Below are positions 1 through 64,000 of a DNA stretch of 64,000 bases, piece after piece; positions within the stretch are counted from its first letter, which is position 1; each line of letters opens with the position of its first letter. The stretch is from the sequence record PX418922.1, one strand, 5' to 3'. Source of the DNA: a phage. The position numbers and the translations under genes are program-made. The notes under the pieces are model-generated. The model made no database searches. It saw only the letters and a program-made list of their open reading frames with translations, and was not told the origin of the DNA.

Positions 1-20
1 GCTAAGAACATTTTTCCTCC

Positions 21-1136
21 TTATTCTGCTGGTTCCCAAGTGCCTGGGATCATTTCTCGAATACGAACACCAACAGGTTTTGTTGGAATACCTTCATCTG
101 AAAATTCTTCATACTCTATTTCAACGAACTGATTAATCAAGGTAGAAGCATTCTCTGCTTTACGATAATTGATAGTCTCATGAGCATCTTTACGCATTAA
201 GAATTCGACTACTTTACCATTTTCCATCTCACCTGTCAACACTCCATCACCATTTTTATCACTTTTTGAATTTGTTACTTTAACTTCAAGGGTGTGGCGA
301 GGCTTACGTTTAATAACGTCATAAGAACGTTTATCAAATTCGTAAACTCCGTGAGCATTACGATATACTACACCTTCAGCTTTCTCAAGTAAAGCTTTTT
401 CATAGAAAGCATCAAACTGTTCTTGGTTTTCAATATACTCTGTATGAACTACGCAAATAAGCTCGTCAAGACCATAATCTTCAACTACTGCCTTAAGAGC
501 AGCAAGAACATCAACACGTTTTTCAAACGGTAGATCTGGAACTGGAATATCATATACGTAATAATTCAGCAAAGGTGTATTTGCATTATGCTTCTTCCAG
601 GCACTGTTAATTTGTTGCAGACTAAGGACACCTAACCCAGCAAACACTTCACCATCAAGAGGATGACCAACAACTTCACTAATAAAGTTTGGAATACCTT
701 TCCAATGAGGTGGCAGGTTATACACTTCTCCAGCTTTTGATAAACACTCCCCTTTCATGTTAATCATAGAACGTAACCCGTTCAGTTTGTATTGTGCATA
801 ACCAGGGAACACAACCCTTTCAGGATAATCTTTATAATCCTGGCATTTCATTGGTGTGGAAGGAACATGGTTTTCAGCTTCTTCTTTTGTTTTATAATAG
901 CCATTCTTTAACTGTTTTGTCCATTTGGCAAAAGCTTCAAGTTCAGCTTGTTCTTCCGGTGTTGTTTCATTGGAACGACCAATGTTTTTTGCTTCTGCTG
1001 TATAAGATTTTTCTGTGATTTTTCCACCTACCCTTCCATGAGCTACAGTAACAACTGCACCATCTGTATACACTGTCCACTGTTTAAGTTTTCCTTTTGA
1101 ATCTTTACCATACAGCGTTTGATTTGTTTGTTGCAT
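21..1136 (-). CDS. ATP-dependent polynucleotide ligase (DNA or RNA ligase)
   Basis: Nucleotidyltransferase motifs in translation: motif I KLNGLR, DGEVF, EGVVYRN, lysine-rich motif V region; start set at MQQTN because GGGAGG RBS precedes it (first ATG of track ORF lies in the RBS). Confidence 0.55.
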   Translation of the reverse strand: MQQTNQTLYGKDSKGKLKQWTVYTDGAVVTVAHGRVGGKITEKSYTAEAKNIGRSNETTPEEQAELEAFAKWTKQLKNGYYKTKEEAENHVPSTPMKCQDYKDYPERVVFPGYAQYKLNGLRSMINMKGECLSKAGEVYNLPPHWKGIPNFISEVVGHPLDGEVFAGLGVLSLQQINSAWKKHNANTPLLNYYVYDIPVPDLPFEKRVDVLAALKAVVEDYGLDELICVVHTEYIENQEQFDAFYEKALLEKAEGVVYRNAHGVYEFDKRSYDVIKRKPRHTLEVKVTNSKSDKNGDGVLTGEMENGKVVEFLMRKDAHETINYRKAENASTLINQFVEIEYEEFSDEGIPTKPVGVRIREMIPGTWEPAE

Positions 1137-1357
1137 TAGTCCTCCCATTTAAAAACTGAAATTTTCAATCTGTTACACACTTCATCCAAATCTGCGTCGA
1201 GTAACGTTGTAGATGTTGCCAACATATAATCAATGCTTGTGAAACCTTGCCCTTTGGCATAGTCAAACATATCTTCATACATATCTTCAAGATCACCGTC
1301 ATCAAAAGTAGCTAGAAAATCCTCGTCCCCACTACGAACATAAAATGCAGTACTCAT
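1136..1357 (-). CDS. hypothetical acidic protein
   Basis: ORF in tight operon packing with neighbours; no recognisable motif. Confidence 0.4.
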   Translation of the reverse strand: MSTAFYVRSGDEDFLATFDDGDLEDMYEDMFDYAKGQGFTSIDYMLATSTTLLDADLDEVCNRLKISVFKWED

Positions 1358-1542
1358 TCATCTTCATCCCAAGATTCAAAAACGCAGCAATCATCGGTTT
1401 CTATAATACCAACACGTCCGCAGGTATTGCAAGTGATTTTATCACCGTAGAATAAATAATTTTTATCACCCTCTGTGTTTACAGTTATGTCATTACTACC
1501 ACAAGGGCAAGTCAGCCAACCAACAACGATATCTTTTTTCAT
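1354..1542 (-). CDS. small zinc-ribbon protein
   Basis: CPCG...CNTCG cysteine pairs; 4-nt overlap with flanking ORFs. Confidence 0.4.
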   Translation of the reverse strand: MKKDIVVGWLTCPCGSNDITVNTEGDKNYLFYGDKITCNTCGRVGIIETDDCCVFESWDEDE

Positions 1543-1862
1543 AATCCATCCTTAATGAGTTCGTAAATCTCTTCCTGAAGAGCATCGATCTCTTCCTCCA
1601 AACGAGAGATCTCTTCTTTTAGATATACCATTTCGGATTCTTTCTCTTCTAACTCATTTTCAAATTTTACTTTATTCGCCTCATTTTCATAATGGAGTTC
1701 AGCGTAATCATCGCGCATTTGTTCAATAAGATGAATCAGAGACAAGATGTAATTATCTCCCGTTTCATCACGCCATTCTTCACCGTGGCGGAGAACGGTA
1801 ATTCGTCCAGTATCTTCATCTAAAATTGTCTCATATTTACGATCATCTGTATAAATCTGCAT
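1539..1862 (-). CDS. hypothetical coiled-coil protein
   Basis: Heptad-rich C-terminus (EEISRLEEEIDALQEEIYELIK); operon packing. Confidence 0.4.
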   Translation of the reverse strand: MQIYTDDRKYETILDEDTGRITVLRHGEEWRDETGDNYILSLIHLIEQMRDDYAELHYENEANKVKFENELEEKESEMVYLKEEISRLEEEIDALQEEIYELIKDGL

Positions 1863-1871
1863 TATTACTCC

Positions 1872-2276
1872 TTATTGAAGTTTAAGTGAACCACGAAGAC
1901 GTTTCTCTTGCTGATCACGAATATATTGTGGAACCTCGTGAATTGAATCATTACCGTGCCTATTTTCAACAACTAAAGAGATAACTTGATAACCAAACTC
2001 TTCAGCAAGAGTTAGATAAGGTTTAAGTTCTTTCTCTGTGGTTGAAGTGTTAGAAACAATAATCTTGTTAAGATTAGATGCCATAGCATCACGAACAATA
2101 CTCTGACACCATGCGTGTGCTTTACCTACGTTTTCTGGCTTCCAATCGTAAACACCACTTTCTGTGTAATGATATTGATCTGCCTCACAGATAGGCCAAT
2201 AACCTTCAGAAATAATTTCTGCTACTGTAGATTTACCAGCACCTGAAACGCCACGTAAAATGATAAGTTGTTTCAT
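1872..2276 (-). CDS. P-loop polynucleotide 5'-kinase-like protein
   Basis: Walker A GVSGAGKST at N-terminus, small size, adjacent to ligase and phosphoesterase as in Pnkp-type RNA repair enzymes. Confidence 0.6.
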   Translation of the reverse strand: MKQLIILRGVSGAGKSTVAEIISEGYWPICEADQYHYTESGVYDWKPENVGKAHAWCQSIVRDAMASNLNKIIVSNTSTTEKELKPYLTLAEEFGYQVISLVVENRHGNDSIHEVPQYIRDQQEKRLRGSLKLQ

Positions 2277-3209
2277 TTATCCTCCAAAGAAGTTTTCGAT
2301 TTTTTCACGTCGCTCCTGCTGATTTAAAGCAGCCCATTGAGTCTTCGTAAAATTATTTCGAATCCATTCTAACAAAGCGTAATATTCTTCGTCAACAATT
2401 TGTTTGGCATTTTTTGGATTATCCCAAATCAGATCCCACTTTTTATCTCCACCACGCATAAGAAACTTCTTAGTAAGATAGTGTGGTGATTTAATTTTTA
2501 AAAGTAAGTTGAACGGATAGTTTGTTTCACGAACTACAAATCCTTCGTGTTTACAATGTTTAGACATTTCAACAACATCTGAAAACTTAACCATTGGATG
2601 AACTTCAGGACGCTTAAATTTGGTGACAGAAGCAATTCCATCAAGAGCACCTTCAGGTAACATAAAACTTGTCCCATCAGGATTTTGAATTCTGGCACCA
2701 ATTAAGTATGCACCTGGTTCTTCTTCGACAATATGCGGATCAGAAGGATCACAGATTTCAAAAAGGAAAGTTGCTTTTGCACTCTCTGTCCATTTGATGA
2801 AATGTTCTATGTCATCACACTCTGAAATAATATGATTCTTTGCAATACTTGCAAAATCTGATTCAAGGCTTCCTGTTGTCGATACAATAAGTTGACCTTT
2901 ATATACACCTACAGAGGCCATAAAACCATTTACTTTACGAACCACATCTACAAATTCATCCGCTGGTAGATCTGTGCCATTCTCAAAACGATTAAAAATC
3001 TTAGTGAAAGGCCAAATAACAACATTGTCATCAGCGTCAACAACGATTCCGCGACATTCTAGAAGACGAGAATCAATGTTCCATAGGTTATCCCAGAAAA
3101 CTTTGTTCTTATACTTAAGAACAGATAGACCAGAATACTCTCCTTCTTTATATGTTTTCTTATGAACTAAACCTTTTTCAACTAAATCGTCGCAATTAAA
3201 TTTAGCCAC
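2277..3209 (-). CDS. RNA ligase-like nucleotidyltransferase (Rnl1-like)
   Basis: Motif I KVNGFM about 90 aa from N-terminus, EG motif HEGFVVRE, motif V LLLKIKSP. Confidence 0.55.
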   Translation of the reverse strand: MAKFNCDDLVEKGLVHKKTYKEGEYSGLSVLKYKNKVFWDNLWNIDSRLLECRGIVVDADDNVVIWPFTKIFNRFENGTDLPADEFVDVVRKVNGFMASVGVYKGQLIVSTTGSLESDFASIAKNHIISECDDIEHFIKWTESAKATFLFEICDPSDPHIVEEEPGAYLIGARIQNPDGTSFMLPEGALDGIASVTKFKRPEVHPMVKFSDVVEMSKHCKHEGFVVRETNYPFNLLLKIKSPHYLTKKFLMRGGDKKWDLIWDNPKNAKQIVDEEYYALLEWIRNNFTKTQWAALNQQERREKIENFFGG

Positions 3210-3210
3210 A

Positions 3211-3762
3211 TTACTCTCCTTTGATTATTTTGTGATGGTCTACAGTTACGATATCTCGTTTACTCATCATAGAAATTATCTCATCAAAATGTAAGATTTT
3301 TCCGTGTGCATCCCAACCCACATCTAACATTTTACCATAAGCTTCATCAGGGAAAGATCCGTGGGAATGCCCGTGTAGCATGATTGATCCACGACCTTGT
3401 TTATTCCAGGAGGCCATAGGGTAATGGCTTAAGACGAAGAACAGCTTCTGATATTTCACTTCGTCATAATACACCACTTCTCCATACTCTGCAAGCACTT
3501 CTCGGTGTTTGCTGTAATCATGGTTCCCAACACAATAAGTGATATCCCCTTGGAGGCGGGAAGCAATCTTACGGGTATCTTCTTCAGTCCCGAAACAGAA
3601 GTCACCCAAATGCCACATCTTGACACCTGGACTCGTAGCGCATTTATTCCATGCTTCGATCAGTGCTTCCGTCATGTGGTCCATATCTTCCCACGGTCGA
3701 TATTCAGGAGCAAACTCTCGTATACGTTTGTGCATAAAATGCAAATCACTTGTAATAAACAT
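3211..3762 (-). CDS. calcineurin-like metallophosphoesterase
   Basis: Signature DLHF...GD...GNHD...HGHSH metal-binding motifs. Confidence 0.7.
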   Translation of the reverse strand: MFITSDLHFMHKRIREFAPEYRPWEDMDHMTEALIEAWNKCATSPGVKMWHLGDFCFGTEEDTRKIASRLQGDITYCVGNHDYSKHREVLAEYGEVVYYDEVKYQKLFFVLSHYPMASWNKQGRGSIMLHGHSHGSFPDEAYGKMLDVGWDAHGKILHFDEIISMMSKRDIVTVDHHKIIKGE

Positions 3763-4118
3763 TAGTATAATCCCTCGCTAAATAGGTCACGATCATGACC
3801 ATTACGTTCGTAGTCAATCTGGTCTGCGTGTTTTGCAATAATGTATGCATCTTCACGACTCCACCAATTGTAGTATTGATCAATAAAACCTTGATTGTTT
3901 GGAAGACAATGCACTTTATCAAGCACACCTGCTTCTTTCAATGCATTCAATTGTGCAGATAATACAGGATTTGCATGTCGAACACAAGGAATAATTAACT
4001 CTTCACCATTATTCAAAATATACTTATTTGCAGCACAGACGATAATACGTTGCGCATAATGACCCTCACCAATCCAGGTAAGAGGTTGGTAACAAATATT
4101 GTTTTCAATACCACTCAT
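3762..4118 (-). CDS. hypothetical protein
   Basis: ORF with overlapping start/stop to phosphoesterase gene. Confidence 0.45.
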   Translation of the reverse strand: MSGIENNICYQPLTWIGEGHYAQRIIVCAANKYILNNGEELIIPCVRHANPVLSAQLNALKEAGVLDKVHCLPNNQGFIDQYYNWWSREDAYIIAKHADQIDYERNGHDRDLFSEGLY

Positions 4119-4277
4119 TGTTTCCTAATCCTCTTCTCTTAAGTTATCCTCGATAAAACTAGTATCTGGAAGTAAAAGATCATTACTTGTGTCGGGCCAA
4201 TCCTCTTCTTCTCGGTAGATAAAATAACCTTCGTCCTCTTCTTGTTCCGACCAAACCGAATGATGCATGTTCTCTCC

Positions 4278-4634
4278 TTAATAGTGCACACGAATCATTT
4301 TAATACCATAACGCAGCATGGATTCTTTTGCAAGCATGAATTTATCCCCAGCGGCTGGATTAGAAGTATGCACGAAAATGGTAGGTGAACCAAAGCAAGG
4401 TTTACCAAACGCCAGAAGTTCTTCCAGGCACAGGAAAACATCATACCCATCTTGGTCAGAATCTTCACCCAAATCGTTGTCAAAATGCCACTCGTCTACA
4501 AAACGATAACCCTTCTGCACCTCATTCATGTAGCGAGAGGCAAGAAGTTCCTGTGATGTTTTAAACCAGATTGCATCTGGACAACCATAATCTTTTGGAT
4601 CACGTAAATCATCAAGCCAAATAATAGTACCCAT
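4278..4634 (-). CDS. hypothetical protein (possible receiver-like domain)
   Basis: ORF; acidic DNDLGEDSDQDGYDV segment; function not recognisable. Confidence 0.4.
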   Translation of the reverse strand: MGTIIWLDDLRDPKDYGCPDAIWFKTSQELLASRYMNEVQKGYRFVDEWHFDNDLGEDSDQDGYDVFLCLEELLAFGKPCFGSPTIFVHTSNPAAGDKFMLAKESMLRYGIKMIRVHY

Positions 4635-4644
4635 ATAACCTCCT

Positions 4645-5115
4645 CTAAGCTGGCATGATTAAAAAAGAACTCTCCACTTCAAAATGCCAATCATCTACAA
4701 GCCCTGATTCCCAATCCTTCTCTTCATGGAAAGAGCAAATCCAACGGTACATACCTGGCGGTGTATTCTCAACATCTTCTGGCAACCCGTAATCCAAAGC
4801 TGTCAAACCGTTCTCTGTAAAACTAGAATGGAGATTAGGAGCTTTCAATACAGAAACCCTGCCTCCAACATCTACAGCCACAATCCACTCTGTCATGTAT
4901 GGGCTGTCATATTGAGGCTCATCAGAACCTACCTCAACAGCCTCTGTGCGTAAGATGATAAGAGGCTGCTCTGTGATTGGGGCTTTGACAATATACCCGT
5001 GATCCTCAAAAAGATCGATAACCTCGAACTCATCGCCGTTTTCGACACCATAACTCTTATTCAAAGAGATAAACTTCGGGTTATCATCGTAAGCTTTAGT
5101 TACTTTAATTCTCAT
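4645..5115 (-). CDS. hypothetical protein
   Basis: 156-aa ORF in early leftward operon. Confidence 0.45.
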   Translation of the reverse strand: MRIKVTKAYDDNPKFISLNKSYGVENGDEFEVIDLFEDHGYIVKAPITEQPLIILRTEAVEVGSDEPQYDSPYMTEWIVAVDVGGRVSVLKAPNLHSSFTENGLTALDYGLPEDVENTPPGMYRWICSFHEEKDWESGLVDDWHFEVESSFLIMPA

Positions 5116-5336
5116 TTTTCCTCCTTCACTTTAACCTCAAATTCTACAGGCTTACCCTCAATGTAAAAACACTGATACTCTGCCTTATCATCCTCATCAC
5201 GAGGCCAAGTTACCAAGGAGTTATAGCAATCTTCTGGTGTTTTGAAGATGTTTTTAGTCTCCACAGTAACATTCCCATTAAGTGTTGCCAATACCACCCA
5301 CCCAGCTACAGGGATCATAGTGCCTCCACTTTCCAC
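5112..5336 (-). CDS. hypothetical protein
   Basis: ORF with 4-nt overlap to downstream gene. Confidence 0.35.
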   Translation of the reverse strand: MESGGTMIPVAGWVVLATLNGNVTVETKNIFKTPEDCYNSLVTWPRDEDDKAEYQCFYIEGKPVEFEVKVKEEK

Positions 5337-5493
5337 GTTTTACCCTTATCAACCAAGGTCTTTGCTACAGCATACTCCTTCCCATTAACAAGGAAATAAT
5401 AAACGATAAAAGATTTCCCGATTGTTACTGTCTTAGTAACCTCTACACGTTTAACACCTTGCATGTATTTTGCCTTACCGGAATAGAGTAAAA

Positions 5494-5775
5494 TCATTTT
5501 GCATTCCTCTTGTTGTTGATAACATCCATAGCAGTATATGGTTTATTAGTGCCATGATACTCCAGAATCATTGGAGAGCCTTCTTGCACTACTTCAAAGA
5601 TACCATAAACAGAACTTTCAGCAAATACCATTTGCTTCGTGCCTTCATCGTTTACAACGAGAGAAAACTTCTTGCCTGTCCCGTTGAGGATCTCGTATTT
5701 CTTGCCAGCAGTGAATAATCCAGAGTACCACTCATTATCTGTTGCTTTTACACACTTCAGGAAAGTCTTGATCAT
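5494..5775 (-). CDS. hypothetical protein
   Basis: ORF, operon packing. Confidence 0.4.
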   Translation of the reverse strand: MIKTFLKCVKATDNEWYSGLFTAGKKYEILNGTGKKFSLVVNDEGTKQMVFAESSVYGIFEVVQEGSPMILEYHGTNKPYTAMDVINNKRNAK

Positions 5776-6125
5776 TTCTTTTTGCTCCTCTTTTTAGATT
5801 TCTCATACAAACCTAACACAGCCGCTTCTTTTGCACAAGTAGGAACTGAAGTCATCCCTCTTCTTTTTGCTTCTGGTAGTTGCAAAGTCCATATTCCCCA
5901 CCAATAAATTTGGTCTGCCGTGAGTGGTTCAGCCATTGGATCTGCCTCCTGCTCCTCAAGACGTTGCAACGCTTCTTCAATCTTCTCGATTGGTGTGTCA
6001 AAGACGAATGCCTCCGTATCAAATTTATCTTTCTTAGGAACTGATTTGGCTACTTTGAGAACCTCGTTTTTCGGTTTCTTAGTAACGTTCTTTGGCTTTG
6101 ATAACTTCTTCGGTGTTTTCGCCAC
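5772..6125 (-). CDS. hypothetical lysine-rich protein
   Basis: Lys-rich N- and C-terminal tails flanking an acidic core; possible nucleic-acid binder. Confidence 0.4.
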   Translation of the reverse strand: MAKTPKKLSKPKNVTKKPKNEVLKVAKSVPKKDKFDTEAFVFDTPIEKIEEALQRLEEQEADPMAEPLTADQIYWWGIWTLQLPEAKRRGMTSVPTCAKEAAVLGLYEKSKKRSKKK

Positions 6126-6318
6126 TTACTACCTCCATACGATCTAAAAAGTCATTCACAAATCTCCAGTAACGTTGACCTGTTCTAAGATCTTCATAGA
6201 TAACCACAGGATCAAACACTTTAGATATTCCGGCAGGTTTTGGAAATTCCACTACTGTATATAAACCACCTTTTGCTACACAAGAATAGGTTACGCCTGT
6301 AATTGGATAGTTGCTCAT
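6079..6318 (-). CDS. hypothetical protein
   Basis: ORF. Confidence 0.35.
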   Translation of the reverse strand: MSNYPITGVTYSCVAKGGLYTVVEFPKPAGISKVFDPVVIYEDLRTGQRYWRFVNDFLDRMEVVSGENTEEVIKAKERY

Positions 6319-6509
6319 TTCTTTACGTACTCCATGATTGGGGTATGGTCGCCAGTAAGCGTAACACGGCTGTAGGACACATCTTGTGTCTTCAATGTAT
6401 CAATCCACTCTAAGAAGTGTTCTTTCGCTTCTGTGTAGTTCTGTGTGCCTTTAACAACGTGTATACCATCTAGTGTTACACGGAATACCATTTGAATAAC
6501 GTCTTTCAT
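6315..6509 (-). CDS. hypothetical protein
   Basis: ORF. Confidence 0.35.
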   Translation of the reverse strand: MKDVIQMVFRVTLDGIHVVKGTQNYTEAKEHFLEWIDTLKTQDVSYSRVTLTGDHTPIMEYVKK

Positions 6510-6605
6510 TTCTTACCTCCTTTGTTGTCAAAGTAGCTTACCAGAACATCGTGAACCACACACATGGCAAAAATCAGAACAATTGTTGCCAGGATTGGGT
6601 TCTCA

Positions 6606-6929
6606 CTAATTAGTGCTATCATCTTTAACCACCTCCAATTGCCTTTCGAGTTTGACTTTGTTTGAGAACTGATAATGACACAACTTACATTGCATGTCAA
6701 CAATCTGATCGTGATTTAACCCTACAATTTTAACTTCCTTTGCACCATCCCACTCCAAATACTCAAAGTCATCCAAATGATTACTCTTGTCCAACAAGAA
6801 TGCTATCTGCTGCCATTCGATCTGAATGTCATTTAAATGATATGCTGCACAGAAGATATCCTCATAGTAAAAGACGATCATTGTCATTACTTCGTCCAGT
6901 ACAACTACCTCTTGTCTTGTAAATCTCAT
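6606..6929 (-). CDS. hypothetical protein (first gene of leftward early operon)
   Basis: ORF immediately left of divergent control region. Confidence 0.4.
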   Translation of the reverse strand: MRFTRQEVVVLDEVMTMIVFYYEDIFCAAYHLNDIQIEWQQIAFLLDKSNHLDDFEYLEWDGAKEVKIVGLNHDQIVDMQCKLCHYQFSNKVKLERQLEVVKDDSTN

Positions 6930-7186
6930 TCTAGCCTCCTAAACGCGTCTCTGACGCACTTTTTATATATAAGATGATAAATCACCTTACCTAGTAAGTA
7001 AACTTGCTCTACGAGCCTCTTATGAAGCTTATGTTATAGGCTATACTATTGCTACCTGTTTAAGCAAGGTTTTTTGCACACAGAAAATAATTTTTTAATA
7101 AAACTCTTGACTTTTGTGTTCGAAGTATGCTACCCTAGAAATCTATTAACGAGCGCAGCGAGTTAAGGTTTTAGGTTGTTGATGTA

Positions 7187-7220
7187 GTACTCTGTACTCA
7201 AGTACTGTACTCCGTACTAG
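7187..7220. repeat. tandem heptad repeat (GTACTCN)x5
   Basis: Direct reading of sequence. Confidence 0.7.
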
Positions 7221-7385
7221 ATTAATAATTATTAAATATTAATAATAAATAATTATTAGATCTAACAAACAGGTACAGTGTATCAGAACTGGTACGTACA
7301 GATCAACTTCTATCAATTAAAAAATAAAATAATAAATTATTATAAATAATACTTGATCTATAGATCAGTATGAAGTACAGTACGT
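7187..7385. promoter_or_regulatory. divergent control region: GTAC-type tandem repeats flanking AT-rich palindromes (candidate operator array or origin)
   Basis: Five tandem about-7-bp units GTACTCT GTACTCA AGTACT GTACTCC GTACTAG at 7187-7220; near-palindromic TAATAATTATTAAATATTAATAATAAATAATTATTA at 7221-7257; GGTACAG / GGTACGTACAG / GTACAGTACGT copies at 7271-7301 and 7374-7385; GATCTATAGATC palindrome at 7355-7366. Confidence 0.5.
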
Positions 7386-7413
7386 AACATCTTAACAAGA
7401 ATGGAGGTGTGCA

Positions 7414-7599
7414 ATGATTAGTGAGAATCCGTGCAAATGGCATCATGTGCCTATTAAAGATTGTATGTCTTGTAATCCACGTTCTATTTATAACATTGCA
7501 TCTTATGATGATGACAATGTGTTAGACGATGATGAAGGCTGGGAGGATTTAGATTGGACTGGTTATGAAACCAAAAGGGATAAAATTATTCCTAGTTGA
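7414..7599 (+). CDS. hypothetical protein
   Basis: ATG preceded by GGAGG; acidic C-terminus. Confidence 0.4.
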   Translation: MISENPCKWHHVPIKDCMSCNPRSIYNIASYDDDNVLDDDEGWEDLDWTGYETKRDKIIPS

Positions 7600-7636
7600 C
7601 TTAAGATATCCTTCGTGCTAAACTAGAAGTGAGGAG

Positions 7637-7888
7637 ATGCCGATCACTCCCCATTTGGGGTTCGAAGGATATATGCAAAATAGCTTTTATTTTAGGTGCC
7701 GTGCTTGTAATAGGCATTTGACAAACCACTCCAGACGTGATAAAAATGGAGTCATCAAGGAATCAGACCTCTGTTCTATTTGCACAGGTTTGGCTTTTGA
7801 TGATAGTCCCGAAAGGGTTTATCAGCATCAATATATAACAGACGTTCTCGTGTCAAACTTGGTAGAGGACGAACAACTAACAGATTAG
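7637..7888 (+). CDS. small zinc-finger protein
   Basis: CRACNRH...CSIC cysteine pairs; true start may be the internal Met (MQNSF). Confidence 0.35.
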   Translation: MPITPHLGFEGYMQNSFYFRCRACNRHLTNHSRRDKNGVIKESDLCSICTGLAFDDSPERVYQHQYITDVLVSNLVEDEQLTD

Positions 7889-7896
7889 GAGGAACA

Positions 7897-8145
7897 ATGT
7901 CTCTATTAGAAAAACACGTGTTTGAAGATGGTAACGGCAATGCAGTTTTTCTTTTCCATCCAGAAAAATACACATCTGAAAACAATGGTACAACTTCTAT
8001 TGTAATCACTAAAGATGTTAAAGTTATTGATTTCTTGGCTCTGATGCGAGAGATGGATCTTGAAATTAATACTTTTAACGCAGAAGCTTTGGTTGTTGCT
8101 CTTCTGGAAAAGAAAGATAGTGAAGAAGTAGCAGAATATGCTTAA
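7897..8145 (+). CDS. hypothetical protein
   Basis: ATG preceded by AGGAGGAACA. Confidence 0.45.
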   Translation: MSLLEKHVFEDGNGNAVFLFHPEKYTSENNGTTSIVITKDVKVIDFLALMREMDLEINTFNAEALVVALLEKKDSEEVAEYA

Positions 8146-8153
8146 ATAACTAT

Positions 8154-8183
8154 TGACAAACGTATCCTTCATATGTTAGGATA
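8154..8183 (+). promoter_or_regulatory. sigma70-like promoter (TTGACA-N18-TAGGAT)
   Basis: Member of recurring CTATTGACAA family; upstream of first tRNA block. Confidence 0.5.
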
Positions 8184-8391
8184 CGTTCATCAAGTGTGGT
8201 AACAGTGTCGTTGACTTTTGTTAAGAGGGGCTTGCACTGCGGTAGTGTTAGAGACTACTTCTTCAGAGGTTAGCTACCAAAGAGGAAAAGGAACAGTCTC
8301 GGCTCAAGAACTTTTACGCTGAAAGTTGGGCTTGGTCTTAGAGAATGTAGCGGTTCTCTACAATCGTCAGCGTCTCTGTTACCACATTTAT

Positions 8392-8463
8392 GGCCCTGTA
8401 GCTCAATGGGAGAGCTGTCGGCTCATAACCGATAGGTAGCTGGATCGAAACCAGCCAGGGCCA
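8392..8463 (+). tRNA. tRNA-Met (anticodon CAT)
   Basis: Hand-folded cloverleaf: 7-bp acceptor GGCCCTG/CAGGGCC, D-stem GCTC/GAGC, anticodon loop CTCATAA, T-arm, encoded CCA. Confidence 0.7.
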
Positions 8464-8468
8464 CCAAC

Positions 8469-8540
8469 GTCTTTATGGTGTAATGGATAGCACAGGAGTC
8501 TTCTAAACTCTTAGTCAAGGTTCGATTCCTTGTAAAGACA
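8469..8540 (+). tRNA. tRNA-Arg (anticodon TCT)
   Basis: Hand-folded cloverleaf: acceptor GTCTTTA/TAAAGAC, anticodon loop CTTCTAA, T-loop TTCGATT, CCA encoded. Confidence 0.65.
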
Positions 8541-8739
8541 CCAGAACATTTTAACATGAATTAGCTCAAGTGATTTGAACCCACTACTGATCATGGTGGC
8601 AGAGAATGAGGCAAGTATGTCAGACATTATAAACAAAGGCCACGGTTATATTAGAAGACATAAATGCTCGAAGAGCACCGCTCGTGGAGAACGGGGGTTG
8701 GTGGAGTCACCATTCATGGTAAAATGTTTTAAAAAACTA

Positions 8740-8769
8740 TTGACAACTAACATTATTTTATGTTAGATT
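8740..8769 (+). promoter_or_regulatory. sigma70-like promoter (TTGACA-N17/18-TAGAT)
   Basis: CTATTGACAA family member directly upstream of tRNA-Ser. Confidence 0.5.
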
Positions 8770-8777
8770 ATAAGTAT

Positions 8778-8865
8778 GGAAGGGCAAATCGACGTGGCGA
8801 CGAAAACGGTCTTGAAAACCGCCGAGCTTGAAAGAGCCTTGGGAGTTCGACTCTCCCTCCTTCCG
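8778..8865 (+). tRNA. tRNA-Ser (anticodon TGA), long variable arm
   Basis: Acceptor GGAAGGG/TCCTTCC, anticodon loop CTTGAAA, long extra arm, T-loop TTCGACT, CCA encoded. Confidence 0.65.
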
Positions 8866-8872
8866 CCAGATT

Positions 8873-8955
8873 GGTAGATTGGTGAAATGGTAGCCACGAC
8901 AGTTTGCTAAACTGTAGTCGGAAACGGCGTGTAGGTTCGAGTCCTACATCTACCG
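8873..8955 (+). tRNA. tRNA-Ser (anticodon GCT), long variable arm
   Basis: Acceptor GGTAGAT/ATCTACC, anticodon stem ACAGT/ACTGT with loop TTGCTAA, extra arm, CCA encoded. Confidence 0.7.
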
Positions 8956-9088
8956 CCAAGTTCTTTTTAATATAGCTTACTTTAGCAGAGTAAATCTTCG
9001 GCAAGTGGCGGTAACCACTTTACCGATAACTCATAGTTAGTGGTGTGAACACTGGCTATTTTAAAAAGAATTTAAATATTAGCATTTA

Positions 9089-9173
9089 GGTGAGTTAATT
9101 CCGTAGGGGTAGCGGGGCAGACTGTAAATCTGTTATCATTGCGATTCGGGTGGTTCGACTCCATCACTCACCA
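9089..9173 (+). tRNA. tRNA-Tyr (anticodon GTA), long variable arm
   Basis: Acceptor GGTGAGT/ACTCACC, anticodon loop CTGTAAA, extra arm hairpin, CCA encoded. Confidence 0.7.
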
Positions 9174-9182
9174 CCAAATTAA

Positions 9183-9265
9183 GATGAGTTGGCTGAATGG
9201 TTTAAGCGGCGGACTGTTAATCCGTGTTCGAAAGAACGATATAGGTTCAAATCCTATACTCATCG
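9183..9265 (+). tRNA. type II (long-arm) tRNA, anticodon loop reads CTGTTAA (GTT by position; identity uncertain)
   Basis: Acceptor GATGAGT/ACTCATC, 3-bp D-stem, variable-arm hairpin GTTC-GAAA-GAAC, T-loop TTCAAAT, CCA encoded; a GTT anticodon with a long extra arm is atypical. Confidence 0.5.
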
Positions 9266-9275
9266 CCAGAATTAT

Positions 9276-9351
9276 GGACTTGTAGAGTTAAGGTAAACCC
9301 CCAGTCGCCAAGAGGCTTCTGGAATTGCAGGTATCGAATCCTGCCGAGTCC
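9276..9351 (+). tRNA. tRNA-like element (degenerate; possible pseudo-tRNA)
   Basis: Acceptor GGACTTG/CGAGTCC and T-arm-like GCAGG-TATCGAAT-CCTGC (8-nt loop) present but no canonical anticodon arm; no CCA. Confidence 0.3.
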
Positions 9352-9358
9352 CAGCTTT

Positions 9359-9430
9359 GCTCCTATAGTATAATGGCTATTACAACGGTTTTGTAATCCG
9401 TGGATCTCTGTTCGATTCAGAGTGGGAGCA
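9359..9430 (+). tRNA. tRNA-Thr (anticodon TGT), tentative
   Basis: Acceptor GCTCCTA/TGGGAGC, T-arm CTCTG-TTCGATT-CAGAG, CCA encoded; anticodon stem has a T-T at the loop-closing pair. Confidence 0.5.
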
Positions 9431-9707
9431 CCAACACAACATTAAGAGCACTGTGATTGATCGTCGTATCCTGTGCACAAGGTCTGTTCGAAAGACAGTG
9501 TTCTTAGTATTGTGTTGATCACACAAAAAGAGTTACCTGAAACTTGACCGGAGTAGGGTTGGATGGGGCAAAAGAAGAAGCGGCTCTCCCATCGACAGCA
9601 AGAAGAATAATATTTGACTTTGGTTTTGTATTATTTTAAGTTAGCTTACCGAACGTAGGGCTAGTCACCCAACGGGATACTCGTCACTGTCCCACTCAAT
9701 AAAACTA

Positions 9708-9737
9708 TTGACAACCAATAGTAAAATGTAGTATAGT
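9708..9737 (+). promoter_or_regulatory. sigma70-like promoter (TTGACA-N18-TATAGT)
   Basis: CTATTGACAA family member upstream of tRNA at 9749. Confidence 0.5.
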
Positions 9738-9748
9738 AAAGATGTAGG

Positions 9749-9819
9749 GCGTTCTTGGTGTAGCGGTAGCATTCCGTCCTTCCAAGTCGGCGGCACGAGT
9801 TCGATCCTCGTAGAACGCT
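9749..9819 (+). tRNA. tRNA-Gly (anticodon TCC), tentative
   Basis: Acceptor GCGTTCT/AGAACGC, T-arm ACGAG-TTCGATC-CTCGT, anticodon loop CTTCCAA, CCA encoded; one mismatch in anticodon stem. Confidence 0.5.
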
Positions 9820-9920
9820 CCAAATTATTTAATAAAGGGTTGCCAGAAAACTTTCTCTTTTACTCATGGTTTTCTCCTTCTCTCACACCTCTTCTGGTTG
9901 CCCTTCATTAAATGATTTAT

Positions 9921-9993
9921 TGGTTTGTAGTGTAGTCAGGTAGCACACGACACTTTGACTGTCGTAGGTTTGGTTCAAATCCAGACAGACCAG
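9921..9993 (+). tRNA. tRNA-Gln (anticodon TTG)
   Basis: Acceptor TGGTTTG/CAGACCA, anticodon stem CGACA/TGTCG with loop CTTTGAC, T-loop TTCAAAT, CCA encoded. Confidence 0.7.
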
Positions 9994-10001
9994 CCATATA
10001 A

Positions 10002-10075
10002 CGGAATTTAGCTCAGTTTGGTAGAGCATACGCTTTGGGAGCGTAGGGTCGCAGGTTCGAATCCTGCAATTCCGA
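10002..10075 (+). tRNA. tRNA-Pro (anticodon TGG)
   Basis: C1-G72 acceptor (CGGAATT/AATTCCG) as usual for bacterial tRNA-Pro, anticodon stem TACGC/GCGTA with loop TTTGGGA, T-loop TTCGAAT, CCA encoded. Confidence 0.7.
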
Positions 10076-10084
10076 CCAATTTAA

Positions 10085-10155
10085 TGTTTCGTAGTTCAAT
10101 GGTAGAACCCACGACTGATAATCGTGAGACACAAGTTCGATTCTTGTCGAAACAA
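10085..10155 (+). tRNA. tRNA-Ile (anticodon GAT)
   Basis: Acceptor TGTTTCG/CGAAACA, anticodon stem CACGA/TCGTG with loop CTGATAA, T-arm ACAAG-TTCGATT-CTTGT, CCA encoded. Confidence 0.65.
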
Positions 10156-10160
10156 CCAGT

Positions 10161-10230
10161 TTCCCGTTAGACTTACAGGATAAGAGTTCCACAGCTTATT
10201 GTGATGCTGGTTCGAATCCAGCACGGGATA
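10161..10230 (+). tRNA. tRNA-like element, anticodon arm not resolvable
   Basis: Acceptor (1-72 mismatch) and canonical T-arm GCTGG-TTCGAAT-CCAGC present; anticodon arm could not be folded by hand; no CCA. Confidence 0.3.
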
Positions 10231-10236
10231 CCTAAT

Positions 10237-10312
10237 AGCGGGATAGAGGAGTCTGGTCGTCCTCGCCAGTTTCATATGCTGGAGATCATTGGTTCAAATC
10301 CAATTCCCGCCT
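10237..10312 (+). tRNA. tRNA with CAT anticodon (Met, initiator or Ile2-type)
   Basis: Anticodon stem CCAGT/GCTGG with loop TTCATAT, D-stem GAGG/CCTC, T-arm ATTGG-TTCAAAT-CCAAT, CCA encoded; A1-C72 mismatch at acceptor end. Confidence 0.6.
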
Positions 10313-10430
10313 CCAAATATCGCTTGCCAGCGGTATCTTTGAAGACCTTGCCTGGTTCCTTCTAAGAGGAGGGGTGCGACTCCTTAACGCACAATTATAA
10401 TAAAGCATTTCAAATTAACAGTATTTATTA

Positions 10431-10453
10431 GCCTCCTTATTGGAGGCTTTTTG
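10431..10453 (+). terminator. rho-independent terminator ending the tRNA cluster
   Basis: GCCTCC-TTATT-GGAGGC hairpin followed by TTTTT. Confidence 0.65.
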
Positions 10454-10471
10454 CTATCTATTGAATAAAAC

Positions 10472-10500
10472 TTGACTTATTATTTTTTATATGTTAAGAT
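10472..10500 (+). promoter_or_regulatory. sigma70-like promoter (TTGACT-N17-TAAGAT)
   Basis: Consensus-like -35/-10 about 20 nt upstream of RBS AGGAGG of the 10522 ORF. Confidence 0.5.
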
Positions 10501-10521
10501 AAAGTTTAGGAGGATTTTATT

Positions 10522-10818
10522 ATGCCTAAACTAAAACGTGGTCGTGGAAGACCAACAGCCGAAATGCAACAGATTTACGCAATGGATGCGGCGCAAGCAA
10601 GTGTAAAAGAATTATTTGCAGAGCATTATTTAGAAGCTATGCGGTATATTGTTGAACTTGTTAATGATAAGGATGCAGCAAAACCTCTCCGCTTCCAAGC
10701 AGCTAAAGCTATTAAAGAGCAAGTAGAAGAATGGTTAGAAGAACATTATGAAGCTATGGAAGAAGAAACCCCTGCCGTGCAGAATACAGATGACGTTCCT
10801 AAAAAGATCGTAATCTAA
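10522..10818 (+). CDS. hypothetical DNA-binding protein (AT-hook-like N-terminus); small terminase candidate
   Basis: PKLKRGRGRPT motif at N-terminus; lies upstream of large terminase; assignment by position only. Confidence 0.35.
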   Translation: MPKLKRGRGRPTAEMQQIYAMDAAQASVKELFAEHYLEAMRYIVELVNDKDAAKPLRFQAAKAIKEQVEEWLEEHYEAMEEETPAVQNTDDVPKKIVI

Positions 10819-10867
10819 TCCCTCTCCTCTCTTGGGGCTTTGCCCCTCCTCCTTGTTATTTTTAACA

Positions 10868-10902
10868 CCCCTCTCCGAAAGGTTAGGGGCTTTTTTATTT
10901 TT
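10868..10902 (+). terminator. rho-independent terminator
   Basis: CCCCT...AGGGG hairpin followed by CTTTTTTATTTTT. Confidence 0.55.
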
Positions 10903-10948
10903 AATGCTTGCAATTGTATATCATTTTATGATAAGATCAGATATGAGG

Positions 10949-11119
10949 AGGATAAAATATGCGCAATTTTGTAGTTAAAAATGATTTTAACCGTTCTTCT
11001 TATCATAAAGATAAAAAGAATGATTACACACGGGTTTGGAACTTGGAGGAAGAACTTTATGATGACAGAGAAGACTTGGGAAGAGATCCTAGCGGAGGCT
11101 CAACCAATGGAAGTGAAGA
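10949..11119 (+). CDS. small protein (56 aa), not in ORF track
   Basis: ATG at 10949 preceded by GAGGAGGATAAAAT; hand translation MRNFVVKND...GSEEDS; overlaps another small frame. Confidence 0.35.
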
Positions 11120-11196
11120 AGATAGTTAACAACGCCCCTTCTCTTCCTAAAATAAAATTTTATGAGGAAGTAGAAGATAATGAATCTAAAGACTAA
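11059..11196 (+). CDS. small protein (45 aa)
   Basis: Internal ATGATG of track ORF 10981-11196 preceded by GGAGGAAG. Confidence 0.3.
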   Translation: MMTEKTWEEILAEAQPMEVKKIVNNAPSLPKIKFYEEVEDNESKD

Positions 11197-11572
11197 AACT
11201 GTATTAAGTTTTGTTTTAATTGTTGTTCTTATTCTTGCCGGAATGTTTGCTTATAACAAGATACGTGAGTCTGGCTACAAAGATGGTGTTGCCTATCAAA
11301 CGCAAGTATATCAAGCAGCCCAAGCAAAAGCAAAACAAGATTTTGATGTTCTTCAAAAAAGAGCAGATGAAGAAAGAGCATTATTAAATACTCAAATAAA
11401 CAACTTGTCTAAAAACAATGCACAATTAAAAGCAGATTTAGAGAAGAAGAAACAAACGATCAATGAGGATACAACGAATTATGCAAAAACTAATTCTGGC
11501 AGTATGTCTTGCTTTGCCCCTAATGATGACGGGTTGTTCATCATCAACAAAAGTTTCCCCAGTTCTTATTGA
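11180..11572 (+). CDS. i-spanin-like protein (N-terminal TM helix, coiled-coil periplasmic domain)
   Basis: Hydrophobic segment VLSFVLIVVLILAGMFAY, then charged helical region; partly overlaps the downstream lipoprotein gene. Confidence 0.5.
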   Translation: MNLKTKTVLSFVLIVVLILAGMFAYNKIRESGYKDGVAYQTQVYQAAQAKAKQDFDVLQKRADEERALLNTQINNLSKNNAQLKADLEKKKQTINEDTTNYAKTNSGSMSCFAPNDDGLFIINKSFPSSY

Positions 11573-11807
11573 TGAGTGTAAGGCTGTAGCCATAGAAAAG
11601 GTTAAAGGTCCAGATTCGGACTTGATGGATAAAGTATCGACACCTGTGCCATACACTAAAAATCAAATTGCAAAAGGGGTTAGTAGATCTGAAGTTGTTA
11701 ACAACCAAACTCAAAACAATGCTCTTTGGGAGCAAGATAGACGAAAGGTTCTAGGTTTACAAACATATATTAAAACACTGCAAGAAAAAGGTATTATTGC
11801 TGAATAA
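11463..11807 (+). CDS. o-spanin-like outer-membrane lipoprotein
   Basis: Signal peptide ending in lipobox-like LMMTGC; gene starts inside 11180-11572 in another frame (Rz/Rz1-type arrangement). Confidence 0.5.
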   Translation: MRIQRIMQKLILAVCLALPLMMTGCSSSTKVSPVLIDECKAVAIEKVKGPDSDLMDKVSTPVPYTKNQIAKGVSRSEVVNNQTQNNALWEQDRRKVLGLQTYIKTLQEKGIIAE

Positions 11808-11816
11808 GGAGGGAGT

Positions 11817-13892
11817 GTGGCAAAGAAAAAGGCAGCAGGTAGTTTAGCTGGAGTAGATATTGAAGTAAAGGCTCAACCAGGTAAACAGACTCTTGCAATG
11901 GATTTAATGCCAGAAGTTATGATTTATGGTGGTGCCGCTGGATGTGTTTCGGCTGAAACGGAATATCTTACAAAAGATGGTTGGAGGCAGATTAGTGAAT
12001 ATTCGGGAGAGGATATTTACCAATACAATCCTAAGAATAAGCGTTTAGAATTGGTAACACCTTATTTTGTAGAATATGATTTAAATGGAGATAACCTATA
12101 CAGAATAACAAATGGTGTAGGATTGTTCCAAGAACTTAGTATGGAACACCGTTTTGTATTCTATAAGAAAAAGAAATCAAAGAAACATTTCGAGATTCTT
12201 GTAGGAGATCTTATTGCATTACAGCAAATAGGAAAACCCCTGCAAGGTTATGTAGAAAATCCATTCGGTAAACGTGTTCCTTTTAACATACCTGGTAAAA
12301 AGAGCACTTACTTAAAAATACACGAGGTTATTTCAACAGATGATAAGAAATATTGTTTTGAGACTCCAAGCAGCTATATTGTCTTTAGACGTGGCGATCA
12401 CTGCTTCGTTACTGGGAATAGCGGCAAGTCTCGTCTGCTATTGCTGAAAGCTTTAAAATACGCCTACAAAGACCCTTTGTTTGGTGGAATACTTTTCCGT
12501 AAGAACACCACTGCTCACCGTAAACCAGGTGGTCTGTTTACAGAAGCAAAACGTTTGTATCTTCCTTTACAACCACACGTAAAAGAAAGTACAATGGATA
12601 TCATTTTTGAAGCCACTGGTGGCGGAACCCTCAAATTTGACCATTTGGAAAATGATAACGTAACAGCAGAAACAAACCATCAGGGTACACAGTATTCAAT
12701 GGTAGGTTTTGACGAGTTAACCCACTTCACACAATATGAAATGCTCTATCTTCTAGGACGTATGCGTTCAGAGTCAGAAACAAGTTTCATGTTGTGCACA
12801 TGTAACCCTGACGCAGATAGTTGGGTTTTGAATTGGGTGTTACCTTATCTTGATGAGGGTGGTTATCCTAGAGAAGATATGTGTGGTAAACAAAAATATT
12901 TCATCATTGTTAACGATGAACCTGTTTTTGCTGACACACCTGAAGAACTGAAAGAAAAATATCCAGAAAACTGTTTCATGGAAAACCCTAATACAGGGGA
13001 GACAGTTGTTATTGAACCACAAACTTTCGTATTTATTGGTGGGACAATATTTGATAACCCAGAACTCATTAGGCTTAACCCTAATTACTTAGCACAGCTT
13101 AAATCACAAACAGCGATCAAAAGAGCACAGCTTCTGGACGGTTGTTGGTTTGCACGTATCCAGAAAGAATCTTTCTTTCAGCGTGAATGGTTACATAAAA
13201 TATCTTATAAAGATGTTCCTAACAATCTTAAACTAATGCGAGCATGGGATAAAGCTGTTTCAGTTCCTACAGAAACTTACCGTTATCCAGACTATACAAC
13301 ATCTGTCAAAATGGGTAAAGACCAAGATGGTAATATCTACATCTTTGGCGATTATGATTATGATGCTGTGGATGAGAAAAGTAAAATTTTCGGAAGGTTT
13401 CGAAGACTACCTGGGGAAAGGGATAACCTGATTCTAAATCAATGTAAAATTGATGGACCAGAAGTTACAGTAGTGCTTCCTAAAGACCCATCTGGTGCTG
13501 GGACAATAGAATACACAGAGTCTGCAAAGAAACTTATTCTAGAGGGTTTTGTTGTTAAACCAGATGCTATGCCAGGTAACAAGAAAAAGCTTCAGCGTTT
13601 CATGCCTTTTAGTAGTGCGTGTCAAAACGGTTTTGTTTATATTGTTGAAGATTCTTTCCCTAATGTGGAGACTTTAACCCACTTTTATAAAGAATTGGAA
13701 TCTTTCAATGGTGAAAGATCTACAGCCACTATTAAAGATGACATTCCCGATGCTGCTGCCTCTTGTTTTAATACTCTATCAAAAGAGAATACTTTCAAAG
13801 CAGTAGCTATCCCTACAACAACAAATGCTCCTACAGGATACAGTAGAATGAACAGCGGATTTCACCAACCGTATAGTGTCCGTAAAAGATAA
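11817..13892 (+). CDS. terminase large subunit, interrupted by an in-frame mini-intein
   Basis: Position ahead of portal and head genes; Walker A GAAGSGKS is reconstituted only when residues 43-201 are removed; 691 aa. Confidence 0.8.
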   Translation: MAKKKAAGSLAGVDIEVKAQPGKQTLAMDLMPEVMIYGGAAGCVSAETEYLTKDGWRQISEYSGEDIYQYNPKNKRLELVTPYFVEYDLNGDNLYRITNGVGLFQELSMEHRFVFYKKKKSKKHFEILVGDLIALQQIGKPLQGYVENPFGKRVPFNIPGKKSTYLKIHEVISTDDKKYCFETPSSYIVFRRGDHCFVTGNSGKSRLLLLKALKYAYKDPLFGGILFRKNTTAHRKPGGLFTEAKRLYLPLQPHVKESTMDIIFEATGGGTLKFDHLENDNVTAETNHQGTQYSMVGFDELTHFTQYEMLYLLGRMRSESETSFMLCTCNPDADSWVLNWVLPYLDEGGYPREDMCGKQKYFIIVNDEPVFADTPEELKEKYPENCFMENPNTGETVVIEPQTFVFIGGTIFDNPELIRLNPNYLAQLKSQTAIKRAQLLDGCWFARIQKESFFQREWLHKISYKDVPNNLKLMRAWDKAVSVPTETYRYPDYTTSVKMGKDQDGNIYIFGDYDYDAVDEKSKIFGRFRRLPGERDNLILNQCKIDGPEVTVVLPKDPSGAGTIEYTESAKKLILEGFVVKPDAMPGNKKKLQRFMPFSSACQNGFVYIVEDSFPNVETLTHFYKELESFNGERSTATIKDDIPDAAASCFNTLSKENTFKAVAIPTTTNAPTGYSRMNSGFHQPYSVRKR
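11943..12419 (+). mobile_element. mini-intein (159 aa, Hint domain without obvious homing-endonuclease domain) in the terminase P-loop
   Basis: Starts with Cys (CVSAETEY...), block B-like SMEHRF, ends ...FVTGN, followed by Ser; flanking exteins IYGGAAG + SGKSRLLLL form a canonical P-loop. Confidence 0.6.
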
Positions 13893-13895
13893 TTG

Positions 13896-13924
13896 TTGAC
13901 AAAAGTCACTTTAAAGTGTATTAT
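13896..13924 (+). promoter_or_regulatory. sigma70-like promoter (TTGACA-N17-TATTAT)
   Basis: Between terminase and portal genes. Confidence 0.45.
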
Positions 13925-13993
13925 AACTAGATAGGTGAGGTTGTATATAATACAGCCTTGCCTTAACGATTTTATACCTGACTGGAGGAACAA

Positions 13994-15559
13994 GTGTCAA
14001 CAGGAAAAAGAACGTACACTAAAAAGTCAGAATACTGGGACAAAGGTGCTGCAAATAAAGCTGCTCTCTCTCCAACAAAAGAGGCAGAGAAAGAGAAAAC
14101 GTTACTCCTGTCACCTGAAATAGGAACGATCGGATTAAACTCAATCAAAGCATTTACGAATTTCATGCAACCTTATGAGACTCGTTTCCCAGAATGTATT
14201 CGCACTTTTAAAGAGATGGGTGAAGACCCTGATGTAGCTACTGCTCTTGACGCTACATATATCTTTGTAGACAGAGCATTTTTTGATTTCAAGATAAAAT
14301 ACAATGTAAACTCGGCAAAGTCAAGAAAAGCTGCTAAGTTTATTGATTACATGTTACGCAATATGCAAGCCCCTCTACGTCAATATGTTAGATCACTTTT
14401 GACATATAAGCAATATGGTTTTGCATTCGCAGAGAAAGTTTATGAGTTGGATGAAGATCCTAAAAGTCCTTACTTTGGGTATTGGCGATTGACCAAACTG
14501 GCTTTTAGACCACAAGACACTCTTCACATGGCTCAACCTTTTACATATTCGGCAGACGGACGTTCTATTCTATCTGTTAACCAGAATATCACCAATACGA
14601 TGTTAGCTCCAGGTAATACAACTTTAGAAACTGGTATTAAAGAAATTCCTTTCAGTAAAGTTTTATTTGTTGGTAGCAACATTACAGAGAATAACCCACT
14701 AGGAGTTAGTCCGCTTTTAGCTGTATATCGTAGCTGGCGTGAAAAATCTCTTATTCAGGAATTTGAGGTTATTGGGGTATCTAAAGATTTAGGTGGTATG
14801 CCAGTTCTTAAGGTTCCAAGTGACATTCTAAACAGGGCATCTTTAGATCCTGCTGGGGATGAAGCACAATCTCTTCGAGTTCTCCAAGCCAACATCGCTA
14901 ACCTGCACTCTGGTGAGCAAGCCTACATGGTATTGCCTTCAGACGTTTATGAAGGCACAGTGATGCGTCAATACGATCTTGTATTCCAAGGTGTTGATGG
15001 CACAGGTAAACAGTTTGACACTCAAGCACTAATCAAACAACGCAAGCTAGATATTTATAACCGCTTTGGTGCGGGTGTGTTGATTATGGGTGATGGTGAT
15101 GCAGGAAGTTTTGCGCTTTCTGACAACAAACAAACACTATTGTCTCATTTTATTGAGCGAGATGTAGATATTGTTGTAGAAGCTATAAACTCTCAACTGA
15201 TCCCTCAAACACTACGACTAAACAATATCTTCCTTTCTGATGAAGATATGCCTAAGTTTGTCAGTGGTGAAATGGGTGATCCTGATATTGAAGTAAATGC
15301 TAAAGCTATTCAGCAGTTGGTAGCCTCTGGTGCAATACCTTTAACCCCAGAAGTTATTAACGAGTTCCTTGAAAAAATTGGTTTTGAATATCGTATCCCT
15401 GACGATATTGTTGCCAATAAAGAGAAATTCTTTGAATTCATGGATAACTATATGCCTGACAAAACTTCACGATCAGGAGATGGTTTAGCTACAGCGGGAA
15501 CTGGAACGTCTGATACTGTTTCTGCTTTAGATCCTTCAGCACAAAACCTGTCGAATTAA
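13994..15559 (+). CDS. portal protein (by position and size)
   Basis: 521-aa ORF directly after terminase, GTG start preceded by GGAGGA; no motif recognised. Confidence 0.55.
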   Translation: MSTGKRTYTKKSEYWDKGAANKAALSPTKEAEKEKTLLLSPEIGTIGLNSIKAFTNFMQPYETRFPECIRTFKEMGEDPDVATALDATYIFVDRAFFDFKIKYNVNSAKSRKAAKFIDYMLRNMQAPLRQYVRSLLTYKQYGFAFAEKVYELDEDPKSPYFGYWRLTKLAFRPQDTLHMAQPFTYSADGRSILSVNQNITNTMLAPGNTTLETGIKEIPFSKVLFVGSNITENNPLGVSPLLAVYRSWREKSLIQEFEVIGVSKDLGGMPVLKVPSDILNRASLDPAGDEAQSLRVLQANIANLHSGEQAYMVLPSDVYEGTVMRQYDLVFQGVDGTGKQFDTQALIKQRKLDIYNRFGAGVLIMGDGDAGSFALSDNKQTLLSHFIERDVDIVVEAINSQLIPQTLRLNNIFLSDEDMPKFVSGEMGDPDIEVNAKAIQQLVASGAIPLTPEVINEFLEKIGFEYRIPDDIVANKEKFFEFMDNYMPDKTSRSGDGLATAGTGTSDTVSALDPSAQNLSN

Positions 15560-15587
15560 AAATATTTAATATTTTTTAATTTTTCTA

Positions 15588-15616
15588 TTGACAAAACAAC
15601 AAATATCCTGTAGACT
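15588..15616 (+). promoter_or_regulatory. sigma70-like promoter (TTGACA-N17-TAGACT)
   Basis: CTATTGACAA family member between portal and head genes. Confidence 0.45.
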
Positions 15617-15652
15617 AAGATTTATGGGATATCTGTTTTTAAGAGGTTTCAA

Positions 15653-16132
15653 ATGGAACTCAATAAAGATACACTGTGGGAACTCTTCAAAACCTTCGCT
15701 GGTTTTAAAGAGAATTCTGAATCCCAACAAGATTCTATACCATCTCAAAAACCTGAAACTCTAGTCAAACAAAATAAATTTGATGAAGAAAAGATGCAGG
15801 TTATTGAGGTCTTGTATTGTCCACCTGAAGAAGACGATCTCCACGGAGAGCGCATGTCTGATTTGGAAATCAGGAAGATGGTTGACAACTTCAATGAGAA
15901 TATTACCAACATTAGTGGTAATCTTGGTCACATGAAGAACACCGATAAGTTTTCTCCAATTAAAGCTTGGGTAAATGAAGTCGATTGTTACATTGGTGAC
16001 GAACTCGTTGTGGAAGGAACTCCCCTCGTTAAAATCCAATTCAACGACCCTGAATTATATCAAGCTCGTAAAGACGGCGTTCTTAAAGGTTTGAGTATAG
16101 GCGCAATGGGCGTTAAAGTCAAGAAGGACTAA
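15653..16132 (+). CDS. head morphogenesis protein (possible prohead protease or scaffold partner)
   Basis: Position between portal and scaffold-like gene. Confidence 0.35.
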   Translation: MELNKDTLWELFKTFAGFKENSESQQDSIPSQKPETLVKQNKFDEEKMQVIEVLYCPPEEDDLHGERMSDLEIRKMVDNFNENITNISGNLGHMKNTDKFSPIKAWVNEVDCYIGDELVVEGTPLVKIQFNDPELYQARKDGVLKGLSIGAMGVKVKKD

Positions 16133-16134
16133 TC

Positions 16135-17250
16135 GTGGCAAATACATATTTAACTAACGTAGACTTTTCTGGAAAAGCTACGGAAGAGTCACTAGGTGCT
16201 CATATTGCTTACACTTTTGATTTTCAAGGTGGAGCGGCATCTGGTTACAATACCCCCCTTTTATTTAAGTCAGACGGATCTCCAGACATAACTTTTGAAA
16301 AGTTAGAAGCTCTCACTAAAATGGGAGAAGATGTTACAGAGTTACGTAAAAGCTATATTCAACAAGTGATGGATCGCATTTCTGAAAAAGTGCGTGAAAA
16401 ATTTGAAGCTGGTTGGGATTGGGTTTACGTTATTGATGCTGACTTCGATGCGAACGTTGCAATTTTCTGTTCAGATAACGGTATGTTCTCTGTTGGCTTT
16501 AAAGTTGACGGACTGAATGTTGAAGTTGAAGAGGTTGCTAAACCTGTTGTTCGTGTTACTGATTATCAAGTTGTTGATGGTGATGTAATGATCTCCATTG
16601 ATTTCTTTGAGGACGTTTTAGACGATGCTTTGAGTAATCTCGTTAAGAGTTCCTTGAAACAAAGTCAAGTTAAAGATTATTTAGTGAAAGCTCACGCTAA
16701 AGCTAATACAAACTCTGTGGATGCAGAGGCTAACCCCGCAGGTGATAAATCTGCAAACACAACTGGAATCAATAAAGGAGAAACCCCTTTGGAAAATATC
16801 AACAAAGAAGAATTCCTGAAATCTGCTGAATTCCAAGAACTGATGAAAGCACAGATCGCTGAAGCTGTAGAAAAAGCAGCAGCAGATGCACGTGCAGCCG
16901 CAGAACTTGAAGCACAGGAAAAAATCGCTAAGGCAGAACAGGAAGCAGAAGAACTTCGTAAAGCTGAACAAGCTCGTATCGAAGAAGAATATACAACTGT
17001 TGTTAAATCCTATTCTTTCGTAGAAGAAGACAAAGTTGAAGCTCTCGTTAAATATCTGGTAGACAATAAAGATATCGCTGAAACTATCGTCAAAGCATTC
17101 GAAAAAGCACGTGCAGAAGTGGACGCAGTTAAGAAAGAATTTGGAACAGAACGTGGTGTTGACGTGATCAATACTCAACCTGTAGCTAAATCTTCTTCTG
17201 AACTGATTAGTCAGAAAGCTGCTGAACTTAAAAAAGCCCAGAAACAATAA
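16135..17250 (+). CDS. head scaffolding-like protein
   Basis: Ala/Glu/Lys-rich coiled-coil segment AAELEAQEKIAKAEQEAEELRKAEQARIEEE; position upstream of decoration and capsid genes. Confidence 0.5.
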   Translation: MANTYLTNVDFSGKATEESLGAHIAYTFDFQGGAASGYNTPLLFKSDGSPDITFEKLEALTKMGEDVTELRKSYIQQVMDRISEKVREKFEAGWDWVYVIDADFDANVAIFCSDNGMFSVGFKVDGLNVEVEEVAKPVVRVTDYQVVDGDVMISIDFFEDVLDDALSNLVKSSLKQSQVKDYLVKAHAKANTNSVDAEANPAGDKSANTTGINKGETPLENINKEEFLKSAEFQELMKAQIAEAVEKAAADARAAAELEAQEKIAKAEQEAEELRKAEQARIEEEYTTVVKSYSFVEEDKVEALVKYLVDNKDIAETIVKAFEKARAEVDAVKKEFGTERGVDVINTQPVAKSSSELISQKAAELKKAQKQ

Positions 17251-17269
17251 TCTTAGGAGATTAAATTAA

Positions 17270-17668
17270 ATGGCTAAAGGAATTACTTTATCTAACTCTC
17301 GCCAGGAATTCGGACACCTGGTTCTGGGTGGAGTGTTTAGCTCTGACCTTGGACACTGTGTACGTGAAGTTAACCTGGTTAAAACAGCAACCATGAAAAT
17401 TGGTTCTATCCTGAAAGCTGACAACACTGAAGCTGCTAAAGCTGAAGCTGCCGATGCTGCTAAAGTTCTGATTTGGACTGATGCTCTGTTCGGTATTGAC
17501 GATGTAGCAGTAGGTGACACTTTCACCGCAGTTGTTGGCGTACGTGATCTTACTCTGAACCGCTTTGCAGTATACTACAAAGATGGCTCCCTGGTAGATG
17601 ACGCTGGCGTAGCAGCACTGGAAACACATGATCTGAAACTGACCGAAAAAGTCGTTTTCACTTCTTAA
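17270..17668 (+). CDS. head decoration protein (lambda gpD-like)
   Basis: About 130 aa, sits directly upstream of the capsid gene as D does before E in lambda; similarity judged from memory. Confidence 0.55.
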   Translation: MAKGITLSNSRQEFGHLVLGGVFSSDLGHCVREVNLVKTATMKIGSILKADNTEAAKAEAADAAKVLIWTDALFGIDDVAVGDTFTAVVGVRDLTLNRFAVYYKDGSLVDDAGVAALETHDLKLTEKVVFTS

Positions 17669-17689
17669 TTTTAATAGGAGATTAATATA

Positions 17690-18691
17690 ATGCCAGCAGT
17701 AATTTTAGATCAGGTTGTAGATTTCAGCCCTATGATCGAACTTCAGGATTCCCCTGATACACTGATTGCCAGCCTGAATCTGTTCAGTGTTGACTATCAT
17801 TCAACTACCGCTATTGAAATCGGTAAAGAAAAAGCTGAAGATGCTCTGATCTCCGCTCGTGAGCGTGGTGGTGAGCGTAACTTCCTGACCATGAAAAATC
17901 CAGAACTGAAAGCGTTCCGCATTCCGTTCTTCCCTCTGGATAAAAACATCAAAGCTCAAGATATCCAATCTTTCCGTAGCTTTGCAATGGCAGGAATCAA
18001 TGACTCTCTGCGCACAGACGCTGAAGTTGTTAACCGCTATATGTCCCAGATTCTGCGTGACGTAGCAAAAACCAAAGAGAAAATCTTTGCAGAAGCAGTT
18101 ATGGGTCGTGCCTATAACGGCGTAGGTGGTGCAGCTAACTCTGCATACAACTGGTATACCGAATGGGGTGCTACCCAGAAATCTGTTGCTGTAGACTTTG
18201 CTTCTACCACTGTTTCTCCAGCAGCCACTATCGAACAAGAAGCTCGTGCTTACATCATCGATACTAAACAAGATGGCTCTACCGCTACCCGTATCGTAGC
18301 TCTGTGTTCTCGTGAGTTTTTCGCATCTCTGGTTAACTCTCCATTTGTTCGCCAGGCATATCAGTATTTCCAGGGAACTCCTAACCTTCTGCGTGACCGC
18401 CTTAGCGGTAACATGGATGTTCAGGTGTTCGAATGGAACGGTGTAACTTACATTGAAGATATCCACGGTAACATCCCTGCTGGTGAAGCATATGTTCTGC
18501 CTATGGGTATCGAAGGTATGTTCCAGGCGCACTACGCTCCTGCGGATACCCCAGAACTGGCTAACACCCAGGCTCGTGAACTGTATACCTTCATGATCAG
18601 CCAGCACCGCACTATTCAGCTTCAGTCTGAATTCTCGCTGCTCGCAGTTAACACCCGTCCAGAACTGGTAGTTAAACTGACTACGGCTTAA
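17690..18691 (+). CDS. major capsid protein (lambda gpE-like)
   Basis: 333 aa; C-terminal LANTQARELYTF recalls the GNTQARGLRTYG region of lambda E; strong RBS AGGAGATTAATATA; followed by terminator. Confidence 0.8.
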   Translation: MPAVILDQVVDFSPMIELQDSPDTLIASLNLFSVDYHSTTAIEIGKEKAEDALISARERGGERNFLTMKNPELKAFRIPFFPLDKNIKAQDIQSFRSFAMAGINDSLRTDAEVVNRYMSQILRDVAKTKEKIFAEAVMGRAYNGVGGAANSAYNWYTEWGATQKSVAVDFASTTVSPAATIEQEARAYIIDTKQDGSTATRIVALCSREFFASLVNSPFVRQAYQYFQGTPNLLRDRLSGNMDVQVFEWNGVTYIEDIHGNIPAGEAYVLPMGIEGMFQAHYAPADTPELANTQARELYTFMISQHRTIQLQSEFSLLAVNTRPELVVKLTTA

Positions 18692-18712
18692 TAGAACTCT
18701 GTTAATATTAGA

Positions 18713-18745
18713 GGCTCGTCCGTGATGGGCGAGCCTTTTCTGTTT
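18713..18745 (+). terminator. rho-independent terminator after capsid gene
   Basis: GGCTCGTCC-GTGAT-GGGCGAGCC hairpin followed by TTTTCTGTTT. Confidence 0.65.
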
Positions 18746-18775
18746 ACAATAAGAGTTTACAATGAGGAGATTGAT

Positions 18776-19120
18776 ATGTCAAACCCAGAATTGAAACGTT
18801 ATTTTAGTTATCACGAAATGATTCGTGATTTCGAATCGCTTTCACCACTGATCGATGCTGATAAAACATTAGTATCTGCGCCACCAATGTCTTTCTATCT
18901 GAAAGATGGTCGTATTGCATTAGGTGGAAACTTCATTCACTTCCTCACGCGTTTGAGAGAAGAAACAGGTATTCTTGTGCATCCTTTTGCAAGTGAAGAA
19001 CACATGGGTTACTATCTTGTAAGTTACGAAGACTATTCGCCTGTAAAAATCAAAGAAGAAGTTTTAAAAGTAGAAGCGGTAGACACTCCAGCTAAAAAAC
19101 GTTCCCTTCGTAAAAAATAA
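18776..19120 (+). CDS. hypothetical head-tail connector region protein
   Basis: Start moved to MSNPEL (RBS AATGAGGAG) because the track start lies inside the terminator hairpin. Confidence 0.45.
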   Translation: MSNPELKRYFSYHEMIRDFESLSPLIDADKTLVSAPPMSFYLKDGRIALGGNFIHFLTRLREETGILVHPFASEEHMGYYLVSYEDYSPVKIKEEVLKVEAVDTPAKKRSLRKK

Positions 19121-19129
19121 GGTGGGCTT

Positions 19130-19678
19130 ATGCTGAATGCGGTAGAGTTGGCACCACTGATCCGAATTCTTGTTTATAACCCTTCTCAAGAAGTATTGCC
19201 AGATGCGATGCTGATTCAGATCATCCAAACTTGGATTGATATTATAGGGAATGAAGATAAGGATAAGTGTGCAGTATTGTGGAACAGCTTGATTTCTGTT
19301 TTAGAGTATTTATGGAACAACGATGTTCTTAACAACAGTACTCAAACAGGAGGAGCTATGTCCCGCAGAGAAAAGATGGGTGAAGTCGAAGTTGAAGTTA
19401 AATTTAACAACGGTCAAGTCACTTATAAATCTCCGTGGGAAGATATCTATCATAACTATTTAAATGGTCTTATGGTGATCCCTGGGTGCACGGCAGGACG
19501 AGGAGCAACCAGCAAAGTTCTTATTGGCGGTGTGGATGCTCGTGAGATTGATCGAGTAAACAGCGATCCTAACTCTGTAAATGGTCTTGGTAATGTTGCA
19601 AGTGTTGATCGTAATACACGCAACGTTAATTATTTGCGAAATTACGGACCTGTTTCTTTTTATCGTAGGGACAAATAA
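19130..19678 (+). CDS. putative head-tail adaptor/connector protein
   Basis: Position between capsid and tail genes. Confidence 0.4.
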   Translation: MLNAVELAPLIRILVYNPSQEVLPDAMLIQIIQTWIDIIGNEDKDKCAVLWNSLISVLEYLWNNDVLNNSTQTGGAMSRREKMGEVEVEVKFNNGQVTYKSPWEDIYHNYLNGLMVIPGCTAGRGATSKVLIGGVDAREIDRVNSDPNSVNGLGNVASVDRNTRNVNYLRNYGPVSFYRRDK

Positions 19679-20166
19679 TGGAAAGTGAGATCTTACCAGG
19701 TGACGATACAGATTGGGAAACCATTATCAAAAAGATGATGGACCTTGAACAAGTTCAAATCGAGGCTGGTTTTTTAACAAACAAAAGGCATCCTGAATCA
19801 GATCTCACTATTCCTGCAATAGCAGCTATTCAACAATATGGTAATGAAACAAATAACATACCTGCTCGCCCTTTTATAACAGATGGTGCTGTTATCTCAC
19901 AGAACAATATCGCTAAAAAGATGAAGCAGGTGTTTGCAAATTACTTACTGAATAATGTCGGGTTAGCTGTTTTTGAGCCTATAGCGAGAGCCTCTAGAGA
20001 AGGAATAGCTCAAGCGATTGCAATGCAACGTTATCGTCCTTTATCTCCTGTGACAATTAAGATACGACAAGATAAAGGCAACTATTCTAATCATATCTTA
20101 ATAGATACGGCACACATGATAAATGCAATCGAAACAAAAATCACAAAAAGCAAGTCTAAAAAATAA
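19678..20166 (+). CDS. putative head completion / neck protein
   Basis: Position; overlapping ATG with upstream stop. Confidence 0.4.
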   Translation: MESEILPGDDTDWETIIKKMMDLEQVQIEAGFLTNKRHPESDLTIPAIAAIQQYGNETNNIPARPFITDGAVISQNNIAKKMKQVFANYLLNNVGLAVFEPIARASREGIAQAIAMQRYRPLSPVTIKIRQDKGNYSNHILIDTAHMINAIETKITKSKSKK

Positions 20167-20211
20167 CTTGCATAAACTTTGTTTTTGATGTATACTAAAA
20201 AGGAGATACAA

Positions 20212-20628
20212 GTGTTACTAGATCAATTTACTCTCCTTGATCTAACTGAATACCAAGGTCGTAGACGAGTCTACAAAGAGGCAGTTGGTTCAGTTATTGC
20301 TAACTTAGAAAGTAGTGTAGAATATGAACCATTTACCATTGAAGCGGCAAGCTTACAACCGATATCTGGTAAAACACTGAATGCACTACCTGAAGGTTAC
20401 AGATCTAAGGCTCAATATAGTTTCTGGACTAAAACAGAAATGAAGGGGTTACAACAAGGAACAGAACAGTTATCAGATCAGATATTGATAGATGGTAAAT
20501 GGTATTCTGTTTATTCCCTTAAAGATTGGACCAGAACATCTTTCTTAGTCCATCATCACTGTGTTGCGATATTAGACGATCAAAACAACTCCTGGTCTTA
20601 TGGAACAGAAGGAGGAAACTTTGGCTAA
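20212..20628 (+). CDS. putative neck / tail completion protein
   Basis: GTG start preceded by AAAGGAGATACAA chosen over the track ATG. Confidence 0.4.
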   Translation: MLLDQFTLLDLTEYQGRRRVYKEAVGSVIANLESSVEYEPFTIEAASLQPISGKTLNALPEGYRSKAQYSFWTKTEMKGLQQGTEQLSDQILIDGKWYSVYSLKDWTRTSFLVHHHCVAILDDQNNSWSYGTEGGNFG

Positions 20629-21259
20629 TATTTACCAACAAATAGAAGCATACGAAAATGCCATCTACTTAAATATAGGTGGCTTCCTTCAAGAATTAGT
20701 GGGGTTGCCAGTCTATGTTATGGATAAGCCATTCATTAAACCGGATACTCCTTACCTAGCACTACGTATTATCACTTCCAGCGATTCTGGAGGTTGGTCT
20801 TACCGAAGCTCTATTCAAAATGATATGTATTCCTACGAGATGGATAATACCTACGAGATTGAACTTGTAGCCTATCGTGGAAGACCTACCACTTTGATGA
20901 GCTATGTTCTGGCTGCTCTCCGTGGTGCAGAGGAATTAAAATACAAACATCTCTATTCTAAAGGTCTTGGTTTTTTAGGAGCCTCCAATATAGCCCAAGC
21001 CAATACAATTGTAGACGGAGATAAGACTGAATTAAGAGCGCGTATGGTTATGACGTTCAACACTCGTATGAGTATTGAAGATATTGCTACTACACCAATA
21101 GAAGCAATCAACATGCACATCCGTTCATTCAGAGATAGTTACAATGATCCTATCCCTTTAGATTTAATTCTAAACAGGGTTTATGCAATTACTTTGGTTC
21201 CAGGCGAATACTCGTCAGTCAATCAAAATGGATCATTATTTAACAACCCTACCGAATAA
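20600..21259 (+). CDS. putative tail terminator / sheath completion protein
   Basis: Position before sheath gene; start could instead be the TTG at 20621 behind GGAGGAAA. Confidence 0.4.
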   Translation: MEQKEETLANIYQQIEAYENAIYLNIGGFLQELVGLPVYVMDKPFIKPDTPYLALRIITSSDSGGWSYRSSIQNDMYSYEMDNTYEIELVAYRGRPTTLMSYVLAALRGAEELKYKHLYSKGLGFLGASNIAQANTIVDGDKTELRARMVMTFNTRMSIEDIATTPIEAINMHIRSFRDSYNDPIPLDLILNRVYAITLVPGEYSSVNQNGSLFNNPTE

Positions 21260-21293
21260 ACTCATTGGAATTAAGTTTCTAACAGGAGCATAA

Positions 21294-22667
21294 ATGGCAA
21301 CTTTTCGTGAAAAGGTAGCAACCGTAACTTTACTGTATGGTGCTACATCAATTCGTGAAACCCAGTTCGATATTCCCCTGATCCTTACAGGTCAGAACGT
21401 AACTGGCGAAGCGATTCAATATTACTCTTCTTCCGATGCACTTTTGGAAGCAGGTTATGGATTAAATGATCCAGCGTATATTATGGCAGTCAAACTGTTT
21501 AACGGTTTGTTCCCACCAGATCAAGTCATGGTTGGTAAGCGTGAAGTTACAAACTTTACTCTAACTCCAATCGTAGAAGATAGTGCAACTTACACAATTA
21601 CCATCAAAAATGGTACCAAGAAAAAAGAATTTAAATTCATTGCTGATGACACTGCAACTGCACAAGAGATTGTAGTTGGTCTGACTGAAATGATCAATGC
21701 AGATCTTGTTTATGGTCCACTGTTTACAGTAGCTAACAACGGCGCTGCAATGACTTTCACTCCAGTAGAAGGTAAGTTTGGTTCTATTGACAGCACAGGT
21801 TTCACGCAAGAAACTGTCTATGCTAATGCTATTACGGAAGATATCGCTGCTCTGCATGATATTGATAGTAGCTGGTTCTGGACCCTTTCAGATTCCCATG
21901 AAACAGAAGATGTTCTAGCTTTGGCTGCATGGGTAGAAGAGAATGATAAAGTTTACTTCTTCTCTAGCTCTGAACCTGGAATTAAAACGAAAGCAGAAGA
22001 TAACGTTCTGGAACGACTGAATGACCTCGGTTATAATAACACTTGCTTTGCTTTGTGGATGACCGATGCAGATTCTGTATTCCCAGAAGCAGCAGTTGTT
22101 GGTGCAATCTGTTCTCGTCAACCTGGTTTAACTACTCTTCACGGTAAAACACTGGTAGGTGTAGAGATCGAGAAACTGGATCAGACTTCGGAAAACAATA
22201 TTGTTCAACAGAACGGTAACATCTATCGTAAAGAGCATGGAACTCTGTTCTATCGTGATGGATTGATGGTTAGCGGTTTCTTTGTTGACTATGTTGTTCA
22301 TGCTTTGTGGTTTAAAGCTCGCACAGAAGAATCACTGTTTACACTGTTTAAACAACAGTCTATGCTGGGTGGTGGTGTTCGTGCTACTTCAAACGGTCTG
22401 GCTTTGATTCGACAAGCTGTTCTGGCTAACCCGATCCAAGTAGGTATCCTTAATGGTTCCATCGCTAATGAAGTTGTTACTTCTGAAGAGACTGGTTTGC
22501 GTGTCGATCTGAAACCTATTGTTTATATTCCTTCTCGTGCCGATATGACTGATGCGCAAATCAATGCTCGTCTGGTAGATGGGATGAAGATTGAATATGT
22601 TTACGCTGGCTTCTTCCATTACGTTAAAGTTCAGGTCAACGTCCTGACTAACCGTACTGCAAACTAA
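21294..22667 (+). CDS. tail sheath protein (putative)
   Basis: 457-aa protein followed by 159-aa tube-sized protein, chaperone and tape measure, the canonical contractile-tail order; no motif check possible. Confidence 0.55.
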   Translation: MATFREKVATVTLLYGATSIRETQFDIPLILTGQNVTGEAIQYYSSSDALLEAGYGLNDPAYIMAVKLFNGLFPPDQVMVGKREVTNFTLTPIVEDSATYTITIKNGTKKKEFKFIADDTATAQEIVVGLTEMINADLVYGPLFTVANNGAAMTFTPVEGKFGSIDSTGFTQETVYANAITEDIAALHDIDSSWFWTLSDSHETEDVLALAAWVEENDKVYFFSSSEPGIKTKAEDNVLERLNDLGYNNTCFALWMTDADSVFPEAAVVGAICSRQPGLTTLHGKTLVGVEIEKLDQTSENNIVQQNGNIYRKEHGTLFYRDGLMVSGFFVDYVVHALWFKARTEESLFTLFKQQSMLGGGVRATSNGLALIRQAVLANPIQVGILNGSIANEVVTSEETGLRVDLKPIVYIPSRADMTDAQINARLVDGMKIEYVYAGFFHYVKVQVNVLTNRTAN

Positions 22668-22669
22668 TA

Positions 22670-22695
22670 CGGCGGGGGTTAAGCCCCCCGTTATC
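22670..22695 (+). terminator. GC-rich hairpin (attenuator or terminator) after sheath gene
   Basis: CGGCGGGGG-TTAA-GCCCCCCG hairpin; weak U-tract. Confidence 0.45.
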
Positions 22696-22714
22696 AAAAT
22701 AAAGAGGATCTATA

Positions 22715-23194
22715 ATGGATAAAATGCTTACTGGCGTAATGGCCTACGACCCATCTCAAGTTATCCTTTCATTAGGTGGTTGGGAACCGTGGGGTTTTGC
22801 GGCTGATACTAAAATCGTTATTGCTAAATCTAACGATATTATCAACCCTTATTCAGGGACTGATGGCGACGTTTCACTAGCTTTGAGTCGTAACCGTTTG
22901 GGAACACTCACAATGTCTTTGCAACGCACATCTCCAGCTAACGAAGTACTTGCAACATATGCACAAACAATGTATTCTACTCGTCAAGTAGCGTTCAGTG
23001 TTTACTTGGAAGACCCACGTGGCTATTACATTAGCACGATTGGATGGATTCAAAGTCAGCCTGAAGATACTATTGGCGAAATGATTACAGAGAACCAATG
23101 GGTTATTGGTCTTAAAGATGCAAGCCTTCTGCGTAATGAAGTTGGTGTAGGTTTGAGCACCCTTAACTCAATCTCTGCTCTGACAATTCAATAA
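22715..23194 (+). CDS. tail tube protein (putative)
   Basis: Size and position after sheath. Confidence 0.5.
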   Translation: MDKMLTGVMAYDPSQVILSLGGWEPWGFAADTKIVIAKSNDIINPYSGTDGDVSLALSRNRLGTLTMSLQRTSPANEVLATYAQTMYSTRQVAFSVYLEDPRGYYISTIGWIQSQPEDTIGEMITENQWVIGLKDASLLRNEVGVGLSTLNSISALTIQ

Positions 23195-23201
23195 TAAATA
23201 A

Positions 23202-23222
23202 AGGGCAGAAATGCCCTTTTTA
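23202..23222 (+). terminator. rho-independent terminator
   Basis: AGGGCA-GAAA-TGCCCT hairpin plus TTTTT. Confidence 0.6.
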
Positions 23223-23239
23223 TCATTAGAGAGGAAAAT

Positions 23240-23722
23240 ATGTCACAAGAACAAGATAACACAATTCAAAAATATGCTCGACCAGAAGAAGTAGTTGAGA
23301 TTCCGTTAGATGGAAACAGATCTGTTACTTTCCGTATTATGAAGTGGAGTCCATCTAAAGTGTTTGACAGGATTCCAGAATTGGGTAGTGTTCTGGTTGT
23401 TCCTATGACTATGTATAGCACAGCAACAATGTCCGCAGACGAAGACCTTGAGTCACGTATTGCTATGGCACTGATCCAACTTTTTGCAGGTTTGGAAGAA
23501 AAGAATTTAACTGTCTTTTTGCGTAAAATTTTAGATGAGGTTTATACTCAAGACGGTTATAACGTTGCAGAAAATTTTGATGAATTATTTATGGCTCACC
23601 CAGAACTAGTGTTAGATCTTACGGCTAAAGTTCTGGAGGTAAACTACGGCCCTTTTTTCAAACGAGGTTTCGGAAAACTGTTCACACAGCTTCAGGCGAT
23701 GACGAGTTTAGCAGCAAATTAA
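23240..23722 (+). CDS. tail assembly chaperone (frame 0 product)
   Basis: Position directly upstream of tape measure; contains slippery heptamer near 3' end. Confidence 0.55.
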   Translation: MSQEQDNTIQKYARPEEVVEIPLDGNRSVTFRIMKWSPSKVFDRIPELGSVLVVPMTMYSTATMSADEDLESRIAMALIQLFAGLEEKNLTVFLRKILDEVYTQDGYNVAENFDELFMAHPELVLDLTAKVLEVNYGPFFKRGFGKLFTQLQAMTSLAAN

Positions 23723-23988
23723 CACCTGCGATTGAACATGCTATCGACACAGCAACGAAAACCCTTACTTTGAAGTGGTATGAGGTTATTCTTTGCAAAG
23801 TCGTTAAAGATACCTCGGAAACACTGAAAACATTGGATAACTACGGTGTAGATTATCTTTTAAAACTATATGAGTATTTAACATACGAAGAGTATGTTGA
23901 AGCCATGTATGTTAAAGACACTTCAATAAAGAGAAAACATCAAAACCAGACAAATAAAATGTCAGATTTGTTTAAGAAACTTGTTTAA
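23653..23988 (+). CDS. tail assembly chaperone -1 frameshift extension
   Basis: Slippery T TTT TTC at 23653-23659 is in the X XXY YYZ register of the upstream frame; the -1 frame is open from 23629 to stop at 23986-23988. Confidence 0.5.
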   Translation, partial: FFQTRFRKTVHTASGDDEFSSKLTPAIEHAIDTATKTLTLKWYEVILCKVVKDTSETLKTLDNYGVDYLLKLYEYLTYEEYVEAMYVKDTSIKRKHQNQTNKMSDLFKKLV

Positions 23989-24008
23989 TCCAACACGAGG
24001 AACACACT

Positions 24009-25997
24009 TTGTTAGAAATTAATGCCTCCAGAATTAGTAACGTGGTTACGTTTAAGGTGGACAAGAACAGTCTCAAGGAAGCAAAAGATGCCGTGTTGAG
24101 TGTTCAGAAGTTTGCAAATAAAATGCAACCCACTATGAACATGACCAAGTTTAGACAACAAATGAAAGAGATTGAGCGTGAACTTAAGAAAGCTCAAACT
24201 CAAAGTCAAAAACCTATGCGAGCACCTACTCCCGCTGGAGCGGGTGCTCCTGTAGGAGGATCTGGTAGACCTAGAACTCCTAAAACCCCGCAAGGAAGAG
24301 AAGAAGAAAAAGCTCGTAAAGCTGCTGAACGCGAAGCTAAAGCAGCAGCACGTAGGGAAGATTTAGGTAATCTTCGTTTGCAGAACTTTAACTACAGAGC
24401 AAGAGCATTTAGTAAAGCCAGTCCTGGCGCTATGCAAGAAGCTAGAGATGTTATGGGTAAAGCTGTAGAGCAATACAAAAAGGGTGAAATAACTCTTCAA
24501 CGTATGAACCAAGCTCTTGCTCACCAGTTGGATGCTTTACGCAGATCGCATCGTGAAAAGAATGCTGAAATAGAAGACGAGGTTCGCGGTCGTCGCCGTA
24601 TTCGTAGAGAGTTAGAAGCAGAAGCTAAAATGCGTATACGTATGCGAAATCGTGAACTTAGGGATATAGAACGAAATCGTAAGCGTGAATTAGCACAACA
24701 AAAACGTGATCGTGACCGTAGATATGGGCAATTAAAAGAAGGTGCAGCAGGTCTTAATCCACGTATGATTGCATCCTCTTTGATAGGTGCTGGGCTGTTT
24801 GCAGGTGGTTCTGTAGTTGGTAACACGTTGATGAATACTAACGAAAGAATTAAACTTGTAAGTCGTGGTGCTGAAAACGTTCAGACAAACGCCAACGCTA
24901 TTTTGGCAATGACAGCTTGGGGTGAACAGAACGGTGTAGACTCTGCAAATATTATTAAATCAATAGATAATATTAAAGACGTTCGTGAACGTCTTGGTAA
25001 TACAGTTTTAGCTGCAAAGTGGAATGAGAAAGAAGGGAAGTGGAAAGGCGGTGATAATGGCATAACTGACATTATGAACTTGTTTGGATGGAATCCAGAA
25101 CAACTTAAACCTTTACAGAACGATCCTTTAGCTTTTATTCAGGCTACTGTTAATGAAGGTGAGCGTCGAGGTATGAACTCTGCTCAAATCGGGCGACTTC
25201 TTGAAAACCTTGGTGATGACCTTATGCACTACCAACGTATGTTTAGTAAAAACGGCGAAGGGTATAATGAAGTATTGAAAATGCTTCAAAGAACAGGTGC
25301 AACATTAACTCAAGAACAAATAGATGCTTCTAAAGAGTTTACTCGTTTTGCTGCAACAGTTCAGCTTGTAGGTCAAGGTATGCAGAACCATTTCTTAGAG
25401 GGTTTTGTAAAAGCTTTACCTAAAGATGATTCTTGGTTGGATAACGTTAAAGTGCTAGATCAGTTCGCCAAAGATTTAGGTGAAGAACTTGGTAAAACAA
25501 CAGTTCAACTTGGTGGTTTTGCTAAAGAATTAGGAGATGGTTTCGGATCTTTTACCAATTGGCTTAAAGAAACATTCCCAGATACCTTCGGAGACAACAC
25601 AGATCCTAATAAATCTTTGGCACAAAAAGCATACGAGGCAACGCAAAGTGGAGACAGCAATCCTGTAGCAGATTGGTTGTACAATTTAACAGGTATTGAT
25701 ACACAAGATATTGGTCGTATGTGGAGAGGAGAACAAACAAGGACACGTGCTTTTGGATTTGGTAATCCTCTTGAAGATTTACGTGAATCAGCCTATACAC
25801 CTAACGTAAGTTTGGCTCGTAATCAACCTGTTGTTGAGAATACGGTAGCAATACCAAGTGATCTTATCAAAGTTACGATCAGCCCTTCTTCCGAGTTTGG
25901 AAATATTCTTGATGCAAGAATTCAAAATAGCGGAAATAGTATTTTCCAACGTTTGTCTCTTTCAACTCTAAGTGGACAATCTAACACTGGTGGTTAA
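24009..25997 (+). CDS. tail tape measure protein
   Basis: 662 aa, Arg/Glu/Ala/Lys-rich helical N-terminal half, after chaperone pair; TTG start. Confidence 0.7.
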   Translation: MLEINASRISNVVTFKVDKNSLKEAKDAVLSVQKFANKMQPTMNMTKFRQQMKEIERELKKAQTQSQKPMRAPTPAGAGAPVGGSGRPRTPKTPQGREEEKARKAAEREAKAAARREDLGNLRLQNFNYRARAFSKASPGAMQEARDVMGKAVEQYKKGEITLQRMNQALAHQLDALRRSHREKNAEIEDEVRGRRRIRRELEAEAKMRIRMRNRELRDIERNRKRELAQQKRDRDRRYGQLKEGAAGLNPRMIASSLIGAGLFAGGSVVGNTLMNTNERIKLVSRGAENVQTNANAILAMTAWGEQNGVDSANIIKSIDNIKDVRERLGNTVLAAKWNEKEGKWKGGDNGITDIMNLFGWNPEQLKPLQNDPLAFIQATVNEGERRGMNSAQIGRLLENLGDDLMHYQRMFSKNGEGYNEVLKMLQRTGATLTQEQIDASKEFTRFAATVQLVGQGMQNHFLEGFVKALPKDDSWLDNVKVLDQFAKDLGEELGKTTVQLGGFAKELGDGFGSFTNWLKETFPDTFGDNTDPNKSLAQKAYEATQSGDSNPVADWLYNLTGIDTQDIGRMWRGEQTRTRAFGFGNPLEDLRESAYTPNVSLARNQPVVENTVAIPSDLIKVTISPSSEFGNILDARIQNSGNSIFQRLSLSTLSGQSNTGG

Positions 25998-26004
25998 TAA
26001 AATA

Positions 26005-26026
26005 CCTCGCTTCGGCGGGGTTTTTT
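26005..26026 (+). terminator. rho-independent terminator after tape measure gene
   Basis: CCTCGC-TTCG-GCGGGG hairpin with UUCG tetraloop plus TTTTTT. Confidence 0.65.
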
Positions 26027-26034
26027 CGTTTCCC

Positions 26035-26064
26035 TTGACACGAAGTTTCTATATGTGTTACAAT
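26035..26064 (+). promoter_or_regulatory. sigma70-like promoter (TTGACA-N18-TACAAT)
   Basis: Immediately after terminator, upstream of baseplate genes. Confidence 0.5.
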
Positions 26065-26123
26065 AATCAATATGGGAAGATCTTGCATCTTCCTTTTGGC
26101 ATTATCATTACTACGAGGTTATC

Positions 26124-26825
26124 ATGGCAGCAATGACTCCACAACAGTCGGTGAGAGCCGTCTATAAGGCAGAACAGGAAATCAACTCTACCGAGAATAA
26201 AAATACCTCGGCATCCACTGTAAAGGGTGATAATGGTTTCTGCATTTTAGCAAGTGTTTATAATAGTTCAAGTGATCAATACATTCAAAACTTTAAAGCA
26301 ATTACTTTCGATTCGGTCCCTGAAGTAGGTGTAACTCGTGAGGCAGATGTTACAAGTTTTCCAGTAGAATCAGGATCGGATGTAAGTGACCACGTTCAAA
26401 TAAAAAACAACAGATTTAAACTTTCAGGTATAATTACCGAAACACCAATTCGGCTTATGCGAGATCAATTATACAGTGCAGGTGTAAATGGGGCAAGGAT
26501 TTCTCAAGCAATAGAATATCTAGATCAAATATTTGAGTCAAGACAACCAATAGTTCTTTTGACAGAACACAGGACTTTTGAAAATGTTATTCTCAAAGGC
26601 TACTCTTATGATTATAAATCTGAATTTGCTATGCAATTTGATTTAGAGTTTGAACAAATCCGTCTCGTTTCTAAGGCCACTACTAATGCTATTGCTGTAA
26701 AAACAGCACCAAATAAATCGACTGGTGGTGATGTGAAAGGTCAAGTTGCTTCGAATGGTCCTAAGTCAGATATTACAGTAAGAACTGCTGAAGCTACTAA
26801 TACCCCAACAAACAACGGAGGTTAA
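26124..26825 (+). CDS. tail/baseplate protein
   Basis: Position after tape measure. Confidence 0.45.
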   Translation: MAAMTPQQSVRAVYKAEQEINSTENKNTSASTVKGDNGFCILASVYNSSSDQYIQNFKAITFDSVPEVGVTREADVTSFPVESGSDVSDHVQIKNNRFKLSGIITETPIRLMRDQLYSAGVNGARISQAIEYLDQIFESRQPIVLLTEHRTFENVILKGYSYDYKSEFAMQFDLEFEQIRLVSKATTNAIAVKTAPNKSTGGDVKGQVASNGPKSDITVRTAEATNTPTNNGG

Positions 26826-26827
26826 TA

Positions 26828-27241
26828 GTGACAACTTATTCTAAAACAACAAGGTCTACAAGTAATACAGGCTACAGTGCAGTTTATCTAGAGGACCATT
26901 CTACTTATTTTGCATGGTATCTGAAAACTGAAGAGTATCCTGATCAAACATATACAGTTACATTGGATGGAGTTGATTATGACATTCGTTTAAGGTGGAA
27001 CACTAGGGACGAGTCTTGGCAATGTCAGATTGGATTATCTGGAGATGATCCAAGTATAAGTTTCAAAGTTACAAATGGTTTAGATCTTCTTAAACCTTAT
27101 AAATATCTTGAAAGTGTGCCAGATGGTCAATTGTATATAGTAGATACAGTTAAGATTAATGGTCGTCCTGGGTATACAACTACAGGTCGAGATAAACGTT
27201 TTGTATTGGTTTATATTGATAACAAACCTAATCAGGCGTAA
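26828..27241 (+). CDS. tail/baseplate protein
   Basis: Position. Confidence 0.4.
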   Translation: MTTYSKTTRSTSNTGYSAVYLEDHSTYFAWYLKTEEYPDQTYTVTLDGVDYDIRLRWNTRDESWQCQIGLSGDDPSISFKVTNGLDLLKPYKYLESVPDGQLYIVDTVKINGRPGYTTTGRDKRFVLVYIDNKPNQA

Positions 27242-27250
27242 GGAGATAAT

Positions 27251-28261
27251 ATGGCAGAAAGAGAGTATACAAAAGCTCCTGCCCCTAATTTAAACAGGGC
27301 ATACAAATTATTAATTGGTTCTGCCACAAACACAATACAGAAGAGAACTAAGAACTCGGCATTTAAATCTACAGTAGATTTGGATACCAAGTTAGGAACA
27401 ACAGAAAAATCCTCTTCTAATTTGTATTTGTTGCAAGACCATCAAATAACCTTCAGTATTAAGAAAGATAATAACAAAGATCCTAACCAAGCAGAGATTG
27501 TAGTTTATAACCTTTCGGATGATACTGTTAACTATATAAACCGTGGTATCCGAAATAACTTGGCTGTTGCTTTAGCGGTAGGATACGAAGGTGAAGAGTT
27601 GGTTATGGTCTTCAAAGGAACTATCCAGTGGGTTAGTGATACTTTTGACTCGGTAGACAGGAAAACCACTTTACACTGTTTGGATGGCGGTATTAACATT
27701 GCAGAAGCAAGAACAAGCCGCAGTTATCCAAAAGGAACTAAAATCAAACGTGTTGTGACAGATTTGGTAAAGGATTTAGGAACTACAGAAGGTAATATAC
27801 ACGTAGATAATGATCAAACCTTATCCTCAGCAACAGCTATGTGTGGAAACACTTCACATTACCTAGAACATATTTGTAAAAGTATTGATCACAATGTGTC
27901 AATACAAGATGGATCTGTTTATGTCACTCCTCGTTCACAAATGTCTAGTGCACGTAGCGCCTACATTAGCCCTGAAACTGGTCTGATAGGAAGTCCAGAA
28001 CCATTCCACAACGATATAAAACCTACTAAAAAAGTTACCAAGTCCTCTAAGAAGGCAAAGAAACCTACAGATGGTGTTAAATTTAAATGCCAAATGAACG
28101 GTGCAATTTTACCAGAAAAAACAATCTGGTTAAAAAGCCGAGATTATGATGGTCCATTTAAAGTTGTCTCTGTTTCTCACAATGGTGATAAAGAGGGTAA
28201 AGAGTGGGTTACTGAAGTGGAGTGTGTATCCGTGTCTGAAATAATGACTAAGGAGAAATAA
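27251..28261 (+). CDS. baseplate hub-like protein
   Basis: Position immediately before spike-like gene. Confidence 0.45.
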   Translation: MAEREYTKAPAPNLNRAYKLLIGSATNTIQKRTKNSAFKSTVDLDTKLGTTEKSSSNLYLLQDHQITFSIKKDNNKDPNQAEIVVYNLSDDTVNYINRGIRNNLAVALAVGYEGEELVMVFKGTIQWVSDTFDSVDRKTTLHCLDGGINIAEARTSRSYPKGTKIKRVVTDLVKDLGTTEGNIHVDNDQTLSSATAMCGNTSHYLEHICKSIDHNVSIQDGSVYVTPRSQMSSARSAYISPETGLIGSPEPFHNDIKPTKKVTKSSKKAKKPTDGVKFKCQMNGAILPEKTIWLKSRDYDGPFKVVSVSHNGDKEGKEWVTEVECVSVSEIMTKEK

Positions 28262-28995
28262 TGGATGCATTGAATTTTGTCACAGCAATGCGTGGCTTAA
28301 TGACAGAACAATTAGCAGAAGTCCATACAGCCTTGCCAGTCCGTGTGACTGGCGTTAATTATGGTGCTAAAACTGTCACTTTAGAATCTATTGTTAAAAA
28401 CACACGATCTAGTGAAGATGAAATAGATTACCCTACTTTTGAAGATGTTCCTTTTATGGTTAATGGCGGGGGGACAGGAAGAATCTCATTCCCTATTAAA
28501 GCTGGTGATTTAGGAACTGTTATATTTTCTGAAAGAGATCCTTCTAATGCACTGCAAACTAGTGGGGAAACCTCTTCATCATCCACTTTTATGCAGCCTT
28601 GTGGATTATACCCTATTTGTTTTATTCCCAAAATAGCTACAGGAACAGATTCAACAGAAGCTGTGGATTCTGAAAAGGTAGTTATTTCTAATAACAAAAA
28701 CACGTACGCTTCTTTCGACCCTACAGGTAATATTTCAATATGGAATAGTCAAGGGATGAAAATAGATATTACTACCTCTGGTATTACTATTACAGATGGC
28801 ACAGGGACTTTGGATCTAAAAGGTGGTAATTTAACTTTCAAAGGCGGCGTAGCAGATATTAATGGTCTTAAAATAGATCAGAACGGTTTGATGACAGATG
28901 GTAATGGCATCGGATTCCATACTCACACGCACACGGTTCGTAACATTCAGAGCGGTAGCTCAAGTGCCGAGTCCTTAAAACCAACAGGAGCCTAA
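28261..28995 (+). CDS. baseplate central spike protein (gpV-like)
   Basis: N-terminal OB-like region GTGRISFPIKAGDLGTVIFSERD and Gly-rich beta-strand-like C-terminus; position. Confidence 0.5.
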   Translation: MDALNFVTAMRGLMTEQLAEVHTALPVRVTGVNYGAKTVTLESIVKNTRSSEDEIDYPTFEDVPFMVNGGGTGRISFPIKAGDLGTVIFSERDPSNALQTSGETSSSSTFMQPCGLYPICFIPKIATGTDSTEAVDSEKVVISNNKNTYASFDPTGNISIWNSQGMKIDITTSGITITDGTGTLDLKGGNLTFKGGVADINGLKIDQNGLMTDGNGIGFHTHTHTVRNIQSGSSSAESLKPTGA

Positions 28996-28996
28996 C

Positions 28997-29623
28997 ATGG
29001 GAATCCCTTTTGACTTAAAGCTTGGACCAAACAACGACCTCATCATGGACGATGGGGATTTGGTCCTCACCACAACCAGAACAGAAATTGCAGCACAAAC
29101 TCTTGGGATAACTCTGAACACGTATCGTGGAGAGTGGTTTTTAAATACTAACTTCGGTGTTCCTTACTTACAAGAGATTATTGGTGTTGCTAGAAAGAAA
29201 GATATTGTAGACAGAATCTTTTTAGCGGAGATTGCCAAAAACGTTTACATAGATACAATAAACAGTTATAAATCTGCTTATGACATGGACCAACGTTATT
29301 ACTCAATGACAGTTATGGTGACAGTTGGAGCAGATACAGTAACATCCATATTCAATACTCAACCTTCTGAAGAGTTTATTTACCCTGAAGCTGGTGAAGA
29401 CAATGCAGCGATCATTTGTGAAGCTTACAGTATTGTTGAGAATTCGAATAGACTTTATCGCTTTATCAACTTTGTTGGTTTGCCACGTGATACCTACTCT
29501 ACTTGGTGGAATGAATGGTCTACAGAGTCAGCAGGGGAAAGAATCATGGTTAACGAAAAAGGTGATGCATTAGCTACAAACAATAATTTCGGTATAACAG
29601 CTATGACAGGAGTAGAAGAATAA
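28997..29623 (+). CDS. baseplate wedge protein (gp25/W-like)
   Basis: Position after spike; size. Confidence 0.4.
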   Translation: MGIPFDLKLGPNNDLIMDDGDLVLTTTRTEIAAQTLGITLNTYRGEWFLNTNFGVPYLQEIIGVARKKDIVDRIFLAEIAKNVYIDTINSYKSAYDMDQRYYSMTVMVTVGADTVTSIFNTQPSEEFIYPEAGEDNAAIICEAYSIVENSNRLYRFINFVGLPRDTYSTWWNEWSTESAGERIMVNEKGDALATNNNFGITAMTGVEE

Positions 29624-30096
29624 TGGCAGATTTAACTACGATCAAAGTTTCTGATCTTACACAAACAACCTCTGTATCTGATACAGATTTCTTTGTAACA
29701 GATCAGGCTGGAATAACAAAGAAGACTTCTTTGAAAGTGCTGTTGAGTGGTGCAGGGGTAACTAGAAACCGTTTAAATGCACGTGGAACAGTAACTAGCA
29801 CCTTGGCATTAGATATTAGTTCAGCAGAATATTTTTCGGCAACTTTATCTTCTGCAACATGCACAATTAGTTTTACTAATATTCCAGTAGCAACGAATGC
29901 AGTTTTAAACTTTACTTTAGCTTTGCGTCAAGGAAGTGGCGCAAATAAAGTCGTATGGCCTTCTTCTGTAAAATGGAGTTTTGGTCGTTCCCCAGTTTTG
30001 AGTTATCGTCAAGGTGCAACAGACACTTTTGAGTTTATCAGTTATGATAATGGTGCAACTTGGACAGGTAGCTTAGTTTTAGCAGGAGTTATTTAA
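29623..30096 (+). CDS. baseplate/tail protein
   Basis: ATGA overlap coupling to neighbours. Confidence 0.4.
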   Translation: MADLTTIKVSDLTQTTSVSDTDFFVTDQAGITKKTSLKVLLSGAGVTRNRLNARGTVTSTLALDISSAEYFSATLSSATCTISFTNIPVATNAVLNFTLALRQGSGANKVVWPSSVKWSFGRSPVLSYRQGATDTFEFISYDNGATWTGSLVLAGVI

Positions 30097-32972
30097 TGTC
30101 AAGAGTTAAGCACAATATTGACAACACGTTTCAGTTGATTGAAGGGTTGGTTCAGTTTTTGGAAAGAAATACTGGGCTTACCATAGATCCTACGGTTCAG
30201 CATTACATTATCAACCCACAAAACGTATTGGCGAACAACAGACACTTTATTAACTGGACAGCGCAGGAAGGGCAACCAAACGGTGACGCTACTACCGAAG
30301 GTCAATCTGTGCTTATCACTGGTTTTGCTTATGCATATTTGGCTACAGGGGATAAAAAATATCTTGAATCTGCCGAGAAGTATTGGCAAGCCTATATAGA
30401 TCACTTCTTCGGGGGCCAACCTATTCCTGATCCTCCGGCTAAGTATCGTCCCAACTGGATCATCAATGGTAAAGAACCACGTTTAGCACATTACCCTCTC
30501 ACAGATGATGGGTATCCTACGCACGGTGGGTTCAAAGGTAGCATGATGACTTGGATTAACGGAAGGACTGTTATTCCTAAAGGTGCACCGCATTGGGGGG
30601 AATACTTAGATAAAGCTTGGTTTGCTTTCAATGGCAATCTTGGTTGGAACTCCGTTAACGCAACAGTTTATGCAACTAATCCAGATGGTTCAACCAACTG
30701 GAAAGAATATGGAGATCAGTGGGACGTTGAATGGATTATAGATCGTCTAGGACGTAAAGTTGATTGGGATGGTAACATTTTATCTACAGGTCACAGCTTC
30801 GCAGAATATGGAACAGTGCAACTTAAAAATGCTTCTGTGAACGGTGATTATAAATTCAACTACGCTACATGCAACCCTGTAGAACACGGTGGATATCTGC
30901 TTAAGCGTAATGAGATGTGGCATAACCGTCCTGTAAACGTTCCGGTAGAGTTAGGTTATCAAGATAATGCTTCCGATGCTGAAACGTGGTGGTGTGATGC
31001 AAACTACTTGATGTATCAGATCACAGGAGAGAGAAAATACTGGCTTTGCTGGCAATCTTCTTTATTGTTGTGTCAAGACTACTCAAACATCGATATGTTT
31101 GATAAATTCTTCCGTAGATCTACGACAGCAATAATTCCTTTTACAGATGGTATCTCGTATGATTACTCATACCCATCTACAGCAATACCTAAATATTCTC
31201 GTGACGAATTAGGATACACAGTAATTCGCCAAGATGTTTCAGCACAAACAACTCTAGAACAACAGGCAGTTTGGTTCAGAGCAGATCAGAATTCAAAACT
31301 GCGTATTGAGTTTCAAGGTGTAGATGATGCAGGGGAAGGTGTTCTTTTCCGTCCAGAGCTAGAATTAAGCAAAACTAAGAGTGAAACAGACACAGTGACA
31401 TATCGTTGTGGCTTACCTCTTGGTGCAGCTAATATGACTAAGATGGATATACCTTTATCTAGTTTTATGCGCACCGAACCTCCTGGAGGTGGTGTATATA
31501 TTATTGCTGAACCCAGAATTATTGTTGACTGGGGAAGCAATACTGTGATACAATATAAATATGCAACTGGTATTGCTGGGACAAATAGTGATCAGATAGT
31601 TTCTGCTAATATGGATTCAGATGGTGGTTTTACTGTTGGGTTTTGGTTAACACCAACTAAAACAGCCAATTTAAAATCTATTACATATCGTTCATACGCA
31701 GATGATTTTAACATCACTATTACGGATTCCGCAGGTTGGAGATGGTGGGCCATGTTAGAAAAAACAAATTCTGCATGGGTTACTAAAGCTTTAAGTCCTG
31801 CTGATTTCAAATTAAGCACTTGGCAACCCAATCATAACGACACAGAGGCAAAACCTTCGTCAATAAACCTGACTGCTGTTGATCAGATCAATATTGCATT
31901 GGATTCTGAACCTGCAAATGGCTTGACAGGGGCAATCGACTTTTATTGCGTTAACGATATCCCATCTTTGTATTCTTCAGCCGCTGGCGATGATTACACA
32001 ATGTATTTCAGGGTTACAGTTTCATCTGAAAATCCTTATACAGCAAAACTTGGAGATTGTACAATACTGGACTACAAACTTGACAGTTTGAATTATACTC
32101 CAGGAATCATTCCATTTTCCAATATTAGTGATCCTAACACAGCATTATATGACGGTTGGCGTGGTATTCCTTATCCAGGTTATCAATACCCATCCTTATA
32201 TTGTTTTAAAGGGAGAGATATTGACTGGGTTCGTATGAACAACAGTATAGACTTTTTATATGATTCACAAATGTGGTTTTATAATAAGTTTGCCCCTGTA
32301 ATGCCTGGGCCAATGGCACAAGCTTATGTTTGGGATCGTTGGGATGCTCATAAATATGGAAACAAAAATGAGTTCACAATGTATCATTGGAACGATAAAG
32401 CTTGGGATGGTTATGAAGCACGAGCATTCTTCTGTGCGTGTCATACGGTATACGAACTAAAGCGACGAGGAGCCGAAGTTCCTGAAAAACTTTTAACAGT
32501 TTGTAAAAACTGGATCAACTACCTGAAGTGGTTCCAAGATAACAACGAAGGAAGAACACCAACAATATTTTATCCCAACGGAGAAGTGGCTGCGCCTGTA
32601 GATGACTTTACAAGTCACATGTCTGCGCTCTTTATGGCGGGATGTGCTATAATGGGGATGGCTGGATATGATTCAGAAATTCCTAACATTAAAATAGTAG
32701 CAGACCGCTGTTTTGAACTTATTCAAGAAAACTATATTGTTCTTGGTCCTAATCACGTTATGAATGGTTGTTGGAGTGCTGCTCCTAGACCAGACAGTGA
32801 TAACGGAGTCTTCTTTGGCTTCCACGCTGGAGAGTTGTTACGTGGTTTTGGGTTGTATGCTTTATACAAAAAACTTAATCCCCAAAATGCATTACCTGTT
32901 TTGGATTCGAGCAATATTCCTGCACTTACTGTTTTGACAATGGCAAACATTAGTGTGGACGTTACCGAGTAA
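30096..32972 (+). CDS. large tail-associated protein (possible receptor-binding or glycan-degrading protein)
   Basis: 958 aa, Trp/Tyr/Asn-rich; position in tail module. Confidence 0.45.
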   Translation: MSRVKHNIDNTFQLIEGLVQFLERNTGLTIDPTVQHYIINPQNVLANNRHFINWTAQEGQPNGDATTEGQSVLITGFAYAYLATGDKKYLESAEKYWQAYIDHFFGGQPIPDPPAKYRPNWIINGKEPRLAHYPLTDDGYPTHGGFKGSMMTWINGRTVIPKGAPHWGEYLDKAWFAFNGNLGWNSVNATVYATNPDGSTNWKEYGDQWDVEWIIDRLGRKVDWDGNILSTGHSFAEYGTVQLKNASVNGDYKFNYATCNPVEHGGYLLKRNEMWHNRPVNVPVELGYQDNASDAETWWCDANYLMYQITGERKYWLCWQSSLLLCQDYSNIDMFDKFFRRSTTAIIPFTDGISYDYSYPSTAIPKYSRDELGYTVIRQDVSAQTTLEQQAVWFRADQNSKLRIEFQGVDDAGEGVLFRPELELSKTKSETDTVTYRCGLPLGAANMTKMDIPLSSFMRTEPPGGGVYIIAEPRIIVDWGSNTVIQYKYATGIAGTNSDQIVSANMDSDGGFTVGFWLTPTKTANLKSITYRSYADDFNITITDSAGWRWWAMLEKTNSAWVTKALSPADFKLSTWQPNHNDTEAKPSSINLTAVDQINIALDSEPANGLTGAIDFYCVNDIPSLYSSAAGDDYTMYFRVTVSSENPYTAKLGDCTILDYKLDSLNYTPGIIPFSNISDPNTALYDGWRGIPYPGYQYPSLYCFKGRDIDWVRMNNSIDFLYDSQMWFYNKFAPVMPGPMAQAYVWDRWDAHKYGNKNEFTMYHWNDKAWDGYEARAFFCACHTVYELKRRGAEVPEKLLTVCKNWINYLKWFQDNNEGRTPTIFYPNGEVAAPVDDFTSHMSALFMAGCAIMGMAGYDSEIPNIKIVADRCFELIQENYIVLGPNHVMNGCWSAAPRPDSDNGVFFGFHAGELLRGFGLYALYKKLNPQNALPVLDSSNIPALTVLTMANISVDVTE

Positions 32973-32980
32973 GGGGTAAA

Positions 32981-35134
32981 ATGAAACAAGCTATATTTAC
33001 TGTCACGCGAGACAAGAGAGTAAATGCGAGTTCATTTAACTACACGACTGTTGACGGAACAGCAGTCGCTGGTAGAGATTATATTGCAAAATCGGGAACA
33101 CTTGTGTTCCCTGATGATGCTGATTCTGCTACTATTGTGGTTGAAGTATTTGAACGACCAAAGAACTCAATAGATCTTAACTTCTCCCTCCAAGTTTCAG
33201 GGATTAGTCAAAATAACATGATGGTTGAAACAACCATCAATTGTATTATAACTACTATCCAAGAAAATACTACTCCAATAACTTGGACTACAAAAGACGC
33301 TAAAATGTTCTCTCCTATGTATTGGACAATAGATTCTCAAGCAACGGAAAGTTGTTCTATTGTATCTCATGGAGACTCTTTTACTGCAAGATTTGTAAAC
33401 AGAACAACAGCAGGTTTGGCAGGGGTTATCTGGAGCACAGTTGACAAATATGACCATAAAGGTGTTGGGTATTTACCCCACACAGATTTAAGTTCAGAGA
33501 AACTTTGGTTTAAAATGGAAATTAGTCAAAACATGCCAGGTTTTAAAGAAGAACCTTTGGTGCCGACTTTGACTGTAACTCTCCTGGATAAAAGTGTTCA
33601 TTATGTCAGTTTAGGATTCTACGCTTCAGATATTTCAGAAGATGGTAAAACAGCTACAATCAAGTTAGATTTTGGTAATATCTTTTCTGGCCCTAACAAT
33701 GATATTCCTTTAGATATGAGTGCTGTAGATAATATTTTCTTCTCTTTGATTACAGCAAGGTATGAAGAAATAGAAGAGATTGTACCTATTGCCAGTCAAG
33801 AGGCTTGGTTTACTTTCACTCTTCTTGAACCTACTTCTGGTTACAGTATGATGAAAGTCAGCAACCTTGTCCAGCCTGAACATGATATTCGCATGTGCAC
33901 ATCTTATGATGATATGTATAACCTGACTCCAGAGAGAGTTATTTATAATACATATGCGCTAGGTTATCGTGGAATGATTAACCATTACAACGGAATGTCT
34001 CACTATTATGAGTTCTCATGGAACGGAACATCTTGGGCTTTAAATAGATCTGTCTTCCTGAATCCAGCTACAGAAGCTTGGCTAAATAGTTTCCATTCTA
34101 TAGCGAACGAGAAGGGTTACACAATAATGAACTCTTTAAGTTTTGAGTTGATGAGCACAGTTTGTCCTGTTGAATGGGTCCAGCATGATTGGAACGATGC
34201 TCTTGCAGCAACAGGGTATAAGCCTCCTAGTTACGTGTTGTCTCCAACTATTGACGAAGGCATGGAATATTTGCAAAATGTTATTAACAAAATAGCATCT
34301 ATTTCTCAAGCTAACAATATTCCAATCGTCATTCAAATTGGTGAACCTTGGTGGTGGTATAATACAGCAAGTAAAATGCCTTGTATATATGATTACACTA
34401 CCAAACTGGCATTCAATACAGAAACAGGCTTATTTGCACAAGATGCGGGAACAATAGATAATTATAAAACAGGAACGCCATTTGACGAATACTATGCATT
34501 TTTGTCTCGTAAACTAGGGTTAAGAGTTACAAAGTTTGCAACAGATACTAGAGCAACTTATCCAGGAGCTAAAGTAACATTGCTTCCATTCTTACCATCA
34601 ATTATTGGCAACGGGTTGATGGAGAAAGTTAACTTTCCGTCTGATTACTACATTCCTGAAGCTTTTGATTTTTACTGTTCGGAGTGTTACGACTGGCTTC
34701 TGGAAGGTAAAATGATGAAAGCATTTGATGCAATTACCATACCACATGAAAAATTAGGTTTTGAATATTCTGATATTCACTATCTTGCAGGTTTTGTTCC
34801 AGATGCTACTCTTGCACCTTTGTATGGCTTTGATCCTGAATCAAACTACCGCACGTATCTTTGGAAAATGATTATAGGTAACATAGTGTTGAACGCCAAT
34901 AAGTTTGACGGACTTACACAATATATATGGGCCTATCCTCAAATAATGCATGATTCTATCACGGTAGTTAATTCTCAATCCCAAGTTTTCTATATGGGTA
35001 ACGTGCCTTTGAACGTTTATTTACAGGATATCACTCTTAAACAGGTAAATGTTGAGATTGCCACCATAAGTGGAATTACATTAGCCACTAAATCTGGAGA
35101 AGATTTAGTAACAACACAAAAATTTTATATATAG
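32981..35134 (+). CDS. large tail-associated protein
   Basis: 717 aa; position. Confidence 0.45.
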   Translation: MKQAIFTVTRDKRVNASSFNYTTVDGTAVAGRDYIAKSGTLVFPDDADSATIVVEVFERPKNSIDLNFSLQVSGISQNNMMVETTINCIITTIQENTTPITWTTKDAKMFSPMYWTIDSQATESCSIVSHGDSFTARFVNRTTAGLAGVIWSTVDKYDHKGVGYLPHTDLSSEKLWFKMEISQNMPGFKEEPLVPTLTVTLLDKSVHYVSLGFYASDISEDGKTATIKLDFGNIFSGPNNDIPLDMSAVDNIFFSLITARYEEIEEIVPIASQEAWFTFTLLEPTSGYSMMKVSNLVQPEHDIRMCTSYDDMYNLTPERVIYNTYALGYRGMINHYNGMSHYYEFSWNGTSWALNRSVFLNPATEAWLNSFHSIANEKGYTIMNSLSFELMSTVCPVEWVQHDWNDALAATGYKPPSYVLSPTIDEGMEYLQNVINKIASISQANNIPIVIQIGEPWWWYNTASKMPCIYDYTTKLAFNTETGLFAQDAGTIDNYKTGTPFDEYYAFLSRKLGLRVTKFATDTRATYPGAKVTLLPFLPSIIGNGLMEKVNFPSDYYIPEAFDFYCSECYDWLLEGKMMKAFDAITIPHEKLGFEYSDIHYLAGFVPDATLAPLYGFDPESNYRTYLWKMIIGNIVLNANKFDGLTQYIWAYPQIMHDSITVVNSQSQVFYMGNVPLNVYLQDITLKQVNVEIATISGITLATKSGEDLVTTQKFYI

Positions 35135-35142
35135 GAGTAAAA

Positions 35143-37644
35143 ATGTCAACTACAATTACTAATTTACCCGAAACATCAAAAGTTAATGGTTCAGATTACC
35201 TGGTTTTAGATCAACCTGATAAAACTGTTAAAAGCACAGTTTCCAACTTTCTTACTGACACTGGGGTGGTTTTAGCCACCCAGTTGAAAGATACAGGTGG
35301 AGCAGATTTAATACAATCCTCAAATGGTAATACTGTTCAGGAAGAGTTGAATAACAATCTTCTTAATGATCGTGAACAGTGGCGTCGTAGTCTTGCTGAA
35401 GCGGGGTTAACACTTGTTGATGGTAGCTTTGAGGAGGGTGCTACATTAAATAATAATACTGATGCTGTTTGGTATATTGCAGGTGGACAGTGCTATACAT
35501 GGGGTGGTGCTTTCCCTAAAGAAGTTCCAGCTGGGTCAACCCCAGAAACATCTGGTGGCGTTGGTTCTGGGGCGTGGGTGAGCGTTGGTGATGCTAATTT
35601 AAGACAGGAATTAGCATCTTCATCTGGGTTTAAATTAATTGGTTCAGTATCTAATGTTACTCAATTAAGAACCATTACCGGTTCTGCTGGAGATAAAATA
35701 TTCCTCAAAGAATATAATACTGGTACCGGGAAAGGTGGGGGAATATTGACTGGTGTTAGCAGTCCGACACTGGTCGATGATGGCGTGAGCTTTTTCAGGG
35801 TTAACTCATCTTTTGGTTGGGCGCGAGATATATCTAAAGGTGTTAGCTTTTTTGATGGTGGTGTTATTGGTGATGCTGTTATTTCTGGTCCAAGTGTAAC
35901 TGGAACAGATGATACTGCCGCGGTTCTTCGCGTTTTTTCTGCCAGATTACCGATTAGGCAGAATACGCCGTTAAAAATGCGTCTAACGTCTTCTGTAACT
36001 TTAGGTAACGGTATTGTTGACTTGGTTGGTGCGGGGTCCACACATGTAGTATTTGTATTTGATCATTTGTCTGCCGGTTTAACTTTTGGCTCTGAGACTA
36101 ATTCGGAAACAAAATACCAGGGAACAGTGAAAGGCGTTTCTTGCGTTCGCCCTAACTACCTTGCATATGCTGGCTCAGCAGGTCCAAAATCTCTCTCATT
36201 TGGTAACTTCTCCCCTATTATTTTAGAAGACGTTAGAGAAGAAAACGCCATAGGATTTGGTATTTTCTTTGTATTCTGCCGGTCGGTCGTGGTTAGGAAA
36301 TGTTACGCCGGTAATCACGTCGGAACTTACTCTACCCCTAAATCTGGAACGGATGGCATCCATTTTTATAAATGTAACGACGTATGGGCCTACGATAATA
36401 TTTTAGAGGAAATCGGTGACGATGCGATATCATCAGGGTCATTTGATCCCCTGTTCCCTTGCTCAAATATAAACTTCATCAGGAATAAGATTTCAAGAGT
36501 GCACGGAAGTATGAAACTTTATAGTTTTGTGGACGGTGCGGAGATAGCCTATAACCGATTCCGCGTAGGTCATGAAGGAGGAGTTTATCTTACAAATGAT
36601 GCTAACTCTCTCGATAACTCTTATGTGAAGAATATAAAAATTCATCACAATGAGTTTTTTGATATTATTGGGAGTGAACCCAGTAATAACACATCTGGTG
36701 GCGTGCGTCTGAGATTCTGGCCTGATAATTCAGTACCAAATTCACGGGCAATTATAGACCAAATCTATATAACAGATAACCTAATTAGTGGCTGTGGCGC
36801 TGGCATTGCGGCAATAACACAGGATGCATACAAAAGATTTTCTAATATGTTCATTCGTAATAACTCGTTTCGTGCGGCACCACTCGATCTAACGGGTAGC
36901 AGGCCTTATATCCGCATACATCAATTTGATTATGAACTTGAGATTAGCGGAAATACAATGGTTAACTCGCATTCAGGGGGTATTGTTATAGATCAGGTCA
37001 ACGGCTCGGTTACCGCCACTTTTACGGCTCCAAAAGCTAAAATCAGCGGTAACACTATCGATGGGTACAGCCTGGCGTCAACGTTGGGCCAACTGGCAAA
37101 CGGTATTCTGGTTAGACCGTCTGATTACAATATCCTCTTAGAGATGGTAGGTAATCAGGTAAGGGGCCAGGCTATTAGTGATACCCTACCAGCAACACAA
37201 GGCATTTTGGTTAACAACGTTAGCCCACTGTCTTTTATTGAAGCAAACCAATCCGATAACAACATTGCTATCGGTGCAGGTTCTGCTGCCTATAAAGGTA
37301 TAGGTAAGACTAAGTTGGGAGCACCGAATGCTGGTACTCACTACGCTGGCAGTACCATTACTGATTATGTTGGTGGGAATCGTTACACTATCCTAACCAA
37401 CGGAACCTTTGGTACATTAAACGGTGTAACAGGTACTACTGTAGCCGGTAGTAAAACAGTTACTCTTAATAGCATAGCTGATGTGTATAGAGGTTGTGTT
37501 ATAGCTATAGCTGGTGTCTCTGGTAACAAACGTGTCTTGGATATACAAGGCACTACTATTAAGGTCGATGTAGCTTGTGACACTTCTGTATCAAACGGTG
37601 CAGTTAGCTACGTTGCCCCTACCTTTAGGACAGAAGCTATGTAA
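35143..37644 (+). CDS. tail spike/fibre protein with beta-helix-like repeats
   Basis: N-terminal anchor motif YTWGGAFPKEVPAGSTPETSGGVGSGAWVSVG shared with two other fibre genes; Gly/Asn/Ser/Ile-rich repetitive body. Confidence 0.55.
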   Translation: MSTTITNLPETSKVNGSDYLVLDQPDKTVKSTVSNFLTDTGVVLATQLKDTGGADLIQSSNGNTVQEELNNNLLNDREQWRRSLAEAGLTLVDGSFEEGATLNNNTDAVWYIAGGQCYTWGGAFPKEVPAGSTPETSGGVGSGAWVSVGDANLRQELASSSGFKLIGSVSNVTQLRTITGSAGDKIFLKEYNTGTGKGGGILTGVSSPTLVDDGVSFFRVNSSFGWARDISKGVSFFDGGVIGDAVISGPSVTGTDDTAAVLRVFSARLPIRQNTPLKMRLTSSVTLGNGIVDLVGAGSTHVVFVFDHLSAGLTFGSETNSETKYQGTVKGVSCVRPNYLAYAGSAGPKSLSFGNFSPIILEDVREENAIGFGIFFVFCRSVVVRKCYAGNHVGTYSTPKSGTDGIHFYKCNDVWAYDNILEEIGDDAISSGSFDPLFPCSNINFIRNKISRVHGSMKLYSFVDGAEIAYNRFRVGHEGGVYLTNDANSLDNSYVKNIKIHHNEFFDIIGSEPSNNTSGGVRLRFWPDNSVPNSRAIIDQIYITDNLISGCGAGIAAITQDAYKRFSNMFIRNNSFRAAPLDLTGSRPYIRIHQFDYELEISGNTMVNSHSGGIVIDQVNGSVTATFTAPKAKISGNTIDGYSLASTLGQLANGILVRPSDYNILLEMVGNQVRGQAISDTLPATQGILVNNVSPLSFIEANQSDNNIAIGAGSAAYKGIGKTKLGAPNAGTHYAGSTITDYVGGNRYTILTNGTFGTLNGVTGTTVAGSKTVTLNSIADVYRGCVIAIAGVSGNKRVLDIQGTTIKVDVACDTSVSNGAVSYVAPTFRTEAM

Positions 37645-37649
37645 ACCAT

Positions 37650-37668
37650 AGGCCACGTAAGGTGGCCT
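37650..37668 (+). terminator. stem-loop after tail spike gene
   Basis: AGGCCAC-GTAAG-GTGGCCT hairpin; weak U-tract. Confidence 0.4.
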
Positions 37669-37696
37669 ATTAAAACTACAACATGAGGATTAACCC

Positions 37697-38002
37697 ATGA
37701 ATAAGATGTTTACCCAGCCAACAGGCTCGGTAGCAAAACAGACTAACAAACAATCCATAGCCCGTCACTTTGGAGTTAAGCAATCCGAGGTTGTTTATTT
37801 CTCAGTTGGTGCTCCGCTTACTGGTTACAAAGCCATTTATGACAAAGAATCGCAGCGTGCTTACTCCTTACCTGCTGATATTGCCCCAGGTACTACTGCC
37901 ATTAGTCTTAGTGCTGCTGTACTTGTGCATTCAGCGGGTTCTGTAGACCTTGGGGAATTAGCTGTATATCGTGATTTAAAAAGTAATGAGAACGCACTAT
38001 GA
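37697..38002 (+). CDS. small protein paralogous to an internal segment of the 42326-45379 tail spike
   Basis: VKQSEVVYFSVGAPLTGYKAIYD...SVDLGELAV aligns with LLDDEVAYATAGQSLTGIKALYD...SVDLSALAV in the large spike. Confidence 0.45.
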   Translation: MNKMFTQPTGSVAKQTNKQSIARHFGVKQSEVVYFSVGAPLTGYKAIYDKESQRAYSLPADIAPGTTAISLSAAVLVHSAGSVDLGELAVYRDLKSNENAL

Positions 38003-38241
38003 GAAAATTTTTAATAGGTATGTTCTGTACATATCCTGATAATAAAGTCAGTTCTACTAAAGTCTGGAACGCTGTAGGCATGTCGGTTATGACAGGCATG
38101 TTTATCTTTTTAGGAATAGAAAAAGAAATTCCTGAATGGATGGGTTGGGCTTTTGTTTTCATGATAACCCCTTCTCGCCTCATGAAAAATCTTATTGATT
38201 TACGCTGGGGCAGATCACAATCTACCAAAGAGGATGACTAA
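37999..38241 (+). CDS. small membrane protein (two predicted TM helices)
   Basis: Hydrophobic stretches VMTGMFIFLGI and WMGWAFVFMIT. Confidence 0.4.
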   Translation: MRKFLIGMFCTYPDNKVSSTKVWNAVGMSVMTGMFIFLGIEKEIPEWMGWAFVFMITPSRLMKNLIDLRWGRSQSTKEDD

Positions 38242-39728
38242 TGGACGAATATGGTTTGACAGATGCGGGATTTGTAATCCCGACTTTTGACGATGTTTTA
38301 AACAACTACATGACAGCAGTAAAAAACACATTTGGTGCAGATGCAGCCACTTCGGAAGATACTGTGATCGGGCAACTGTTTAGAATAATTGCATACACAG
38401 ATTACACATTGTGGGAAGGTATGCAAGGTGTTTATAATACTCAAACACTGGATGGTGCAGAAGGTATTTATCTTGACGAAATCTTTTCTAAACGCGGTTT
38501 CTATCGAGCAGGGGCAGCAGCAAGTACAGGTTATGCATATGTTAAGAGTAATAACAAAGCAGCTTGGACTTATGAGTTAGGCACGGATATTTACTTCAAC
38601 TCTGACAGTGATATGAACTACTATGTTAGCACACCAACTATGTTGAATGCTAAGATTGCAGCTTATCAAATATCTCGTGCTAATGCAACTGCTACAGGTG
38701 TTCCAAATATTACTTTTTATGCACAAAGTGCGGTGGATGGAGGACTAAACAGTAAAACACTTGCACCTGGTTCTTCTACATTTATAACCGATCTTGAAAC
38801 TTTTATCAAGGCAAATTTAACAGAAGCTGATCGTAGTCTCGTATTTTCTGATTCGGGTAACTTATCAGTTGGTTTTACTTCTTTAACCAGTGATACTCCA
38901 GTGGGACTGGTAACTCCTATTAAATTTTATGCTAGTGTTCCGGTTGGAACCAAGTGGAGTGAGATTCCGGTAGTTGCAGCAGAGAAAGGATACAACCCTG
39001 TTGGCGTAGAGTCTATTACAGGGATATCTTCTACCTTTACAGGTTATCTTGACAGTGGTAACTTCTATTCATTTTCTCCTGGTCGGGATGTTGAGACAGA
39101 CGCAGAATTCCGCTCTCGTTTCAATGACAACGTTGATGAAGCTAACGCAGGGACACGAGCAGCTATTGTGAAAGCTCTGCTACTCACAGATGGTGTTACT
39201 AAGGTGAAGATTTATGATAACCCTACATTACATGATCAAGAACATGCTCCAGCTATGACTTTCCAGACTATAGTTTATGGTGGCAGTGCAGAAGAAATTG
39301 CAAATGTTATCTATAAAACCAAACCAATCAACACTTTGACACACGGAACAACTAACATAACAGTTACAACAGAAGACGGAGGACAAGAAATTATTCGCTT
39401 CTCTCCTGGTGCTTCTGCTATGTATTCCGTAAAACTTGTTTATCAAACTGTCAACGGAACAACTTTAAGTGGAACAGAAAAACAAAACATCGTAGAAGCT
39501 CTACAAAACCTGCAAGCTTACTTTGAGTTAGGTTCTTCAGTAACGAACGATCAAATCAAAGGTGTTATTTATGCAGCACTTGCTTTTGGACGCTTGACTT
39601 CTCTTCGTGTTTATGTTAAACTTAATACTGAGGATGACAGTAAATATACAGAGAATAATATAGTTCCTACTTATAATGTTGTCCCTTCTTTTGACCTTGA
39701 TAACATTTCTTACGAGTATGGAGTGTAA
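38241..39728 (+). CDS. baseplate J-like protein
   Basis: 495 aa; N-terminal region typical of Baseplate_J family as remembered; position before gpI-like and fibre genes. Confidence 0.6.
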   Translation: MDEYGLTDAGFVIPTFDDVLNNYMTAVKNTFGADAATSEDTVIGQLFRIIAYTDYTLWEGMQGVYNTQTLDGAEGIYLDEIFSKRGFYRAGAAASTGYAYVKSNNKAAWTYELGTDIYFNSDSDMNYYVSTPTMLNAKIAAYQISRANATATGVPNITFYAQSAVDGGLNSKTLAPGSSTFITDLETFIKANLTEADRSLVFSDSGNLSVGFTSLTSDTPVGLVTPIKFYASVPVGTKWSEIPVVAAEKGYNPVGVESITGISSTFTGYLDSGNFYSFSPGRDVETDAEFRSRFNDNVDEANAGTRAAIVKALLLTDGVTKVKIYDNPTLHDQEHAPAMTFQTIVYGGSAEEIANVIYKTKPINTLTHGTTNITVTTEDGGQEIIRFSPGASAMYSVKLVYQTVNGTTLSGTEKQNIVEALQNLQAYFELGSSVTNDQIKGVIYAALAFGRLTSLRVYVKLNTEDDSKYTENNIVPTYNVVPSFDLDNISYEYGV

Positions 39729-39730
39729 AA

Positions 39731-40360
39731 ATGGCAGTGAGTGTTGACCATGTAACAACTTGGGCCAGTATCAATGAAGATGTTAAAAACCTTCTGATTG
39801 AAGATTTTAAATCTTCTCCTAACATTGTCAAGCTCCTCTACATCGTATCCAGTGAAAAGCAAAAGATAGATCAGGCAATGATCTATCTTGCTAAACACCG
39901 CTTGATCTCCACAGCCACAGGCAAATACCTAGATATCTTAGGAGAAGAAATGGGGATCGAACGTAATGGCTCTGATGATGAAGAGTATAGAACAATATTA
40001 AAAATCAGGGCTTACCGCGTAGCCTCATCGGGGACTCGTGGTGACATAATTGATATCTTCGCCCGTTTCACAGGAACAGAGCGTGAAACGCTTAATACTT
40101 ACGTAGGTTTGAATAAAACCTTTGATGTGTTTTTCTACAACCTGTGTCTTCAATCTGATCAAGCTTTAGAGCAGTTGCTAAGTGTTTTCCCTATTATTAG
40201 TAGCTACCGTCTTGGAGCAAAAGCAGGATCAGCTTTTGGTTTTAGTTCTTATTATGCTACCAAACCGCCTCATGGTATTGGTGGTTTAGGTTCCCTGTAC
40301 ATGGAATCTACTGGGGATGAAACAGGACGCATGTGTACGCTTCTCAAGCAAATAGATTAA
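39731..40360 (+). CDS. baseplate protein (P2 gpI-like, putative)
   Basis: Position after J-like gene. Confidence 0.45.
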   Translation: MAVSVDHVTTWASINEDVKNLLIEDFKSSPNIVKLLYIVSSEKQKIDQAMIYLAKHRLISTATGKYLDILGEEMGIERNGSDDEEYRTILKIRAYRVASSGTRGDIIDIFARFTGTERETLNTYVGLNKTFDVFFYNLCLQSDQALEQLLSVFPIISSYRLGAKAGSAFGFSSYYATKPPHGIGGLGSLYMESTGDETGRMCTLLKQID

Positions 40361-40369
40361 GGAGTTTAA

Positions 40370-41431
40370 ATGGCGAAGCCAATATATTATCCTGACTGGG
40401 CTACACAAACTGTAACGCTCCCAGGAACTTTAAACACAAACAAAATTAGACCTAAAGAAACCATCCGCACAGTTGGTATGGATTATGGTCAAATCATGAC
40501 TTGCGAAGAAATGAACTGGATTCTTAATAATATCGGTTTATGGATTCGCTATTTGGTGGATGACTTTCTTCCAACTTTACCTGATACTTACTTGCCTTTA
40601 GTTGGGACTAAGATTACAATGGCAGGTGATGCTACTGGTGAGGTTACTTGGAATGGTAATAAAGAAGTTACTTTATCTATCCAAGTTCAAGATAACAGCC
40701 ATAATCACTTGTCGGCAAACATTACAGATGCCACTAGTTCAACAGTAACACCAAACGTGTTGGTAAAACGTGATGCGGGTGGTGCTATTTATGGTGGTGA
40801 TGTTTATGTTAACGGTACTTCCACAACAGATCCTGCAACACTGTTTTTCAAAAACTTTGCAGGACAAACTAATGGTGAGATTTCTGCCGAATACCAAAGT
40901 GGAGGTCAGCTTTATATTTATCGTAGAAATCCTAGCACAGGTAATGTATCGGCAGGTGTTCGTTTATATGATGCAGGTTATGTTCTAATAGACAGTCCAA
41001 GATCAAACAGTGGACAAGATACTTCTAACGGAAATGCTTTAGTTCGCTTAGATTATCTGAATTCTCGTTTGACTTCTCTTCAGAACACATTGCAGACGAA
41101 TATTAACACTGTTCAAAACAACCTGAATAGTGTTAACAGCAACCTCTCTTCCCGTATAAACAATGTAGAAAGTAATCATCAAAGTCAGATTACAAACAAC
41201 TACAATTATGCTAACGGAACCTTTGTAAGAGATATTCGTTACACTAGCCAAGGTGTGTATTATCCACCAGGGAACGAAGTTTCTTGGACTTATATCTGTT
41301 CTTCTGGTTATGTTCTTTCTGGTATTATTGTCCAGGAAACAGGGCGTAGTTCTGCGGATAACATCGGTGGGGTTTATTTCAAACGCCTCCAGCGCAACGT
41401 TAACGGAAACTGGTACGATATCGGAGGCTAA
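40370..41431 (+). CDS. tail fibre protein
   Basis: Asn/Ser/Thr/Gly-rich; coiled/repeat segment LNSRLTSLQNTLQTNINTVQNNLNSVNSNLSSRINNV. Confidence 0.5.
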   Translation: MAKPIYYPDWATQTVTLPGTLNTNKIRPKETIRTVGMDYGQIMTCEEMNWILNNIGLWIRYLVDDFLPTLPDTYLPLVGTKITMAGDATGEVTWNGNKEVTLSIQVQDNSHNHLSANITDATSSTVTPNVLVKRDAGGAIYGGDVYVNGTSTTDPATLFFKNFAGQTNGEISAEYQSGGQLYIYRRNPSTGNVSAGVRLYDAGYVLIDSPRSNSGQDTSNGNALVRLDYLNSRLTSLQNTLQTNINTVQNNLNSVNSNLSSRINNVESNHQSQITNNYNYANGTFVRDIRYTSQGVYYPPGNEVSWTYICSSGYVLSGIIVQETGRSSADNIGGVYFKRLQRNVNGNWYDIGG

Positions 41432-41977
41432 ATGATATTTACAAATTTTAAAAGATATATTCCCGAAGATCCCGAACTAAAAGAATTGGTAGAAGTAGAG
41501 AACATTCTTTTTCTTCGTTGCGATCAAGGTTACGATTGGTATGATTTACGTAGCACAGAATTCAATAACGATAAAATGAAAGTCGTTTTTGACGATCAAA
41601 ATCGTATTGTGTTTTGGAACACTGATCCTACATTACTTTGCCCTGAAGATCTTTCTATAGCACAAGTGGACTTTAATATAGACACTTTTGAGGATATTAG
41701 AAACAAGGTTCTGGATTTAGAAACTTTGACTCTTAAGGATAAAGAGTATTCCCGTGAAGAGTTGATGACACAAGCTAGTGCAAAAATTCGCTCTTTACAA
41801 GAAACAGCGGTAGCACTTATAACACCTTTACAGTATGCTAAAGATTTAGAAATGGCTACTGAAGATGAATTAGCTTATCTTAAAAATCTTCAAGTTTATG
41901 TGGTTAAACTAAACCGTGTTCCGCTTCAAAAAGACTATCCTTACACTATAGATTGGCCTACATTACCAACGGAATAA
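41432..41977 (+). CDS. putative tail fibre assembly protein
   Basis: Position after fibre gene; ATGA-type coupling. Confidence 0.4.
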   Translation: MIFTNFKRYIPEDPELKELVEVENILFLRCDQGYDWYDLRSTEFNNDKMKVVFDDQNRIVFWNTDPTLLCPEDLSIAQVDFNIDTFEDIRNKVLDLETLTLKDKEYSREELMTQASAKIRSLQETAVALITPLQYAKDLEMATEDELAYLKNLQVYVVKLNRVPLQKDYPYTIDWPTLPTE

Positions 41978-41986
41978 GGGATCATT

Positions 41987-42322
41987 ATGGAATTTCAAGA
42001 AGCATGGGGACTTGCAAAGGATGCAATAATCCCTTTAATCGGAGTCATCTGGTTCTTTTTCAAACAAAAAATGGATAAATTCGGCTCTGATCTTGAGGAA
42101 ATGGAGGAGAAAAGTCGAGAGCTAGAGAAGAAGTTGGTCTTTGTTGAATCAACTTATGCAACTAAAGCCGAACTTACCCAGATGCTAAATCAAATTAACT
42201 CTACATTAATGGCAAATAATAACACTCTTGAGCAAAAAATTGAAAAGATTATGGACCTCAAGAATGCGACTATCCAAATGATGCTAGATGACATAGTTAA
42301 ACGTACACAGAATAAGGGGTAA
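41987..42322 (+). CDS. small membrane/coiled-coil protein
   Basis: N-terminal hydrophobic helix IIPLIGVIWFFF then coiled coil. Confidence 0.4.
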   Translation: MEFQEAWGLAKDAIIPLIGVIWFFFKQKMDKFGSDLEEMEEKSRELEKKLVFVESTYATKAELTQMLNQINSTLMANNNTLEQKIEKIMDLKNATIQMMLDDIVKRTQNKG

Positions 42323-42325
42323 TTA

Positions 42326-45300
42326 ATGGCAACATTCCCAACGTATCCAGCAACGTCTCTTGAACAGGGCGTAGATCTGGTTATTTTCTCGTCCAATCAA
42401 CTTCATGATGTTATTAATGGAAGTGCGACAGAAAGTATTGAGACAGAATCAGGGTTGATACCAACCCTGAGAAAAGCCCTTGTTGATAACTTTTTCTTTA
42501 AAAGCCCATTGGATTGGGCGCAAGGCACAAATGAAACGGTTTTTAACCAACTACGTTATTTTCAGAATGGGGTATTGAGCGGTTATTATTATGCTCCTAA
42601 TGCTACATTGGTAAACCCAATCCCTATGCAAGGTACTCCAGTAGGAGATAACAACTGGGTATTGTGGGGATTGAAGACAGAACAATTGGCAACAGAAGTC
42701 ACACCTTGGGTATATTCTGGTGCAACTGGTTATGAAACAGTAATCAGTCCTCCTTACATCTTTGATAGTGCTATTGTTACGATCAATGGTGTTATTCAGG
42801 TTCTGGGGGAAGCTTTCCGTATAGAAGATAGTAAGATCATCTTATCTGAACCTTTGGGACACGATCCTGCAACAGGACTGCCAAACAAGCTTTTCGCTTA
42901 TATTGGTAAAATCGTAGCTTCAGCAGATACAGATCCTAATCTAGAGAACCGTCTTGTTAGTTTAGAAACAAAAACGGAAGAACTAACAGAAAGCATAGAT
43001 AAAGTCCCTCTGCAAACTATTGCTCGTAAATATGGTTTGTTAGATGATGAGGTGGCTTACGCAACAGCAGGTCAATCGTTAACAGGGATTAAAGCTCTGT
43101 ATGATCCGGTAGCACAGTCTTCCTACACATTACCTCCTAACATCACAGGAACTTTAACATCTTTGTCTGTTTCTGGAGTAATGACTTATTCTGGAGGGTC
43201 TGTAGATCTTTCTGCACTAGCTGTTGAACGTGGACAGTTTGTCCATTTGCCTACAAGCTTTGGTAATAATGTAACTCTGACAGCTAAAAATCAGACGATT
43301 GGACGTGGTGCTGGTCGTTATCGTTGGGCTGGAAGTTTACCAAAAAGTATTTTGGCCTCTGACACATTAGAGACAAGCGGTGGATTAGGTCCAAACGCAT
43401 GGGTTCTAACTAATACGGAAGGACTGTTAACCCCTCGTGGTGGAACATACAACGATTTATTCGATGTTGTCTACTTGTCAGAATTTGCTAACAATACAAC
43501 TACCTATACCACACCAGAAGCAGCTTTCCAGGCGGCACTGTTAGCAGCAAAAGCTTCGAAAAGTAAGATTCTCGATGCTTACGGTTGCGATATGACTTTC
43601 ACGACAAGCTCTTTTGATATTCAAGGTATCACTTTGCGTGGTGGTGTGTTCCGTGGTCAACGCGACTATCGTGTGCAGAATGCTACAGTAGAAGGCACAA
43701 CTTTCCGTAACTCTCGTGTTATGTATTGGGGTGGTGCTGTGCGCATGTTCGATTGTTTGTGGGACGGTGCTCCTCGCGCAGGTCAAGTTGGTAGCTTGGT
43801 ATTCCAAGGCAACCCAATATCAGGTACTTTTGAAATTGATAATTGTACTTTTAAAAACGGGTTATATGGCATCCTTCAACAAGGGACAGGAGAACCAGTA
43901 ACACGCGGTGTCTTCCGTAACCTTACCTTCATGGACATGCAAGGTGATGCGATAGAACTGAACGTCATCAATAAACATTATGATGATGGTTGTGTGATTG
44001 AGAATATTTACCTGTCTAATATCGATGGGACTAACGCTCCTATTCCTCTGTCCAACTGGGGTATCGGTATCGGTGTAGCTGGTAAAGGACCATATGGTTA
44101 CGGAATCCCTGATGATCAATATTGCAAGAATATTACAATTCGTAACGTTTTTGCAAAACGTTGCCGTCAGATTGTCCACGTAGAAGTTGGTCGTAATATT
44201 TCTATCGAAAACATTCATGGCGATCCAGATCAAACCGTATCTGTTGGGACAGGTTTGGCAACTGGCGCAGTTGTAATGTATGGAAGTAAAGATTTTACGA
44301 TTGACGGTGTTTATGGAGAGCCTAAAACAGACGGTAGCACACTTGCAAGTAATATCCGTATGATTTATTTGGAGTGGGGAACTAACGCAGTTCTGGACGA
44401 AGAGGGTAATCCGGTAGTTCCGGCACAGGGTAGACCTTCAAACCCATGCTTTAACTATTCTGTTCGTAATATTCACACCAAAACTGGGCGTGTTTTTGCA
44501 GGAGTTTCCGCTGGGCCAGGTTATGAAAACAGAGTTAGCTTTGAAAATATTCGTTGCGCTGCATTGCAGTTGTTCGGTATAGCTTCTTGGCTTTCAATGT
44601 CTAACATCACCTGTAATATCTTCGATTGTGTTGGTCAACCTGAATCTGGTCCAGGGACATTTTATGATGGATTCTTCCGTAGAGAAAAATCTGTTCTTGA
44701 AATGGTTAACGTGAACTGTTACCCAGATGGCAAGACGATGGTTACTGGTCGTCCACAGTGGAGCCGTTGCCGTTACTCGGATATTCATCGTGTCAACTGT
44801 AATGTTGAAGCTAATATGTATACCAATATCGCAGGTGGTATTGGAGCTATTGTAGGGACAACGGGCAAAGTTTATTACTTAGAGCCTAATCCTAGTCGAA
44901 ACATTGATGGAATGCATTTCCCAACAGGGAAAGAGTTTGACAAAGGTGATATGATAGTCAAGGCGGATAATACGTTCTTCCTTGTAACAACAAGTGGGGC
45001 ATATATTCCAGATATCCCAGCTTTCGGTATTCGAGCTACACAGGCAGGAGATACCTTCCTGACACAGAACTTGACTCCTAACGGGACAGCAACAAATGCT
45101 TCTTGGTTGTATCATTACCCTCTGTCAGCAGGGACACGTATCCGTATTCCTGGTGCTGGCGTAGGTGGAGCAGATTTGGACACAGTTATTACTCGTGCAC
45201 CTTATCAAGATAATGATACGTGGACTAACCCAGTTAAAATAGACATTGCAGATCCAATTGTAACGCCTACAAGTGCTGGAGTTAGAATTAAAACCATACC

Positions 45301-45379
45301 TAATGATTCCAGTAATGTTTCTGTAGGTAATACTGCGGTTATTCGCCCAACGCCAGTAGTAGATGTGCCAACAACCTAA
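42326..45379 (+). CDS. tail spike protein (beta-helix-like, 1017 aa)
   Basis: ETSGGLGPNAWVL anchor-like motif; long Gly/Asn/Thr/Val-rich repeats. Confidence 0.55.
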   Translation: MATFPTYPATSLEQGVDLVIFSSNQLHDVINGSATESIETESGLIPTLRKALVDNFFFKSPLDWAQGTNETVFNQLRYFQNGVLSGYYYAPNATLVNPIPMQGTPVGDNNWVLWGLKTEQLATEVTPWVYSGATGYETVISPPYIFDSAIVTINGVIQVLGEAFRIEDSKIILSEPLGHDPATGLPNKLFAYIGKIVASADTDPNLENRLVSLETKTEELTESIDKVPLQTIARKYGLLDDEVAYATAGQSLTGIKALYDPVAQSSYTLPPNITGTLTSLSVSGVMTYSGGSVDLSALAVERGQFVHLPTSFGNNVTLTAKNQTIGRGAGRYRWAGSLPKSILASDTLETSGGLGPNAWVLTNTEGLLTPRGGTYNDLFDVVYLSEFANNTTTYTTPEAAFQAALLAAKASKSKILDAYGCDMTFTTSSFDIQGITLRGGVFRGQRDYRVQNATVEGTTFRNSRVMYWGGAVRMFDCLWDGAPRAGQVGSLVFQGNPISGTFEIDNCTFKNGLYGILQQGTGEPVTRGVFRNLTFMDMQGDAIELNVINKHYDDGCVIENIYLSNIDGTNAPIPLSNWGIGIGVAGKGPYGYGIPDDQYCKNITIRNVFAKRCRQIVHVEVGRNISIENIHGDPDQTVSVGTGLATGAVVMYGSKDFTIDGVYGEPKTDGSTLASNIRMIYLEWGTNAVLDEEGNPVVPAQGRPSNPCFNYSVRNIHTKTGRVFAGVSAGPGYENRVSFENIRCAALQLFGIASWLSMSNITCNIFDCVGQPESGPGTFYDGFFRREKSVLEMVNVNCYPDGKTMVTGRPQWSRCRYSDIHRVNCNVEANMYTNIAGGIGAIVGTTGKVYYLEPNPSRNIDGMHFPTGKEFDKGDMIVKADNTFFLVTTSGAYIPDIPAFGIRATQAGDTFLTQNLTPNGTATNASWLYHYPLSAGTRIRIPGAGVGGADLDTVITRAPYQDNDTWTNPVKIDIADPIVTPTSAGVRIKTIPNDSSNVSVGNTAVIRPTPVVDVPTT

Positions 45380-45385
45380 TGGAAT

Positions 45386-45408
45386 AGAGGGGGATTCCCC
45401 CTCTTCTT
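45386..45408 (+). terminator. stem-loop terminator candidate
   Basis: AGAGGGGG-ATT-CCCCCTCT hairpin followed by TCTTCC. Confidence 0.45.
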
Positions 45409-45440
45409 CCAATAGAATGGTCTAATGATAGGAGAGATAA

Positions 45441-47465
45441 ATGAATTTAACAAGACCTAATAGTGCGATAGCCGATCTGGTAGAAGCTACTTATCGAAAA
45501 CGTCGCAGCTTTGAGGCAGGTTTTACATTACGTAATTCCCGTGAAGTTTTGCTGTTAGCAGCAGAAGGGAATTATTACCAATGGAAAGGAACTTTTCCTA
45601 AAGTAGTTCCAGCAAACTCTACGCCAGCCACCACAGGTGGTATTTCTTCCCTTGCATGGCAAAGTGTTGGGACCGCTGATGATATAGCAATTATCAATGC
45701 CAAGTTTACGGCAATGCAGCAACAGATTGATGATCTGTCGGAAACAATACCTGAAGCTGGTAAATCGGCTTATCAGATCGCACTTGATAATGGTTTTGTT
45801 GGAACAGAAGCACAATGGCTTGCTTCTTTGAAAGGGGATACTGGTGCTCAACTTAATATTAAAGGATCATTAGCAAGCACTAGTGAACTACCATCCACAG
45901 GTAACGTTGCAGGGGATGGTTATATCGTAGGTGATGTAATCTACGCTTGGGATGGTTCTGTTTGGAAACTTATTTCTTCTCTTGGACCAGAAGGTAAATC
46001 AGCTTACGAGATATGGTTGGCAGATGGTAATACAGGATCTGTTTATGATTTTCTTACCTCTATAAAAGGTGATAAAGGCGATGTTGGTCCTACAGGGCCA
46101 CAGGGAGCACCTGGTGTTAACGCCAACGGTTTTGATTATCGTGGGGATTTGCCTTCTACAAGTAACTTACCACAACCTAACTCTGAAAACGTAAGCCAAG
46201 CTTATTCTATCAATGGTAATCTTTATGTCTCTAATGGGACAGCTTGGGTCAACATGGGTAATATTGTTGGTCCTCAAGGTCCACAAGGTGAGGCAGGTAA
46301 AGACGGTCTAGATGGAACAGATGGAGATGAAGGGAAATCTGCATATCAAAGTTGGCTGGATGCTGGTAACGAAGGGACAGAAGTAGATTTTATTGCCTCA
46401 CTTAAAGGTCCAAAAGGAGACAAGGGTGATCAAGGAGAGCGAGGTCCACAAGGTGAACTAGGTCCGCAAGGACCAGTGGGTGCAACAGGATCAGGTTTAG
46501 AGATTATCGGGGTTCTGAACAGCGAAGCTGAACTTCCTCCTACTGGAGAAGTAGGTGATGCATATAAAATTAATAATGATTTGTATGTTTGGGTTCAAGA
46601 TGCTACGGAATGGATGAATGTTGGCAGTCTTGGAGGAACATCAATTACAGCTAAAGGGCATGTTCCGAACAGTGAAGCTCTCCCTGTTTACAATAACTAT
46701 GGCGATGCCTACTTAACTGAAGACACCAGTAATCTTTACATCTATACCTACGATCAAGACACCAATTCCGCATCTTTTGTTGACATGGGAAGTATTAAAG
46801 GCGACAAAGGTGAAAAAGGGGATAAAGGAGATAAGGGTGATCCTGGAACAAACGGAACCAACGGTACTAATGGGACCAACGGTAAGGACGGCGCACAGTG
46901 GTTTGTAGCAACAACTAATCCAGTCGCAGGTGATGGTGTTATCAATGATTACGCTTTCAATACTACCACTGGAGCAGTGTTTAAGAAAACAGATTCTTCT
47001 ACATGGACACTTATAGGAACTCTTCCTAGTATACCAGAAGCACCTCAAGACGGCTTGACGTATGGTCGTTCTGATGGGAACTGGATCGAAATATCAGGAT
47101 CAGATCCTACAGAAGCTATAACACCAACTAAAGTTACAGCAGGTTTCATGGAACTTGAAACAACTACTGCCAACTCTGGAGCATCTTGGACTCCTTCTGG
47201 AACTTCCAATATGTATGTTGTTACAGTAACTGACGCTCTGACAGTTGGAGCATGGCCTGGTGTCACTGGCTCTACAAAACCTAAAGCGTTTTCAGCAATG
47301 ATTTATTTGATTCAAGATACAACGGGACACACGGTTACACTAGATGCGTCTTATGGAGCACTAAATGATACAGAAATAGCAACTACTGCTAACGCAGTAA
47401 CAATTTTGCAATTAACGTATCCTGGTGTGGGTAATATCGTGGACATGGTTGTTGTAACACGATAA
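45441..47465 (+). CDS. tail fibre protein with collagen-like Gly-X-Y repeats
   Basis: GPQGPQGEAGKDG, KGPKGDKGDQGERGPQGELGPQGPVG and KGDKGEKGDKGDKGDPGTNGTNGTNGTNGKDG blocks; N-terminal anchor motif YQWKGTFPKVVPANSTPATTGG; three GKSAY...W(L)..GN internal repeats. Confidence 0.65.
   Translation: MNLTRPNSAIADLVEATYRKRRSFEAGFTLRNSREVLLLAAEGNYYQWKGTFPKVVPANSTPATTGGISSLAWQSVGTADDIAIINAKFTAMQQQIDDLSETIPEAGKSAYQIALDNGFVGTEAQWLASLKGDTGAQLNIKGSLASTSELPSTGNVAGDGYIVGDVIYAWDGSVWKLISSLGPEGKSAYEIWLADGNTGSVYDFLTSIKGDKGDVGPTGPQGAPGVNANGFDYRGDLPSTSNLPQPNSENVSQAYSINGNLYVSNGTAWVNMGNIVGPQGPQGEAGKDGLDGTDGDEGKSAYQSWLDAGNEGTEVDFIASLKGPKGDKGDQGERGPQGELGPQGPVGATGSGLEIIGVLNSEAELPPTGEVGDAYKINNDLYVWVQDATEWMNVGSLGGTSITAKGHVPNSEALPVYNNYGDAYLTEDTSNLYIYTYDQDTNSASFVDMGSIKGDKGEKGDKGDKGDPGTNGTNGTNGTNGKDGAQWFVATTNPVAGDGVINDYAFNTTTGAVFKKTDSSTWTLIGTLPSIPEAPQDGLTYGRSDGNWIEISGSDPTEAITPTKVTAGFMELETTTANSGASWTPSGTSNMYVVTVTDALTVGAWPGVTGSTKPKAFSAMIYLIQDTTGHTVTLDASYGALNDTEIATTANAVTILQLTYPGVGNIVDMVVVTR
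46800..46892 (+). repeat. Gly-X-Y codon tandem repeat inside tail fibre gene
   Basis: Direct reading: ggc gac aaa ggt gaa aaa ggg gat aaa gga gat aag ggt gat cct gga aca aac gga acc aac ggt act aat ggg acc aac ggt aag gac ggc. Confidence 0.7.
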
Positions 47466-47468
47466 CAG

Positions 47469-47493
47469 AAGCCCCGAAAGGGGCTTTCTTTTT
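47469..47493 (+). terminator. rho-independent terminator
   Basis: AAGCCCC-GAAA-GGGGCTT hairpin plus TTCTTTTT. Confidence 0.65.
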
Positions 47494-47506
47494 ATGGAGG
47501 GTTTAA

Positions 47507-50182
47507 ATGTTTCCAATTCCAATATTTACTATTATGACCAGCACTGGTGTCGTTCCTCTGCCAGCAGGTATTGTTAAAAAAGTAATCACTTTAGATTACC
47601 CAGATAATGCTGGGAATTCTAATAGCAGTTTAGCAATTTTGCTTAATGATGGTAGATTGTTTACTCAAGGCGCAAACCTTTTTGGTGAGATTGCAGATGG
47701 AACTCGTAGTGCACGATTCAATAATTTCCACTTGGCTTCTACTGTAGTAGCGGATGTGTTTACCGCAGATCGTTGTTTTGTTATTAAAACTAACAGTGGA
47801 GGATGGCAATATTCAGGATTGACAGCAGGATTGGTAGGATCTATAGCAGCAGGTGGTACGGACGCATGTGTAACTACTTGGACCAGCTTTCCATCTGTAA
47901 TAACAGGGACTATCTCTTTAGCTAATCTTAAAGAGGTTAAGGGAGGATATAACAACACTCTCTGGTTAATGAATAGTGGTGTTCTTTATGGATCAGGTCA
48001 AAACACAGTAGGCAGTTTAGGTGCAAGTACTACTAACGAAGTTTCTACTCCTCGTCAGATAACAAGTGCAGCAGTTGCTTTTGATGCAGGTTACAACCAA
48101 TGCTCTTATGTCAACAATGTGGGAACCTTGCGTGTTTGTGGAGCTAGTAAAGGTTTAGCAGGTAATAATAACACAACAACAGCTTTTGTCAATGCTAAGA
48201 TATCCGCTACTGAAACAGTGTATGTCAAAGATTACATCAATACAGTTTCCCAGACAATAGTTGTAGGAGATACCTCCGGTGGCACGGGTACAGTAAACTA
48301 CTTATATGTTAGGTCTAATACAGAAACAACCTACACTAAACTGGATACCTTTGCAGCAGGTTTCTCAACATGGAAGTTTCCACCAAGCCGCCACTCTTTT
48401 TTCGTTGGGATCAATAATTCCTTGTGGGCTATTGGTAAGAACTACACTGCAAACTTAGGTTTGGGGTATGATTCTGCGAGCGGAGATCCACTCCAAGTGG
48501 GAAAACCAGTTAAACCTGAAGGAGTGGGTTCTTGGGATATAAACAAGCTCACAAGCGTTCATACGCTGAATATGGATGTTACTAACCAATTAGGTTATCA
48601 AGGAACCTTTTTCGTTTATAATGGAGATATGTATTATTCCGGTATTTGGAAAGATGGGAAAGCCTCGTATCTGTTCAATAGCGGTCTAAACTATAATAAA
48701 TTCACACCAATAGCAAGCTCCGTGATTACGGGTGATATTCTGGCAACTGGCTTAACTACAGATTCTTTAGGAATTTGTATTGTAGGTGGAACTAAACAGT
48801 TGACACATTCTGTTAGCCCAGAAGGAGGTAAACTTTTCAATATTAAATACACTTCTTCTGCCCCTGCAAACATGACAATATCATCTACTGGTTTAATGAC
48901 TTTCCATGCAGAAGGTGGTTTTGATGCAGGTATGACAGCCTTAAACGCTGAAGGAACAACTTTATCAGATACCTCTGGAGGATATGCTTCAACATTGAGT
49001 GTTTACACCCCTAGCTTATCTGCGATGGATGTAGGAACAACACAAACAATGGTAGCAGAAATAACGCCAACAGGAGCAGCAAGCTTACCTGGCATGGTTG
49101 TTGAGTATTTCTCTAATGACCCTACGGTAGCAACAGTTGACCCCGTTACAGGCGTTATTACAGCGGTTGCTGATGGAGGTTGTCGTATCGGTTGTAGAGC
49201 AACTTATCAAGGTGTGGTAACTGCCGAAGATAGTTCTTATCTCACAGTGAATGCTGTGGTGATTGTGATGGATTATGATTTGACGCAAGAAACTATTCCG
49301 GCGGATGTAAAGGTCAACAGGAGTAACCGTTATGCCAGGGCTTCTGGAGATATCCTTGTACCTACAGAGAGTTCTGCTCCCGTAGCACCTTTAGAATATG
49401 TTGGTACAACTCCACAAGGTAGACGTGTTGTAGCAGCCAACCGTACACATATCTTTATCAACAATAACTTGACAACAGCTTCCCCGTGGTTGAAGACGAA
49501 CTTGACAGTCACAGCATCAACAATCAACTCTCCGGTTGGAACTACGGCTAACACTTACAAGTTAACACCTTCTACAACTTCAGGACAACATATTTTATCA
49601 GCAGTGAATACAGCTTCTGATATTACAGCAGGTAAGCACTGGGCGGCATCCGTATTCTTGAAGCCAGATGGGATCACTAAAGTGAAACTCAAATTGACTT
49701 CAGGAGATGAGATTAACGAAGGGACTTATGATCTTGTAGCTGGAACATTTACAGGTGCAGATGCAAACATAATCGATATGGGGAATGGTTGGTATCGTGT
49801 AATTCTACACAAAGTGACAGTTGCCAAACAAGCATCTATAACCTATGAGATTATAGCTTTGAATGCAAGTGGATCAGACACTTTCGCAGGAGATGGTACG
49901 GCAGGTCTTATTGCTTGGGTTCCACAGCTTGAGATGGGGGATATGACAAATCCAGTTTGGGCGGGGACACCATTTGTTTGTTCTTATGCACGAGACACTA
50001 CCAGTGCTGTTACCTTCACTATTCCTAAGAATGGACATACTGGCGTGGACATTTACCACACTGATGGTACTGTGCAACGAGAGGTCTTCACTGGTACAGC
50101 TACAACTTGGATGTTGACGTTCACCGCCGCAAGTGCGGATTGGGGATCGAAGTTCATTACAGGTTTGAAATATTACGACTAA
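47507..50182 (+). CDS. large tail fibre protein (beta-rich, Ig-like/adhesin-like)
   Basis: 891 aa, Thr/Ser/Gly/Val-rich; last gene of rightward late operon. Confidence 0.5.
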   Translation: MFPIPIFTIMTSTGVVPLPAGIVKKVITLDYPDNAGNSNSSLAILLNDGRLFTQGANLFGEIADGTRSARFNNFHLASTVVADVFTADRCFVIKTNSGGWQYSGLTAGLVGSIAAGGTDACVTTWTSFPSVITGTISLANLKEVKGGYNNTLWLMNSGVLYGSGQNTVGSLGASTTNEVSTPRQITSAAVAFDAGYNQCSYVNNVGTLRVCGASKGLAGNNNTTTAFVNAKISATETVYVKDYINTVSQTIVVGDTSGGTGTVNYLYVRSNTETTYTKLDTFAAGFSTWKFPPSRHSFFVGINNSLWAIGKNYTANLGLGYDSASGDPLQVGKPVKPEGVGSWDINKLTSVHTLNMDVTNQLGYQGTFFVYNGDMYYSGIWKDGKASYLFNSGLNYNKFTPIASSVITGDILATGLTTDSLGICIVGGTKQLTHSVSPEGGKLFNIKYTSSAPANMTISSTGLMTFHAEGGFDAGMTALNAEGTTLSDTSGGYASTLSVYTPSLSAMDVGTTQTMVAEITPTGAASLPGMVVEYFSNDPTVATVDPVTGVITAVADGGCRIGCRATYQGVVTAEDSSYLTVNAVVIVMDYDLTQETIPADVKVNRSNRYARASGDILVPTESSAPVAPLEYVGTTPQGRRVVAANRTHIFINNNLTTASPWLKTNLTVTASTINSPVGTTANTYKLTPSTTSGQHILSAVNTASDITAGKHWAASVFLKPDGITKVKLKLTSGDEINEGTYDLVAGTFTGADANIIDMGNGWYRVILHKVTVAKQASITYEIIALNASGSDTFAGDGTAGLIAWVPQLEMGDMTNPVWAGTPFVCSYARDTTSAVTFTIPKNGHTGVDIYHTDGTVQREVFTGTATTWMLTFTAASADWGSKFITGLKYYD

Positions 50183-50187
50183 TAAAA

Positions 50188-50218
50188 AAGGGAACCTTTG
50201 CGGGTTCCCTTTTCTTTT
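50188..50218. terminator. bidirectional rho-independent terminator between convergent operons
   Basis: AAGGGAACC-TTTGCG-GGTTCCCTT hairpin flanked by AATAAAAAA upstream and TTCTTTT downstream. Confidence 0.7.
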
Positions 50219-50245
50219 ATAAAAACTCTTTATAAATCAATAAGA

Positions 50246-51133
50246 TCAGAATGGAATATCATCGTCGAAGTCCATTGGAGGTTCTTCTTGATTACTTGGA
50301 GTTGGTTCTGGTTGTGGTTCAGGTTTCTTAACTTCTTTCTTCTCTTCTTTCTTAGGCTGTTCTGCGGAACCACGAATGGCAGCAGCAACTTTATCAGACA
50401 GAGCCAGAACTTTACGAGCAGAATCAATCAGATCTTCTACAGATACAGTCTTAATAGTATGGTCTTTACAAGCATTGAGGATAGCGTGACCAACAGATGC
50501 CCCAAGATCATAATCATTAATATCAACGCCACGAGATTCAGCAATTTCCGATTTCAGCGTGACAGTTGCAGATTGAACAACCCCAGCGATATCGAAAGCA
50601 TCGCCTTTAACACCATTACGAATCAGTTCCAGTGCACCATTTACTGCGTGACCAGTTTCCAGACCTACAGTATCACGTTTTTTATAGGATTGCTTAGGAG
50701 CAGCATCGTTGGAACCTTTATTGCCAGAAGATTTGTTAGACTTCTGAACACCATCGGTAGACAATACTGTAATACGAGATTTTTTAGTATTGTAGTAAGT
50801 TTTACCGCCTTTATTATCAACGCGATCAATATCAATACTTACTTCTACACCTTTTTCAATAGTGATCCAATTATCGCCTTCTTTGACTTGCAGGTTTTCA
50901 TAACCTTCTTTCAGTTCAATGTCACCAAGAGAAATCCAAACACCTTTCTCATCTGGTTTAGCACCTTTCTCTTTCAGAACAAGAGAAGCTCGGTGAGTTG
51001 AAACAATCGTTTTTCCTTCCCAATGGAAGGTTTTAGGTTCAGCGAATTTATCCAGTTTAACGTAGTCTACGATACCAGTTGCATAAGTTACGGTTTTGCC
51101 TTTACGATCAGTTTCAGTATTAATTACGGACAT
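50246..51133 (-). CDS. ssDNA-binding-like protein with E. coli SSB-type C-terminal tip
   Basis: C-terminus ...EEPPMDFDDDIPF resembles the E. coli SSB tail end (PMDFDDDIPF); Pro/Glu/Lys-rich linker precedes it; N-terminal fold not identified. Confidence 0.55.
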   Translation of the reverse strand: MSVINTETDRKGKTVTYATGIVDYVKLDKFAEPKTFHWEGKTIVSTHRASLVLKEKGAKPDEKGVWISLGDIELKEGYENLQVKEGDNWITIEKGVEVSIDIDRVDNKGGKTYYNTKKSRITVLSTDGVQKSNKSSGNKGSNDAAPKQSYKKRDTVGLETGHAVNGALELIRNGVKGDAFDIAGVVQSATVTLKSEIAESRGVDINDYDLGASVGHAILNACKDHTIKTVSVEDLIDSARKVLALSDKVAAAIRGSAEQPKKEEKKEVKKPEPQPEPTPSNQEEPPMDFDDDIPF

Positions 51134-51149
51134 TATTATCTCCTCTACA

Positions 51150-51542
51150 TTACATTAATTTTGCACAGAAAGAGCGGAGTCTTTCCATATCATCTTGCTC
51201 TAACAGGTATTTACCTTTACCTATTCCAACTCCAATTTCACCATTAGGAAAATGAACTATTTGCACTGGGAAACCTCCGAGTTTAATTGTGGCAGCTTTG
51301 CCTTCTTCGTCTATAACGTTTCGGATTGTATCTTGCAGTGAAATGAATTCTTTGTTTGTAACAGTGGTTTCAATTATTTCAGATGTTTCGACACGAGCAG
51401 TTAGCTTCTTGTTTCCACCTTGAATAACCAAAATTTGAAAATAAAAAGAGTTGTCAAGACCTACAACATTTTTCTCAACTAGTGTCAAACTGGTATAGTT
51501 TCCATAAACAGTTTCAACAGCTATCTTAGAACGTTCAGTCAT
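51150..51542 (-). CDS. hypothetical protein
   Basis: ORF. Confidence 0.4.
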   Translation of the reverse strand: MTERSKIAVETVYGNYTSLTLVEKNVVGLDNSFYFQILVIQGGNKKLTARVETSEIIETTVTNKEFISLQDTIRNVIDEEGKAATIKLGGFPVQIVHFPNGEIGVGIGKGKYLLEQDDMERLRSFCAKLM

Positions 51543-51587
51543 TGAATGCTATCCTATCATAAAATGTTTAATATTGTCAAGCTTTAA

Positions 51588-52181
51588 TTACCAAGGAATA
51601 TCATCTTCTTCCAATCTGGTATCTACTTGAGGTGGACGTGGAACCTTAACCTCTTTCACAAAACGAAGATATGGGAAACGTGTAGCAATTTTAATAACAT
51701 GTTTGGCATCTTCTCTAACATCTTTGTGCAAGAAGCAGATCCCTGTTTCCAAGGTTGTTTCAAAATCTTTAGAATAATAACAGTCCTTCCCATCAAATGC
51801 AGCCTGGCAGATGGACAGATCGAACTCATTTAGAAAGGTTGTCATTACGCTTGGTTCCATAATCATAAGGTTGCAAAGCTGACCATCACGTTCAAACTCA
51901 AAAACGTGTTTAAGACCAGTAACACCTTCATAATTGTCAGAAGCCTCTTTGTTCCCTAGTTTACGAATATTGGTTCCCATTAAAGCAGATGCAATTAATC
52001 CTTGTATTTGTTCTTCAGTCCGATGTGCAGGAAGGGATGTATAGAAATCCAGATCACGTCCAGCAATATCAAGAATACGCCAATCACGAACAGCACCGCC
52101 AGCCAAGACAGAATTAGGATCAGCGATCTTTAATATGGTAAGAATTTCTTTGGCAATATTGATTTGTTTTGATTTAGTCAT
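51588..52181 (-). CDS. Pol-beta superfamily nucleotidyltransferase (CCA-adding/poly(A) polymerase head-domain-like) with SSB-like C-terminal tip
   Basis: LAGGAVRDWRILDIAGRDLDFYT matches the GGxVRD...DxD signature of class II tRNA nucleotidyltransferases; C-terminus ends EEDDIPW. Confidence 0.5.
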   Translation of the reverse strand: MTKSKQINIAKEILTILKIADPNSVLAGGAVRDWRILDIAGRDLDFYTSLPAHRTEEQIQGLIASALMGTNIRKLGNKEASDNYEGVTGLKHVFEFERDGQLCNLMIMEPSVMTTFLNEFDLSICQAAFDGKDCYYSKDFETTLETGICFLHKDVREDAKHVIKIATRFPYLRFVKEVKVPRPPQVDTRLEEDDIPW

Positions 52182-52392
52182 TGATACGCTCCACAGTTAC
52201 TTTTACAACATCGTCCATATTAATCTCATCCCCTAAGACCTCAATAACACCTTCCTCATAAAGTCGAGCACATTCTTCCCACACTTCAGCTTCCGTCATT
52301 CCACCTGCAATCTTATTTGCAAGACCTTTAATAACATCTTCATTTTGTTCATCAACAAGAATTGAAACATTAAAGCTCACTAATTTACGCAT
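52174..52392 (-). CDS. hypothetical acidic protein
   Basis: ORF overlapping neighbour start. Confidence 0.35.
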   Translation of the reverse strand: MRKLVSFNVSILVDEQNEDVIKGLANKIAGGMTEAEVWEECARLYEEGVIEVLGDEINMDDVVKVTVERIND

Positions 52393-52569
52393 TGTTTTCT
52401 CCTTATACTTCTAAACGGAAAGTTTCTTTAGATACAAAATCGTATCCACCTTTTTCAAGCCAGTCATTGTAAACCTCATCGGCTTGAGACTCTATCATAA
52501 AATACCGAGTGGTAACTTCGTCTCCGACAATACGCACAATTTTATAGCAAATCATGATACCATTTCCCA

Positions 52570-52761
52570 TTAATCTTCCTCCAGATCAATTTCATTATAA
52601 CAATGTATGCAGAAACCATCATTGTGCATATGTTGTTCATAAGACATATCTTTACCACAAGACCAACAACGGATATCCCCATCGTCCCATTCACGTTCTT
52701 CTTCACCTTCGAATTCATCTGGTAGGTAAGGCATACCAAGACAATCTAAATCGTAATGCAT
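52570..52761 (-). CDS. small zinc-ribbon protein
   Basis: CWSCGKD...CIHCYNE; start moved to internal Met preceded by AGGAGGAGAT, avoiding overlap with the polymerase gene and the hairpin at 52777-52797. Confidence 0.45.
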   Translation of the reverse strand: MHYDLDCLGMPYLPDEFEGEEEREWDDGDIRCWSCGKDMSYEQHMHNDGFCIHCYNEIDLEED

Positions 52762-52810
52762 ATCTCCTCCTATAAAGGGGCAGAAGCCCCTTATAAAACA
52801 ATATGTTAGA

Positions 52811-55408
52811 TCAGTGACAGGACGCCCAAGAATTACCCACATCATATCCGGCAGTAAGCTGAACATTAAGATTGTAAAATTCTCCAGCCTTAGTAACAGC
52901 TAAGGCAGCAAGTTCACCTGCCCGACTATAGGCTGTAAACCATCCACCTTTAGGAGATTCATGAATGTTAGCCCAAATTTGCCCTGTCTCTTTTTCCTTA
53001 TTATGCTTCCATTCTTCGACTTTAGCAAGGCATTCTTTATCAATTTTCTTTTGTTCTTCAGGATCGTCTACTTTCTTCCAACCTAATGATTCAGGTGAAA
53101 ACCATTTAAATTCTACAAGGTTACGAGAAACTTCAAGCTGGGCTTCATCGTGATATGCAATCATTTGTTGCACGAAGTCTTTATTCTTCCAGTCATCTTT
53201 AAAGAAGTCAACACTTAGCCCTTCTTCTTCGATCATGTCGTCATAAATAACCATTGCACGTTTAGCACAGATAACCCCGCCGCTTTGGAATAGAGAGTTA
53301 AGAATCGCGTGAGCAGAACGAGTAGGAACCTTACGACCGTCAATACCCAAAACATATTGTTTACCAGTCTTAACCCAGAAATCGTTTAAACGTTCTTTAA
53401 GACGCGCCAATGGGAATGCAGCTTCCCAGAAAGCATCAAACACCAATTGACCTGTAAACTTATCGCTACCAATTGTTTTAGCAACCTTGTCGGCTTGTGC
53501 ACCATAGGTAATACCATACTTAACAGATTTAGCAGGACTACGTTCAAATTTACGTCCAATAGTTTCAGTGATACGTTTTGCCATCATTGTGTGAACATCG
53601 TTAGGTTTTTCTAACAACAGAGCGTTACAATATTCGTGTGGCTCCGGCTCGTACCGCCAACAGTAGTGTGATTCAATTTTTGCTTCCAAAGAGTCGAAGT
53701 CGTAGCCGATCTGGAAGTATTTAGGAACCTCTACACCAAACAAGTTACGCATCTCCCATCCAAACAAAGATGTGACACGAGGAATGTTAGCTACAGACCT
53801 ATGCTTCATACGAGAGGTTGCAGCATCACATGTAGCTGCTGGGGTAGGAATACGACCATCCGCCCTTACTGCGGCTAAGAAACCTTTATCGTATTCTTGA
53901 TCTTCTTCATCTTCTTCCCAATCAGCACCGCCACCTAAAATAGAGTTCCTACGATGCTTATACGTTAAGTATTCTACAATCTGTGTAGCATAAGGAAACT
54001 TCTCACCCAAAGCTTGCAGGTTAGGACAAATTTCTTTTTCCTGACCTTTGGTAAAACATGGGTTAGTCAATACTTTAAGACCGCGACCTTTACCTTTTGC
54101 TATACGCTCTTGAATCTTCCTTTCCAAGGTTTCCGGTGTGCACTCCAGATGATCACAACGATCCTGACAAAAATTAGAAGATAGAGTTTGCTCAACGTAA
54201 GCTCGAATGCCTTTCTGAAGTTCTTCCTCGCTCTTTTTAATCTTGGTGCCAGATTTAAGAGTCAAGTCTTTATCTTTATATTCAGACGGTACCCAACCTA
54301 ATCCTACAAGCCAGTTTTTAATATGGGTTGTATCGTTCAATGTTGCAGGAATGTTAGGATCACATAGAGGCTCATCTGCTGCAACTGGCAGTTTCCACTC
54401 TTTCCCCAACATAACTAACCACCAATCGCCATCCCTCTCTTCCAAATGACCATCATGTTTCTTAGCAAAATTGATCATATGGTTAGTTGGCTCTAAGTTC
54501 TTTTTAATTTGCAACTTAGGTGGAATAAAAGCTTTAAGATAACCTTTTGTTGCTGGTTTAGGTGGCAAAATAGGCTCAACGAGTAAACGAAGACGCTCCA
54601 TTTCTGCATCCAAAAAAGCAAGGTTCTCTTCTGCTTGTTTCATGTTAAAAGCAAACCCACGGTGTTCCTGGCGTGTAATAATGTCTGCTACACGTTGTTC
54701 AAGTTCAAATGGACCTTCCCATTTATCATAATCACCCCATTCTTCCATAAGGTAATTATATACGCTCGTATTGGCTTTGTTGTCATAGATACAGTAATAA
54801 AGCATATCCGCAGCAAAAGTCTTAAATCGATCTTCTTCTGGAATCTCTTTACGGAAATCTATTTTTACATCACCACCTGCTTTTCGAGAAAGTGCTGCCA
54901 AGCTATGTCCTGATTTGCCCTCAATCTTTCGATCTGGGTTTAACACTTTACTCAAAATCAAGGAGTCAATAAGTTTTACCTTATTTTTGCCCCACGTATT
55001 ATATTTAACACTGTAATCTAATCCATAAAACAGTTTTGTAGCCAACCAGTCGTAGTTGATACCGTTGTGAGCCACAGCCATTTCAACCAGATATTCAGGC
55101 TTGTCTTTAAAATAACCTTCATGATTAATAAAATCTGGGAAATCTTTTAGTTGAAAATGTGTGTAATCTTGCGCCACATACTCTTTAAGAACATATGTGT
55201 ATTTACCATCTGACTCTTCATAAGGACGCCCATCAAAGATGTATTTAGGGCCATCGTGGAAAGCTACTATTTCTCCTGTTTCATGGTTCTCTAAGACAAT
55301 ACAGTGCATTTGAAATGTGTCTTTGAGACGATAAGGACTAGCTAAATAATCAATAGTGTCATTATTCAACAATCCGTTTGCTTCAATATCCCATGTAAAC
55401 TTACTCAC
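52811..55408 (-). CDS. family A DNA polymerase with 3'-5' exonuclease domain
   Basis: Exo I WDIEANGL; motif A YDFDSLEAKI; motif B RSPAKSVKYGITYGA; motif C YHDEAQLEV. Confidence 0.9.
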   Translation of the reverse strand: MSKFTWDIEANGLLNNDTIDYLASPYRLKDTFQMHCIVLENHETGEIVAFHDGPKYIFDGRPYEESDGKYTYVLKEYVAQDYTHFQLKDFPDFINHEGYFKDKPEYLVEMAVAHNGINYDWLATKLFYGLDYSVKYNTWGKNKVKLIDSLILSKVLNPDRKIEGKSGHSLAALSRKAGGDVKIDFRKEIPEEDRFKTFAADMLYYCIYDNKANTSVYNYLMEEWGDYDKWEGPFELEQRVADIITRQEHRGFAFNMKQAEENLAFLDAEMERLRLLVEPILPPKPATKGYLKAFIPPKLQIKKNLEPTNHMINFAKKHDGHLEERDGDWWLVMLGKEWKLPVAADEPLCDPNIPATLNDTTHIKNWLVGLGWVPSEYKDKDLTLKSGTKIKKSEEELQKGIRAYVEQTLSSNFCQDRCDHLECTPETLERKIQERIAKGKGRGLKVLTNPCFTKGQEKEICPNLQALGEKFPYATQIVEYLTYKHRRNSILGGGADWEEDEEDQEYDKGFLAAVRADGRIPTPAATCDAATSRMKHRSVANIPRVTSLFGWEMRNLFGVEVPKYFQIGYDFDSLEAKIESHYCWRYEPEPHEYCNALLLEKPNDVHTMMAKRITETIGRKFERSPAKSVKYGITYGAQADKVAKTIGSDKFTGQLVFDAFWEAAFPLARLKERLNDFWVKTGKQYVLGIDGRKVPTRSAHAILNSLFQSGGVICAKRAMVIYDDMIEEEGLSVDFFKDDWKNKDFVQQMIAYHDEAQLEVSRNLVEFKWFSPESLGWKKVDDPEEQKKIDKECLAKVEEWKHNKEKETGQIWANIHESPKGGWFTAYSRAGELAALAVTKAGEFYNLNVQLTAGYDVGNSWASCH

Positions 55409-56202
55409 TATTCCTCCTTTCTAATGTTCTCCAGAACCCACTGAAGTTCTTTTAAACTTAAACTTCTTACTCCCGCAGTTTTACTAGCTTCAGCTTTAAG
55501 TAACGGGTAAGCCTCAATGATACGCGTTTTAAGATCAGAAGTCAAGGCTTTTAAAAAGTAGGTAGATGCTTCAGATAAAGAATCTTCTTCTGATAACACT
55601 TTACCTGCACTTGCTCCCGCTCTCCTAACGGCTATATCGTAGTCTTTACTGTTACCTAATACGAATAGTCGATTCTCTCCTAAAACAACGGGAGAACGCT
55701 TCTCGTTGCGTTTAATCCATATCTGGAATACACAAGGAACATCCCAAGGTTCTCCATGAAGAATAAAAGATCCTTTTGGACATTCTTCTTCGTAAAGAAG
55801 ATGCATGTGGGGATTTAGTTTGTGTGCAAAAAAGATTTTTTGAAATGTGCGAGGCAAGATAAAACAAATACCACCTTCGTTATCCAACATTTCAGCACAA
55901 TGGTTAAAGAACTTAATGGCAAGACTAGCATTTTTTCCAAACGGAGGATTACCGACAAAAGCAGTTACACTACCAACAGACTCAACAGATTGAGCTAAAA
56001 AATCTGCCTCAATACAATCTTCAAACTTAGGGTCAATATCAAAAGAAGTTATGTTTTTAAAACAAGAAGAGAAAGCCCCTTCTCCCGCAGATGGTTCTAC
56101 GTAGTTAGCTTCCTCTCCAAAAATTTCTTTGATCTTATCACATAAGAACCCCGCATAAGCGGGGTTAGTGTAATATTGATCAAGTGTGTTCAACTTGCTC
56201 AA
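55408..56202 (-). CDS. DNA methyltransferase (amino-methyltransferase, gamma-type motif order)
   Basis: DQYYTNP then SAM motif I VEPSAGEGAF then catalytic GNPPFG; small, no obvious separate target-recognition domain. Confidence 0.7.
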   Translation of the reverse strand: MSKLNTLDQYYTNPAYAGFLCDKIKEIFGEEANYVEPSAGEGAFSSCFKNITSFDIDPKFEDCIEADFLAQSVESVGSVTAFVGNPPFGKNASLAIKFFNHCAEMLDNEGGICFILPRTFQKIFFAHKLNPHMHLLYEEECPKGSFILHGEPWDVPCVFQIWIKRNEKRSPVVLGENRLFVLGNSKDYDIAVRRAGASAGKVLSEEDSLSEASTYFLKALTSDLKTRIIEAYPLLKAEASKTAGVRSLSLKELQWVLENIRKEE

Positions 56203-56211
56203 TAGTCCTCC

Positions 56212-56643
56212 TTAGTTGTTAGCGAACTCAATAGTGAGGTCAACTTTACCATCGTCAGAAATAACCATGTTTTTGGTATTTTTAAAGATGATATCTACTT
56301 TACCTTCACTTACACGACAGAATGCAACACCATCTGCAACTTTATCGATATAATATTTGTAAGAAAGAATACCCACTTTACTACGACCAGCACCTTTTGT
56401 GAAAGAAGGGCTTACATCGAAACGGAAACCTTTAGAAGAAACAACACGGTAAGAACGTCCAGTTGGAAGATGTTCAATAACAGAGACATTATTCTCAACA
56501 ACTTTTACAGCAAACTCTTCAGGATGATCCTCAACAATCATATGTGGGATGGCAAATGCCAACGCTTGTTTGTGTTTAATAACACCAGCACCCAGAGCAC
56601 CAGCAGCTTTAACTTTTGCATTCAGATCGATTGTCATACGCAT
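56212..56643 (-). CDS. hypothetical protein
   Basis: ORF between methyltransferase and primase-helicase. Confidence 0.45.
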   Translation of the reverse strand: MRMTIDLNAKVKAAGALGAGVIKHKQALAFAIPHMIVEDHPEEFAVKVVENNVSVIEHLPTGRSYRVVSSKGFRFDVSPSFTKGAGRSKVGILSYKYYIDKVADGVAFCRVSEGKVDIIFKNTKNMVISDDGKVDLTIEFANN

Positions 56644-56735
56644 TTTTACTTCTCCTCTTGTTTGGTTGATGAGACAAGTATAAGTCCCTTCCGTAAAGTT
56701 GTCAACAGGTATTTTTAATAAAAGGGCCGAAGCCC

Positions 56736-58511
56736 TTAATAATTGCTATCCGTAGGCAAATTAGCAGGATTGTTGAAATACTGCTCTTTGTCATGCAGGG
56801 TTGCAGTTCTAATGTCATAGTAAAACTGCCCTGCCGGACCAGTTTCTGAGAACTCACGGTTTTTTAGGATAAAGCAATGAGTCGTATTGCGTTCTACAGG
56901 GTCTTCAGCGGCTTTATCTCGTTCCAAAGCCAAGGTAATACCAGCACCTTTAGCCAAGAAACTACTACCCATTGCATCGTCCTCTGTTAAGTGTTCATTG
57001 CCACCATTGGCCGATTTCTTAACGTGTGAGATGACAATAATAGTTATAGCATACTCTTTCATGATGCGCTTCAACCATGTTGCTAACTCTTCCTGGGCTT
57101 GAACATCCATACCAGAAAGCAAATCAGAATAAGGGTCGATAACAAGAATTGTTACTCCAAAATAGATGATCATCTCCAAAACTTTTTCTTTGATAGACTC
57201 CACATCTGCTCCACGATCATCACACACATAAAAACGTGGTGATCCATCTTCTCTTTCGTAAAAATCTAGGATTTTTTCTTTATTCTCTTCCAAGATTTGA
57301 AATTTCTCTTCCGGTGTTTTCCTGTGTAGAGGAATATGCAGGAACGAGGACAACAGGTTACGAGAATATTTCTTATAAGTTGCTTCCAAGGACAGAATAC
57401 CTAGGGTATGTTCTGGGTGCGCAACAATAATATGTTTGGTGATCTCGTTCACCATCAAAGTTTTACCGATACTGGTCTTTGCCAGGATAACTGTAATCTC
57501 TTCCTCTACTAAACCACCACCCAGCATATTTGCAGCAACACGCATAAAAGGAGGCAAGGTAATCATCTTGGATTCCAAGCATTCTAATGCGGCTTCATAC
57601 AAGACATTAGAAGCATAAACACCTGCTGGGGTGTATAGACGAGCACTCCAAAAAGCTTTTACGAAATCTTTTGCACGACCTTCTTCCAGATACTGATTGG
57701 CATCCTTAAGATCCATCTGCATACGATAGACTTTGTTACGAGGCAGCACCTTAACAATATTTTCAAATGCCTCATTACCTGCTTTGTCATTATCCATGCA
57801 AACAATAATCTTCTTAAATTTTTCAAAGAAAGGATATTGTGCCTGAACTTGTTTATACATACTGGTTTCACCAGTTGTGCCACTAACTACTGCTGGAAGT
57901 TCATACTTGTTGTCCAAGTTTTCAGATAGCATTTGATAAGCTGCCAGAGCATCGTGTTCACCACCTGTAATTACCACAGTATGAGAACGGTCTGCAAAAC
58001 GAATTTGTCCAAAAAGATCTACATCTTTACCTACTTGACCAATAGGTTTACTGAAATCTTTAGGATGAATACGACGCTTAAAACCAACCAATTCTTTACC
58101 GATAGTAGTTGGATATAAACAACTTTCTACTACCATCTGATCCCCTTCCTGACGGTATTCATAACGAACACCATAGAAAGATGAAACTTTTTCTTTAATG
58201 CCTCGATAACCACGTGGGTTGGTTGATGTTTCTTGAACAATTTTACGATGAATCTGTTTATTAAATTCCGAACCCACAATCTCCTCCTCTTCTAAAACTT
58301 CACCATTTTCTCGTAACCATTCTACGCTAGGAATAGTGTATTCACACGCAAAGCACTTAGCACCTTTATGCTCTCCATTAGAATCTAATCCATAAACCAT
58401 CAGGTTATTACGAGAGCGATCCTTGCCATTTTTCATGCAGCGCGGACAACCTGTATGCCCTTCCTTGCTAAGATCAACATCAAATCCATATTTAGTTATA
58501 ATGTGCGACAC
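56736..58511 (-). CDS. bifunctional DNA primase / hexameric helicase (T7 gp4-like)
   Basis: N-terminal Cys4 zinc ribbon (CPRCMKNG...CFACEY), TOPRIM-like VVITGGEHDAL, Walker A AKTSIGKT in C-terminal helicase half. Confidence 0.85.
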   Translation of the reverse strand: MSHIITKYGFDVDLSKEGHTGCPRCMKNGKDRSRNNLMVYGLDSNGEHKGAKCFACEYTIPSVEWLRENGEVLEEEEIVGSEFNKQIHRKIVQETSTNPRGYRGIKEKVSSFYGVRYEYRQEGDQMVVESCLYPTTIGKELVGFKRRIHPKDFSKPIGQVGKDVDLFGQIRFADRSHTVVITGGEHDALAAYQMLSENLDNKYELPAVVSGTTGETSMYKQVQAQYPFFEKFKKIIVCMDNDKAGNEAFENIVKVLPRNKVYRMQMDLKDANQYLEEGRAKDFVKAFWSARLYTPAGVYASNVLYEAALECLESKMITLPPFMRVAANMLGGGLVEEEITVILAKTSIGKTLMVNEITKHIIVAHPEHTLGILSLEATYKKYSRNLLSSFLHIPLHRKTPEEKFQILEENKEKILDFYEREDGSPRFYVCDDRGADVESIKEKVLEMIIYFGVTILVIDPYSDLLSGMDVQAQEELATWLKRIMKEYAITIIVISHVKKSANGGNEHLTEDDAMGSSFLAKGAGITLALERDKAAEDPVERNTTHCFILKNREFSETGPAGQFYYDIRTATLHDKEQYFNNPANLPTDSNY

Positions 58512-58523
58512 TTTGTTCTCCTG

Positions 58524-58802
58524 TTAAAATGGTTCGTTAGTCTCCATCATATATTCTGCTTCTAGTTCTTCCATGTGCTTTCTAAATTGGAAAGCAATTT
58601 CTGCTACAGTTACATTTAAATCTTTTTCAAAAACTTCTGTAGAGCCTTCATAAAAACGAATACCGTCAATTAAAAGCCCTCCGTGGTAATCCCAATCACT
58701 TTCACGAGAAAGCGGGTTAGGCTCTTCATAATAGTAATCCACCTCCACGACTAAAGCTTTCCCGTTACGAGTGGTGTATTCAAAATCAAAAGTGTTAATC
58801 AT
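58524..58802 (-). CDS. hypothetical protein
   Basis: ORF. Confidence 0.4.
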   Translation of the reverse strand: MINTFDFEYTTRNGKALVVEVDYYYEEPNPLSRESDWDYHGGLLIDGIRFYEGSTEVFEKDLNVTVAEIAFQFRKHMEELEAEYMMETNEPF

Positions 58803-59746
58803 TATAGCTCCTCAAATAAAAGTCTACGACGCTCATTCAACACATCAATGTGATAATGAGTCCTGACATACTTAGCTAATGCTAATCCTTTCTCCATGCA
58901 AACATCGGGAGCACTTAATAAGTATTCCGTAATATCTTTCCACTCGGAAGGTGTTTCAGCAAAGAATAACAAATCTTTAAACTCTTGTGTATGATAATTC
59001 TCACGAGGAGAACAGATCAAAGGTAAACCCTTAGCACCTGCCTCAAGAATTTTAAGATTGCTTTTTGCATTATTAAACACGTTATCAAGCAATGGCGCAA
59101 GACTGATTTGATGACCATCGTAAGATTCCATGTAGTTGGCATATGGTCTTACACCTTCATAAACACAAGTTGGTGCTACATTTTCTCTGATCACAGACCA
59201 TTCACGACTACTTAAAACTTCAGAACCCCTACGAAAACCACATATTGTAAGATCTTTACCAAAATCGGGCAAGATAGCCAAATCTTGTTTATGTGTTTCA
59301 CTTCCAGCCCAGACTAATGGAGTTTTGGAGTAGCGATCACGGGTCAACACAAATTGACCTTCATCGTAAGGAAGACCATTAGGGATTATGTGCACATTAT
59401 CATTGTATTGTGAAAGTTCAACTTGCAAAGCAGGTGTCGTAGTTGTAACAAGATCGCTGTGCTCTAAAAACCATTTTAAATGTTCACGAATACCTGATTC
59501 AAAAATACCTTCTAACATGTGTCCTTTTGGAATAACTAAAGAGTCATCCAAATCCATAACCATTTTAAAGCCTAGGTTTTTAAGGGCTAAAAAGCCCTCT
59601 TTACCTTTTGTTGGCACTCCGTTAAAAACGAAAACGTTGTGTTTAGGTTGTGAAGAGAACTGCCTTGAGTAAGGCAGCACTACCCTATGGAAATCGCAGA
59701 CACTATAATTGATTCCATTACGATTGTCAAGAATTATTTGTCCCAT
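58802..59746 (-). CDS. glycosyltransferase, paralog A (candidate DNA sugar transferase)
   Basis: Clear paralog of next gene: CDFHRVVLPY / CDYHRIVIPF, VMDLDD / VVDLDD, PLVWAGSETH / PVVWAGGASH, KSNLKILEAGAKGLPLICS / KSNLKILEAGAKGIPIVCS. Confidence 0.55.
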   Translation of the reverse strand: MGQIILDNRNGINYSVCDFHRVVLPYSRQFSSQPKHNVFVFNGVPTKGKEGFLALKNLGFKMVMDLDDSLVIPKGHMLEGIFESGIREHLKWFLEHSDLVTTTTPALQVELSQYNDNVHIIPNGLPYDEGQFVLTRDRYSKTPLVWAGSETHKQDLAILPDFGKDLTICGFRRGSEVLSSREWSVIRENVAPTCVYEGVRPYANYMESYDGHQISLAPLLDNVFNNAKSNLKILEAGAKGLPLICSPRENYHTQEFKDLLFFAETPSEWKDITEYLLSAPDVCMEKGLALAKYVRTHYHIDVLNERRRLLFEEL

Positions 59747-59753
59747 ACTTCAC

Positions 59754-60701
59754 CTACAAACTTTCAATAACCTGGCGTCGCAACTCGTTTGCATCTGCCA
59801 GATTATAATGTGTTCGAACATGTTCAGCCAAGAACAAGCCACGATCTTCCCGATAGTTTGGATTGCGAAGAAGCTTAACAATTTCGTAATGCCATTCTGC
59901 TTTATTCTCTGCGTAAGCAACAGCGCGAGCATCTACAGGGTTAAAATAAGGTAATACCTTAGAACAAACAATTGGAATACCTTTTGCTCCAGCTTCCAGG
60001 ATTTTGAGATTACTTTTACAATTATTAAAATCGTTATCTACCAAAGGAGCTATAGCAATAGCATGACTTTCGTAAACACTCATGTAATTATCTAAATCTT
60101 TTACAGCGGCTTTATATTTGGCATTTGGTAAATTTCTGCGAATCTTAATCCACTCTTGTCCCGTGATGCTTTGTGATGTTTCATATCCCGCAATAGTAAG
60201 AAGTTCATCATCGAAAGTATTAGAGACTAGTCGTAAGTCTGGTTCGTGACTAGCACCGCCAGCCCATACAACAGGGGTACCGGATGAACGATCATTTGAC
60301 AAAGTGAATTGTCCGCTATCAAAAGGAAGTGCATTTCGGATCACAACAACATTCCTATTTAAGTGACGGATCTTATATGCCAAATATTCCGTAGTCACAA
60401 TAACCACATCAGCAAGCTTAACCATAGCTACAATAGCATGAGTGTTTGACTCGTATAGACTTGCTAAATAATGTTCTGGATTAAGTTGGTAAAAATCATC
60501 TAAGTCTACAACAACCTTAACACCTTGACGTTTCAAAGATAAAACGTATTCTGCACCTTTAGAGTGGATACGGTTAAACACAACAACATCTTTCTTAGGT
60601 TGAATATTATTGTTGTTAAATGGTATAACAATACGATGATAGTCACAACCGCTGTGAGGTTTTGCATCAATTTTTAGTTTAGACCATTTTTTATTTGACA
60701 T
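59754..60701 (-). CDS. glycosyltransferase, paralog B (candidate DNA sugar transferase)
   Basis: As above; tandem duplicate, 315 aa. Confidence 0.55.
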   Translation of the reverse strand: MSNKKWSKLKIDAKPHSGCDYHRIVIPFNNNNIQPKKDVVVFNRIHSKGAEYVLSLKRQGVKVVVDLDDFYQLNPEHYLASLYESNTHAIVAMVKLADVVIVTTEYLAYKIRHLNRNVVVIRNALPFDSGQFTLSNDRSSGTPVVWAGGASHEPDLRLVSNTFDDELLTIAGYETSQSITGQEWIKIRRNLPNAKYKAAVKDLDNYMSVYESHAIAIAPLVDNDFNNCKSNLKILEAGAKGIPIVCSKVLPYFNPVDARAVAYAENKAEWHYEIVKLLRNPNYREDRGLFLAEHVRTHYNLADANELRRQVIESL

Positions 60702-61374
60702 GTGCTAGTGCCTCCTCATAGGAAATTCGGATTTTCCCATTTTTAATATCCTCTAAAGATGCTTTATATTCTTCCCAGTTAATCCCAATAGCAGCCTCTT
60801 TCTCTTCTTTTGTCAGGTTAGCAAAAGGCATAGGATTGTTTCCAAAAACATCGTCTGGGTGGATATAAGCCATGATACGAAGTGGACAAGGTGTTGCCTG
60901 AATACCATGATTCAAACCAGCAGCTTGCAAACGGTGTCCCCATTCAGCATCTTCAAAACCATAACCGTGAGTGTAAGGACGGAAATAACCCATCTTCTCA
61001 ACAACGGAACGAGAATACATTGCAAATTGACACATTGCAAGTTCCCAGAGAATAACTTCTCCTTTGCTTCCAACAACTTTATCTTTGAAATACTCCGGCA
61101 TACCAAAGAAATCCCATCCTCCAGAGACAGCTTGATCTACAAAGTATGTTTCCCATCCCTCCATGACTGGGTAGCAATCATCGTCAAAAATAAACCAATA
61201 ATCATAACCTTCTTCATAAAACTGGTGCATAAGTTCATTCCTGGCATAAGCTACACCTTTACGATCTGGATCGTTGAATACTCGAAAATCTGCACGTGGA
61301 TCTGTTACAAGGTAGTCTTTAAGTGGACGGACACCTACAGTGATAACACCCACTCCGATTTTAATATTTTCCAT
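60691..61374 (-). CDS. GT-A fold glycosyltransferase-like protein
   Basis: DxD-type motif in YWFIFDDDCYP; N-terminal beta-alpha IGVGVITVGVRP; overlaps paralog B start. Confidence 0.5.
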   Translation of the reverse strand: MENIKIGVGVITVGVRPLKDYLVTDPRADFRVFNDPDRKGVAYARNELMHQFYEEGYDYWFIFDDDCYPVMEGWETYFVDQAVSGGWDFFGMPEYFKDKVVGSKGEVILWELAMCQFAMYSRSVVEKMGYFRPYTHGYGFEDAEWGHRLQAAGLNHGIQATPCPLRIMAYIHPDDVFGNNPMPFANLTKEEKEAAIGINWEEYKASLEDIKNGKIRISYEEALAHVK

Positions 61375-61382
61375 TTTCTCTC

Positions 61383-61946
61383 CTAAATAGTTTTACTGTG
61401 ATCATGACAGTGTAATAAATGATGTATAGACCGTTGAGGATCTGTTTGACCTAATCTGTAAATGTGAAACAGATACATTCCCCGCATCAATCCTAACCTC
61501 TTTCCTTTTTCATGTAAAGTGCGAGAGAAAATTAAGTCGAATTGGATAGATTTTTCTTCGAAAGGAATTTCATTCCACAATGATTTTCTAAAAAGCAAAA
61601 AGAAACCTGCCAGAGGTGTTCCGAAAGGAACTTCTTCAACACTTACTTTATGATATTCCCTTGCAATCTTAGCATATTCTATATGGTTTAGAATATCGGG
61701 ATCATCGTTAATTTGGTTAGAGAAAAGCTGATAACCACTACCTAACCTGTTACAAGTTGCACCTATTACATCAAAAGGCGGGTTTGACATAACAAGCTCT
61801 TCAAGCATAGATGGTTGATCAGGTAGGAGGAACATTGTATCGGTATCTCTTAAACACACCCAACTATCGTCTGGAAGAACGGCAATAGCTTCATTGATAG
61901 CCTTGCCGATATTTCCTGTCAGATAGGGAGTAATATAATAAATCAT
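61383..61946 (-). CDS. nucleotide-sugar transferase-like protein (putative)
   Basis: VCLRDTDTMF DxD-like motif; 187 aa. Confidence 0.4.
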   Translation of the reverse strand: MIYYITPYLTGNIGKAINEAIAVLPDDSWVCLRDTDTMFLLPDQPSMLEELVMSNPPFDVIGATCNRLGSGYQLFSNQINDDPDILNHIEYAKIAREYHKVSVEEVPFGTPLAGFFLLFRKSLWNEIPFEEKSIQFDLIFSRTLHEKGKRLGLMRGMYLFHIYRLGQTDPQRSIHHLLHCHDHSKTI

Positions 61947-61964
61947 TCTCCCCCCTCCGTTATA

Positions 61965-62156
61965 TTAACTGTCAGCTACAATCCCACGTTTAATCATTTC
62001 TTGTTGGATCTGAATCACACGATCTCGTGCTTCCATATATTCTTTAAAAGATTCTTGGAGATGGTCACGGGCTACGTCCCGTAGTTTAATCAGTTTGTCG
62101 TTTGTCACTTCTTGAAGAGAGATCTCGCCAGTTTCATTGGTCCCAAGCGTTTTCAT
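61965..62156 (-). CDS. hypothetical protein
   Basis: ORF. Confidence 0.35.
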   Translation of the reverse strand: MKTLGTNETGEISLQEVTNDKLIKLRDVARDHLQESFKEYMEARDRVIQIQQEMIKRGIVADS

Positions 62157-62412
62157 TTACAACCTCCTTAATAGCTACTGCACAGTTCTTACAAATACAT
62201 TGACCTTTGTTCTTAGAAATTTCAATGTAAGGTTCATTTTCGTTTTCTCCGCGTCGTGAGTCGTATATTACTGTATTGAAGCAGACAACGCAAATGTTTT
62301 TAATAACGACATATTTTTGCACTTTCTGTTTAGTGCGAAAATTGACTTCAATGACTTCTCCCATCAATGAATCTCCCCTAAAATGTTGTTTTGAGACATT
62401 ACTGCGGAGCAT
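62134..62412 (-). CDS. hypothetical Cys-rich protein
   Basis: CVVC...CICKNC cysteine pairs. Confidence 0.35.
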   Translation of the reverse strand: MLRSNVSKQHFRGDSLMGEVIEVNFRTKQKVQKYVVIKNICVVCFNTVIYDSRRGENENEPYIEISKNKGQCICKNCAVAIKEVVNENAWDQ

Positions 62413-62651
62413 TCTACAGCATCATGAGTCCTTGCAAAACGCTCCCACAACACAGCATCTACTTTAAGAACCATACAAGGATAAATACTGTCGTTGATCA
62501 TGTCAATGCTATATTTATCTACATCCTTTTCATCTTCCATAAACAAAGTAGCGTATGCTTCTAAATGCTTACGGGTGTAGTATACATCCTCTTCAGTAAG
62601 ACCGACAACCAGGTAACTTGCTACAACAACAGTATTATCTTCTTGCATTTT
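62364..62651 (-). CDS. hypothetical protein
   Basis: Start set at MQEDN preceded by AAAGGGGAG RBS. Confidence 0.4.
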   Translation of the reverse strand, partial: KMQEDNTVVVASYLVVGLTEEDVYYTRKHLEAYATLFMEDEKDVDKYSIDMINDSIYPCMVLKVDAVLWERFARTHDAVECSAVMSQNNILGEIH

Positions 62652-63171
62652 AACTCCCCTTTGGTAGATAGAAACCATGCACTTTATCTCGATAAACAAG
62701 ACGCATATCACGTTCCCAGTGTGTTCTTATATTCCGTTTCTTGAAGTATAGAGCACCTTTAGTAACATCTAAAACAGACCGCAATTCAGGAAAATGTTTC
62801 TCTAAATAAAGTAAACGCTCCGCTATTGCTTTTGCTTCCTGCCACTTATCTTTCTCTGTTACGTTAAAAGTTTTCGCATATGAGAATTGCCCTTTCTGGA
62901 ACAAGACTCCTCTGACTGTGTTAGGGAAGTAGGTATCATTTCTTCTGTTGATTACCACATTCCCAACGGCATTCATTCCTTTTTTACCCAGACCGCGACC
63001 TTCTGCGTAAATTGCACAAGCTAATAGAATTTTATCATTATATTGCTTTGTACATTTGTGAACTACTTTAGCGGTTTTTACGTTTGCAGCTTCGGCTTTC
63101 GCCACAACAGGTGTAAATGTAAAAGCAGTTAAGGATAGTAACGCAACTGTTACAAAGTTTTTTATCAGCAA
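62650..63171 (-). CDS. secreted cell wall hydrolase (SleB-like), candidate endolysin
   Basis: N-terminal signal or signal-anchor LLSLTAFTFTPVVAKA; catalytic region CAIYAEGRGLGKKGMNAVGNVVINR typical of the SleB/CwlJ family. Confidence 0.7.
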   Translation of the reverse strand: MLIKNFVTVALLSLTAFTFTPVVAKAEAANVKTAKVVHKCTKQYNDKILLACAIYAEGRGLGKKGMNAVGNVVINRRNDTYFPNTVRGVLFQKGQFSYAKTFNVTEKDKWQEAKAIAERLLYLEKHFPELRSVLDVTKGALYFKKRNIRTHWERDMRLVYRDKVHGFYLPKGS

Positions 63172-63270
63172 ATTTTGCCTCCTTTTTAAGTTAACGAATT
63201 TCTAGTATAACACGATAGAGGCTTTATTGCAAGAGGGGGATTTCTCCCCCTCAAAATCATTTGTTAATTA

Positions 63271-63873
63271 TTATGGACATTCATACCATTCTTTTTTACC
63301 ACCGAAGGCCATCACCACATCGCAAATATCCAGACCAGCTTTACCTACACCATATGCTTTCAGCTTCCATTCTCCATCTTCACGAACCAAGGAAGCCACG
63401 TGGCAGATTGTGTTACCAGCTACTTCAGGAGCCAGGAAGTCAAAATCCAGAATTTCCACATTGCGCTCGGAGTCGAAGATTTTAAGCATACCTTCAGAAG
63501 CATGACCAAAACGTTTCAGACCTGTATCATCATCAATGGTCAGAACAAAGGCAATCTCTTGTGCATCAGGAGAGATTTTAGCCAGAGTAATATCAATCTG
63601 CTCCATGCTGCCAGTGCCATCACGAACATCGTCACCAGCGAAGGTAGAACGTTCAGGATCAAACTTGTTAGCATAGCAAACAAGATGACGTGCAGACAGC
63701 ATTTCAGGATTGCCAGCGGCATTGTGACGACAAACCAGTGCACTTACATCCAGATCCAGTTTAGAATCAGACTTCCAAGAGAATTCCAGGCGCAGTTCTT
63801 TCAGAGCCGGAGCAACCTTCTTCAGGGAAATTTTTTCGCTAGAGCCTTTTTTCAGGGAAATTTTATCAGTCAT
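63271..63873 (-). CDS. TerD-domain protein
   Basis: ISLKKG...DLDVSALV...GDDVRDGTGSMEQIDITLAKISPDAQEIAFVLTIDD...EWKLKAYG follows the TerD/TerZ pattern. Confidence 0.7.
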   Translation of the reverse strand: MTDKISLKKGSSEKISLKKVAPALKELRLEFSWKSDSKLDLDVSALVCRHNAAGNPEMLSARHLVCYANKFDPERSTFAGDDVRDGTGSMEQIDITLAKISPDAQEIAFVLTIDDDTGLKRFGHASEGMLKIFDSERNVEILDFDFLAPEVAGNTICHVASLVREDGEWKLKAYGVGKAGLDICDVVMAFGGKKEWYECP

Positions 63874-64000
63874 CTTTTGTCTCCTCTATTATTTAAGTGT
63901 AATACCAGTTACAGTCAATTCTACTTCCAAAAGCTTAGATGTGTTTTGGATTGATACTAATTGTGCATGATGGTTTAGTTCTACAGCAGAATAATCATTT

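Follow-up and report, generated by a model that had tools for sequence, protein, structure and literature searches.

A predicted split RNA repair cassette of kinase, RNA ligase and metallophosphoesterase genes in a Phapecoctavirus

Do neighboring kinase, ligase and phosphatase genes of a phage make up an RNA repair pathway? We addressed this question in a 64,000-nucleotide stretch of phage DNA (sequence record PX418922.1, hereafter the window), which belongs to a Phapecoctavirus, a phAPEC8-like E. coli myovirus, and is 99% identical to vB_EcoM_ASO2A. The initial annotation described a repair set of a kinase, a metallophosphoesterase (MPE) and two ligases. We found all four ORFs at their coordinates on the minus strand, with the described P-loop, KVNG, KLNG and MPE motifs. 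The kinase, ligase and MPE genes are consecutive, as had been claimed, with gaps of 0 nt (kinase/ligase) and 1 nt (ligase/MPE) that indicate tight coupling of the three. Homologues of each of the four proteins number in the hundreds, at E-values as low as 1e-200, and each protein scores above its Pfam gathering threshold; the ORFs are therefore real genes and not chance. Three small ORFs stand between the 21-1136 ligase and the kinase-ligase-MPE block, which we call the cassette.

21-1136, minus strand: ATP-dependent DNA ligase, 371 aa (PF01068, phrog_114, PDB matches)
1136-1357, minus strand: 73-aa protein, orf73 (no Pfam family beyond coiled-coil noise)
1282-1288, no strand: TATCTTC 7-bp direct repeat, left breakpoint of the phAPEC8 deletion (junction mapped by blastn and inspected in the sequence)
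1354-1542, minus strand: Zn-ribbon protein, 62 aa (no Pfam family beyond coiled-coil noise)
1539-1862, minus strand: helix-rich protein, 107 aa (no Pfam family beyond coiled-coil noise)
1872-2276, minus strand: stand-alone P-loop polynucleotide-5'-kinase-like protein, 134 aa (Pfam, PHROG, profile search, linkage)
2277-3209, minus strand: Rnl1-family ATP-dependent RNA ligase, 310 aa (Pfam, PHROG, alignments, profile search, AF2 model)
3211-3762, minus strand: binuclear MPE, 183 aa, proposed 2',3'-end-healing phosphatase (Pfam, PHROG, alignment, linkage)
3576-3582, no strand: TATCTTC 7-bp direct repeat, right breakpoint of the phAPEC8 deletion (junction mapped by blastn and inspected in the sequence)
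3762-4118, minus strand: orphan-domain protein, 118 aa, whose stop overlaps the MPE start
4278-4634, minus strand: cREC (cyclic-phosphate processing receiver) domain protein, 118 aa (PF20274, 1.6e-13, 51.6 vs 27 bits)
8392-10315, plus strand: divergent array of 12 tRNA(-like) genes (ARAGORN 10, Rfam 12, ASO2A annotation 12)

The product of 2277-3209 is by sequence and modeled structure a relative of T4 Rnl1 and Trl1-LIG, in agreement with its annotation as an Rnl1-type ligase. Its GTG start codon is preceded by a good AAGGAG Shine-Dalgarno. Motif I is K92-V-N-G (aa 92-95, window 2925-2936), and this motif, III (F150-E151), IV (E222-G223) and V (K238-x-K240) are invariant in alignments of 16 and of 38 sequences. 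The protein matches PF09511 at 5.8e-15 (56.2 bits vs a gathering score of 28.3) and phrog_562 at 1.6e-70, and its profile matches T4 Rnl1 (2c5u) at 2.1e-10 in the NTase domain only. Trl1-LIG and T4 Rnl1 are the best matches of its AF2 model (pLDDT 92.5; E ~1e-13), with DNA ligases matching at 1e-5 or worse. Where T4 Rnl1 has its C-domain, the C-terminus of the studied ligase (aa 242-307) is short and all-helical. Since the T4 C-terminal tRNA-specificity domain was not found in it by sequence and it reaches just 23.7 bits against the 242-bit cut-off of the NCBIfam RnlA equivalog, its tRNA specificity is only putative. Database annotations of the ligase carry over the label 'tail fiber attachment catalyst'.

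The 21-1136 ORF, which at its longest extends to 1148, carries KLNG as its motif I (aa 117-120, window 777-788). It matches PF01068 at 1.7e-9 (38.1 bits vs gathering 26.2) and phrog_114 at 1.9e-74, its PDB matches are DNA ligases without exception (4d05, 6imj), and it is the only annotated DNA ligase of near-identical genomes. It is also kept where the cassette is deleted (phAPEC8) or replaced (tuntematon). These matches and its retention in phAPEC8 rule it out as a second RNA-repair ligase: of the two-ligase repair set, the Rnl1-type enzyme stands and 21-1136 falls away. It is the replication and repair DNA ligase of the phage, a co-directional neighbor outside the cassette.

The 1872-2276 product is most likely a Pnk-like RNA-end kinase, as predicted from its motifs and profile matches. 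It has the P-loop GVSGAGKS (aa 9-16, window 2229-2252), an invariant D33 and E104-x-R106-H107, and matches PF13671 AAA_33 (4.1e-10, 40.5 bits vs gathering 27) and phrog_505 'polynucleotide kinase' (1.7e-8). The best solved relatives of its family profile are polynucleotide kinases, namely Pnkp1 (4xrp, 2.4e-6), T4 Pnk (1ltq, 4.2e-5) and the CthPnkp kinase (4gp7, 2e-4), in line with the annotated function. D33 aligns to the T4 catalytic base D35; an equivalent of T4 Arg38 is absent, with His36 there instead, and the second essential Arg aligns ambiguously to T4 Pnk.

The MPE has a complete metal-binding signature (D6-x-H8, G53-D54, G79-N-H-D82, H113 and G131-H-x-H134), invariant in 20 sequences, and matches PF00149 (25.4 bits vs gathering 21.5), PF12850 and phrog_547 (8.7e-56). 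It is a member of an uncharacterised clade distinct from the bacterial Pnkp phosphatase. Because the one solved structure close to it is that of Aquifex aq_1665 (1xm7, 3.5e-20), itself uncharacterised, and it is not lambda-phosphatase/CthPnkp-like by sequence, it is linkage that suggests its 2',3'-phosphatase role. A metallophosphatase is present in place of a HAD phosphatase, as had been noted; however, the weight given to this swap was overstated. In principle it is not new: bacterial Pnkp uses a metallophosphatase (PMC3675462, PMC2190708), and a calcineurin-like phosphoesterase is among the genes that Iyer et al. 2022 list for the same neighborhood type.

We could show statistically that kinase, ligase and MPE are functionally linked, using a census of 80 viral loci (42 ligase clusters at 70% identity) in which nearness was defined as within 1.5 kb. 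A kinase is near the ligase in 72 loci and an MPE in 59, with both near in 30 of the 42 clusters. The strand is shared with the ligase by 75 of 76 kinase genes and 65 of 66 MPE genes. Gene order differs, with several arrangements among the 80 loci, and 13 loci from two lineages encode a fusion protein with the kinase N-terminal to the ligase. The third partner of kinase and ligase is usually an MPE, constant in the wider family. Such tight co-occurrence across diverse phages, and the occasional fusion, upholds the initial reading of T4 Pnkp/Rnl1 logic split into separate genes.

The cassette is accessory and dispensable on permissive hosts. In the type phage phAPEC8, a clean 2,294-bp in-frame deletion between the TATCTTC repeats removed kinase, Rnl1 and MPE along with the three small ORFs (1136-1862), yielding a chimeric gp137 in which MPE aa 1-62 are joined to orf73 aa 26-73. 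In tuntematon the cassette is replaced. Both phages are viable with a tRNA array but without Rnl1 or kinase. Orthologues in the V5-like relative Bas54 tolerate transposon insertions and are dispensable on E. coli K-12, which fits the expectation for a counter-defence accessory. This deletable nature of the block, the nearby tRNA array and the cREC gene had all been missed in the initial annotation.

The products of window 1872-3762 probably make up an RNA 'healing and sealing' pathway split over separate genes, an accessory that would counter host defences or toxins that cleave tRNA or RNA. The genes would form a single leftward transcription unit with translational coupling, divergent from the tRNA array. 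The MPE would turn the 3' end into a 3'-OH, possibly aided by the nearby cREC opening the cyclic phosphate, the kinase would phosphorylate the 5'-OH, and the ligase would adenylylate at K92 and then join the 3'-OH to the 5'-P. Judging from sequence, the cassette most likely mends cut tRNAs; its tRNA activity and its role against anticodon nucleases are what we infer here. The array tRNAs, 4.6 kb away and transcribed divergently, are possible clients, and tRNA-Lys is absent from the array (ARAGORN, Rfam and the ASO2A annotation).

This proximity also suits a housekeeping function, in which the cassette would process or maintain tRNAs or transcripts encoded by the phage, for instance those cut by an endoribonuclease of its own, with no counter-defence. 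The window codes a small CCA-adding/poly(A)-polymerase-like nucleotidyltransferase, and 49 of the 80 loci have tRNA genes no more than 10 kb from the ligase, a count that has no background control. However, the viability of phAPEC8 and tuntematon with the array but without Rnl1 or kinase, the non-essential Bas54 orthologues, and the lack of introns or split genes needing ligation among the array tRNAs (ARAGORN, Rfam) make housekeeping unlikely.

We consider it similarly improbable that the MPE, cREC, MazG, Sir2 and a 'nucleotide kinase' act on small-molecule immune signals or ADPr derivatives by degrading or modifying them, while a separate RNA ligase merely travels along. Iyer et al. assign cREC, Sir2, MazG and calcineurin-like enzymes to NAD/ADPr networks, and their name for the kinase is 'nucleotide kinase'. 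Past aq_1665, the weak structural relatives of the MPE are phosphodiesterases (GpdQ, Rv0805), and phAPEC8 retains cREC, Sir2 and MazG without the ligase, so that these three may serve another pathway. However, only 11 cREC, 10 Sir2 and 1 MazG genes lie within 1.5 kb of the ligase in the 80 loci, far behind kinase and MPE, and the kinase is fused to the ligase and best matches polynucleotide kinases. The sirtuin of the studied phage, 51% identical to that of rV5, lies ~29 kb from the cassette.

T4 Pnk acts on both DNA and RNA, and kinase and MPE could instead clean 5'-OH and 3'-phosphate DNA ends for the ATP-dependent DNA ligase, as in PNKP-type DNA repair or with bacterial ligase-associated PdeM/MPE, leaving the Rnl1-like protein as mainly a tail-fibre attachment factor like T4 gp63, as its database label has it. 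The cassette is co-directional with the DNA ligase; 44 of the 80 loci have a DNA ligase no more than 5 kb from Rnl1; relatives encode MazG and exonucleases, RdgC-like ones among them, just upstream; and the MPE weakly matches the NCBIfam PdeM 'ligase-associated DNA damage response endonuclease' (E = 0.0044). This is nevertheless very unlikely, as that match scores 16 bits vs a cut-off of 150, the DNA ligase is immediately adjacent to the Rnl1-type gene (gap ≤150 nt) in none of the 80 loci, of the two ligase genes Rnl1 is the nearer to the MPE in 32 of 33 loci, the 19 loci without a DNA ligase within 5 kb still have an adjacent MPE in 17 and kinase in 18, the fusion partner of the kinase is Rnl1 and not a DNA ligase, and phAPEC8 lost the cassette while keeping its DNA ligase.

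The cREC protein is a probable accessory enzyme for 2',3'-cyclic-phosphate or ADPr>P processing, as its sequence suggests. Its motifs W-L-D-D (aa 6-9), F-D-N-D-L-G (51-56) and H-T-S-N-P (89-93) are conserved, with an intact acidic site in the alignment. The rV5 orthologue gp079 comes directly after the rV5 Rnl1, and cREC is linked to the ligase in 12 of 80 loci, in enterobacterial lineages only. It is doubtful that the orphan-domain protein (3762-4118) is part of the module.

The cassette shares with T4 Pnkp and Rnl1, which counter the PrrC anticodon nuclease, the three chemistries of 5'-kinase, 2',3'-phosphatase and Rnl1-type sealing. The ligases share a Pfam family, the K-x-(D/N)-G lysine and motifs III-V, the kinases belong to the P-loop Pnk clade with the catalytic Asp kept, and both systems are dispensable on hosts without the nuclease. 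However, the studied phage has kinase and phosphatase as separate, contiguous genes (non-contiguous in T4), a binuclear MPE where T4 has a DxDxT (HAD) acylphosphatase, a 310-aa ligase with a short helical C-terminus for the tRNA-specificity domain, and associated cREC, MazG and Sir2 genes. Clostridium thermocellum CthPnkp also unites kinase, metallophosphoesterase and ligase, but its phosphatase is lambda-phosphatase-like, which the studied MPE is not detectably, and its ligase is Rnl4-type instead of Rnl1. Pnkp1-Rnl-Hen1 of Capnocytophaga gingivalis, a split bacterial precedent that mends ribotoxin-cut tRNA in vitro, has a ligase split from and co-translated with the healing enzyme, and among solved proteins Pnkp1 is the best match of the studied kinase. 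Its phosphatase is HAD-type, however, and no cassette ORF has a Hen1 methyltransferase or any MTase domain by Pfam. Fungal and plant Trl1 (LIG-KIN-CPD, with Tpt1) provides the structure that the ligase model matches best (Trl1-LIG, E = 1.3e-13, TM 0.67-0.69) and, like some phage relatives, has kinase and ligase on one polypeptide; the phage fusions have the reverse domain order (KIN-LIG), and 3' healing would be done by the MPE, with or without cREC, in place of the Trl1 2H cyclic phosphodiesterase.

The RNA-repair reading of this neighborhood is already published from comparative genomics. Iyer et al. 2022 (Viruses 14:1977, section 3.7.3) described a sirtuin-linked RNA-repair neighborhood of phages V5 and Mydo with the same families (T4-like tRNA ligase, cREC, nucleotide kinase, MazG-family pyrophosphatase and calcineurin-like phosphoesterase), and the studied proteins are direct homologues of those of rV5 (ligase 47.7% identity; cREC). 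In the studied Phapecoctavirus, however, the sirtuin is outside the cluster, the order is MPE-Rnl1-kinase on one strand, and the MPE is constant in the wider family, not occasional. In phage Adele, a Pakpunavirus (Viruses 2025, 18:42), a homologous PAK_P1-like pair of kinase and RNA ligase (ligase 37-39% identity in Pseudomonas phages) was likewise read as tRNA repair; that paper notes an absent 3'-phosphatase domain and draws no link to the neighboring phosphoesterase, whereas our census ties the MPE to this pair as its usual third partner.

The first 8 kb of the window matched 127 phage records, the best being Escherichia phage vB_EcoM_ASO2A (99.0% identity, 100% query coverage), of genus Phapecoctavirus, subfamily Stephanstirmvirinae. 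GC content across the window is 37-43%, and GC skew switches sign near 7-8 kb and 50 kb, coinciding with changes in transcription direction. All ORFs claimed in the initial annotation exist on the minus strand, and the motifs it quoted are present: KVNG at aa 92-95 of the RNA ligase, KLNG at aa 117-120 of ORF 21-1136, and GVSGAGKS at aa 9-16 of the kinase. A gene for cREC, a "cyclic-phosphate processing" receiver-domain protein, had been overlooked. In dozens of near-identical genomes the cassette genes are annotated as RNA ligase, ATPase or polynucleotide kinase, and phosphoesterase.

21-1136, minus strand, DNA-ligase-like ORF (longest ORF extends to 1148)
1872-2276, minus strand, kinase of 134 aa with one domain
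2277-3209, minus strand, RNA ligase with a GTG start and an AAGGAG Shine-Dalgarno sequence
3211-3762, minus strand, metallophosphoesterase (MPE)
4278-4634, minus strand, cREC domain protein (PF20274)

These genes are tightly packed. Following the minus strand from its 5′ side, the spacings are 9 nt from cREC to orf47, 6 to p118 (a 118-aa ORF), -1 to the MPE, 1 to the ligase, and 0 to the kinase, then 9 to a helix-rich ORF, -4 to a Zn-ribbon ORF, -4 to orf73, and -1 to the DNA-ligase-like ORF. A scan of 1-8400 for consensus promoters and terminators gave counts not above shuffled expectation (29 vs 24.8; 7 vs 4.9), and the ASO2A depositors annotated no promoter or terminator within the cassette stretch. 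Based on the gene spacing and this annotation without internal signals, we regarded the stretch as a single leftward unit, divergent from the tRNA array.

The RNA ligase scores 56.2 bits against PF09511 (RNA_lig_T4_1; cut-off 28.3) and matches phrog_562 at 1.6e-70. Two alignments, of 16 and of 38 homologues sharing 49-86% identity, show motifs I (K92-x-N94-G95, with V at x), III (F150-E151), IV (E222-G223), and V (K238-x-K240, with I at x) to be invariant, and the family profile aligns K92 with T4 K99. Single-sequence PDB searches with the ligase, kinase, and MPE returned nothing useful, so profiles were needed. The ligase profile matched T4 Rnl1 (2c5u, E = 2.1e-10), confined to T4 residues 51-250, the adenylyltransferase domain. 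Using an AlphaFold2 model (pLDDT 92.5) as a Foldseek query, we found that the top matches were the fungal tRNA ligase Trl1-LIG structures 9qw7, 6n0t, and 8rbj (E 1.3e-13 to 7e-13, TM 0.67-0.69), with T4 Rnl1 (5tt6, 9do4, 2c5u) at about 1e-13 to 1e-12. Rnl3 (~1e-10), Rnl2 (~1e-6), Rnl5, and DNA ligases (1e-5 or worse) were remoter. By threshold, motifs, and predicted structural neighbours, the protein is assigned to the Rnl1 family. It is not a T4 RnlA equivalog (NCBIfam TIGR02308, 23.7 bits vs a cut-off of 242). T4 RnlA has a C-terminal tRNA-specificity domain at about aa 255-374, in place of which the model predicts ~65 helical residues running to aa 310. By analogy, the ligase is a putative sealer of 3′-OH/5′-PO4 RNA breaks such as those in tRNA anticodon loops.

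The kinase passes PF13671 (AAA_33) and matches phrog_505, "polynucleotide kinase". In the polynucleotide kinase clade, a P-loop GxxGxGK(S/T) is followed ~20 residues downstream by a catalytic Asp general base; here the P-loop GVSGAGKS is followed by an invariant D33 that aligns with the catalytic D35 of T4 Pnk. Against solved structures, a 16-member profile best matched Capnocytophaga Pnkp1 (4xrp, 2.4e-6), followed by T4 Pnk (1ltq/1ly1, about 4e-5), the CthPnkp kinase domain (4gp7, 2e-4), and, after these polynucleotide kinases, L-seryl-tRNA(Sec) kinase. Gluconate, adenylate, and NMN-type kinases matched more weakly and over the P-loop only. As judged by profile, polynucleotide kinases rather than nucleotide kinases are its nearest solved relatives. 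T4 Pnk has two essential arginines, R38 touching the acceptor phosphate and R126 touching the ATP beta-phosphate. The R38 position is a nearly invariant His36 in this family, and the invariant R106 is aligned by HMMER with T4 R122 rather than R126, in a region where the alignment is ambiguous. The single domain leaves no fused 3′-phosphatase, and that role, if filled at all, would fall to the separate MPE gene.

Across 20 MPE homologues (35-79% identity), the metal motifs D6-x-H8, G53-D54, G79-N80-H81-D82, H113, and G131-H132-x-H134 are invariant, and the protein scores 25.4 against PF00149 (cut-off 21.5). From its sequence, assignment to the binuclear metallophosphoesterase class is certain. 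The only close solved relative of its profile is 1xm7 (3.5e-20), the Aquifex protein aq_1665, a structural-genomics protein of unknown function; GpdQ comes next at 0.03. Neither lambda-Pase nor the CthPnkp phosphatase domain matched the profile in the PDB at E up to 1, and the MPE is unrelated to the genome's own lambda-phosphatase-like gene, a second metallophosphoesterase lying outside the window (30503-31246 in ASO2A). We also considered a PdeM-type partner of the DNA ligase and rejected it, as TIGR04123 gave 16.4 bits vs a cut-off of 150 and the neighbourhood statistics are contrary. RNA ends are a candidate substrate, suggested by genomic context.

The initial annotation had counted the KLNG protein of 21-1136 as a second RNA-repair ligase, a reading that its family membership contradicts. 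This ORF passes PF01068 (38.1 bits vs 26.2) and misses the PF09414 RNA_ligase threshold (16.9 vs 27); phrog_114, "ATP-dependent DNA ligase", spans its aa 5-366 at 1.9e-74; and its solved relatives are DNA ligases throughout (Lig E-type 4d05, ASFV ligase 6imj, and 6dt1). Other DNA ligase annotations are absent from the rest of the near-identical genome and of the window. We therefore classify its predicted product as an ATP-dependent DNA ligase.

The ligase was found by tblastn in 689 phage records, including those of Escherichia (199), Pseudomonas (175), Vibrio (83), and Streptomyces (78). To measure linkage, we ran iterated HMMs, built from window and rV5 seeds, over the six-frame ORFs of 80 viral-contig loci carrying ligase homologues (41-88% identity). 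Measured edge to edge, 72/80 loci have the kinase no more than 1.5 kb from the ligase and 59/80 the MPE, on the same strand in 75/76 and 65/66 cases. Once the ligases are collapsed into 42 clusters (70% identity), 30 clusters have both partners inside that distance. Gene orders vary, and include MPE-Rnl-kinase, kinase-Rnl-MPE, and MPE..Rnl-cREC-kinase-Sir2. In 13 loci (2 clusters), kinase and ligase form a single ORF of ~430 aa with a complete kinase profile at aa 13-142 and the ligase profile at aa 155-427. These fusions occur in environmental viral contigs (L056 at 9539-10831, L057, L060-L068, L070, and L072), and an MPE was not detected in the fetched flanks of any of the 13. Fungal Trl1 has the order LIG-KIN, whereas the phage fusion has the kinase N-terminal. 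A DNA ligase lies within 5 kb of Rnl1 in 44/80 loci and is adjacent in none; the MPE is nearer Rnl1 than the DNA ligase in 32 of 33 loci, and at 19 well-flanked loci without a nearby DNA ligase, Rnl1 is still adjoined by the MPE (17) and kinase (18). This indicates that the aq_1665-type MPE is a regular third partner of the kinase and ligase. The census and the fusion uphold the kinase/Rnl1/MPE part of the repair set originally proposed; the ligase of 21-1136 drops out as a DNA ligase. Proximity of tRNA genes to the ligase (49/80 loci) has no background control and is not taken as functional evidence.

The overlooked cREC gene scores 51.6 bits against PF20274 (cut-off 27) and keeps the acidic receiver-type site (the DD pair, the D of FDNDLG, and T/S-N-P) in 18 homologues; its rV5 orthologue, gp079, comes directly after the rV5 Rnl1. 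In the Aravind group's definition (PMC7824862), cREC is an enzyme predicted to process cyclic phosphates and linked to RNA ligases, and Iyer et al. 2022 described a "type 2" neighbourhood of T4-like tRNA ligase, cREC, nucleotide kinase, and MazG around a sirtuin, with a calcineurin-like phosphoesterase as an optional member. The window encodes ligase, cREC, kinase, and MPE, and a MazG/PRA-PH-like gene (PF01503) lies just past the window start in near-identical genomes. The sirtuin is not clustered here: the orthologue, 51% identical to rV5 gp080 (E = 2e-94) and located outside the window (23786-24586 in ASO2A), is ~29 kb from the cassette. Among the 80 loci, cREC (12), Sir2 (11), and MazG (13) accompany the ligase in enterobacterial lineages only. 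The p118 protein between MPE and cREC is a widespread phage domain that rarely accompanies the ligase, and its confident model gave no known fold or function. Bacterial Pnkp/Hen1 and Pnkp1-Rnl-Hen1 systems have a Hen1 2′-O-methyltransferase, whereas no methyltransferase domain was found in any ORF from 21 to 5115. The 62-aa Zn-ribbon protein (CPCG...CNTCG) at 1354-1542 on the minus strand has no Pfam match, only phrog_4446 (unknown function); the depositor of SKA64 labelled it a Lar-family restriction-alleviation protein.

Natural variants show that the cassette is dispensable. In the type phage, phAPEC8, window positions 1-1288 and 3576-8400 align contiguously and the block between them, which includes the Zn-ribbon gene, is absent. 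A 7-bp direct repeat, TATCTTC (1282-1288 and 3576-3582), marks the junction, and the 2,294-bp deletion is in-frame, yielding gp137, in which MPE aa 1-62 are joined to orf73 aa 26-73. This truncated MPE gene implies deletion in phAPEC8, not insertion elsewhere. The deletion takes out Rnl1, the kinase, two small ORFs, and the greater part of the MPE; the DNA ligase, cREC, p118, Sir2, MazG, and the tRNA array are kept, as is the lambda-phosphatase-like gene. In phage tuntematon, 1146-5798 is swapped for unrelated DNA encoding a divergent MPE, p118, and cREC without ligase or kinase. Within the genus, variation concentrates in this stretch, from the DNA ligase to a "transposase-like" gene: SKA64 carries an additional "DNA-binding protein" gene of 609 nt there, and ESCO5 an HNH insertion. 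Accessory or counter-defence islands typically vary in this way. In the V5-like phage Bas54, transposon insertions are abundant in the sirtuin, the cREC-position gene, and the RNA ligase, and likewise in the "polynucleotide kinase" and "putative phosphoesterase" (mean counts about 88-440, supplementary file 9; bioRxiv 10.1101/2025.11.20.689424), making these five genes non-essential on E. coli K-12.

The comparisons demonstrate which enzyme classes are present, that their active-site motifs are intact, that the genes are tightly coupled in genomes, with one gene fusion, and that they are dispensable. Judging by the chemistry of T4 Pnkp/Rnl1, CthPnkp, and Pnkp1-Rnl-Hen1 (PMC3592404, PMC3675462, PMC4411300), the MPE, with or without cREC, would heal the 2′,3′-cyclic or 3′-phosphate end, the kinase would put a phosphate on the 5′-OH, and the ligase would join the healed ends. 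We further infer that the module acts on tRNAs cleaved by defence nucleases of the host. A homologous kinase and ligase in Pakpunavirus, where a phosphatase domain is absent, were read the same way (PMC12846349), and our census indicates that the neighbouring MPE supplies the missing phosphatase.

Processing of small molecules (NAD/ADPr or cyclic nucleotides) is a plausible role for cREC, Sir2, and MazG, but it suits the kinase and MPE poorly, since both track the ligase. It is also conceivable, though we think it improbable, that the module runs a eukaryote-like Trl1/Tpt1-type 2′-phosphate chemistry instead of T4 chemistry. cREC would then open the 2′,3′-cyclic phosphate to a 3′-OH,2′-PO4 end, the Rnl1/Trl1-like ligase would seal a junction bearing the 2′-PO4, and the phage sirtuin, acting like Tpt1/KptA, would use NAD+ to strip the 2′-phosphate; the aq_1665-type MPE would represent a hitherto unrecognised class, healing RNA ends or clearing ADPr>P. 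The predicted ligase structure is no closer to T4 Rnl1 than to fungal Trl1-LIG, and in rV5- and PVP-SE1-like phages the conserved sirtuin, unlinked here, sits in a cluster with the ligase. Maintenance of the phage's own tRNAs is disfavoured, as cassette-less relatives are viable and retain the tRNA array. The linkage statistics, the kinase-ligase fusion, and the deletion in phAPEC8 likewise speak against DNA-end processing with the DNA ligase. A part for that enzyme as a second ligase for RNA repair was rejected on family assignment, the same deletion, and the distance statistics.

tRNA-cleaving immune systems, among them PrrC, RloC, PARIS, retron-associated nucleases, and Cas13, are now seen as common, and to our knowledge T4 Pnkp/Rnl1 is the only phage repair answer established by experiment. 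The three-gene cassette is widespread in therapeutic-candidate phages (rV5-, phi92-, phAPEC8-, PVP-SE1-, and PAK_P1-like). If it repairs host-cut tRNAs, it would represent a second, architecturally different repair solution and a host-range predictor, and would assign a function to an uncharacterised metallophosphoesterase clade. The neighbourhood type, its RNA-repair reading, and a bacterial precedent for RNA 3′-healing by a metallophosphatase are already published; what is new is the Phapecoctavirus arrangement with its unlinked sirtuin, the quantitative demonstration that the aq_1665-type MPE is regularly the third partner, the fusion of kinase and ligase, and the deletion found in nature. 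We found no paper treating phAPEC8 together with an RNA ligase. Since comparative genomics had already put forward the concept, what there is to gain is validation rather than discovery, and the natural cassette-plus and -minus pairs (ASO2A-like vs phAPEC8) make the idea directly testable.

Records 96-97% identical over 1-8000 include Campylobacter phage B15, Acinetobacter phage vB_AbaM_ABPW7, and Klebsiella phage ZCKP1, with Pseudomonas phage PsgM04F as a remoter match (84% identity over 55% of the query); either some of these host labels look doubtful or the reported host range of the group looks unusually broad. The tRNA array contains 12 genes, not 10, none of them tRNA-Lys. ARAGORN missed two plus-strand genes that were found by Rfam: 9089-9173 (tRNA model, 39 bits, above the gathering score; Tyr-GUA in the ASO2A annotation) and 8778-8864 (tRNA-Sec model only, 37.4 bits, below the gathering score; Ser-UGA in the ASO2A annotation). 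Adjoining the DNA polymerase gene, 51588-52181 on the minus strand encodes a 197-aa Pol-beta-type nucleotidyltransferase that matched no Pfam family. Its GGAVRD...DLD sequence is the head motif of class-II CCA-adding/poly(A)-polymerase enzymes, and it hits phrog_10174 at 7.9e-63. Annotations in relatives name it a putative tRNA nucleotidyltransferase, and it may be another tRNA-end repair function.

Follow-up and report, generated by a model that had tools for sequence, protein, structure and literature searches.

In the rV5-like phages, bidirectional sigma-70 promoters have been predicted at the points where transcription switches direction, and many of them carry an extended -10 element (Kropinski et al. 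2013, PMC3606486). The locus described here is a non-coding gap within a stretch of 64,000 nucleotides (record PX418922.1), the whole of which is referred to as the window. It resembles the rV5 regions in belonging to a large lytic myovirus that is transcribed in four blocks, in the predicted host-type promoters at divergent switch points, many with an extended -10, and in that changes of GC skew coincide with changes of gene orientation. It differs in that the rV5 promoters, which come from another subfamily, were assigned by consensus only, and in that neither TAGATC or GTAC boxes, nor a duplicated AT-tract module, nor a promoter class of the form TGnTACCCT followed by CGAGCGnAGCGAG has been described for them.

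Several origins of replication are also comparable. At the T7 primary origin (phi1.1A/B plus an AT-rich region) and at oriF and oriG of T4, as here, the most easily melted DNA of the genome lies downstream of a promoter at a distance of no more than about 100-200 bp, a primase-helicase of the gp4 type is encoded by the phage, and a dedicated iteron-binding initiator is not needed. Contrary to those origins, the promoters of this locus are of the host sigma-70 type rather than dependent on a phage polymerase or on MotA, and the AT tracts would double as upstream elements of a second promoter. The unwinding element of E. coli oriC, with its GATC-containing 13-mers, and P1 oriR, with five 7-bp GATC repeats, share with the gap the placement of short repeats built on a 4-bp palindrome beside an AT-rich tract, and perhaps also the enrichment of AGATCT or AGATCA. 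Here, however, there is neither a cluster of DnaA 9-mers nor any 19-bp iteron, and the clustered palindrome is GTAC, which is not known as a methylation site of E. coli K-12.

Looping switches such as lambda OL/OR or those of gal, lac and deo have a number of short boxes, palindromic in part, over about 200 bp, and one of these overlaps a -10 element. The gap has a comparable set of boxes, including an identical inverted copy 172 bp upstream, across bendable AT-rich DNA, but they measure 5-9 bp rather than 14-20 bp, the repressor is putative, and the array units lie 5-8 bp apart, too close for each of them to hold one dimer. Finally, a module of the form (A[A/G]AGTAC)x4-5 from uncultured phages likewise joins 4-5 units with a GTAC core directly to an inverted repeat, and further short repeats lie on the opposite side. 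This module, for which an origin function is presumed, has a strict 7-bp period and clear iterons, and lies inside genes for DnaD-like proteins or a 'replication initiation protein'. The array in the gap, in contrast, is irregular in its period, non-coding, devoid of iterons and mirrored in order, while the adjacent palindrome is shared. For rV5-, phi92- and phAPEC8-like phages, which are common therapy candidates, no experimentally mapped promoter, operator or origin was found, and a literature search for promoters, transcriptomes and origins of the Stephanstirmvirinae returned nothing.

Genomic setting and candidate promoters

The window is Phapecoctavirus genome DNA, that is, DNA of a phAPEC8-like E. 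coli myovirus of about 150 kb. The gap (Table 1) shows 96-99% identity across about 65 Phapecoctavirus records, in which it is left without annotation or marked just as 'repeat_region'. An earlier note on the window had reported about 400 bp of non-coding DNA at this place; the gap is indeed there, but its size is 484 bp. From it, about 36 kb of genes run leftward and about 43 kb run rightward. Position 7.2 kb of the window corresponds to about 54.7 kb in Schickermooser. To its right lie small genes, a tRNA array and structural genes, all of them rightward, with the large terminase gene 4.4 kb downstream. The first rightward gene encodes an acidic 61-aa protein with Cys and His residues, whose function is not known and which matches Seunavirus proteins without synteny. 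Searches with the flanking proteins gave nothing above threshold in Pfam and only entries of unknown function in PHROGs, and no recognisable DNA-binding domain was found by either. A search of IMG/VR for relatives by way of the 107-aa protein returned zero matches, and no plasmid homologues of the leader were found.

Table 1. Features of the gap in window coordinates; promoters are predictions
Feature	Position	Strand	Sequence or remark
Whole non-coding gap	6930..7413 (484 bp)	.	Bounded by the start codon at 6929 (leftward gene) and ATG 7414 (rightward gene)
Hairpin	6945..6957	-	GCGTC-AGA-GACGC; from stem-loop scan; 5' UTR of leftward operon, just upstream of its RBS
Candidate leftward promoter P_L	6974..7002	-	TTTACT-17-TATCAT
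Second, weaker candidate leftward promoter	7040..7067	-	TTGCTT-16-TATAGC; putative, read from the sequence
Promoter P_R1	7107..7136	+	TTGACT-N15-TGc-TACCCT; extended -10, spacer 18
Leader motif	7150..7162	+	CGAGCGcAGCGAG; 13-16 nt downstream of the -10; flanks TTAAC/GTTAA
Short repeat	7163..7178	+	TTAAGGTTT / TAGGTTG; 1.5 to 3.5 copies by strain (UP17, Ro121lw, anhysbys)
GTACT x5 array	7187..7218	+	Includes two AGTACT palindromes; this genus only
Inverted match	7202..7211	.	GTACTGTACT; its exact reverse complement, AGTACAGTAC, lies at 7374-7383, a distance of 172 bp
AT palindrome 1	7218..7264	.	AT-only 7221-7258 plus flanking TAGAT/ATCTA; AT tract of module A
Module A core	7257..7279	+	TAGATC-N11-TACAGT; without recognisable -35
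Conserved segment	7291..7314	+	GGTACGTACAGATCAACTTCTATC; two GTAC sites and a conserved ACAGATC..CTCTAT-type motif
AT block 2	7315..7351	.	37-bp AT-only run, UP-element-like; abuts the P_R2 -35 upstream
Promoter P_R2 (module B)	7353..7381	+	TTGATC-17-TACAGT; proper -35
Ribosome-binding site	7403..7416	+	GGAGG at 7403-7407; serves ATG 7414

Pairs of -35 and -10 elements at 16-18 bp spacing are found on both strands, upstream of the divergent genes. A consensus promoter scan of the region gave promoter-like matches no more commonly than in shuffled sequence; P_R1 and P_R2 went unscored because their -10 hexamers, TACCCT and TACAGT, are non-canonical. The divergent candidates occupy 6974-7136, to the left of the stretch 7187-7385 that had been flagged, and the latter corresponds to the leader of P_R1. 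On the leftward side, phiWec has a near-identical copy of the P_L block GATGATAAATCACCTTACC, parts of which can also be made out in phi92 and Tr1; the hairpin in the 5' UTR is likewise kept in phiWec. The weaker candidate, whose -10 lacks the usual final T, has TTGTGT-16-TATAGT as its positional match in phiWec.

The P_R1 sequence is kept in phiWec, phi92, Klebsiella phage phi1_175008, Citrobacter phage Tr1 and relatives from IMG/VR, and its diversity within the genus is low (pi 0.011 vs 0.026-0.040 at third codon positions). It belongs to a promoter-plus-leader class (TGnTACCCT, then CGAGCGnAGCGAG) with three members per genome, all followed by the same leader motif, which is present in 3/3 paralogous copies per genome and in all orthologues. 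A search of IMG/VR with a promoter-plus-leader pattern returned three contigs only.

The second rightward candidate, P_R2, is placed 22 nt upstream of the ribosome-binding site and 33 nt upstream of the first rightward ATG. The exact 12-bp palindrome GATCTATAGATC at 7355-7366, correctly pointed out before, brings two inverted TAGATC boxes into its -35 and spacer, and GTACAGTAC at 7375-7383 overlaps its -10. Together with its AT tract, P_R2 keeps its position in phi92, phiWec, the Klebsiella phage and Tr1; the positional matches read TTGACT-TTTAGATC..-TAGAGT in phi92 and phiWec, and TTGACC..TACACT in the Klebsiella phage. The earlier description of the stretch as a divergent control region is supported, as the gap parts the gene blocks and the predicted sigma-70-type promoters hold their position across genera.

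AT tracts, TAGATC boxes and GTAC sites

The two AT-only runs, of 38 and 37 bp, are the longest of the genome, followed by one of 31 bp and then by runs of 20 bp or less, and both are the least stable 50-bp duplex windows in the genome. The first of them had been presented as a near-perfect AT-only palindrome of about 37 bp. The palindrome is present, but the run is 38 bp long, its 18-nt arms are 89% complementary, and there is a second run at 7315-7351. With its TAGAT/ATCTA flanks, the first run is predicted to form a 21-bp hairpin (z = -3.4). At the position of the second, an AT-rich block is found in 4/4 related lineages, with 35 bp of AT-only sequence in phi92.

The P_R2 module has a tandem duplicate, and the first AT palindrome is part of it. 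The pattern TAGAT[CT]-N8-12-TA[GC]A[GC]T, which is the repeat family D1, has two matches in about 150 kb, both of them here and 104 bp apart. The core of module A also holds the cross-genus motif GATCTAACA(A/G)AC, likewise found in phi92 and Tr1, and the segment 7259-7314 shows low diversity (pi 0.011).

TAGAT boxes are far more common in the leader of the window than expected (6 observed vs 0.71 expected, P = 1e-4), and the same is true of the paralogous leaders (8 vs 0.59 for paralogue 2 and 4 vs 0.37 for paralogue 3) and of the orthologous ones (6 vs 0.63 in phi92 and 3 vs about 0.65 in the others). AGATC/GATCT occurs 7-8 times in the leaders of phiWec and Tr1, where 0.5-0.6 would be expected. 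In the region itself, GATC is found 4 times (1.14 expected, P = 0.03) and AGATC/GATCT 5 times (0.71 expected, P = 9e-4), with only one exact AGATCT. For the TAGATC boxes, enriched in every orthologous and paralogous leader, the earlier idea of an operator array is plausible. The same note had asked whether the repeats are absent from related genomes: the TAGATC boxes are conserved between genera and among the three paralogous leaders, and the GTACT array is restricted to the genus.

The GTACT cores start at 7187, 7194, 7202, 7207 and 7214. There are five of them, as had been noticed, but their spacing of 7/8/5/7 is not that of a regular tandem of heptads. The array was not called by Tandem Repeats Finder, and a repeat search resolved it into a pair of 12-nt units, GTACTCTGTACT and GTACTCCGTACT, at a distance of 20 bp. 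Further copies are GGTACA at 7272 and GGTACG at 7291, both anticipated by the earlier note, together with AGTACA at 7374 and AGTACG at 7379. In total, 10 of the window's 63 GTAC sites lie within 7187-7383; counted over 274 bp, the 10 sites compare with 0.23 expected (Poisson P = 8e-14), and no second cluster of this kind exists elsewhere in the genome. GTAC is otherwise the most depleted 4-mer palindrome of the window (63 observed vs 203 expected), and in the genome of about 150 kb none of the 256 4-mers is more depleted (O/E 0.325, within 0.31-0.33). As GGCC, CCGG and CTAG are also depleted in the genome, the pattern is one of restriction avoidance. Decay of GTAC through methylation, with the 'Dcm-like' gene Schickermooser_00059 as its agent, was rejected, since Pfam finds no methyltransferase domain in that gene's product; it is also disfavoured by GTAT/ATAC not being in excess (O/E 1.04). 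The island is DNA retained despite the genome's avoidance of this restriction site, and it offers a handle for finding a putative binding factor.

Two proposals for the role of GTAC were discarded. A genome-wide operator or promoter motif does not fit the second divergent switch (Schickermooser, about 130.3 kb), which, like the rest of the genome, has no such cluster. The operator of E. coli TrpR also uses GTACT half-sites, arranged as an 18-bp GTACTAGTTAACTAGTAC-like palindrome or as tandem units spaced 8 bp. Judged by inspection against this consensus, the units do not suit host TrpR, as the inverted pair spans 19 bp (7187-7205) instead of 18 and the spacings vary as given above.

Within the genus, the GTACT array is the most variable segment of the region (pi 0.082), with 3 to 5 units depending on the strain: dw-ec has a 12-bp deletion that leaves 3 units, and phAPEC8 carries substitutions. 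Since these changes are tolerated, the array may be dispensable. Eight of the 10 GTAC sites nevertheless remain unaltered in every one of the 10 reliable genomes. In BI-EHEC, discrepancies at GTAC may reflect a base modification in that nanopore preparation. The leaders of phiWec, phi92, the Klebsiella phage and Citrobacter phage Tr1 lack the array. The inverted pair that links it to the P_R2 -10 (Table 1) is a candidate for looping operators or for a long-range RNA helix.

The repeats are real, far beyond chance, and mostly parts of conserved promoters. What was observed comprises the motifs with their statistics and pattern of conservation, as well as a geometry like that of promoters. The anatomy departs from the proposed one of iterons flanking an AT core: the second AT block and GATCTATAGATC are the upstream tract and the -35/spacer of P_R2, the first AT palindrome is part of a duplicate promoter module, and none of the related lineages compared has the GTACT array.

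A probable early control region, a possible replication origin and other proposed readings

The locus is given about an even chance of being the central divergent control region of early transcription, in which host promoters of the sigma-70 type are combined with repeated boxes for protein binding. Promoter firing, the binding of proteins to the boxes and the identity of those proteins are presumed. The leftward promoter or promoters (6974-7067) would drive the long leftward block, while P_R1 would fire rightward and produce a leader of 270 nt that opens with CGAGCGcAGCGAG. This leader would then hold two tandem modules, each consisting of an AT tract, a TAGATC box and a TACAGT -10, the second of them being P_R2. 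The AT tracts may act as UP-like upstream elements that are easy to bend or melt, and the TAGATC boxes as operators of a regulator or, alternatively, as Dam/GATC-sensitive sites. The genus-specific GTAC boxes could form a redundant upstream array with a matching inverted copy over the P_R2 -10, where a second binding activity could occlude P_R2 or block read-through from P_R1; they could also serve to loop the AT-rich DNA between 7202-7211 and 7374-7383. Constraint within the genus falls on P_R1 and its leader, AT tract 1, the segment 7259-7314 and the ribosome-binding-site region. Against a control region count the promoter scan without excess over shuffled sequence, the flanking proteins without a recognisable DNA-binding domain, the GTACT array without extra conservation and the length of the AT tracts, as 37-38 bp exceed what an UP element needs. 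The outcome is a concrete and testable map with two or three promoters, a three-member promoter class, the TAGATC box and the most meltable DNA of the genome.

An origin activated by transcription, possibly on top of the promoter function, is an unlikely alternative. Transcripts from P_R1 and P_R2 would open the AT-only tracts, which would act as unwinding elements on which a T7-gp4-like primase-helicase loads, with the GTAC and TAGATC boxes as sites for auxiliary factors. The phage does encode a DnaB/gp4-type primase-helicase, and the tracts (7221-7258 and 7315-7351), the genome's longest AT-only runs and least stable duplex, lie downstream of a conserved and strong-looking promoter (P_R1, 7107-7136) in an element that is single-copy in the genome. 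Against this, the AT tracts of every genus go together with core elements of a promoter. The locus also coincides with the minimum of the cumulative GC skew and with the main divergence of transcription, but the skew flip tracks gene orientation, the same conclusion reached by the rV5 authors (PMC3606486). The coding-strand skew is moreover stronger in the block whose genes would be head-on than in the structural block, which is co-oriented, and the size of the GC skew was dismissed as a replication signal, being confounded by gene class and orientation. A review names AGATCT as the 6-mer ATP-DnaA box in the unwinding element of E. coli oriC, and boxes of the GATC type are more frequent than expected in this region and in relatives. 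An oriC-like origin was rejected for its missing cluster of DnaA boxes, as TTATCCACA-like 9-mers number 0 with up to one mismatch and 1 with two mismatches (2.4 expected). Iterons of 17-22 bp were not detected either, the repeat search and Tandem Repeats Finder giving 12-nt and 5-nt cores at 5-8 or 20 bp spacing, and no initiator gene adjoining the repeats was recognised by Pfam or PHROGs among the flanking proteins. In unrelated phages from IMG/VR, (A[A/G]AGTAC)x4-5 arrays followed by a palindrome lie beside lineage-specific iterons inside replication-initiator genes. The order of array and palindrome here is, however, the mirror image of that module, similar irregular GTAC arrays elsewhere adjoin terminase genes, and the GTACT array is itself irregular, genus-specific and unconstrained. 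It is equally improbable that the locus is the origin, or one origin, of phAPEC8-like phages and, by position, of all Stephanstirmvirinae, coupled to promoters through transcription by the host polymerase and with short palindromic boxes (TAGATC throughout the genera, and in this genus GTAC as well) recruiting or timing the replisome. If this were true, arrays of GTAC heptads would be a recurrent, undescribed component of origins, and its confirmation would provide the first origin for this phage group, linked to the GTAC-heptamer module of uncultured phages. If it fails, the region is an ordinary, though elaborate, early promoter hub.

The remaining readings concern single parts of the control region. 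Also unlikely is that the GTACT array, possibly together with the duplicated AT module, is a recent and functionless product of slippage or duplication tolerated in non-coding DNA, with only the promoters and TAGATC boxes being of importance. The array would be young because all carrier genomes are at least 96% identical; it is missing from related lineages that share the remaining layout, it shows the top diversity within the genus with its 3 to 5 units, and the neighbouring short repeats (TTAAGGTTT) and AT blocks likewise grow and shrink. Yet GTAC is the most avoided 4-mer, so 10 unconstrained non-coding sites should be the easiest to lose, whereas 8/10 are retained in all reliable genomes, and neutrality would also have to account for the 10 bp that the array and the P_R2 -10 share as an exact inverted match. 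Much less probable is an RNA-level element in the P_R1 transcript, where GUACUGUACU (7202-7211) would pair with AGUACAGUAC (7374-7383) to close an AU-rich domain, and the downstream small genes and tRNA precursors would be controlled by the 21-bp AU hairpin at 7218-7264 as a site of RNase III-type processing or of stability. The predicted fold contains both the long-range helix and the AU hairpin (z-score -3.35), and the latter, of about two helical turns, has the size of the RNase III sites in T7 early RNA. A known RNA family was discarded, as Rfam 15 gave no match up to E = 1 on either strand of 6800-8400; palindromic GTAC repeats, in addition, pair trivially, and the long-range helix is absent in related lineages. 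P_R2 lies inside the structure, which its own transcripts would therefore lack, and covariation is uninformative because the sequences are nearly identical. Almost no credence is given to a packaging signal or physical genome end (pac/cos or the boundary of a terminal repeat), in spite of the position of the region 4.4 kb upstream of the large terminase gene and of two IMG/VR contigs in which irregular GTAC arrays adjoin small-terminase genes. The record nieznany both starts and ends within the region, but the overlap of its ends amounts to 237 bp, one copy of which carries a 63-bp indel; this points to an assembly break and not to a terminus. The Stephanstirmvirinae have been reported to carry direct terminal repeats at their ends, and in Schickermooser the exact 329-bp direct terminal repeat, without a match in the window, is located at the record ends, 54.5 kb away (Korf 2019).

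Gene setting of the divergent gap

The window belongs to a Phapecoctavirus of the subfamily Stephanstirmvirinae, a phAPEC8-like E. coli myovirus of ~150 kb. Its segment 6500-8200 is 96-99.5% identical to ~65 GenBank phages, whose records leave the flagged stretch (7187-7385) without annotation or label it only as 'repeat_region'. The stretch lies in a non-coding gap between two diverging gene blocks. To the left, a leftward block, which covers ~36 kb in the related phage Schickermooser (MK373788; genome defined by its terminal repeat), encodes ligase, exonuclease, ribonucleotide reductase and similar functions. The rightward block consists of three small genes, ten tRNA genes, the large terminase and structural genes. 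There are two divergent switch points per genome, this gap and one at ~130.3 kb of Schickermooser, and the proteins flanking the gap hold no recognisable DNA-binding domain.

Several sigma-70-like promoters are also found in and around the tRNA array (8153-8182, 8740-8769, 9708-9737 and 10472-10500), several of them with an extended -10. The tRNA content differs among strains and, in nepoznato, a gene for an HNH endonuclease is inserted among the tRNAs.

Features of the divergent gap and its surroundings (window coordinates)
Feature	Position	Strand	Details
Non-coding gap	6930-7413		484 bp; holds the flagged DNA
P_R1	7107-7136	+	TTGAC(T/A)-N15-TGn-TACCCTA
Leader motif	7150-7162	+	CGAGCGnAGCGAG; 13-16 nt downstream of P_R1
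GTACT cores (five)	7187, 7194, 7202, 7207, 7214 (starts)		spacing 7/8/5/7
AT-only run 1	7221-7258		38 bp; 18+18-nt near-palindrome; with flanks, a 21-bp hairpin
Further GTAC sites	7273, 7292, 7296, 7375, 7380
AT-only run 2	7315-7351		37 bp
P_R2	7353-7381	+	-35 TTGATC 7353-7358, 17-bp spacer, -10 TACAGT 7376-7381
First rightward gene start	7403-7414	+	ribosome-binding site 7403-7407, ATG 7414
tRNA genes (ten)	8392-10315		rightward block
Large terminase gene	11817-13892		rightward block

A predicted promoter plan shared among genera

The region most likely represents the main early control hub of the phage, of the divergent promoter/operator type. The earlier note had described it as a divergent control region with iteron-like architecture; the elements that it lists are confirmed and are highly non-random, and the interpretation holds in part, as a promoter/operator hub and not as an iteron array. 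Such a hub is an uncharacterised element, but of a conventional kind. Homologues of the 107-aa left gene head the equivalent operon in the phiWec phages, phi92 (Justusliebigvirus), Klebsiella phage phi1_175008 and Citrobacter phage Tr1, and in each of these lineages the divergent gap measures 400-500 bp. A comparison of these gaps with that of the window reveals a conserved plan, which begins with P_R1 and its leader. This unit is present three times per Phapecoctavirus genome, at 7107-7162 of the window and at 15108 and 128649 of Schickermooser (both on the minus strand), with the consensus TTGACTTTT..ATATG(C/G)TACCCTA, 13-16 nt, CGAGCGnAGCGAG and then several TAGAT boxes in each. The Schickermooser 15108 copy is antisense to a rightward early gene cluster, lacks an obvious downstream ORF and may drive a non-coding RNA.

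The second promoter of the plan, P_R2, has the general form TTGAC(T/C)-(T)TAGATC-...-TA(G/C)AGT and is directly preceded by an AT-rich tract (~35 bp AT-only in phi92). According to this plan, the second AT block is the upstream tract of P_R2, and GATCTATAGATC, noted earlier and an exact palindrome at 7355-7366, consists of a pair of inverted TAGATC boxes that fall in the P_R2 -35/spacer. No AT-only runs of the genome are longer than the two in this gap, and no 50-bp windows are less stable; run 1 corresponds to the near-perfect palindrome of ~37 bp seen before. The pattern TAGAT[CT]-N8-12-TA[GC]A[GC]T has two matches in ~150 kb, at 7257 and 7361, 104 bp apart, in agreement with a repeat pair at 7224-7262 and 7328-7366 (72% identity). 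Together, they identify AT palindrome 1 as the AT tract of a second, tandemly duplicated copy of this module (module A), in which no recognisable -35 is found.

TAGAT(C) boxes are scattered in every compared leader, with 6 observed vs 0.71 expected in the window, 8 vs 0.59 and 4 vs 0.37 in the two paralogous leaders, 6 vs 0.63 in phi92, and 3 vs ~0.65 in the others, while phiWec and Tr1 hold 7-8 AGATC/GATCT vs 0.5-0.6 expected. Since they recur in orthologues and paralogues, the TAGATC boxes, which carry Dam sites, are the best operator candidates.

The patterns and their conservation are read directly from the genomes, and promoter firing and protein binding are inferred from them. Transcription by the host sigma-70 polymerase would run leftward from 6974-7002, perhaps also from 7040-7067, and rightward from P_R1 and P_R2, with the AT tracts as upstream elements and the TAGATC boxes as operators. 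The GTAC boxes would add a second, genus-specific layer that could form a loop of 172 bp, occlude P_R2, or keep transcripts of P_R1 from reading through. No transcriptome for this phage group was found in the literature.

The third longest AT-only run of the genome (15554-15584, 31 bp) closely precedes a promoter-like TTGACA-N17-TAGACT at 15588, an 'AT tract + promoter' layout as at P_R2. Near the right genome end of Schickermooser (138-148.6 kb, outside the window; ~36900-47450 of its stretch L022) there are ~20 repeated early units with promoters of the TTGACA-N17-TAAGAT type, most of them with a near-identical leader GTATCACATAGGGCGG...CCGC (hairpin) followed by small ORFs.

The GTAC island

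The unusual feature of the hub is a GTAC island within a GTAC-avoiding genome. GTAC is the most depleted of the 256 4-mers (O/E 0.325, rounded 0.33), ahead of GGCC (0.40), CCGG (0.41) and CTAG (0.51), and GTAG/CTAC is over-represented (1.5). This depletion is a restriction-avoidance pattern, consistent with the BASEL paper, which reports these unmodified phages to be highly sensitive to restriction systems. Nevertheless, 274 bp at this locus contain 10 GTAC vs 0.23 expected (P = 8e-14), and no second cluster of comparable density exists elsewhere in the genome. The five GTACT units described earlier are present, as are more copies beyond them, but not as regular tandem heptads, and TRF does not call the array as a tandem repeat. 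Within the island, GTACTGTACT (7202-7211) recurs as its exact reverse complement, AGTACAGTAC, at 7374-7383, overlapping the P_R2 -10. Among the lineages compared, only Phapecoctavirus has the array, module A and most of the GTAC sites: leaders of phiWec, phi92 and Tr1 hold 0-1 GTAC, and that of the Klebsiella phage three, including a homologous GTACAGnGTATCA.

Among ten reliable genomes, diversity (pi) is 0.011 in P_R1 plus leader and in 7259-7314, 0.016 in AT tract 1 and 0.007 in 7386-7413, all lower than at third codon positions of the flanking genes (0.026-0.040). Diversity is highest in the GTACT array (0.082), because dw-ec lacks 12 bp of it and phAPEC8 carries two substitutions; of the ten GTAC sites, eight are intact throughout these genomes. 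Both observations suggest that the array is redundant or dispensable, and not under tight constraint. For the array alone, an origin by neutral slippage is plausible, although given a low probability.

The next densest GTAC cluster (6 sites/200 bp) is located in a host-like, rfbB-type dTDP-glucose 4,6-dehydratase gene of Schickermooser (34566-34764 of its stretch L021), suggesting a recent acquisition whose GTAC sites are not yet lost. BI-EHEC (OL505078.1), aligned to window 1-52000, has GTAC altered at 25 of 50 sites (9/10 in the island) with an overall divergence of ~2%. Most of the altered sites read ATAC or GTAT, and for some the change is an indel within an ORF. The pattern resembles a systematic error of base calling, which would hint at modified bases in the preparation; real selection against the GTAC site would be the alternative. 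Schickermooser_00059 (L021 20767-21450, 227 aa) carries the GenBank note 'conserved domain Dcm', with no methyltransferase match in Pfam.

Replication, RNA and genome ends

A role as origin of replication, which would also be compatible with promoter function, is given a low probability. The flagged element is single-copy, the AT tracts downstream of the promoter are the least stable DNA of the genome, AGATCT is, according to a review, the 6-mer ATP-DnaA box in the unwinding element of oriC, and the phage encodes a gp4/DnaB-type primase-helicase. However, repeat searches found no long iterons, and the AT tracts are coupled to core elements of promoters; a DnaA-box cluster and a neighbouring initiator gene are also absent. 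The GC-skew minimum falls at the element, but the skew follows transcription, as in rV5. Further support comes from an IMG/VR scan for GTACT arrays, in which ~25 of 82 loci lie inside 254-330-aa genes with matches to 'replication initiation protein' or 'DnaD-like helicase loader', in the order lineage-specific iterons, (A[A/G]AGTAC)x4-5, palindrome. Both this module and the window combine a GTAC array with a palindrome, but the window array is irregular and the order is mirrored, and other irregular GTAC arrays adjoin terminase genes.

An RNA-level role, with a long-range GUAC helix and an AU hairpin as candidate RNase III site, is possible. The predicted fold (z = -3.35) is in its favor, but neither covariation nor an Rfam match to the region supports it.

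The region as a genome end is ruled out by an exact direct terminal repeat of 329 bp (328 bp according to Korf et al.) at the ends of the Schickermooser record, 54.5 kb away from the gap region and with no match in the window. The nieznany record (MN850598.1) does start and end in the region (7204-7440), but its ends overlap by 237 bp and are distinguished by a 63-bp indel within AT block 2, pointing to an assembly artefact at unstable DNA. One overlap copy lacks 7278-7340, which suggests population heterogeneity or assembly instability of this block.

The IMG/VR arrays in DnaD-like initiator genes (L033, L034, L036, L056, L064-L066, L070, L071, L096, L106 and others) have iterons on one side and a palindrome with a ~10-bp stem on the other. 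The heptamer array is kept while iterons and proteins (24-60% identical, or not alignable) diverge, and the whole arrangement looks like a conserved origin module that has not been described before. At L089/L104 and L039, irregular GTAC arrays by AT-rich DNA are found between the small- and large-terminase genes or next to them, and are possibly packaging-site repeats in unrelated phages.

Follow-up and report, generated by a model that had tools for sequence, protein, structure and literature searches.

The tRNA cluster and its tRNA-Asn gene

The window analysed here, i.e., the whole stretch of phage DNA under study (64,000 nt, record PX418922.1, G+C content of 39.5%), carries a tRNA cluster of 12-14 genes between positions 8392 and 10315. 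ARAGORN detects ten tRNAs in this cluster (Met, Arg, Ser, Asn, Thr, Gly, Gln, Pro, Ile and Met); a tRNA-Tyr and a Sec-like tRNA-Ser are recognized by Rfam only, and the cluster also holds two more tRNA-like stretches. The region 9275-9355 corresponds to a tRNA-like RNA without a normal anticodon loop, a counterpart of the rna3 of T5, and the cluster element at 10159-10236 looks degenerate. The window belongs to a Phapecoctavirus-like E. coli phage. The 2.1 kb surrounding the tRNA-Asn gene are 98-99% identical to E. coli myophages of the genus Phapecoctavirus (phAPEC8-like), e.g., ESCO37, nieznany and tuntematon; the records of these phages annotate the gene plainly as tRNA-Asn, and the sequence of this tRNA is 100% conserved in many Phapecoctavirus isolates. 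The features of the locus are as follows:

8740..8769, + strand: promoter-like site TTGACA-18-TAGATT, located upstream of the Ser-Ser-Tyr-Asn-Thr genes (consensus match only)
8778-8867: Sec-like tRNA-Ser(UGA) (Rfam only)
9089-9176: tRNA-Tyr (Rfam only; pseudo in some GenBank records)
9183..9268, + strand: complete tRNA-Asn(GUU) gene, including the long variable arm and an encoded CCA (ARAGORN, Rfam RF00005, 100% identical annotated copies)
9183..9189, + strand: 5' strand of the acceptor stem, GAUGAGU, pairing with 9258-9264 and including G1:C72, A2:U71 and U3:A70 (ARAGORN, covariation)
9192..9207, + strand: D arm, with the stem GCU/AGC (9192-9194 with 9205-9207) and the 10-nt loop GAAUGGUUUA, which includes G18 and G19 (ARAGORN, covariation)
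9209..9225, + strand: anticodon stem-loop GCGGA-CUGUUAA-UCCGU (asnT match, Rfam alignment)
9216..9218, + strand: anticodon GUU, reading AAC and AAU (ARAGORN, Rfam, stem-loop listing)
9226..9240, + strand: variable region of 15 nt, with GUUC (9226-9229), the GNRA-type loop GAAA (9230-9233), GAAC (9234-9237) and the unpaired GAU (9238-9240) (fold, ARAGORN, covariation, 10-11 nt of it lacking in the class I tRNA-Asn of phage Maynard)
9241..9257, + strand: T arm AUAGG-UUCAAAU-CCUAU, with a 5-bp stem (Rfam, ARAGORN, covariation)
9258..9264, + strand: 3' strand of the acceptor stem, ACUCAUC (ARAGORN, covariation)
9265..9265, + strand: discriminator G73 (Rfam, ARAGORN)

ARAGORN predicts a tRNA-Asn(gtt) of 86 nt at 9183-9268, whose acceptor, D and T stems have 7, 3 and 5 bp, respectively. 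The Rfam tRNA covariance model (RF00005, gathering score of 29 bits) matches positions 9183-9265 over its full length with 62.0 bits (E = 2e-12), aligning GUU with positions 34-36 and leaving 12 nt of the variable region as inserted bases. Minimum-free-energy folding yields the cloverleaf of ARAGORN again, with a z-score (-1.71) that is unremarkable alone. All three agree on the 3-bp D stem and on the variable hairpin GUUC-GAAA-GAAC described by the first-pass annotation, which had ended the gene at 9265; the discriminator base is indeed located there, but the gene with its CCA extends to 9268. The same annotation had deduced a GUU anticodon from CTGTTAA, proposed to be the sole 7-nt loop consistent with the stems. 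A listing of all 5-bp stems with 7-nt loops in the whole 86 nt bears this out: only one cloverleaf-compatible arm has both U33 and a purine at position 37, and it is the GUU arm retained by ARAGORN and Rfam. We looked for a conventional Leu, Ser or Tyr anticodon in a different register and found none, both ARAGORN and the Rfam covariance model giving GUU; since there is no other usable register, the objection that this could be an ordinary class II tRNA read in the wrong frame does not hold. The features required for translation are all intact, namely the 7/5 acceptor-T helix, G18 and G19, the UUCAAAU T loop, U33, A37, G73 and the CCA end. The segment 9183-9268 is thus confirmed as a real phage tRNA gene that combines a GUU anticodon with an extra hairpin in the variable arm.

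A conserved family of long-arm GUU tRNAs

We searched for relatives with a pattern composed of GGACTGTTAATCC, a gap of 15-28 nt and GGTTC, which retrieved more than 120 viral contigs from IMG/VR, together with 71 loci from a set of 185,579 genomes representing species. At least 92 distinct long-arm GUU tRNAs were confirmed by ARAGORN, whose variable-stem calls are heuristic; the anticodon-arm pattern was fixed in this search and the family statistics describe that subset only. Confirmed members are encoded by Justusliebigvirus alia, vB_EcoS-26175III, SP15, a Proteus Novosibvirus and the Klebsiella phage Roth01, whose genome of 166 kb is comparable in size to that of T4, to which the T5-like phage GreteKellenberger can be added by GenBank annotation only (Asn gene of 83 nt).

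The alignment of 19 diverse relatives revealed extensive covariation. Paired bases occupy 98% of the cells, and 17 of the 24 pairs changed on both sides; the observed score was reached by none of 500 shuffles, and 33-45% of cells were paired in slid controls. Compensatory changes affect all five helices, including double changes in all seven acceptor pairs; in the variable stem, 96% of the cells are paired and both partners vary in each of the four pairs. The long-arm GUU tRNAs are therefore a conserved family of structured RNAs and not an accident.

We compared the members of this family with other tRNAs encoded at the same loci:

Long-arm GUU tRNAs (n = 92, among the matches listed): 1:72 is U:A in 65% and G:C in 32%; 2:71 is C:G in 45%; 3:70 is A:U in 12%; G73 in 97% (89/92); variable stem of 3-4 bp with 0-1 and 3-4 unpaired nucleotides on its 5' and 3' sides, respectively
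Short-loop tRNA-Asn (n = 20): U1:A72 in 50%; C2:G71 in 80%; G73 in 100%; no variable stem
tRNA-Ser (n = 72): G1:C72 in 92%; G2:C71 in 94%; A3:U70 in 90%; G73 in 62% and U73 in 29%; variable stem of 4-8 bp with mostly 1 and 1 unpaired nucleotides
tRNA-Tyr and tRNA-Leu: A73 in 100% (Tyr 48/48, Leu 66/66); in tRNA-Tyr, variable stem of about 3 bp with 0-1 and 3-4 unpaired nucleotides

Among the matches listed, the complete acceptor triad of tRNA-Ser is present in only 3 of the 92 long-arm GUU tRNAs, and G1:C72 occurs together with G2:C71 in 17 of them. The acceptor stem and discriminator are Asn-like and the arm is Tyr-like, so that members of this family carry Asn-type identity elements on an arm resembling that of tRNA-Tyr.

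Distribution and other long-arm isotypes

The viral sample consisted of 120 contigs chosen solely by the Asn anticodon arm CGGACTGTTAATCCG. The long-arm form is present on approximately 8-13 of them, about 10% (an estimate, among the matches listed), and contigs with this form encode a median of 11.5 tRNA genes versus 3 for those with a short-loop tRNA-Asn (again among the matches listed). In the 185,579 bacterial and archaeal species representatives, we could confirm 17 long-arm GUU cases, 12 of which lie inside arrays of 7-36 tRNA genes. In the arrays of 32-36 tRNAs found in Micromonospora and Verrucosispora, which correspond to near-complete sets, the long-arm form is the only tRNA-Asn. The long-arm Asn form is thus very rare in bacterial genomes and belongs essentially to phages and mobile tRNA arrays.

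Asparagine is not the only isotype concerned. Variable arms of 10-27 nt are also present at the same loci in other class I isotypes, i.e., Cys (GCA), Thr (UGU), Trp (CCA), Ile (UAU and GAU), Glu, Lys, Gly, His and Pro. In a less biased sample, long arms were detected in 19 of 598 tRNAs other than Leu, Ser and Tyr (among the matches listed). These long-arm tRNAs carry the discriminator of the short-loop tRNAs that share their anticodon (Cys U73 in 7/7, Trp G73 in 4/4, Ile A73 in 10/11). Since they follow their own anticodon, these tRNAs are not disguised tRNA-Ser; for the same reason, they represent the opposite of the mischarging V-arm tRNAs, such as allo-tRNAs or the nematode nev-tRNAs, which have Gly or Ile anticodons and are charged with leucine (PMC3333845, PMC4033280). 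At these loci, we also observed 53 distinct tRNAs with Leu anticodons and variable loops of only 4-9 nt, mostly 5 nt (among the matches listed), which recall the type I tRNA-Leu of Streptomyces (PMC6614811).

Origin of the variable arm

The tRNA-Asn of the window is identical at 59 of 75 positions (79%) to the class I tRNA-Asn (75 nt) of Salmonella phage Maynard, and a single indel separates the two, a block of 10-11 nt in the variable loop. The same relation is visible in the loop of Maynard, GAUAG, compared with that of alia, GA-ACGAAAGUUC-UAG. By comparison, the tRNA-Ser and tRNA-Tyr of the same cluster are only 63-65% identical to the tRNA-Asn. In T5-like phages, the slot Cys-Asn-(small CDS)-Asp is occupied by a class I tRNA-Asn in T5 and SelmaRatti and by a long-arm tRNA-Asn in 26175III, SP15 and GreteKellenberger. 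The simplest reading of this synteny is that the arm is a hairpin that was inserted into, or lost from, a phage tRNA-Asn, and that the two forms would be functionally interchangeable. Judged from these alignments, the arm of the window tRNA corresponds to a hairpin of 10-11 nt inserted in the 5-nt loop of an ordinary phage tRNA-Asn, and not to a remnant of a Ser, Leu or Tyr tRNA.

Nearest-neighbour typing of the tRNA body gave a mixed signal. Among the matches listed, tRNA-Ser was the nearest type for 21 of the 92 family members and short-loop tRNA-Asn for 12, both above their background share, and the body of the window tRNA, taken without its anticodon and variable arms, has tRNA-Ser as nearest neighbours with weak scores. 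We therefore relied on the direct alignment with the tRNA-Asn of Maynard. An origin from the adjacent tRNA-Tyr was also considered, the acceptor stems of the two window tRNAs differing only at 2:71 (GAUGAGU versus GGUGAGU). We rejected it: the overall identity is 65%, the relation fails in alia and Roth01, and the similarity is probably coincidental.

Amino acid identity and decoding

The tRNA of the window has G34, U35, U36 and G73, and its positions C25-U43 (9207-9225), which cover the entire anticodon stem-loop, are a 19-nt exact match to asnT of E. coli K-12. GUU and G73 are the determinants of the E. coli asparaginyl-tRNA synthetase (AsnRS) and are sufficient when moved into tRNA-Lys, whereas U1:A72 is not an AsnRS determinant in this bacterium (PMC9976931). 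The window tRNA departs from tRNA-Asn in its 15-nt variable region, instead of the class I loop of 4-5 nt, and in its first acceptor pair. The U1:A72 pair is typical of bacterial tRNA-Asn and is a determinant for GatCAB; the presence of G1:C72 in the window tRNA, versus U1:A72 in E. coli tRNA-Asn, was counted against charging with asparagine. Class IIb synthetases, e.g., AspRS, reach the tRNA from the side of the variable loop, so that an extra arm could hinder AsnRS.

The identity sets of the tRNAs with long arms fit less well. The anticodon of tRNA-Ser (NGA or GCU) is absent; the arm is a stem of 4 bp flanked by 0 and 3 unpaired nucleotides, versus 4-8 bp and mostly 1 on each side in tRNA-Ser, and the acceptor stem has G1:C72 but continues with A2:U71 and U3:A70. 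The A73 of tRNA-Tyr and tRNA-Leu is replaced by G73. The 8/4 or 9/3 helix and long D stem of allo-tRNAs and tRNA-Sec-like molecules are not found, the acceptor, T and D stems having 7, 5 and 3 bp, respectively, and the combination of a class II identity with a foreign anticodon that defines nev-tRNAs is not observed either, the acceptor stem and discriminator following Asn.

The structure and conservation of this tRNA, its Asn-type ancestry and identity elements, its place in tRNA sets and the codon demand are direct observations. With a probability of roughly 75%, we consider that it is a functional phage tRNA-Asn: it would be transcribed as part of the tRNA cluster, would receive asparagine from the host AsnRS via GUU and G73, and would then decode AAC and AAU, two codons frequent in this AT-rich phage. 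Asn codons reach 59.7 per 1000 in the long ORFs of the window versus 41.4 in E. coli (a sample of 49 kb of K-12 handled like the window ORFs), and AAU alone 30.3 versus 14.7. Use of Asn codons by the phage is therefore about 1.5 times that of the host, and Asn represents about 6% of the phage codons. Other tRNAs of the cluster match phage-enriched codons too (ACA, GGA, AUA, UAU, AGA, CAA and CCA). Transcription of the tRNA-Asn is likely driven by the promoter-like site at 8740..8769, judging from its consensus match and position; promoter-like sites in the tRNA region are no more numerous than in shuffled sequences. A second near-consensus promoter-like site is located at 9708 and a terminator-like hairpin at 10430.

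An alternative to the functional tRNA-Asn is a serine-accepting or dual Ser/Asn tRNA, which the host seryl-tRNA synthetase (SerRS) would charge and which would cause AAC and AAU to be partly read as serine, implying a deliberate or tolerated mistranslation comparable to that of nematode nev-tRNAs or allo-tRNAs. SerRS does not read the anticodon and instead recognizes its tRNA by the long arm, G73 and the acceptor stem; the serine recognition set includes G73, the long arm and G1:C72, G2:C71 is 'absolutely conserved' in E. coli tRNA-Ser, and C2:G71 is an antideterminant for E. coli SerRS (PMC9976931). The window tRNA indeed possesses G73, G1:C72, C11:G24 and a class II-type D arm, the nearest neighbours of its body are, with weak scores, tRNA-Ser, and the 17 of 92 family members with both G1:C72 and G2:C71 (among the matches listed) point in the same direction. 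The tRNA-Ser(GCU) of this phage also has a 4-bp arm, hence arm length alone would be no bar to SerRS. Against this reading, the window tRNA has A2:U71 and U3:A70 where G2:C71 is found in 94% of phage tRNA-Ser from the same loci, and among the family members listed, two thirds have U1:A72 and 45% the SerRS antideterminant C2:G71. Moreover, the geometry of the arm (3-4 bp, with 0-1 and 3-4 unpaired nucleotides) is of the Tyr type, the closest relative is a class I tRNA-Asn, long-arm variants of other isotypes retain their own discriminators, and serine insertion at 6% of the codons would harm the phage proteins. We consider serine charging unlikely.

The RNA could also be mainly non-decoding, for instance a decoy or competitive inhibitor of a nuclease or modification enzyme aimed at tRNA-Asn. 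The PARIS nuclease AriB cleaves tRNA-Asn(GUU) of E. coli, and overexpressed viral tRNAs have been suggested to act as competitive inhibitors (PMC12409363); the window tRNA retains the host anticodon arm exactly, including U36-A-A-U-C|C41, and its cluster holds tRNA-like RNAs devoid of normal anticodon loops (9275-9355). All translation features are nevertheless intact and conserved, the gene fills the Asn slot of otherwise complete tRNA sets, and the codon demand fits; a decoy role would in any case be compatible with decoding. A mainly non-decoding RNA is thus quite improbable, and the suggestion in the first-pass annotation of a tRNA-like regulatory RNA finds no support. Its other proposal, a recoded or chimeric tRNA, survives in part: the molecule is chimeric in associating a class II shape with an Asn identity set, but recoding is not supported either. 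On both points we refer to the host-identical anticodon arm, G73, the class I Asn relative, the Asn-type acceptor stems and discriminators across the family, and the Asn slot occupied in phage and bacterial arrays whose tRNAs serve most amino acids. Finally, a decaying or chance tRNA-like sequence could be evoked by the degenerate-looking neighbours (10159-10236, and 9089-9176, pseudo in some GenBank records). This pseudogene explanation is opposed by the Rfam score of 62 bits, among the better ones of the cluster, and by the 100% conservation in many isolates, and it is effectively refuted by the compensatory changes in all helices across distant phage families.

Comparison with known tRNAs

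The functional phage tRNA-Asn proposed here shares with E. coli asnT the GUU anticodon, G73 and positions 25-43, whose loop CUGUUAA provides the contexts for queuosine-34 and t6A-37, but the two differ in the variable region (5 nt in asnT versus 15 nt), the D stem (4 bp versus 3 bp) and the first acceptor pair (U1:A72 versus G1:C72). With the tRNA-Asn of Maynard, it shares the 3-bp type of D stem, the anticodon arm and G73. The tRNA-Asn of T5 (78 nt) and its relatives occupy a slot syntenic with that of the long-arm tRNA-Asn of T5-like phages. Both the Maynard and T5 tRNAs differ from it by their 5-nt variable loops. The long variable arm and the 3-bp D stem are found in bacterial class II tRNAs, tRNA-Tyr sharing the geometry of the arm and tRNA-Ser sharing G73; however, tRNA-Tyr and tRNA-Leu have A73, tRNA-Ser has its own acceptor triad and longer arms, and GUU belongs to none of them.

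Textbooks and recent reviews restrict long arms, a key recognition signal, to tRNAs for Leu, Ser, bacterial Tyr and Sec (PMC4033280, PMC7609411, PMC9976931). The exceptions listed are nematode nev-tRNAs and allo-tRNAs, and phage tRNA-Asn is not mentioned (PMC4033280, PMC7609411, PMC9976931, PMC5389517). Nev-tRNAs similarly combine a class II shape with the anticodon of a class I amino acid (PMC3333845, PMC4033280), but they carry a Leu identity and are mischarged, whereas the window tRNA is a viral gene product whose acceptor stem and discriminator correspond to its own anticodon and whose codons are frequent. Allo-tRNAs and 8/4 tRNAs are likewise irregular tRNAs with long V-arms and non-serine anticodons, and some are encoded in phage clusters; unlike the window tRNA with its normal 7/5 helix, allo-tRNAs have an 8/4 or 9/3 acceptor-T helix, a D arm resembling that of tRNA-Sec and the identity of Ser or Ala (PMC5389517). 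The type I tRNA-Leu of Streptomyces crosses the class I/II split with its amino acid unchanged, as proposed here, but in a cellular rather than viral tRNA and by losing an arm rather than gaining one (PMC6614811).

The gene itself is already known and routinely annotated as tRNA-Asn. Its long-arm architecture is undescribed in the literature that we searched, which covered few subscription journals and contained no description of a class II-shaped tRNA-Asn in phages. The form occurs in many phage lineages and is conserved and widespread in well-studied phages (phAPEC8-like and T5-like phages, a Klebsiella phage and others). Either the class IIb AsnRS accommodates an arm beside the surface by which it binds the tRNA, or a frequent codon is misread in these phages; both outcomes bear on the rules of tRNA identity. 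In addition, the class I or class II shape appears to be an unreliable guide for isotype calls in the annotation of phage tRNAs.

Possible roles of the arm

A tolerated insertion would also stay helical, so that the covariation of the variable stem is no proof that the arm has a function. The arm may indeed be such a tolerated insertion, kept helical by compensatory changes, an explanation that we find plausible but to which we would not commit. More tentatively, it could protect the tRNA against the defence nucleases by which the host cleaves tRNAs, with the host-identical anticodon arm retained. The remaining probability is shared by other adaptive benefits: the arm might, for example, help the tRNA to fold, stabilize it or let it evade modification enzymes of the host.

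The AriB nuclease of PARIS cuts E. coli tRNA-Lys(UUU), as well as tRNA-Thr(UGU) and, less efficiently, tRNA-Asn(GUU), at the junction of positions 40 and 41 in the sequence context U36-A-A-U-C|N41 and with a modelled contact to U16-U17 of the D loop, and the resistant tRNAs of T5 carry substitutions at these sites (PMC12409363). The AriB- and PrrC-evading tRNAs of T5 resemble the window tRNA in being phage copies (Lys, Thr, Asn) that replace host tRNAs that are cut (PMC12409363, PMC11555353), but they have substitutions at or near the cleavage site and the window tRNA has none. In the tRNA-Asn of T5, a diverged anticodon stem (UUGUUAA-GUUGA) breaks the AriB context, whereas the window tRNA keeps the host U36-A-A-U-C|C41 exactly, its arm emerging directly 3' of position 43. 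As the host cleavage sequence is unchanged, any resistance to such nucleases would have to come from the shape of the molecule.

This leads us to a speculative proposal, which we regard as rather unlikely, in which the arm and the reshaped D loop would together be an anti-defence adaptation, with phages breaking the class I/II rule for several isotypes. The host-identical anticodon arm would be optimal for AsnRS, queuosine, t6A and decoding, and the hairpin, which emerges beside positions 40-43 of the anticodon stem, could combine with the reshaped D loop to make the tRNA a poor substrate for host nucleases that cleave tRNA-Asn in this stem, e.g., AriB. The isotypes for which phages may have broken the rule are Asn, Thr, Cys, Ile, Trp, Lys and Glu; if so, host synthetases must tolerate arms that are absent from cellular tRNAs. 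The long-arm tRNA-Asn would offer a cheap way to ask whether tRNA shape, beyond the sequence of the anticodon loop, evades tRNA-targeting immunity. In the literature searched, the only published experiment on a long-arm tRNA-Asn that we found used that of SP15, solely as a negative control against PrrC170 (PMC11555353). The phage Bas34 was considered as a possible PARIS phenotype of a long-arm tRNA and rejected, Bas34 being SelmaRatti, whose Asn gene is of class I and has 77 nt; this phage is PARIS-sensitive despite encoding a tRNA-Asn.

Long variable arms among tRNAs with class I anticodons

The family of long-arm tRNAs with a GUU anticodon extends beyond the 92 distinct members defined by the class II search pattern (a fixed Asn anticodon-arm sequence followed by a gap of 15-28 and GGTTC). 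The IMG/VR locus L280, obtained without this pattern, encodes a long-arm GUU tRNA with a divergent anticodon stem (GCAGG-CUGUUAA-CCUGC) and a variable region of 19 nt, which shows that the pattern captures only part of the family. In chromosomes of Verrucosispora and Micromonospora (loci L129, L131, L140 and L185), 23-36 tRNA genes are grouped within 8 kb in arrays with nearly complete amino acid coverage, and the sole tRNA-Asn of each array is of the long-arm type (89-90 nt, with a variable stem of 4-6 bp).

Beyond Asn, variable arms of 10-20 nt, frequently with GNRA loops, are also carried by many phage tRNAs from the class I isotypes Cys (GCA), Thr (UGU), Trp (CCA), Ile (GAU), Glu, Lys, Gly, His and Pro (IMG/VR loci L004-L123 and L200-L307; e.g., L008, L017, L054, L056 and L057). 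In these loci, the discriminator of the long-arm tRNAs is the base usual for their own isotype. Nearly all tRNA-Ile(UAU) genes of phage arrays carry a long variable arm of 21-27 nt (L021, L024, L026, L028, L060, L086, L147, L203, L210, L219, L259, L291, L300 and L307). The recurrence of the motif CAGAUUAG or CAGAUAAU in their arm loops suggests a sequence-specific role.

Conversely shaped tRNAs were recovered in the ARAGORN tally of loci L004-L194, in which 53 distinct leucine-anticodon tRNAs with A73 have variable loops of only 4-9 nt, mostly 5 nt. These are class I-shaped tRNA-Leu, a shape shared with the tRNA-Leu known from Streptomyces coelicolor (PMC6614811), and the large actinomycete arrays contribute members to this set.

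Other unusual elements of the phage tRNA cluster

Four further elements lie around the long-arm tRNA-Asn(GUU) gene:

8778-8867, +, odd tRNA with a UGA (serine) anticodon in the loop CUUGAAA (Rfam; no ARAGORN call)
9089-9176, +, long-arm tRNA-Tyr(GUA) (Rfam, 39 bits; no ARAGORN call)
9275-9355, +, tRNA-like RNA that has an acceptor arm and a T arm but lacks a normal anticodon loop
10159-10236, +, degenerate tRNA-like stretch with a T arm (GCUGG-UUCGAAU-CCAGC) and acceptor-like ends

The best Rfam model for the first is tRNA-Sec, with 37.4 bits against a threshold of 47. Its 90-nt homologue in Justusliebigvirus alia is called tRNA-Ser(tga), and the element at 8778-8867 may be related to the irregular tRNA-Ser species reported from phages (PMC5389517). 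The tRNA-Tyr gene, variously labelled tRNA-Tyr, tRNA-Pseudo-GTA or tRNA-OTHER in GenBank, has an acceptor stem (GGUGAGU) that differs from that of the adjacent tRNA-Asn only at pair 2:71.

An Rfam search of 9275-9355 gave no match. Its 5′ portion (GUAGAGUUAAGGUAAACC) is similar to the 'rna3, putative tRNA-like RNA' of phage T5 (NC_005859, 33877-33949), which lies directly downstream of the T5 tRNA-Asn, just as 9275-9355 follows the tRNA-Asn here. The degenerate stretch is located between tRNA-Ile and the final tRNA-Met of the cluster, at roughly the position occupied in alia by a tRNA-Leu.
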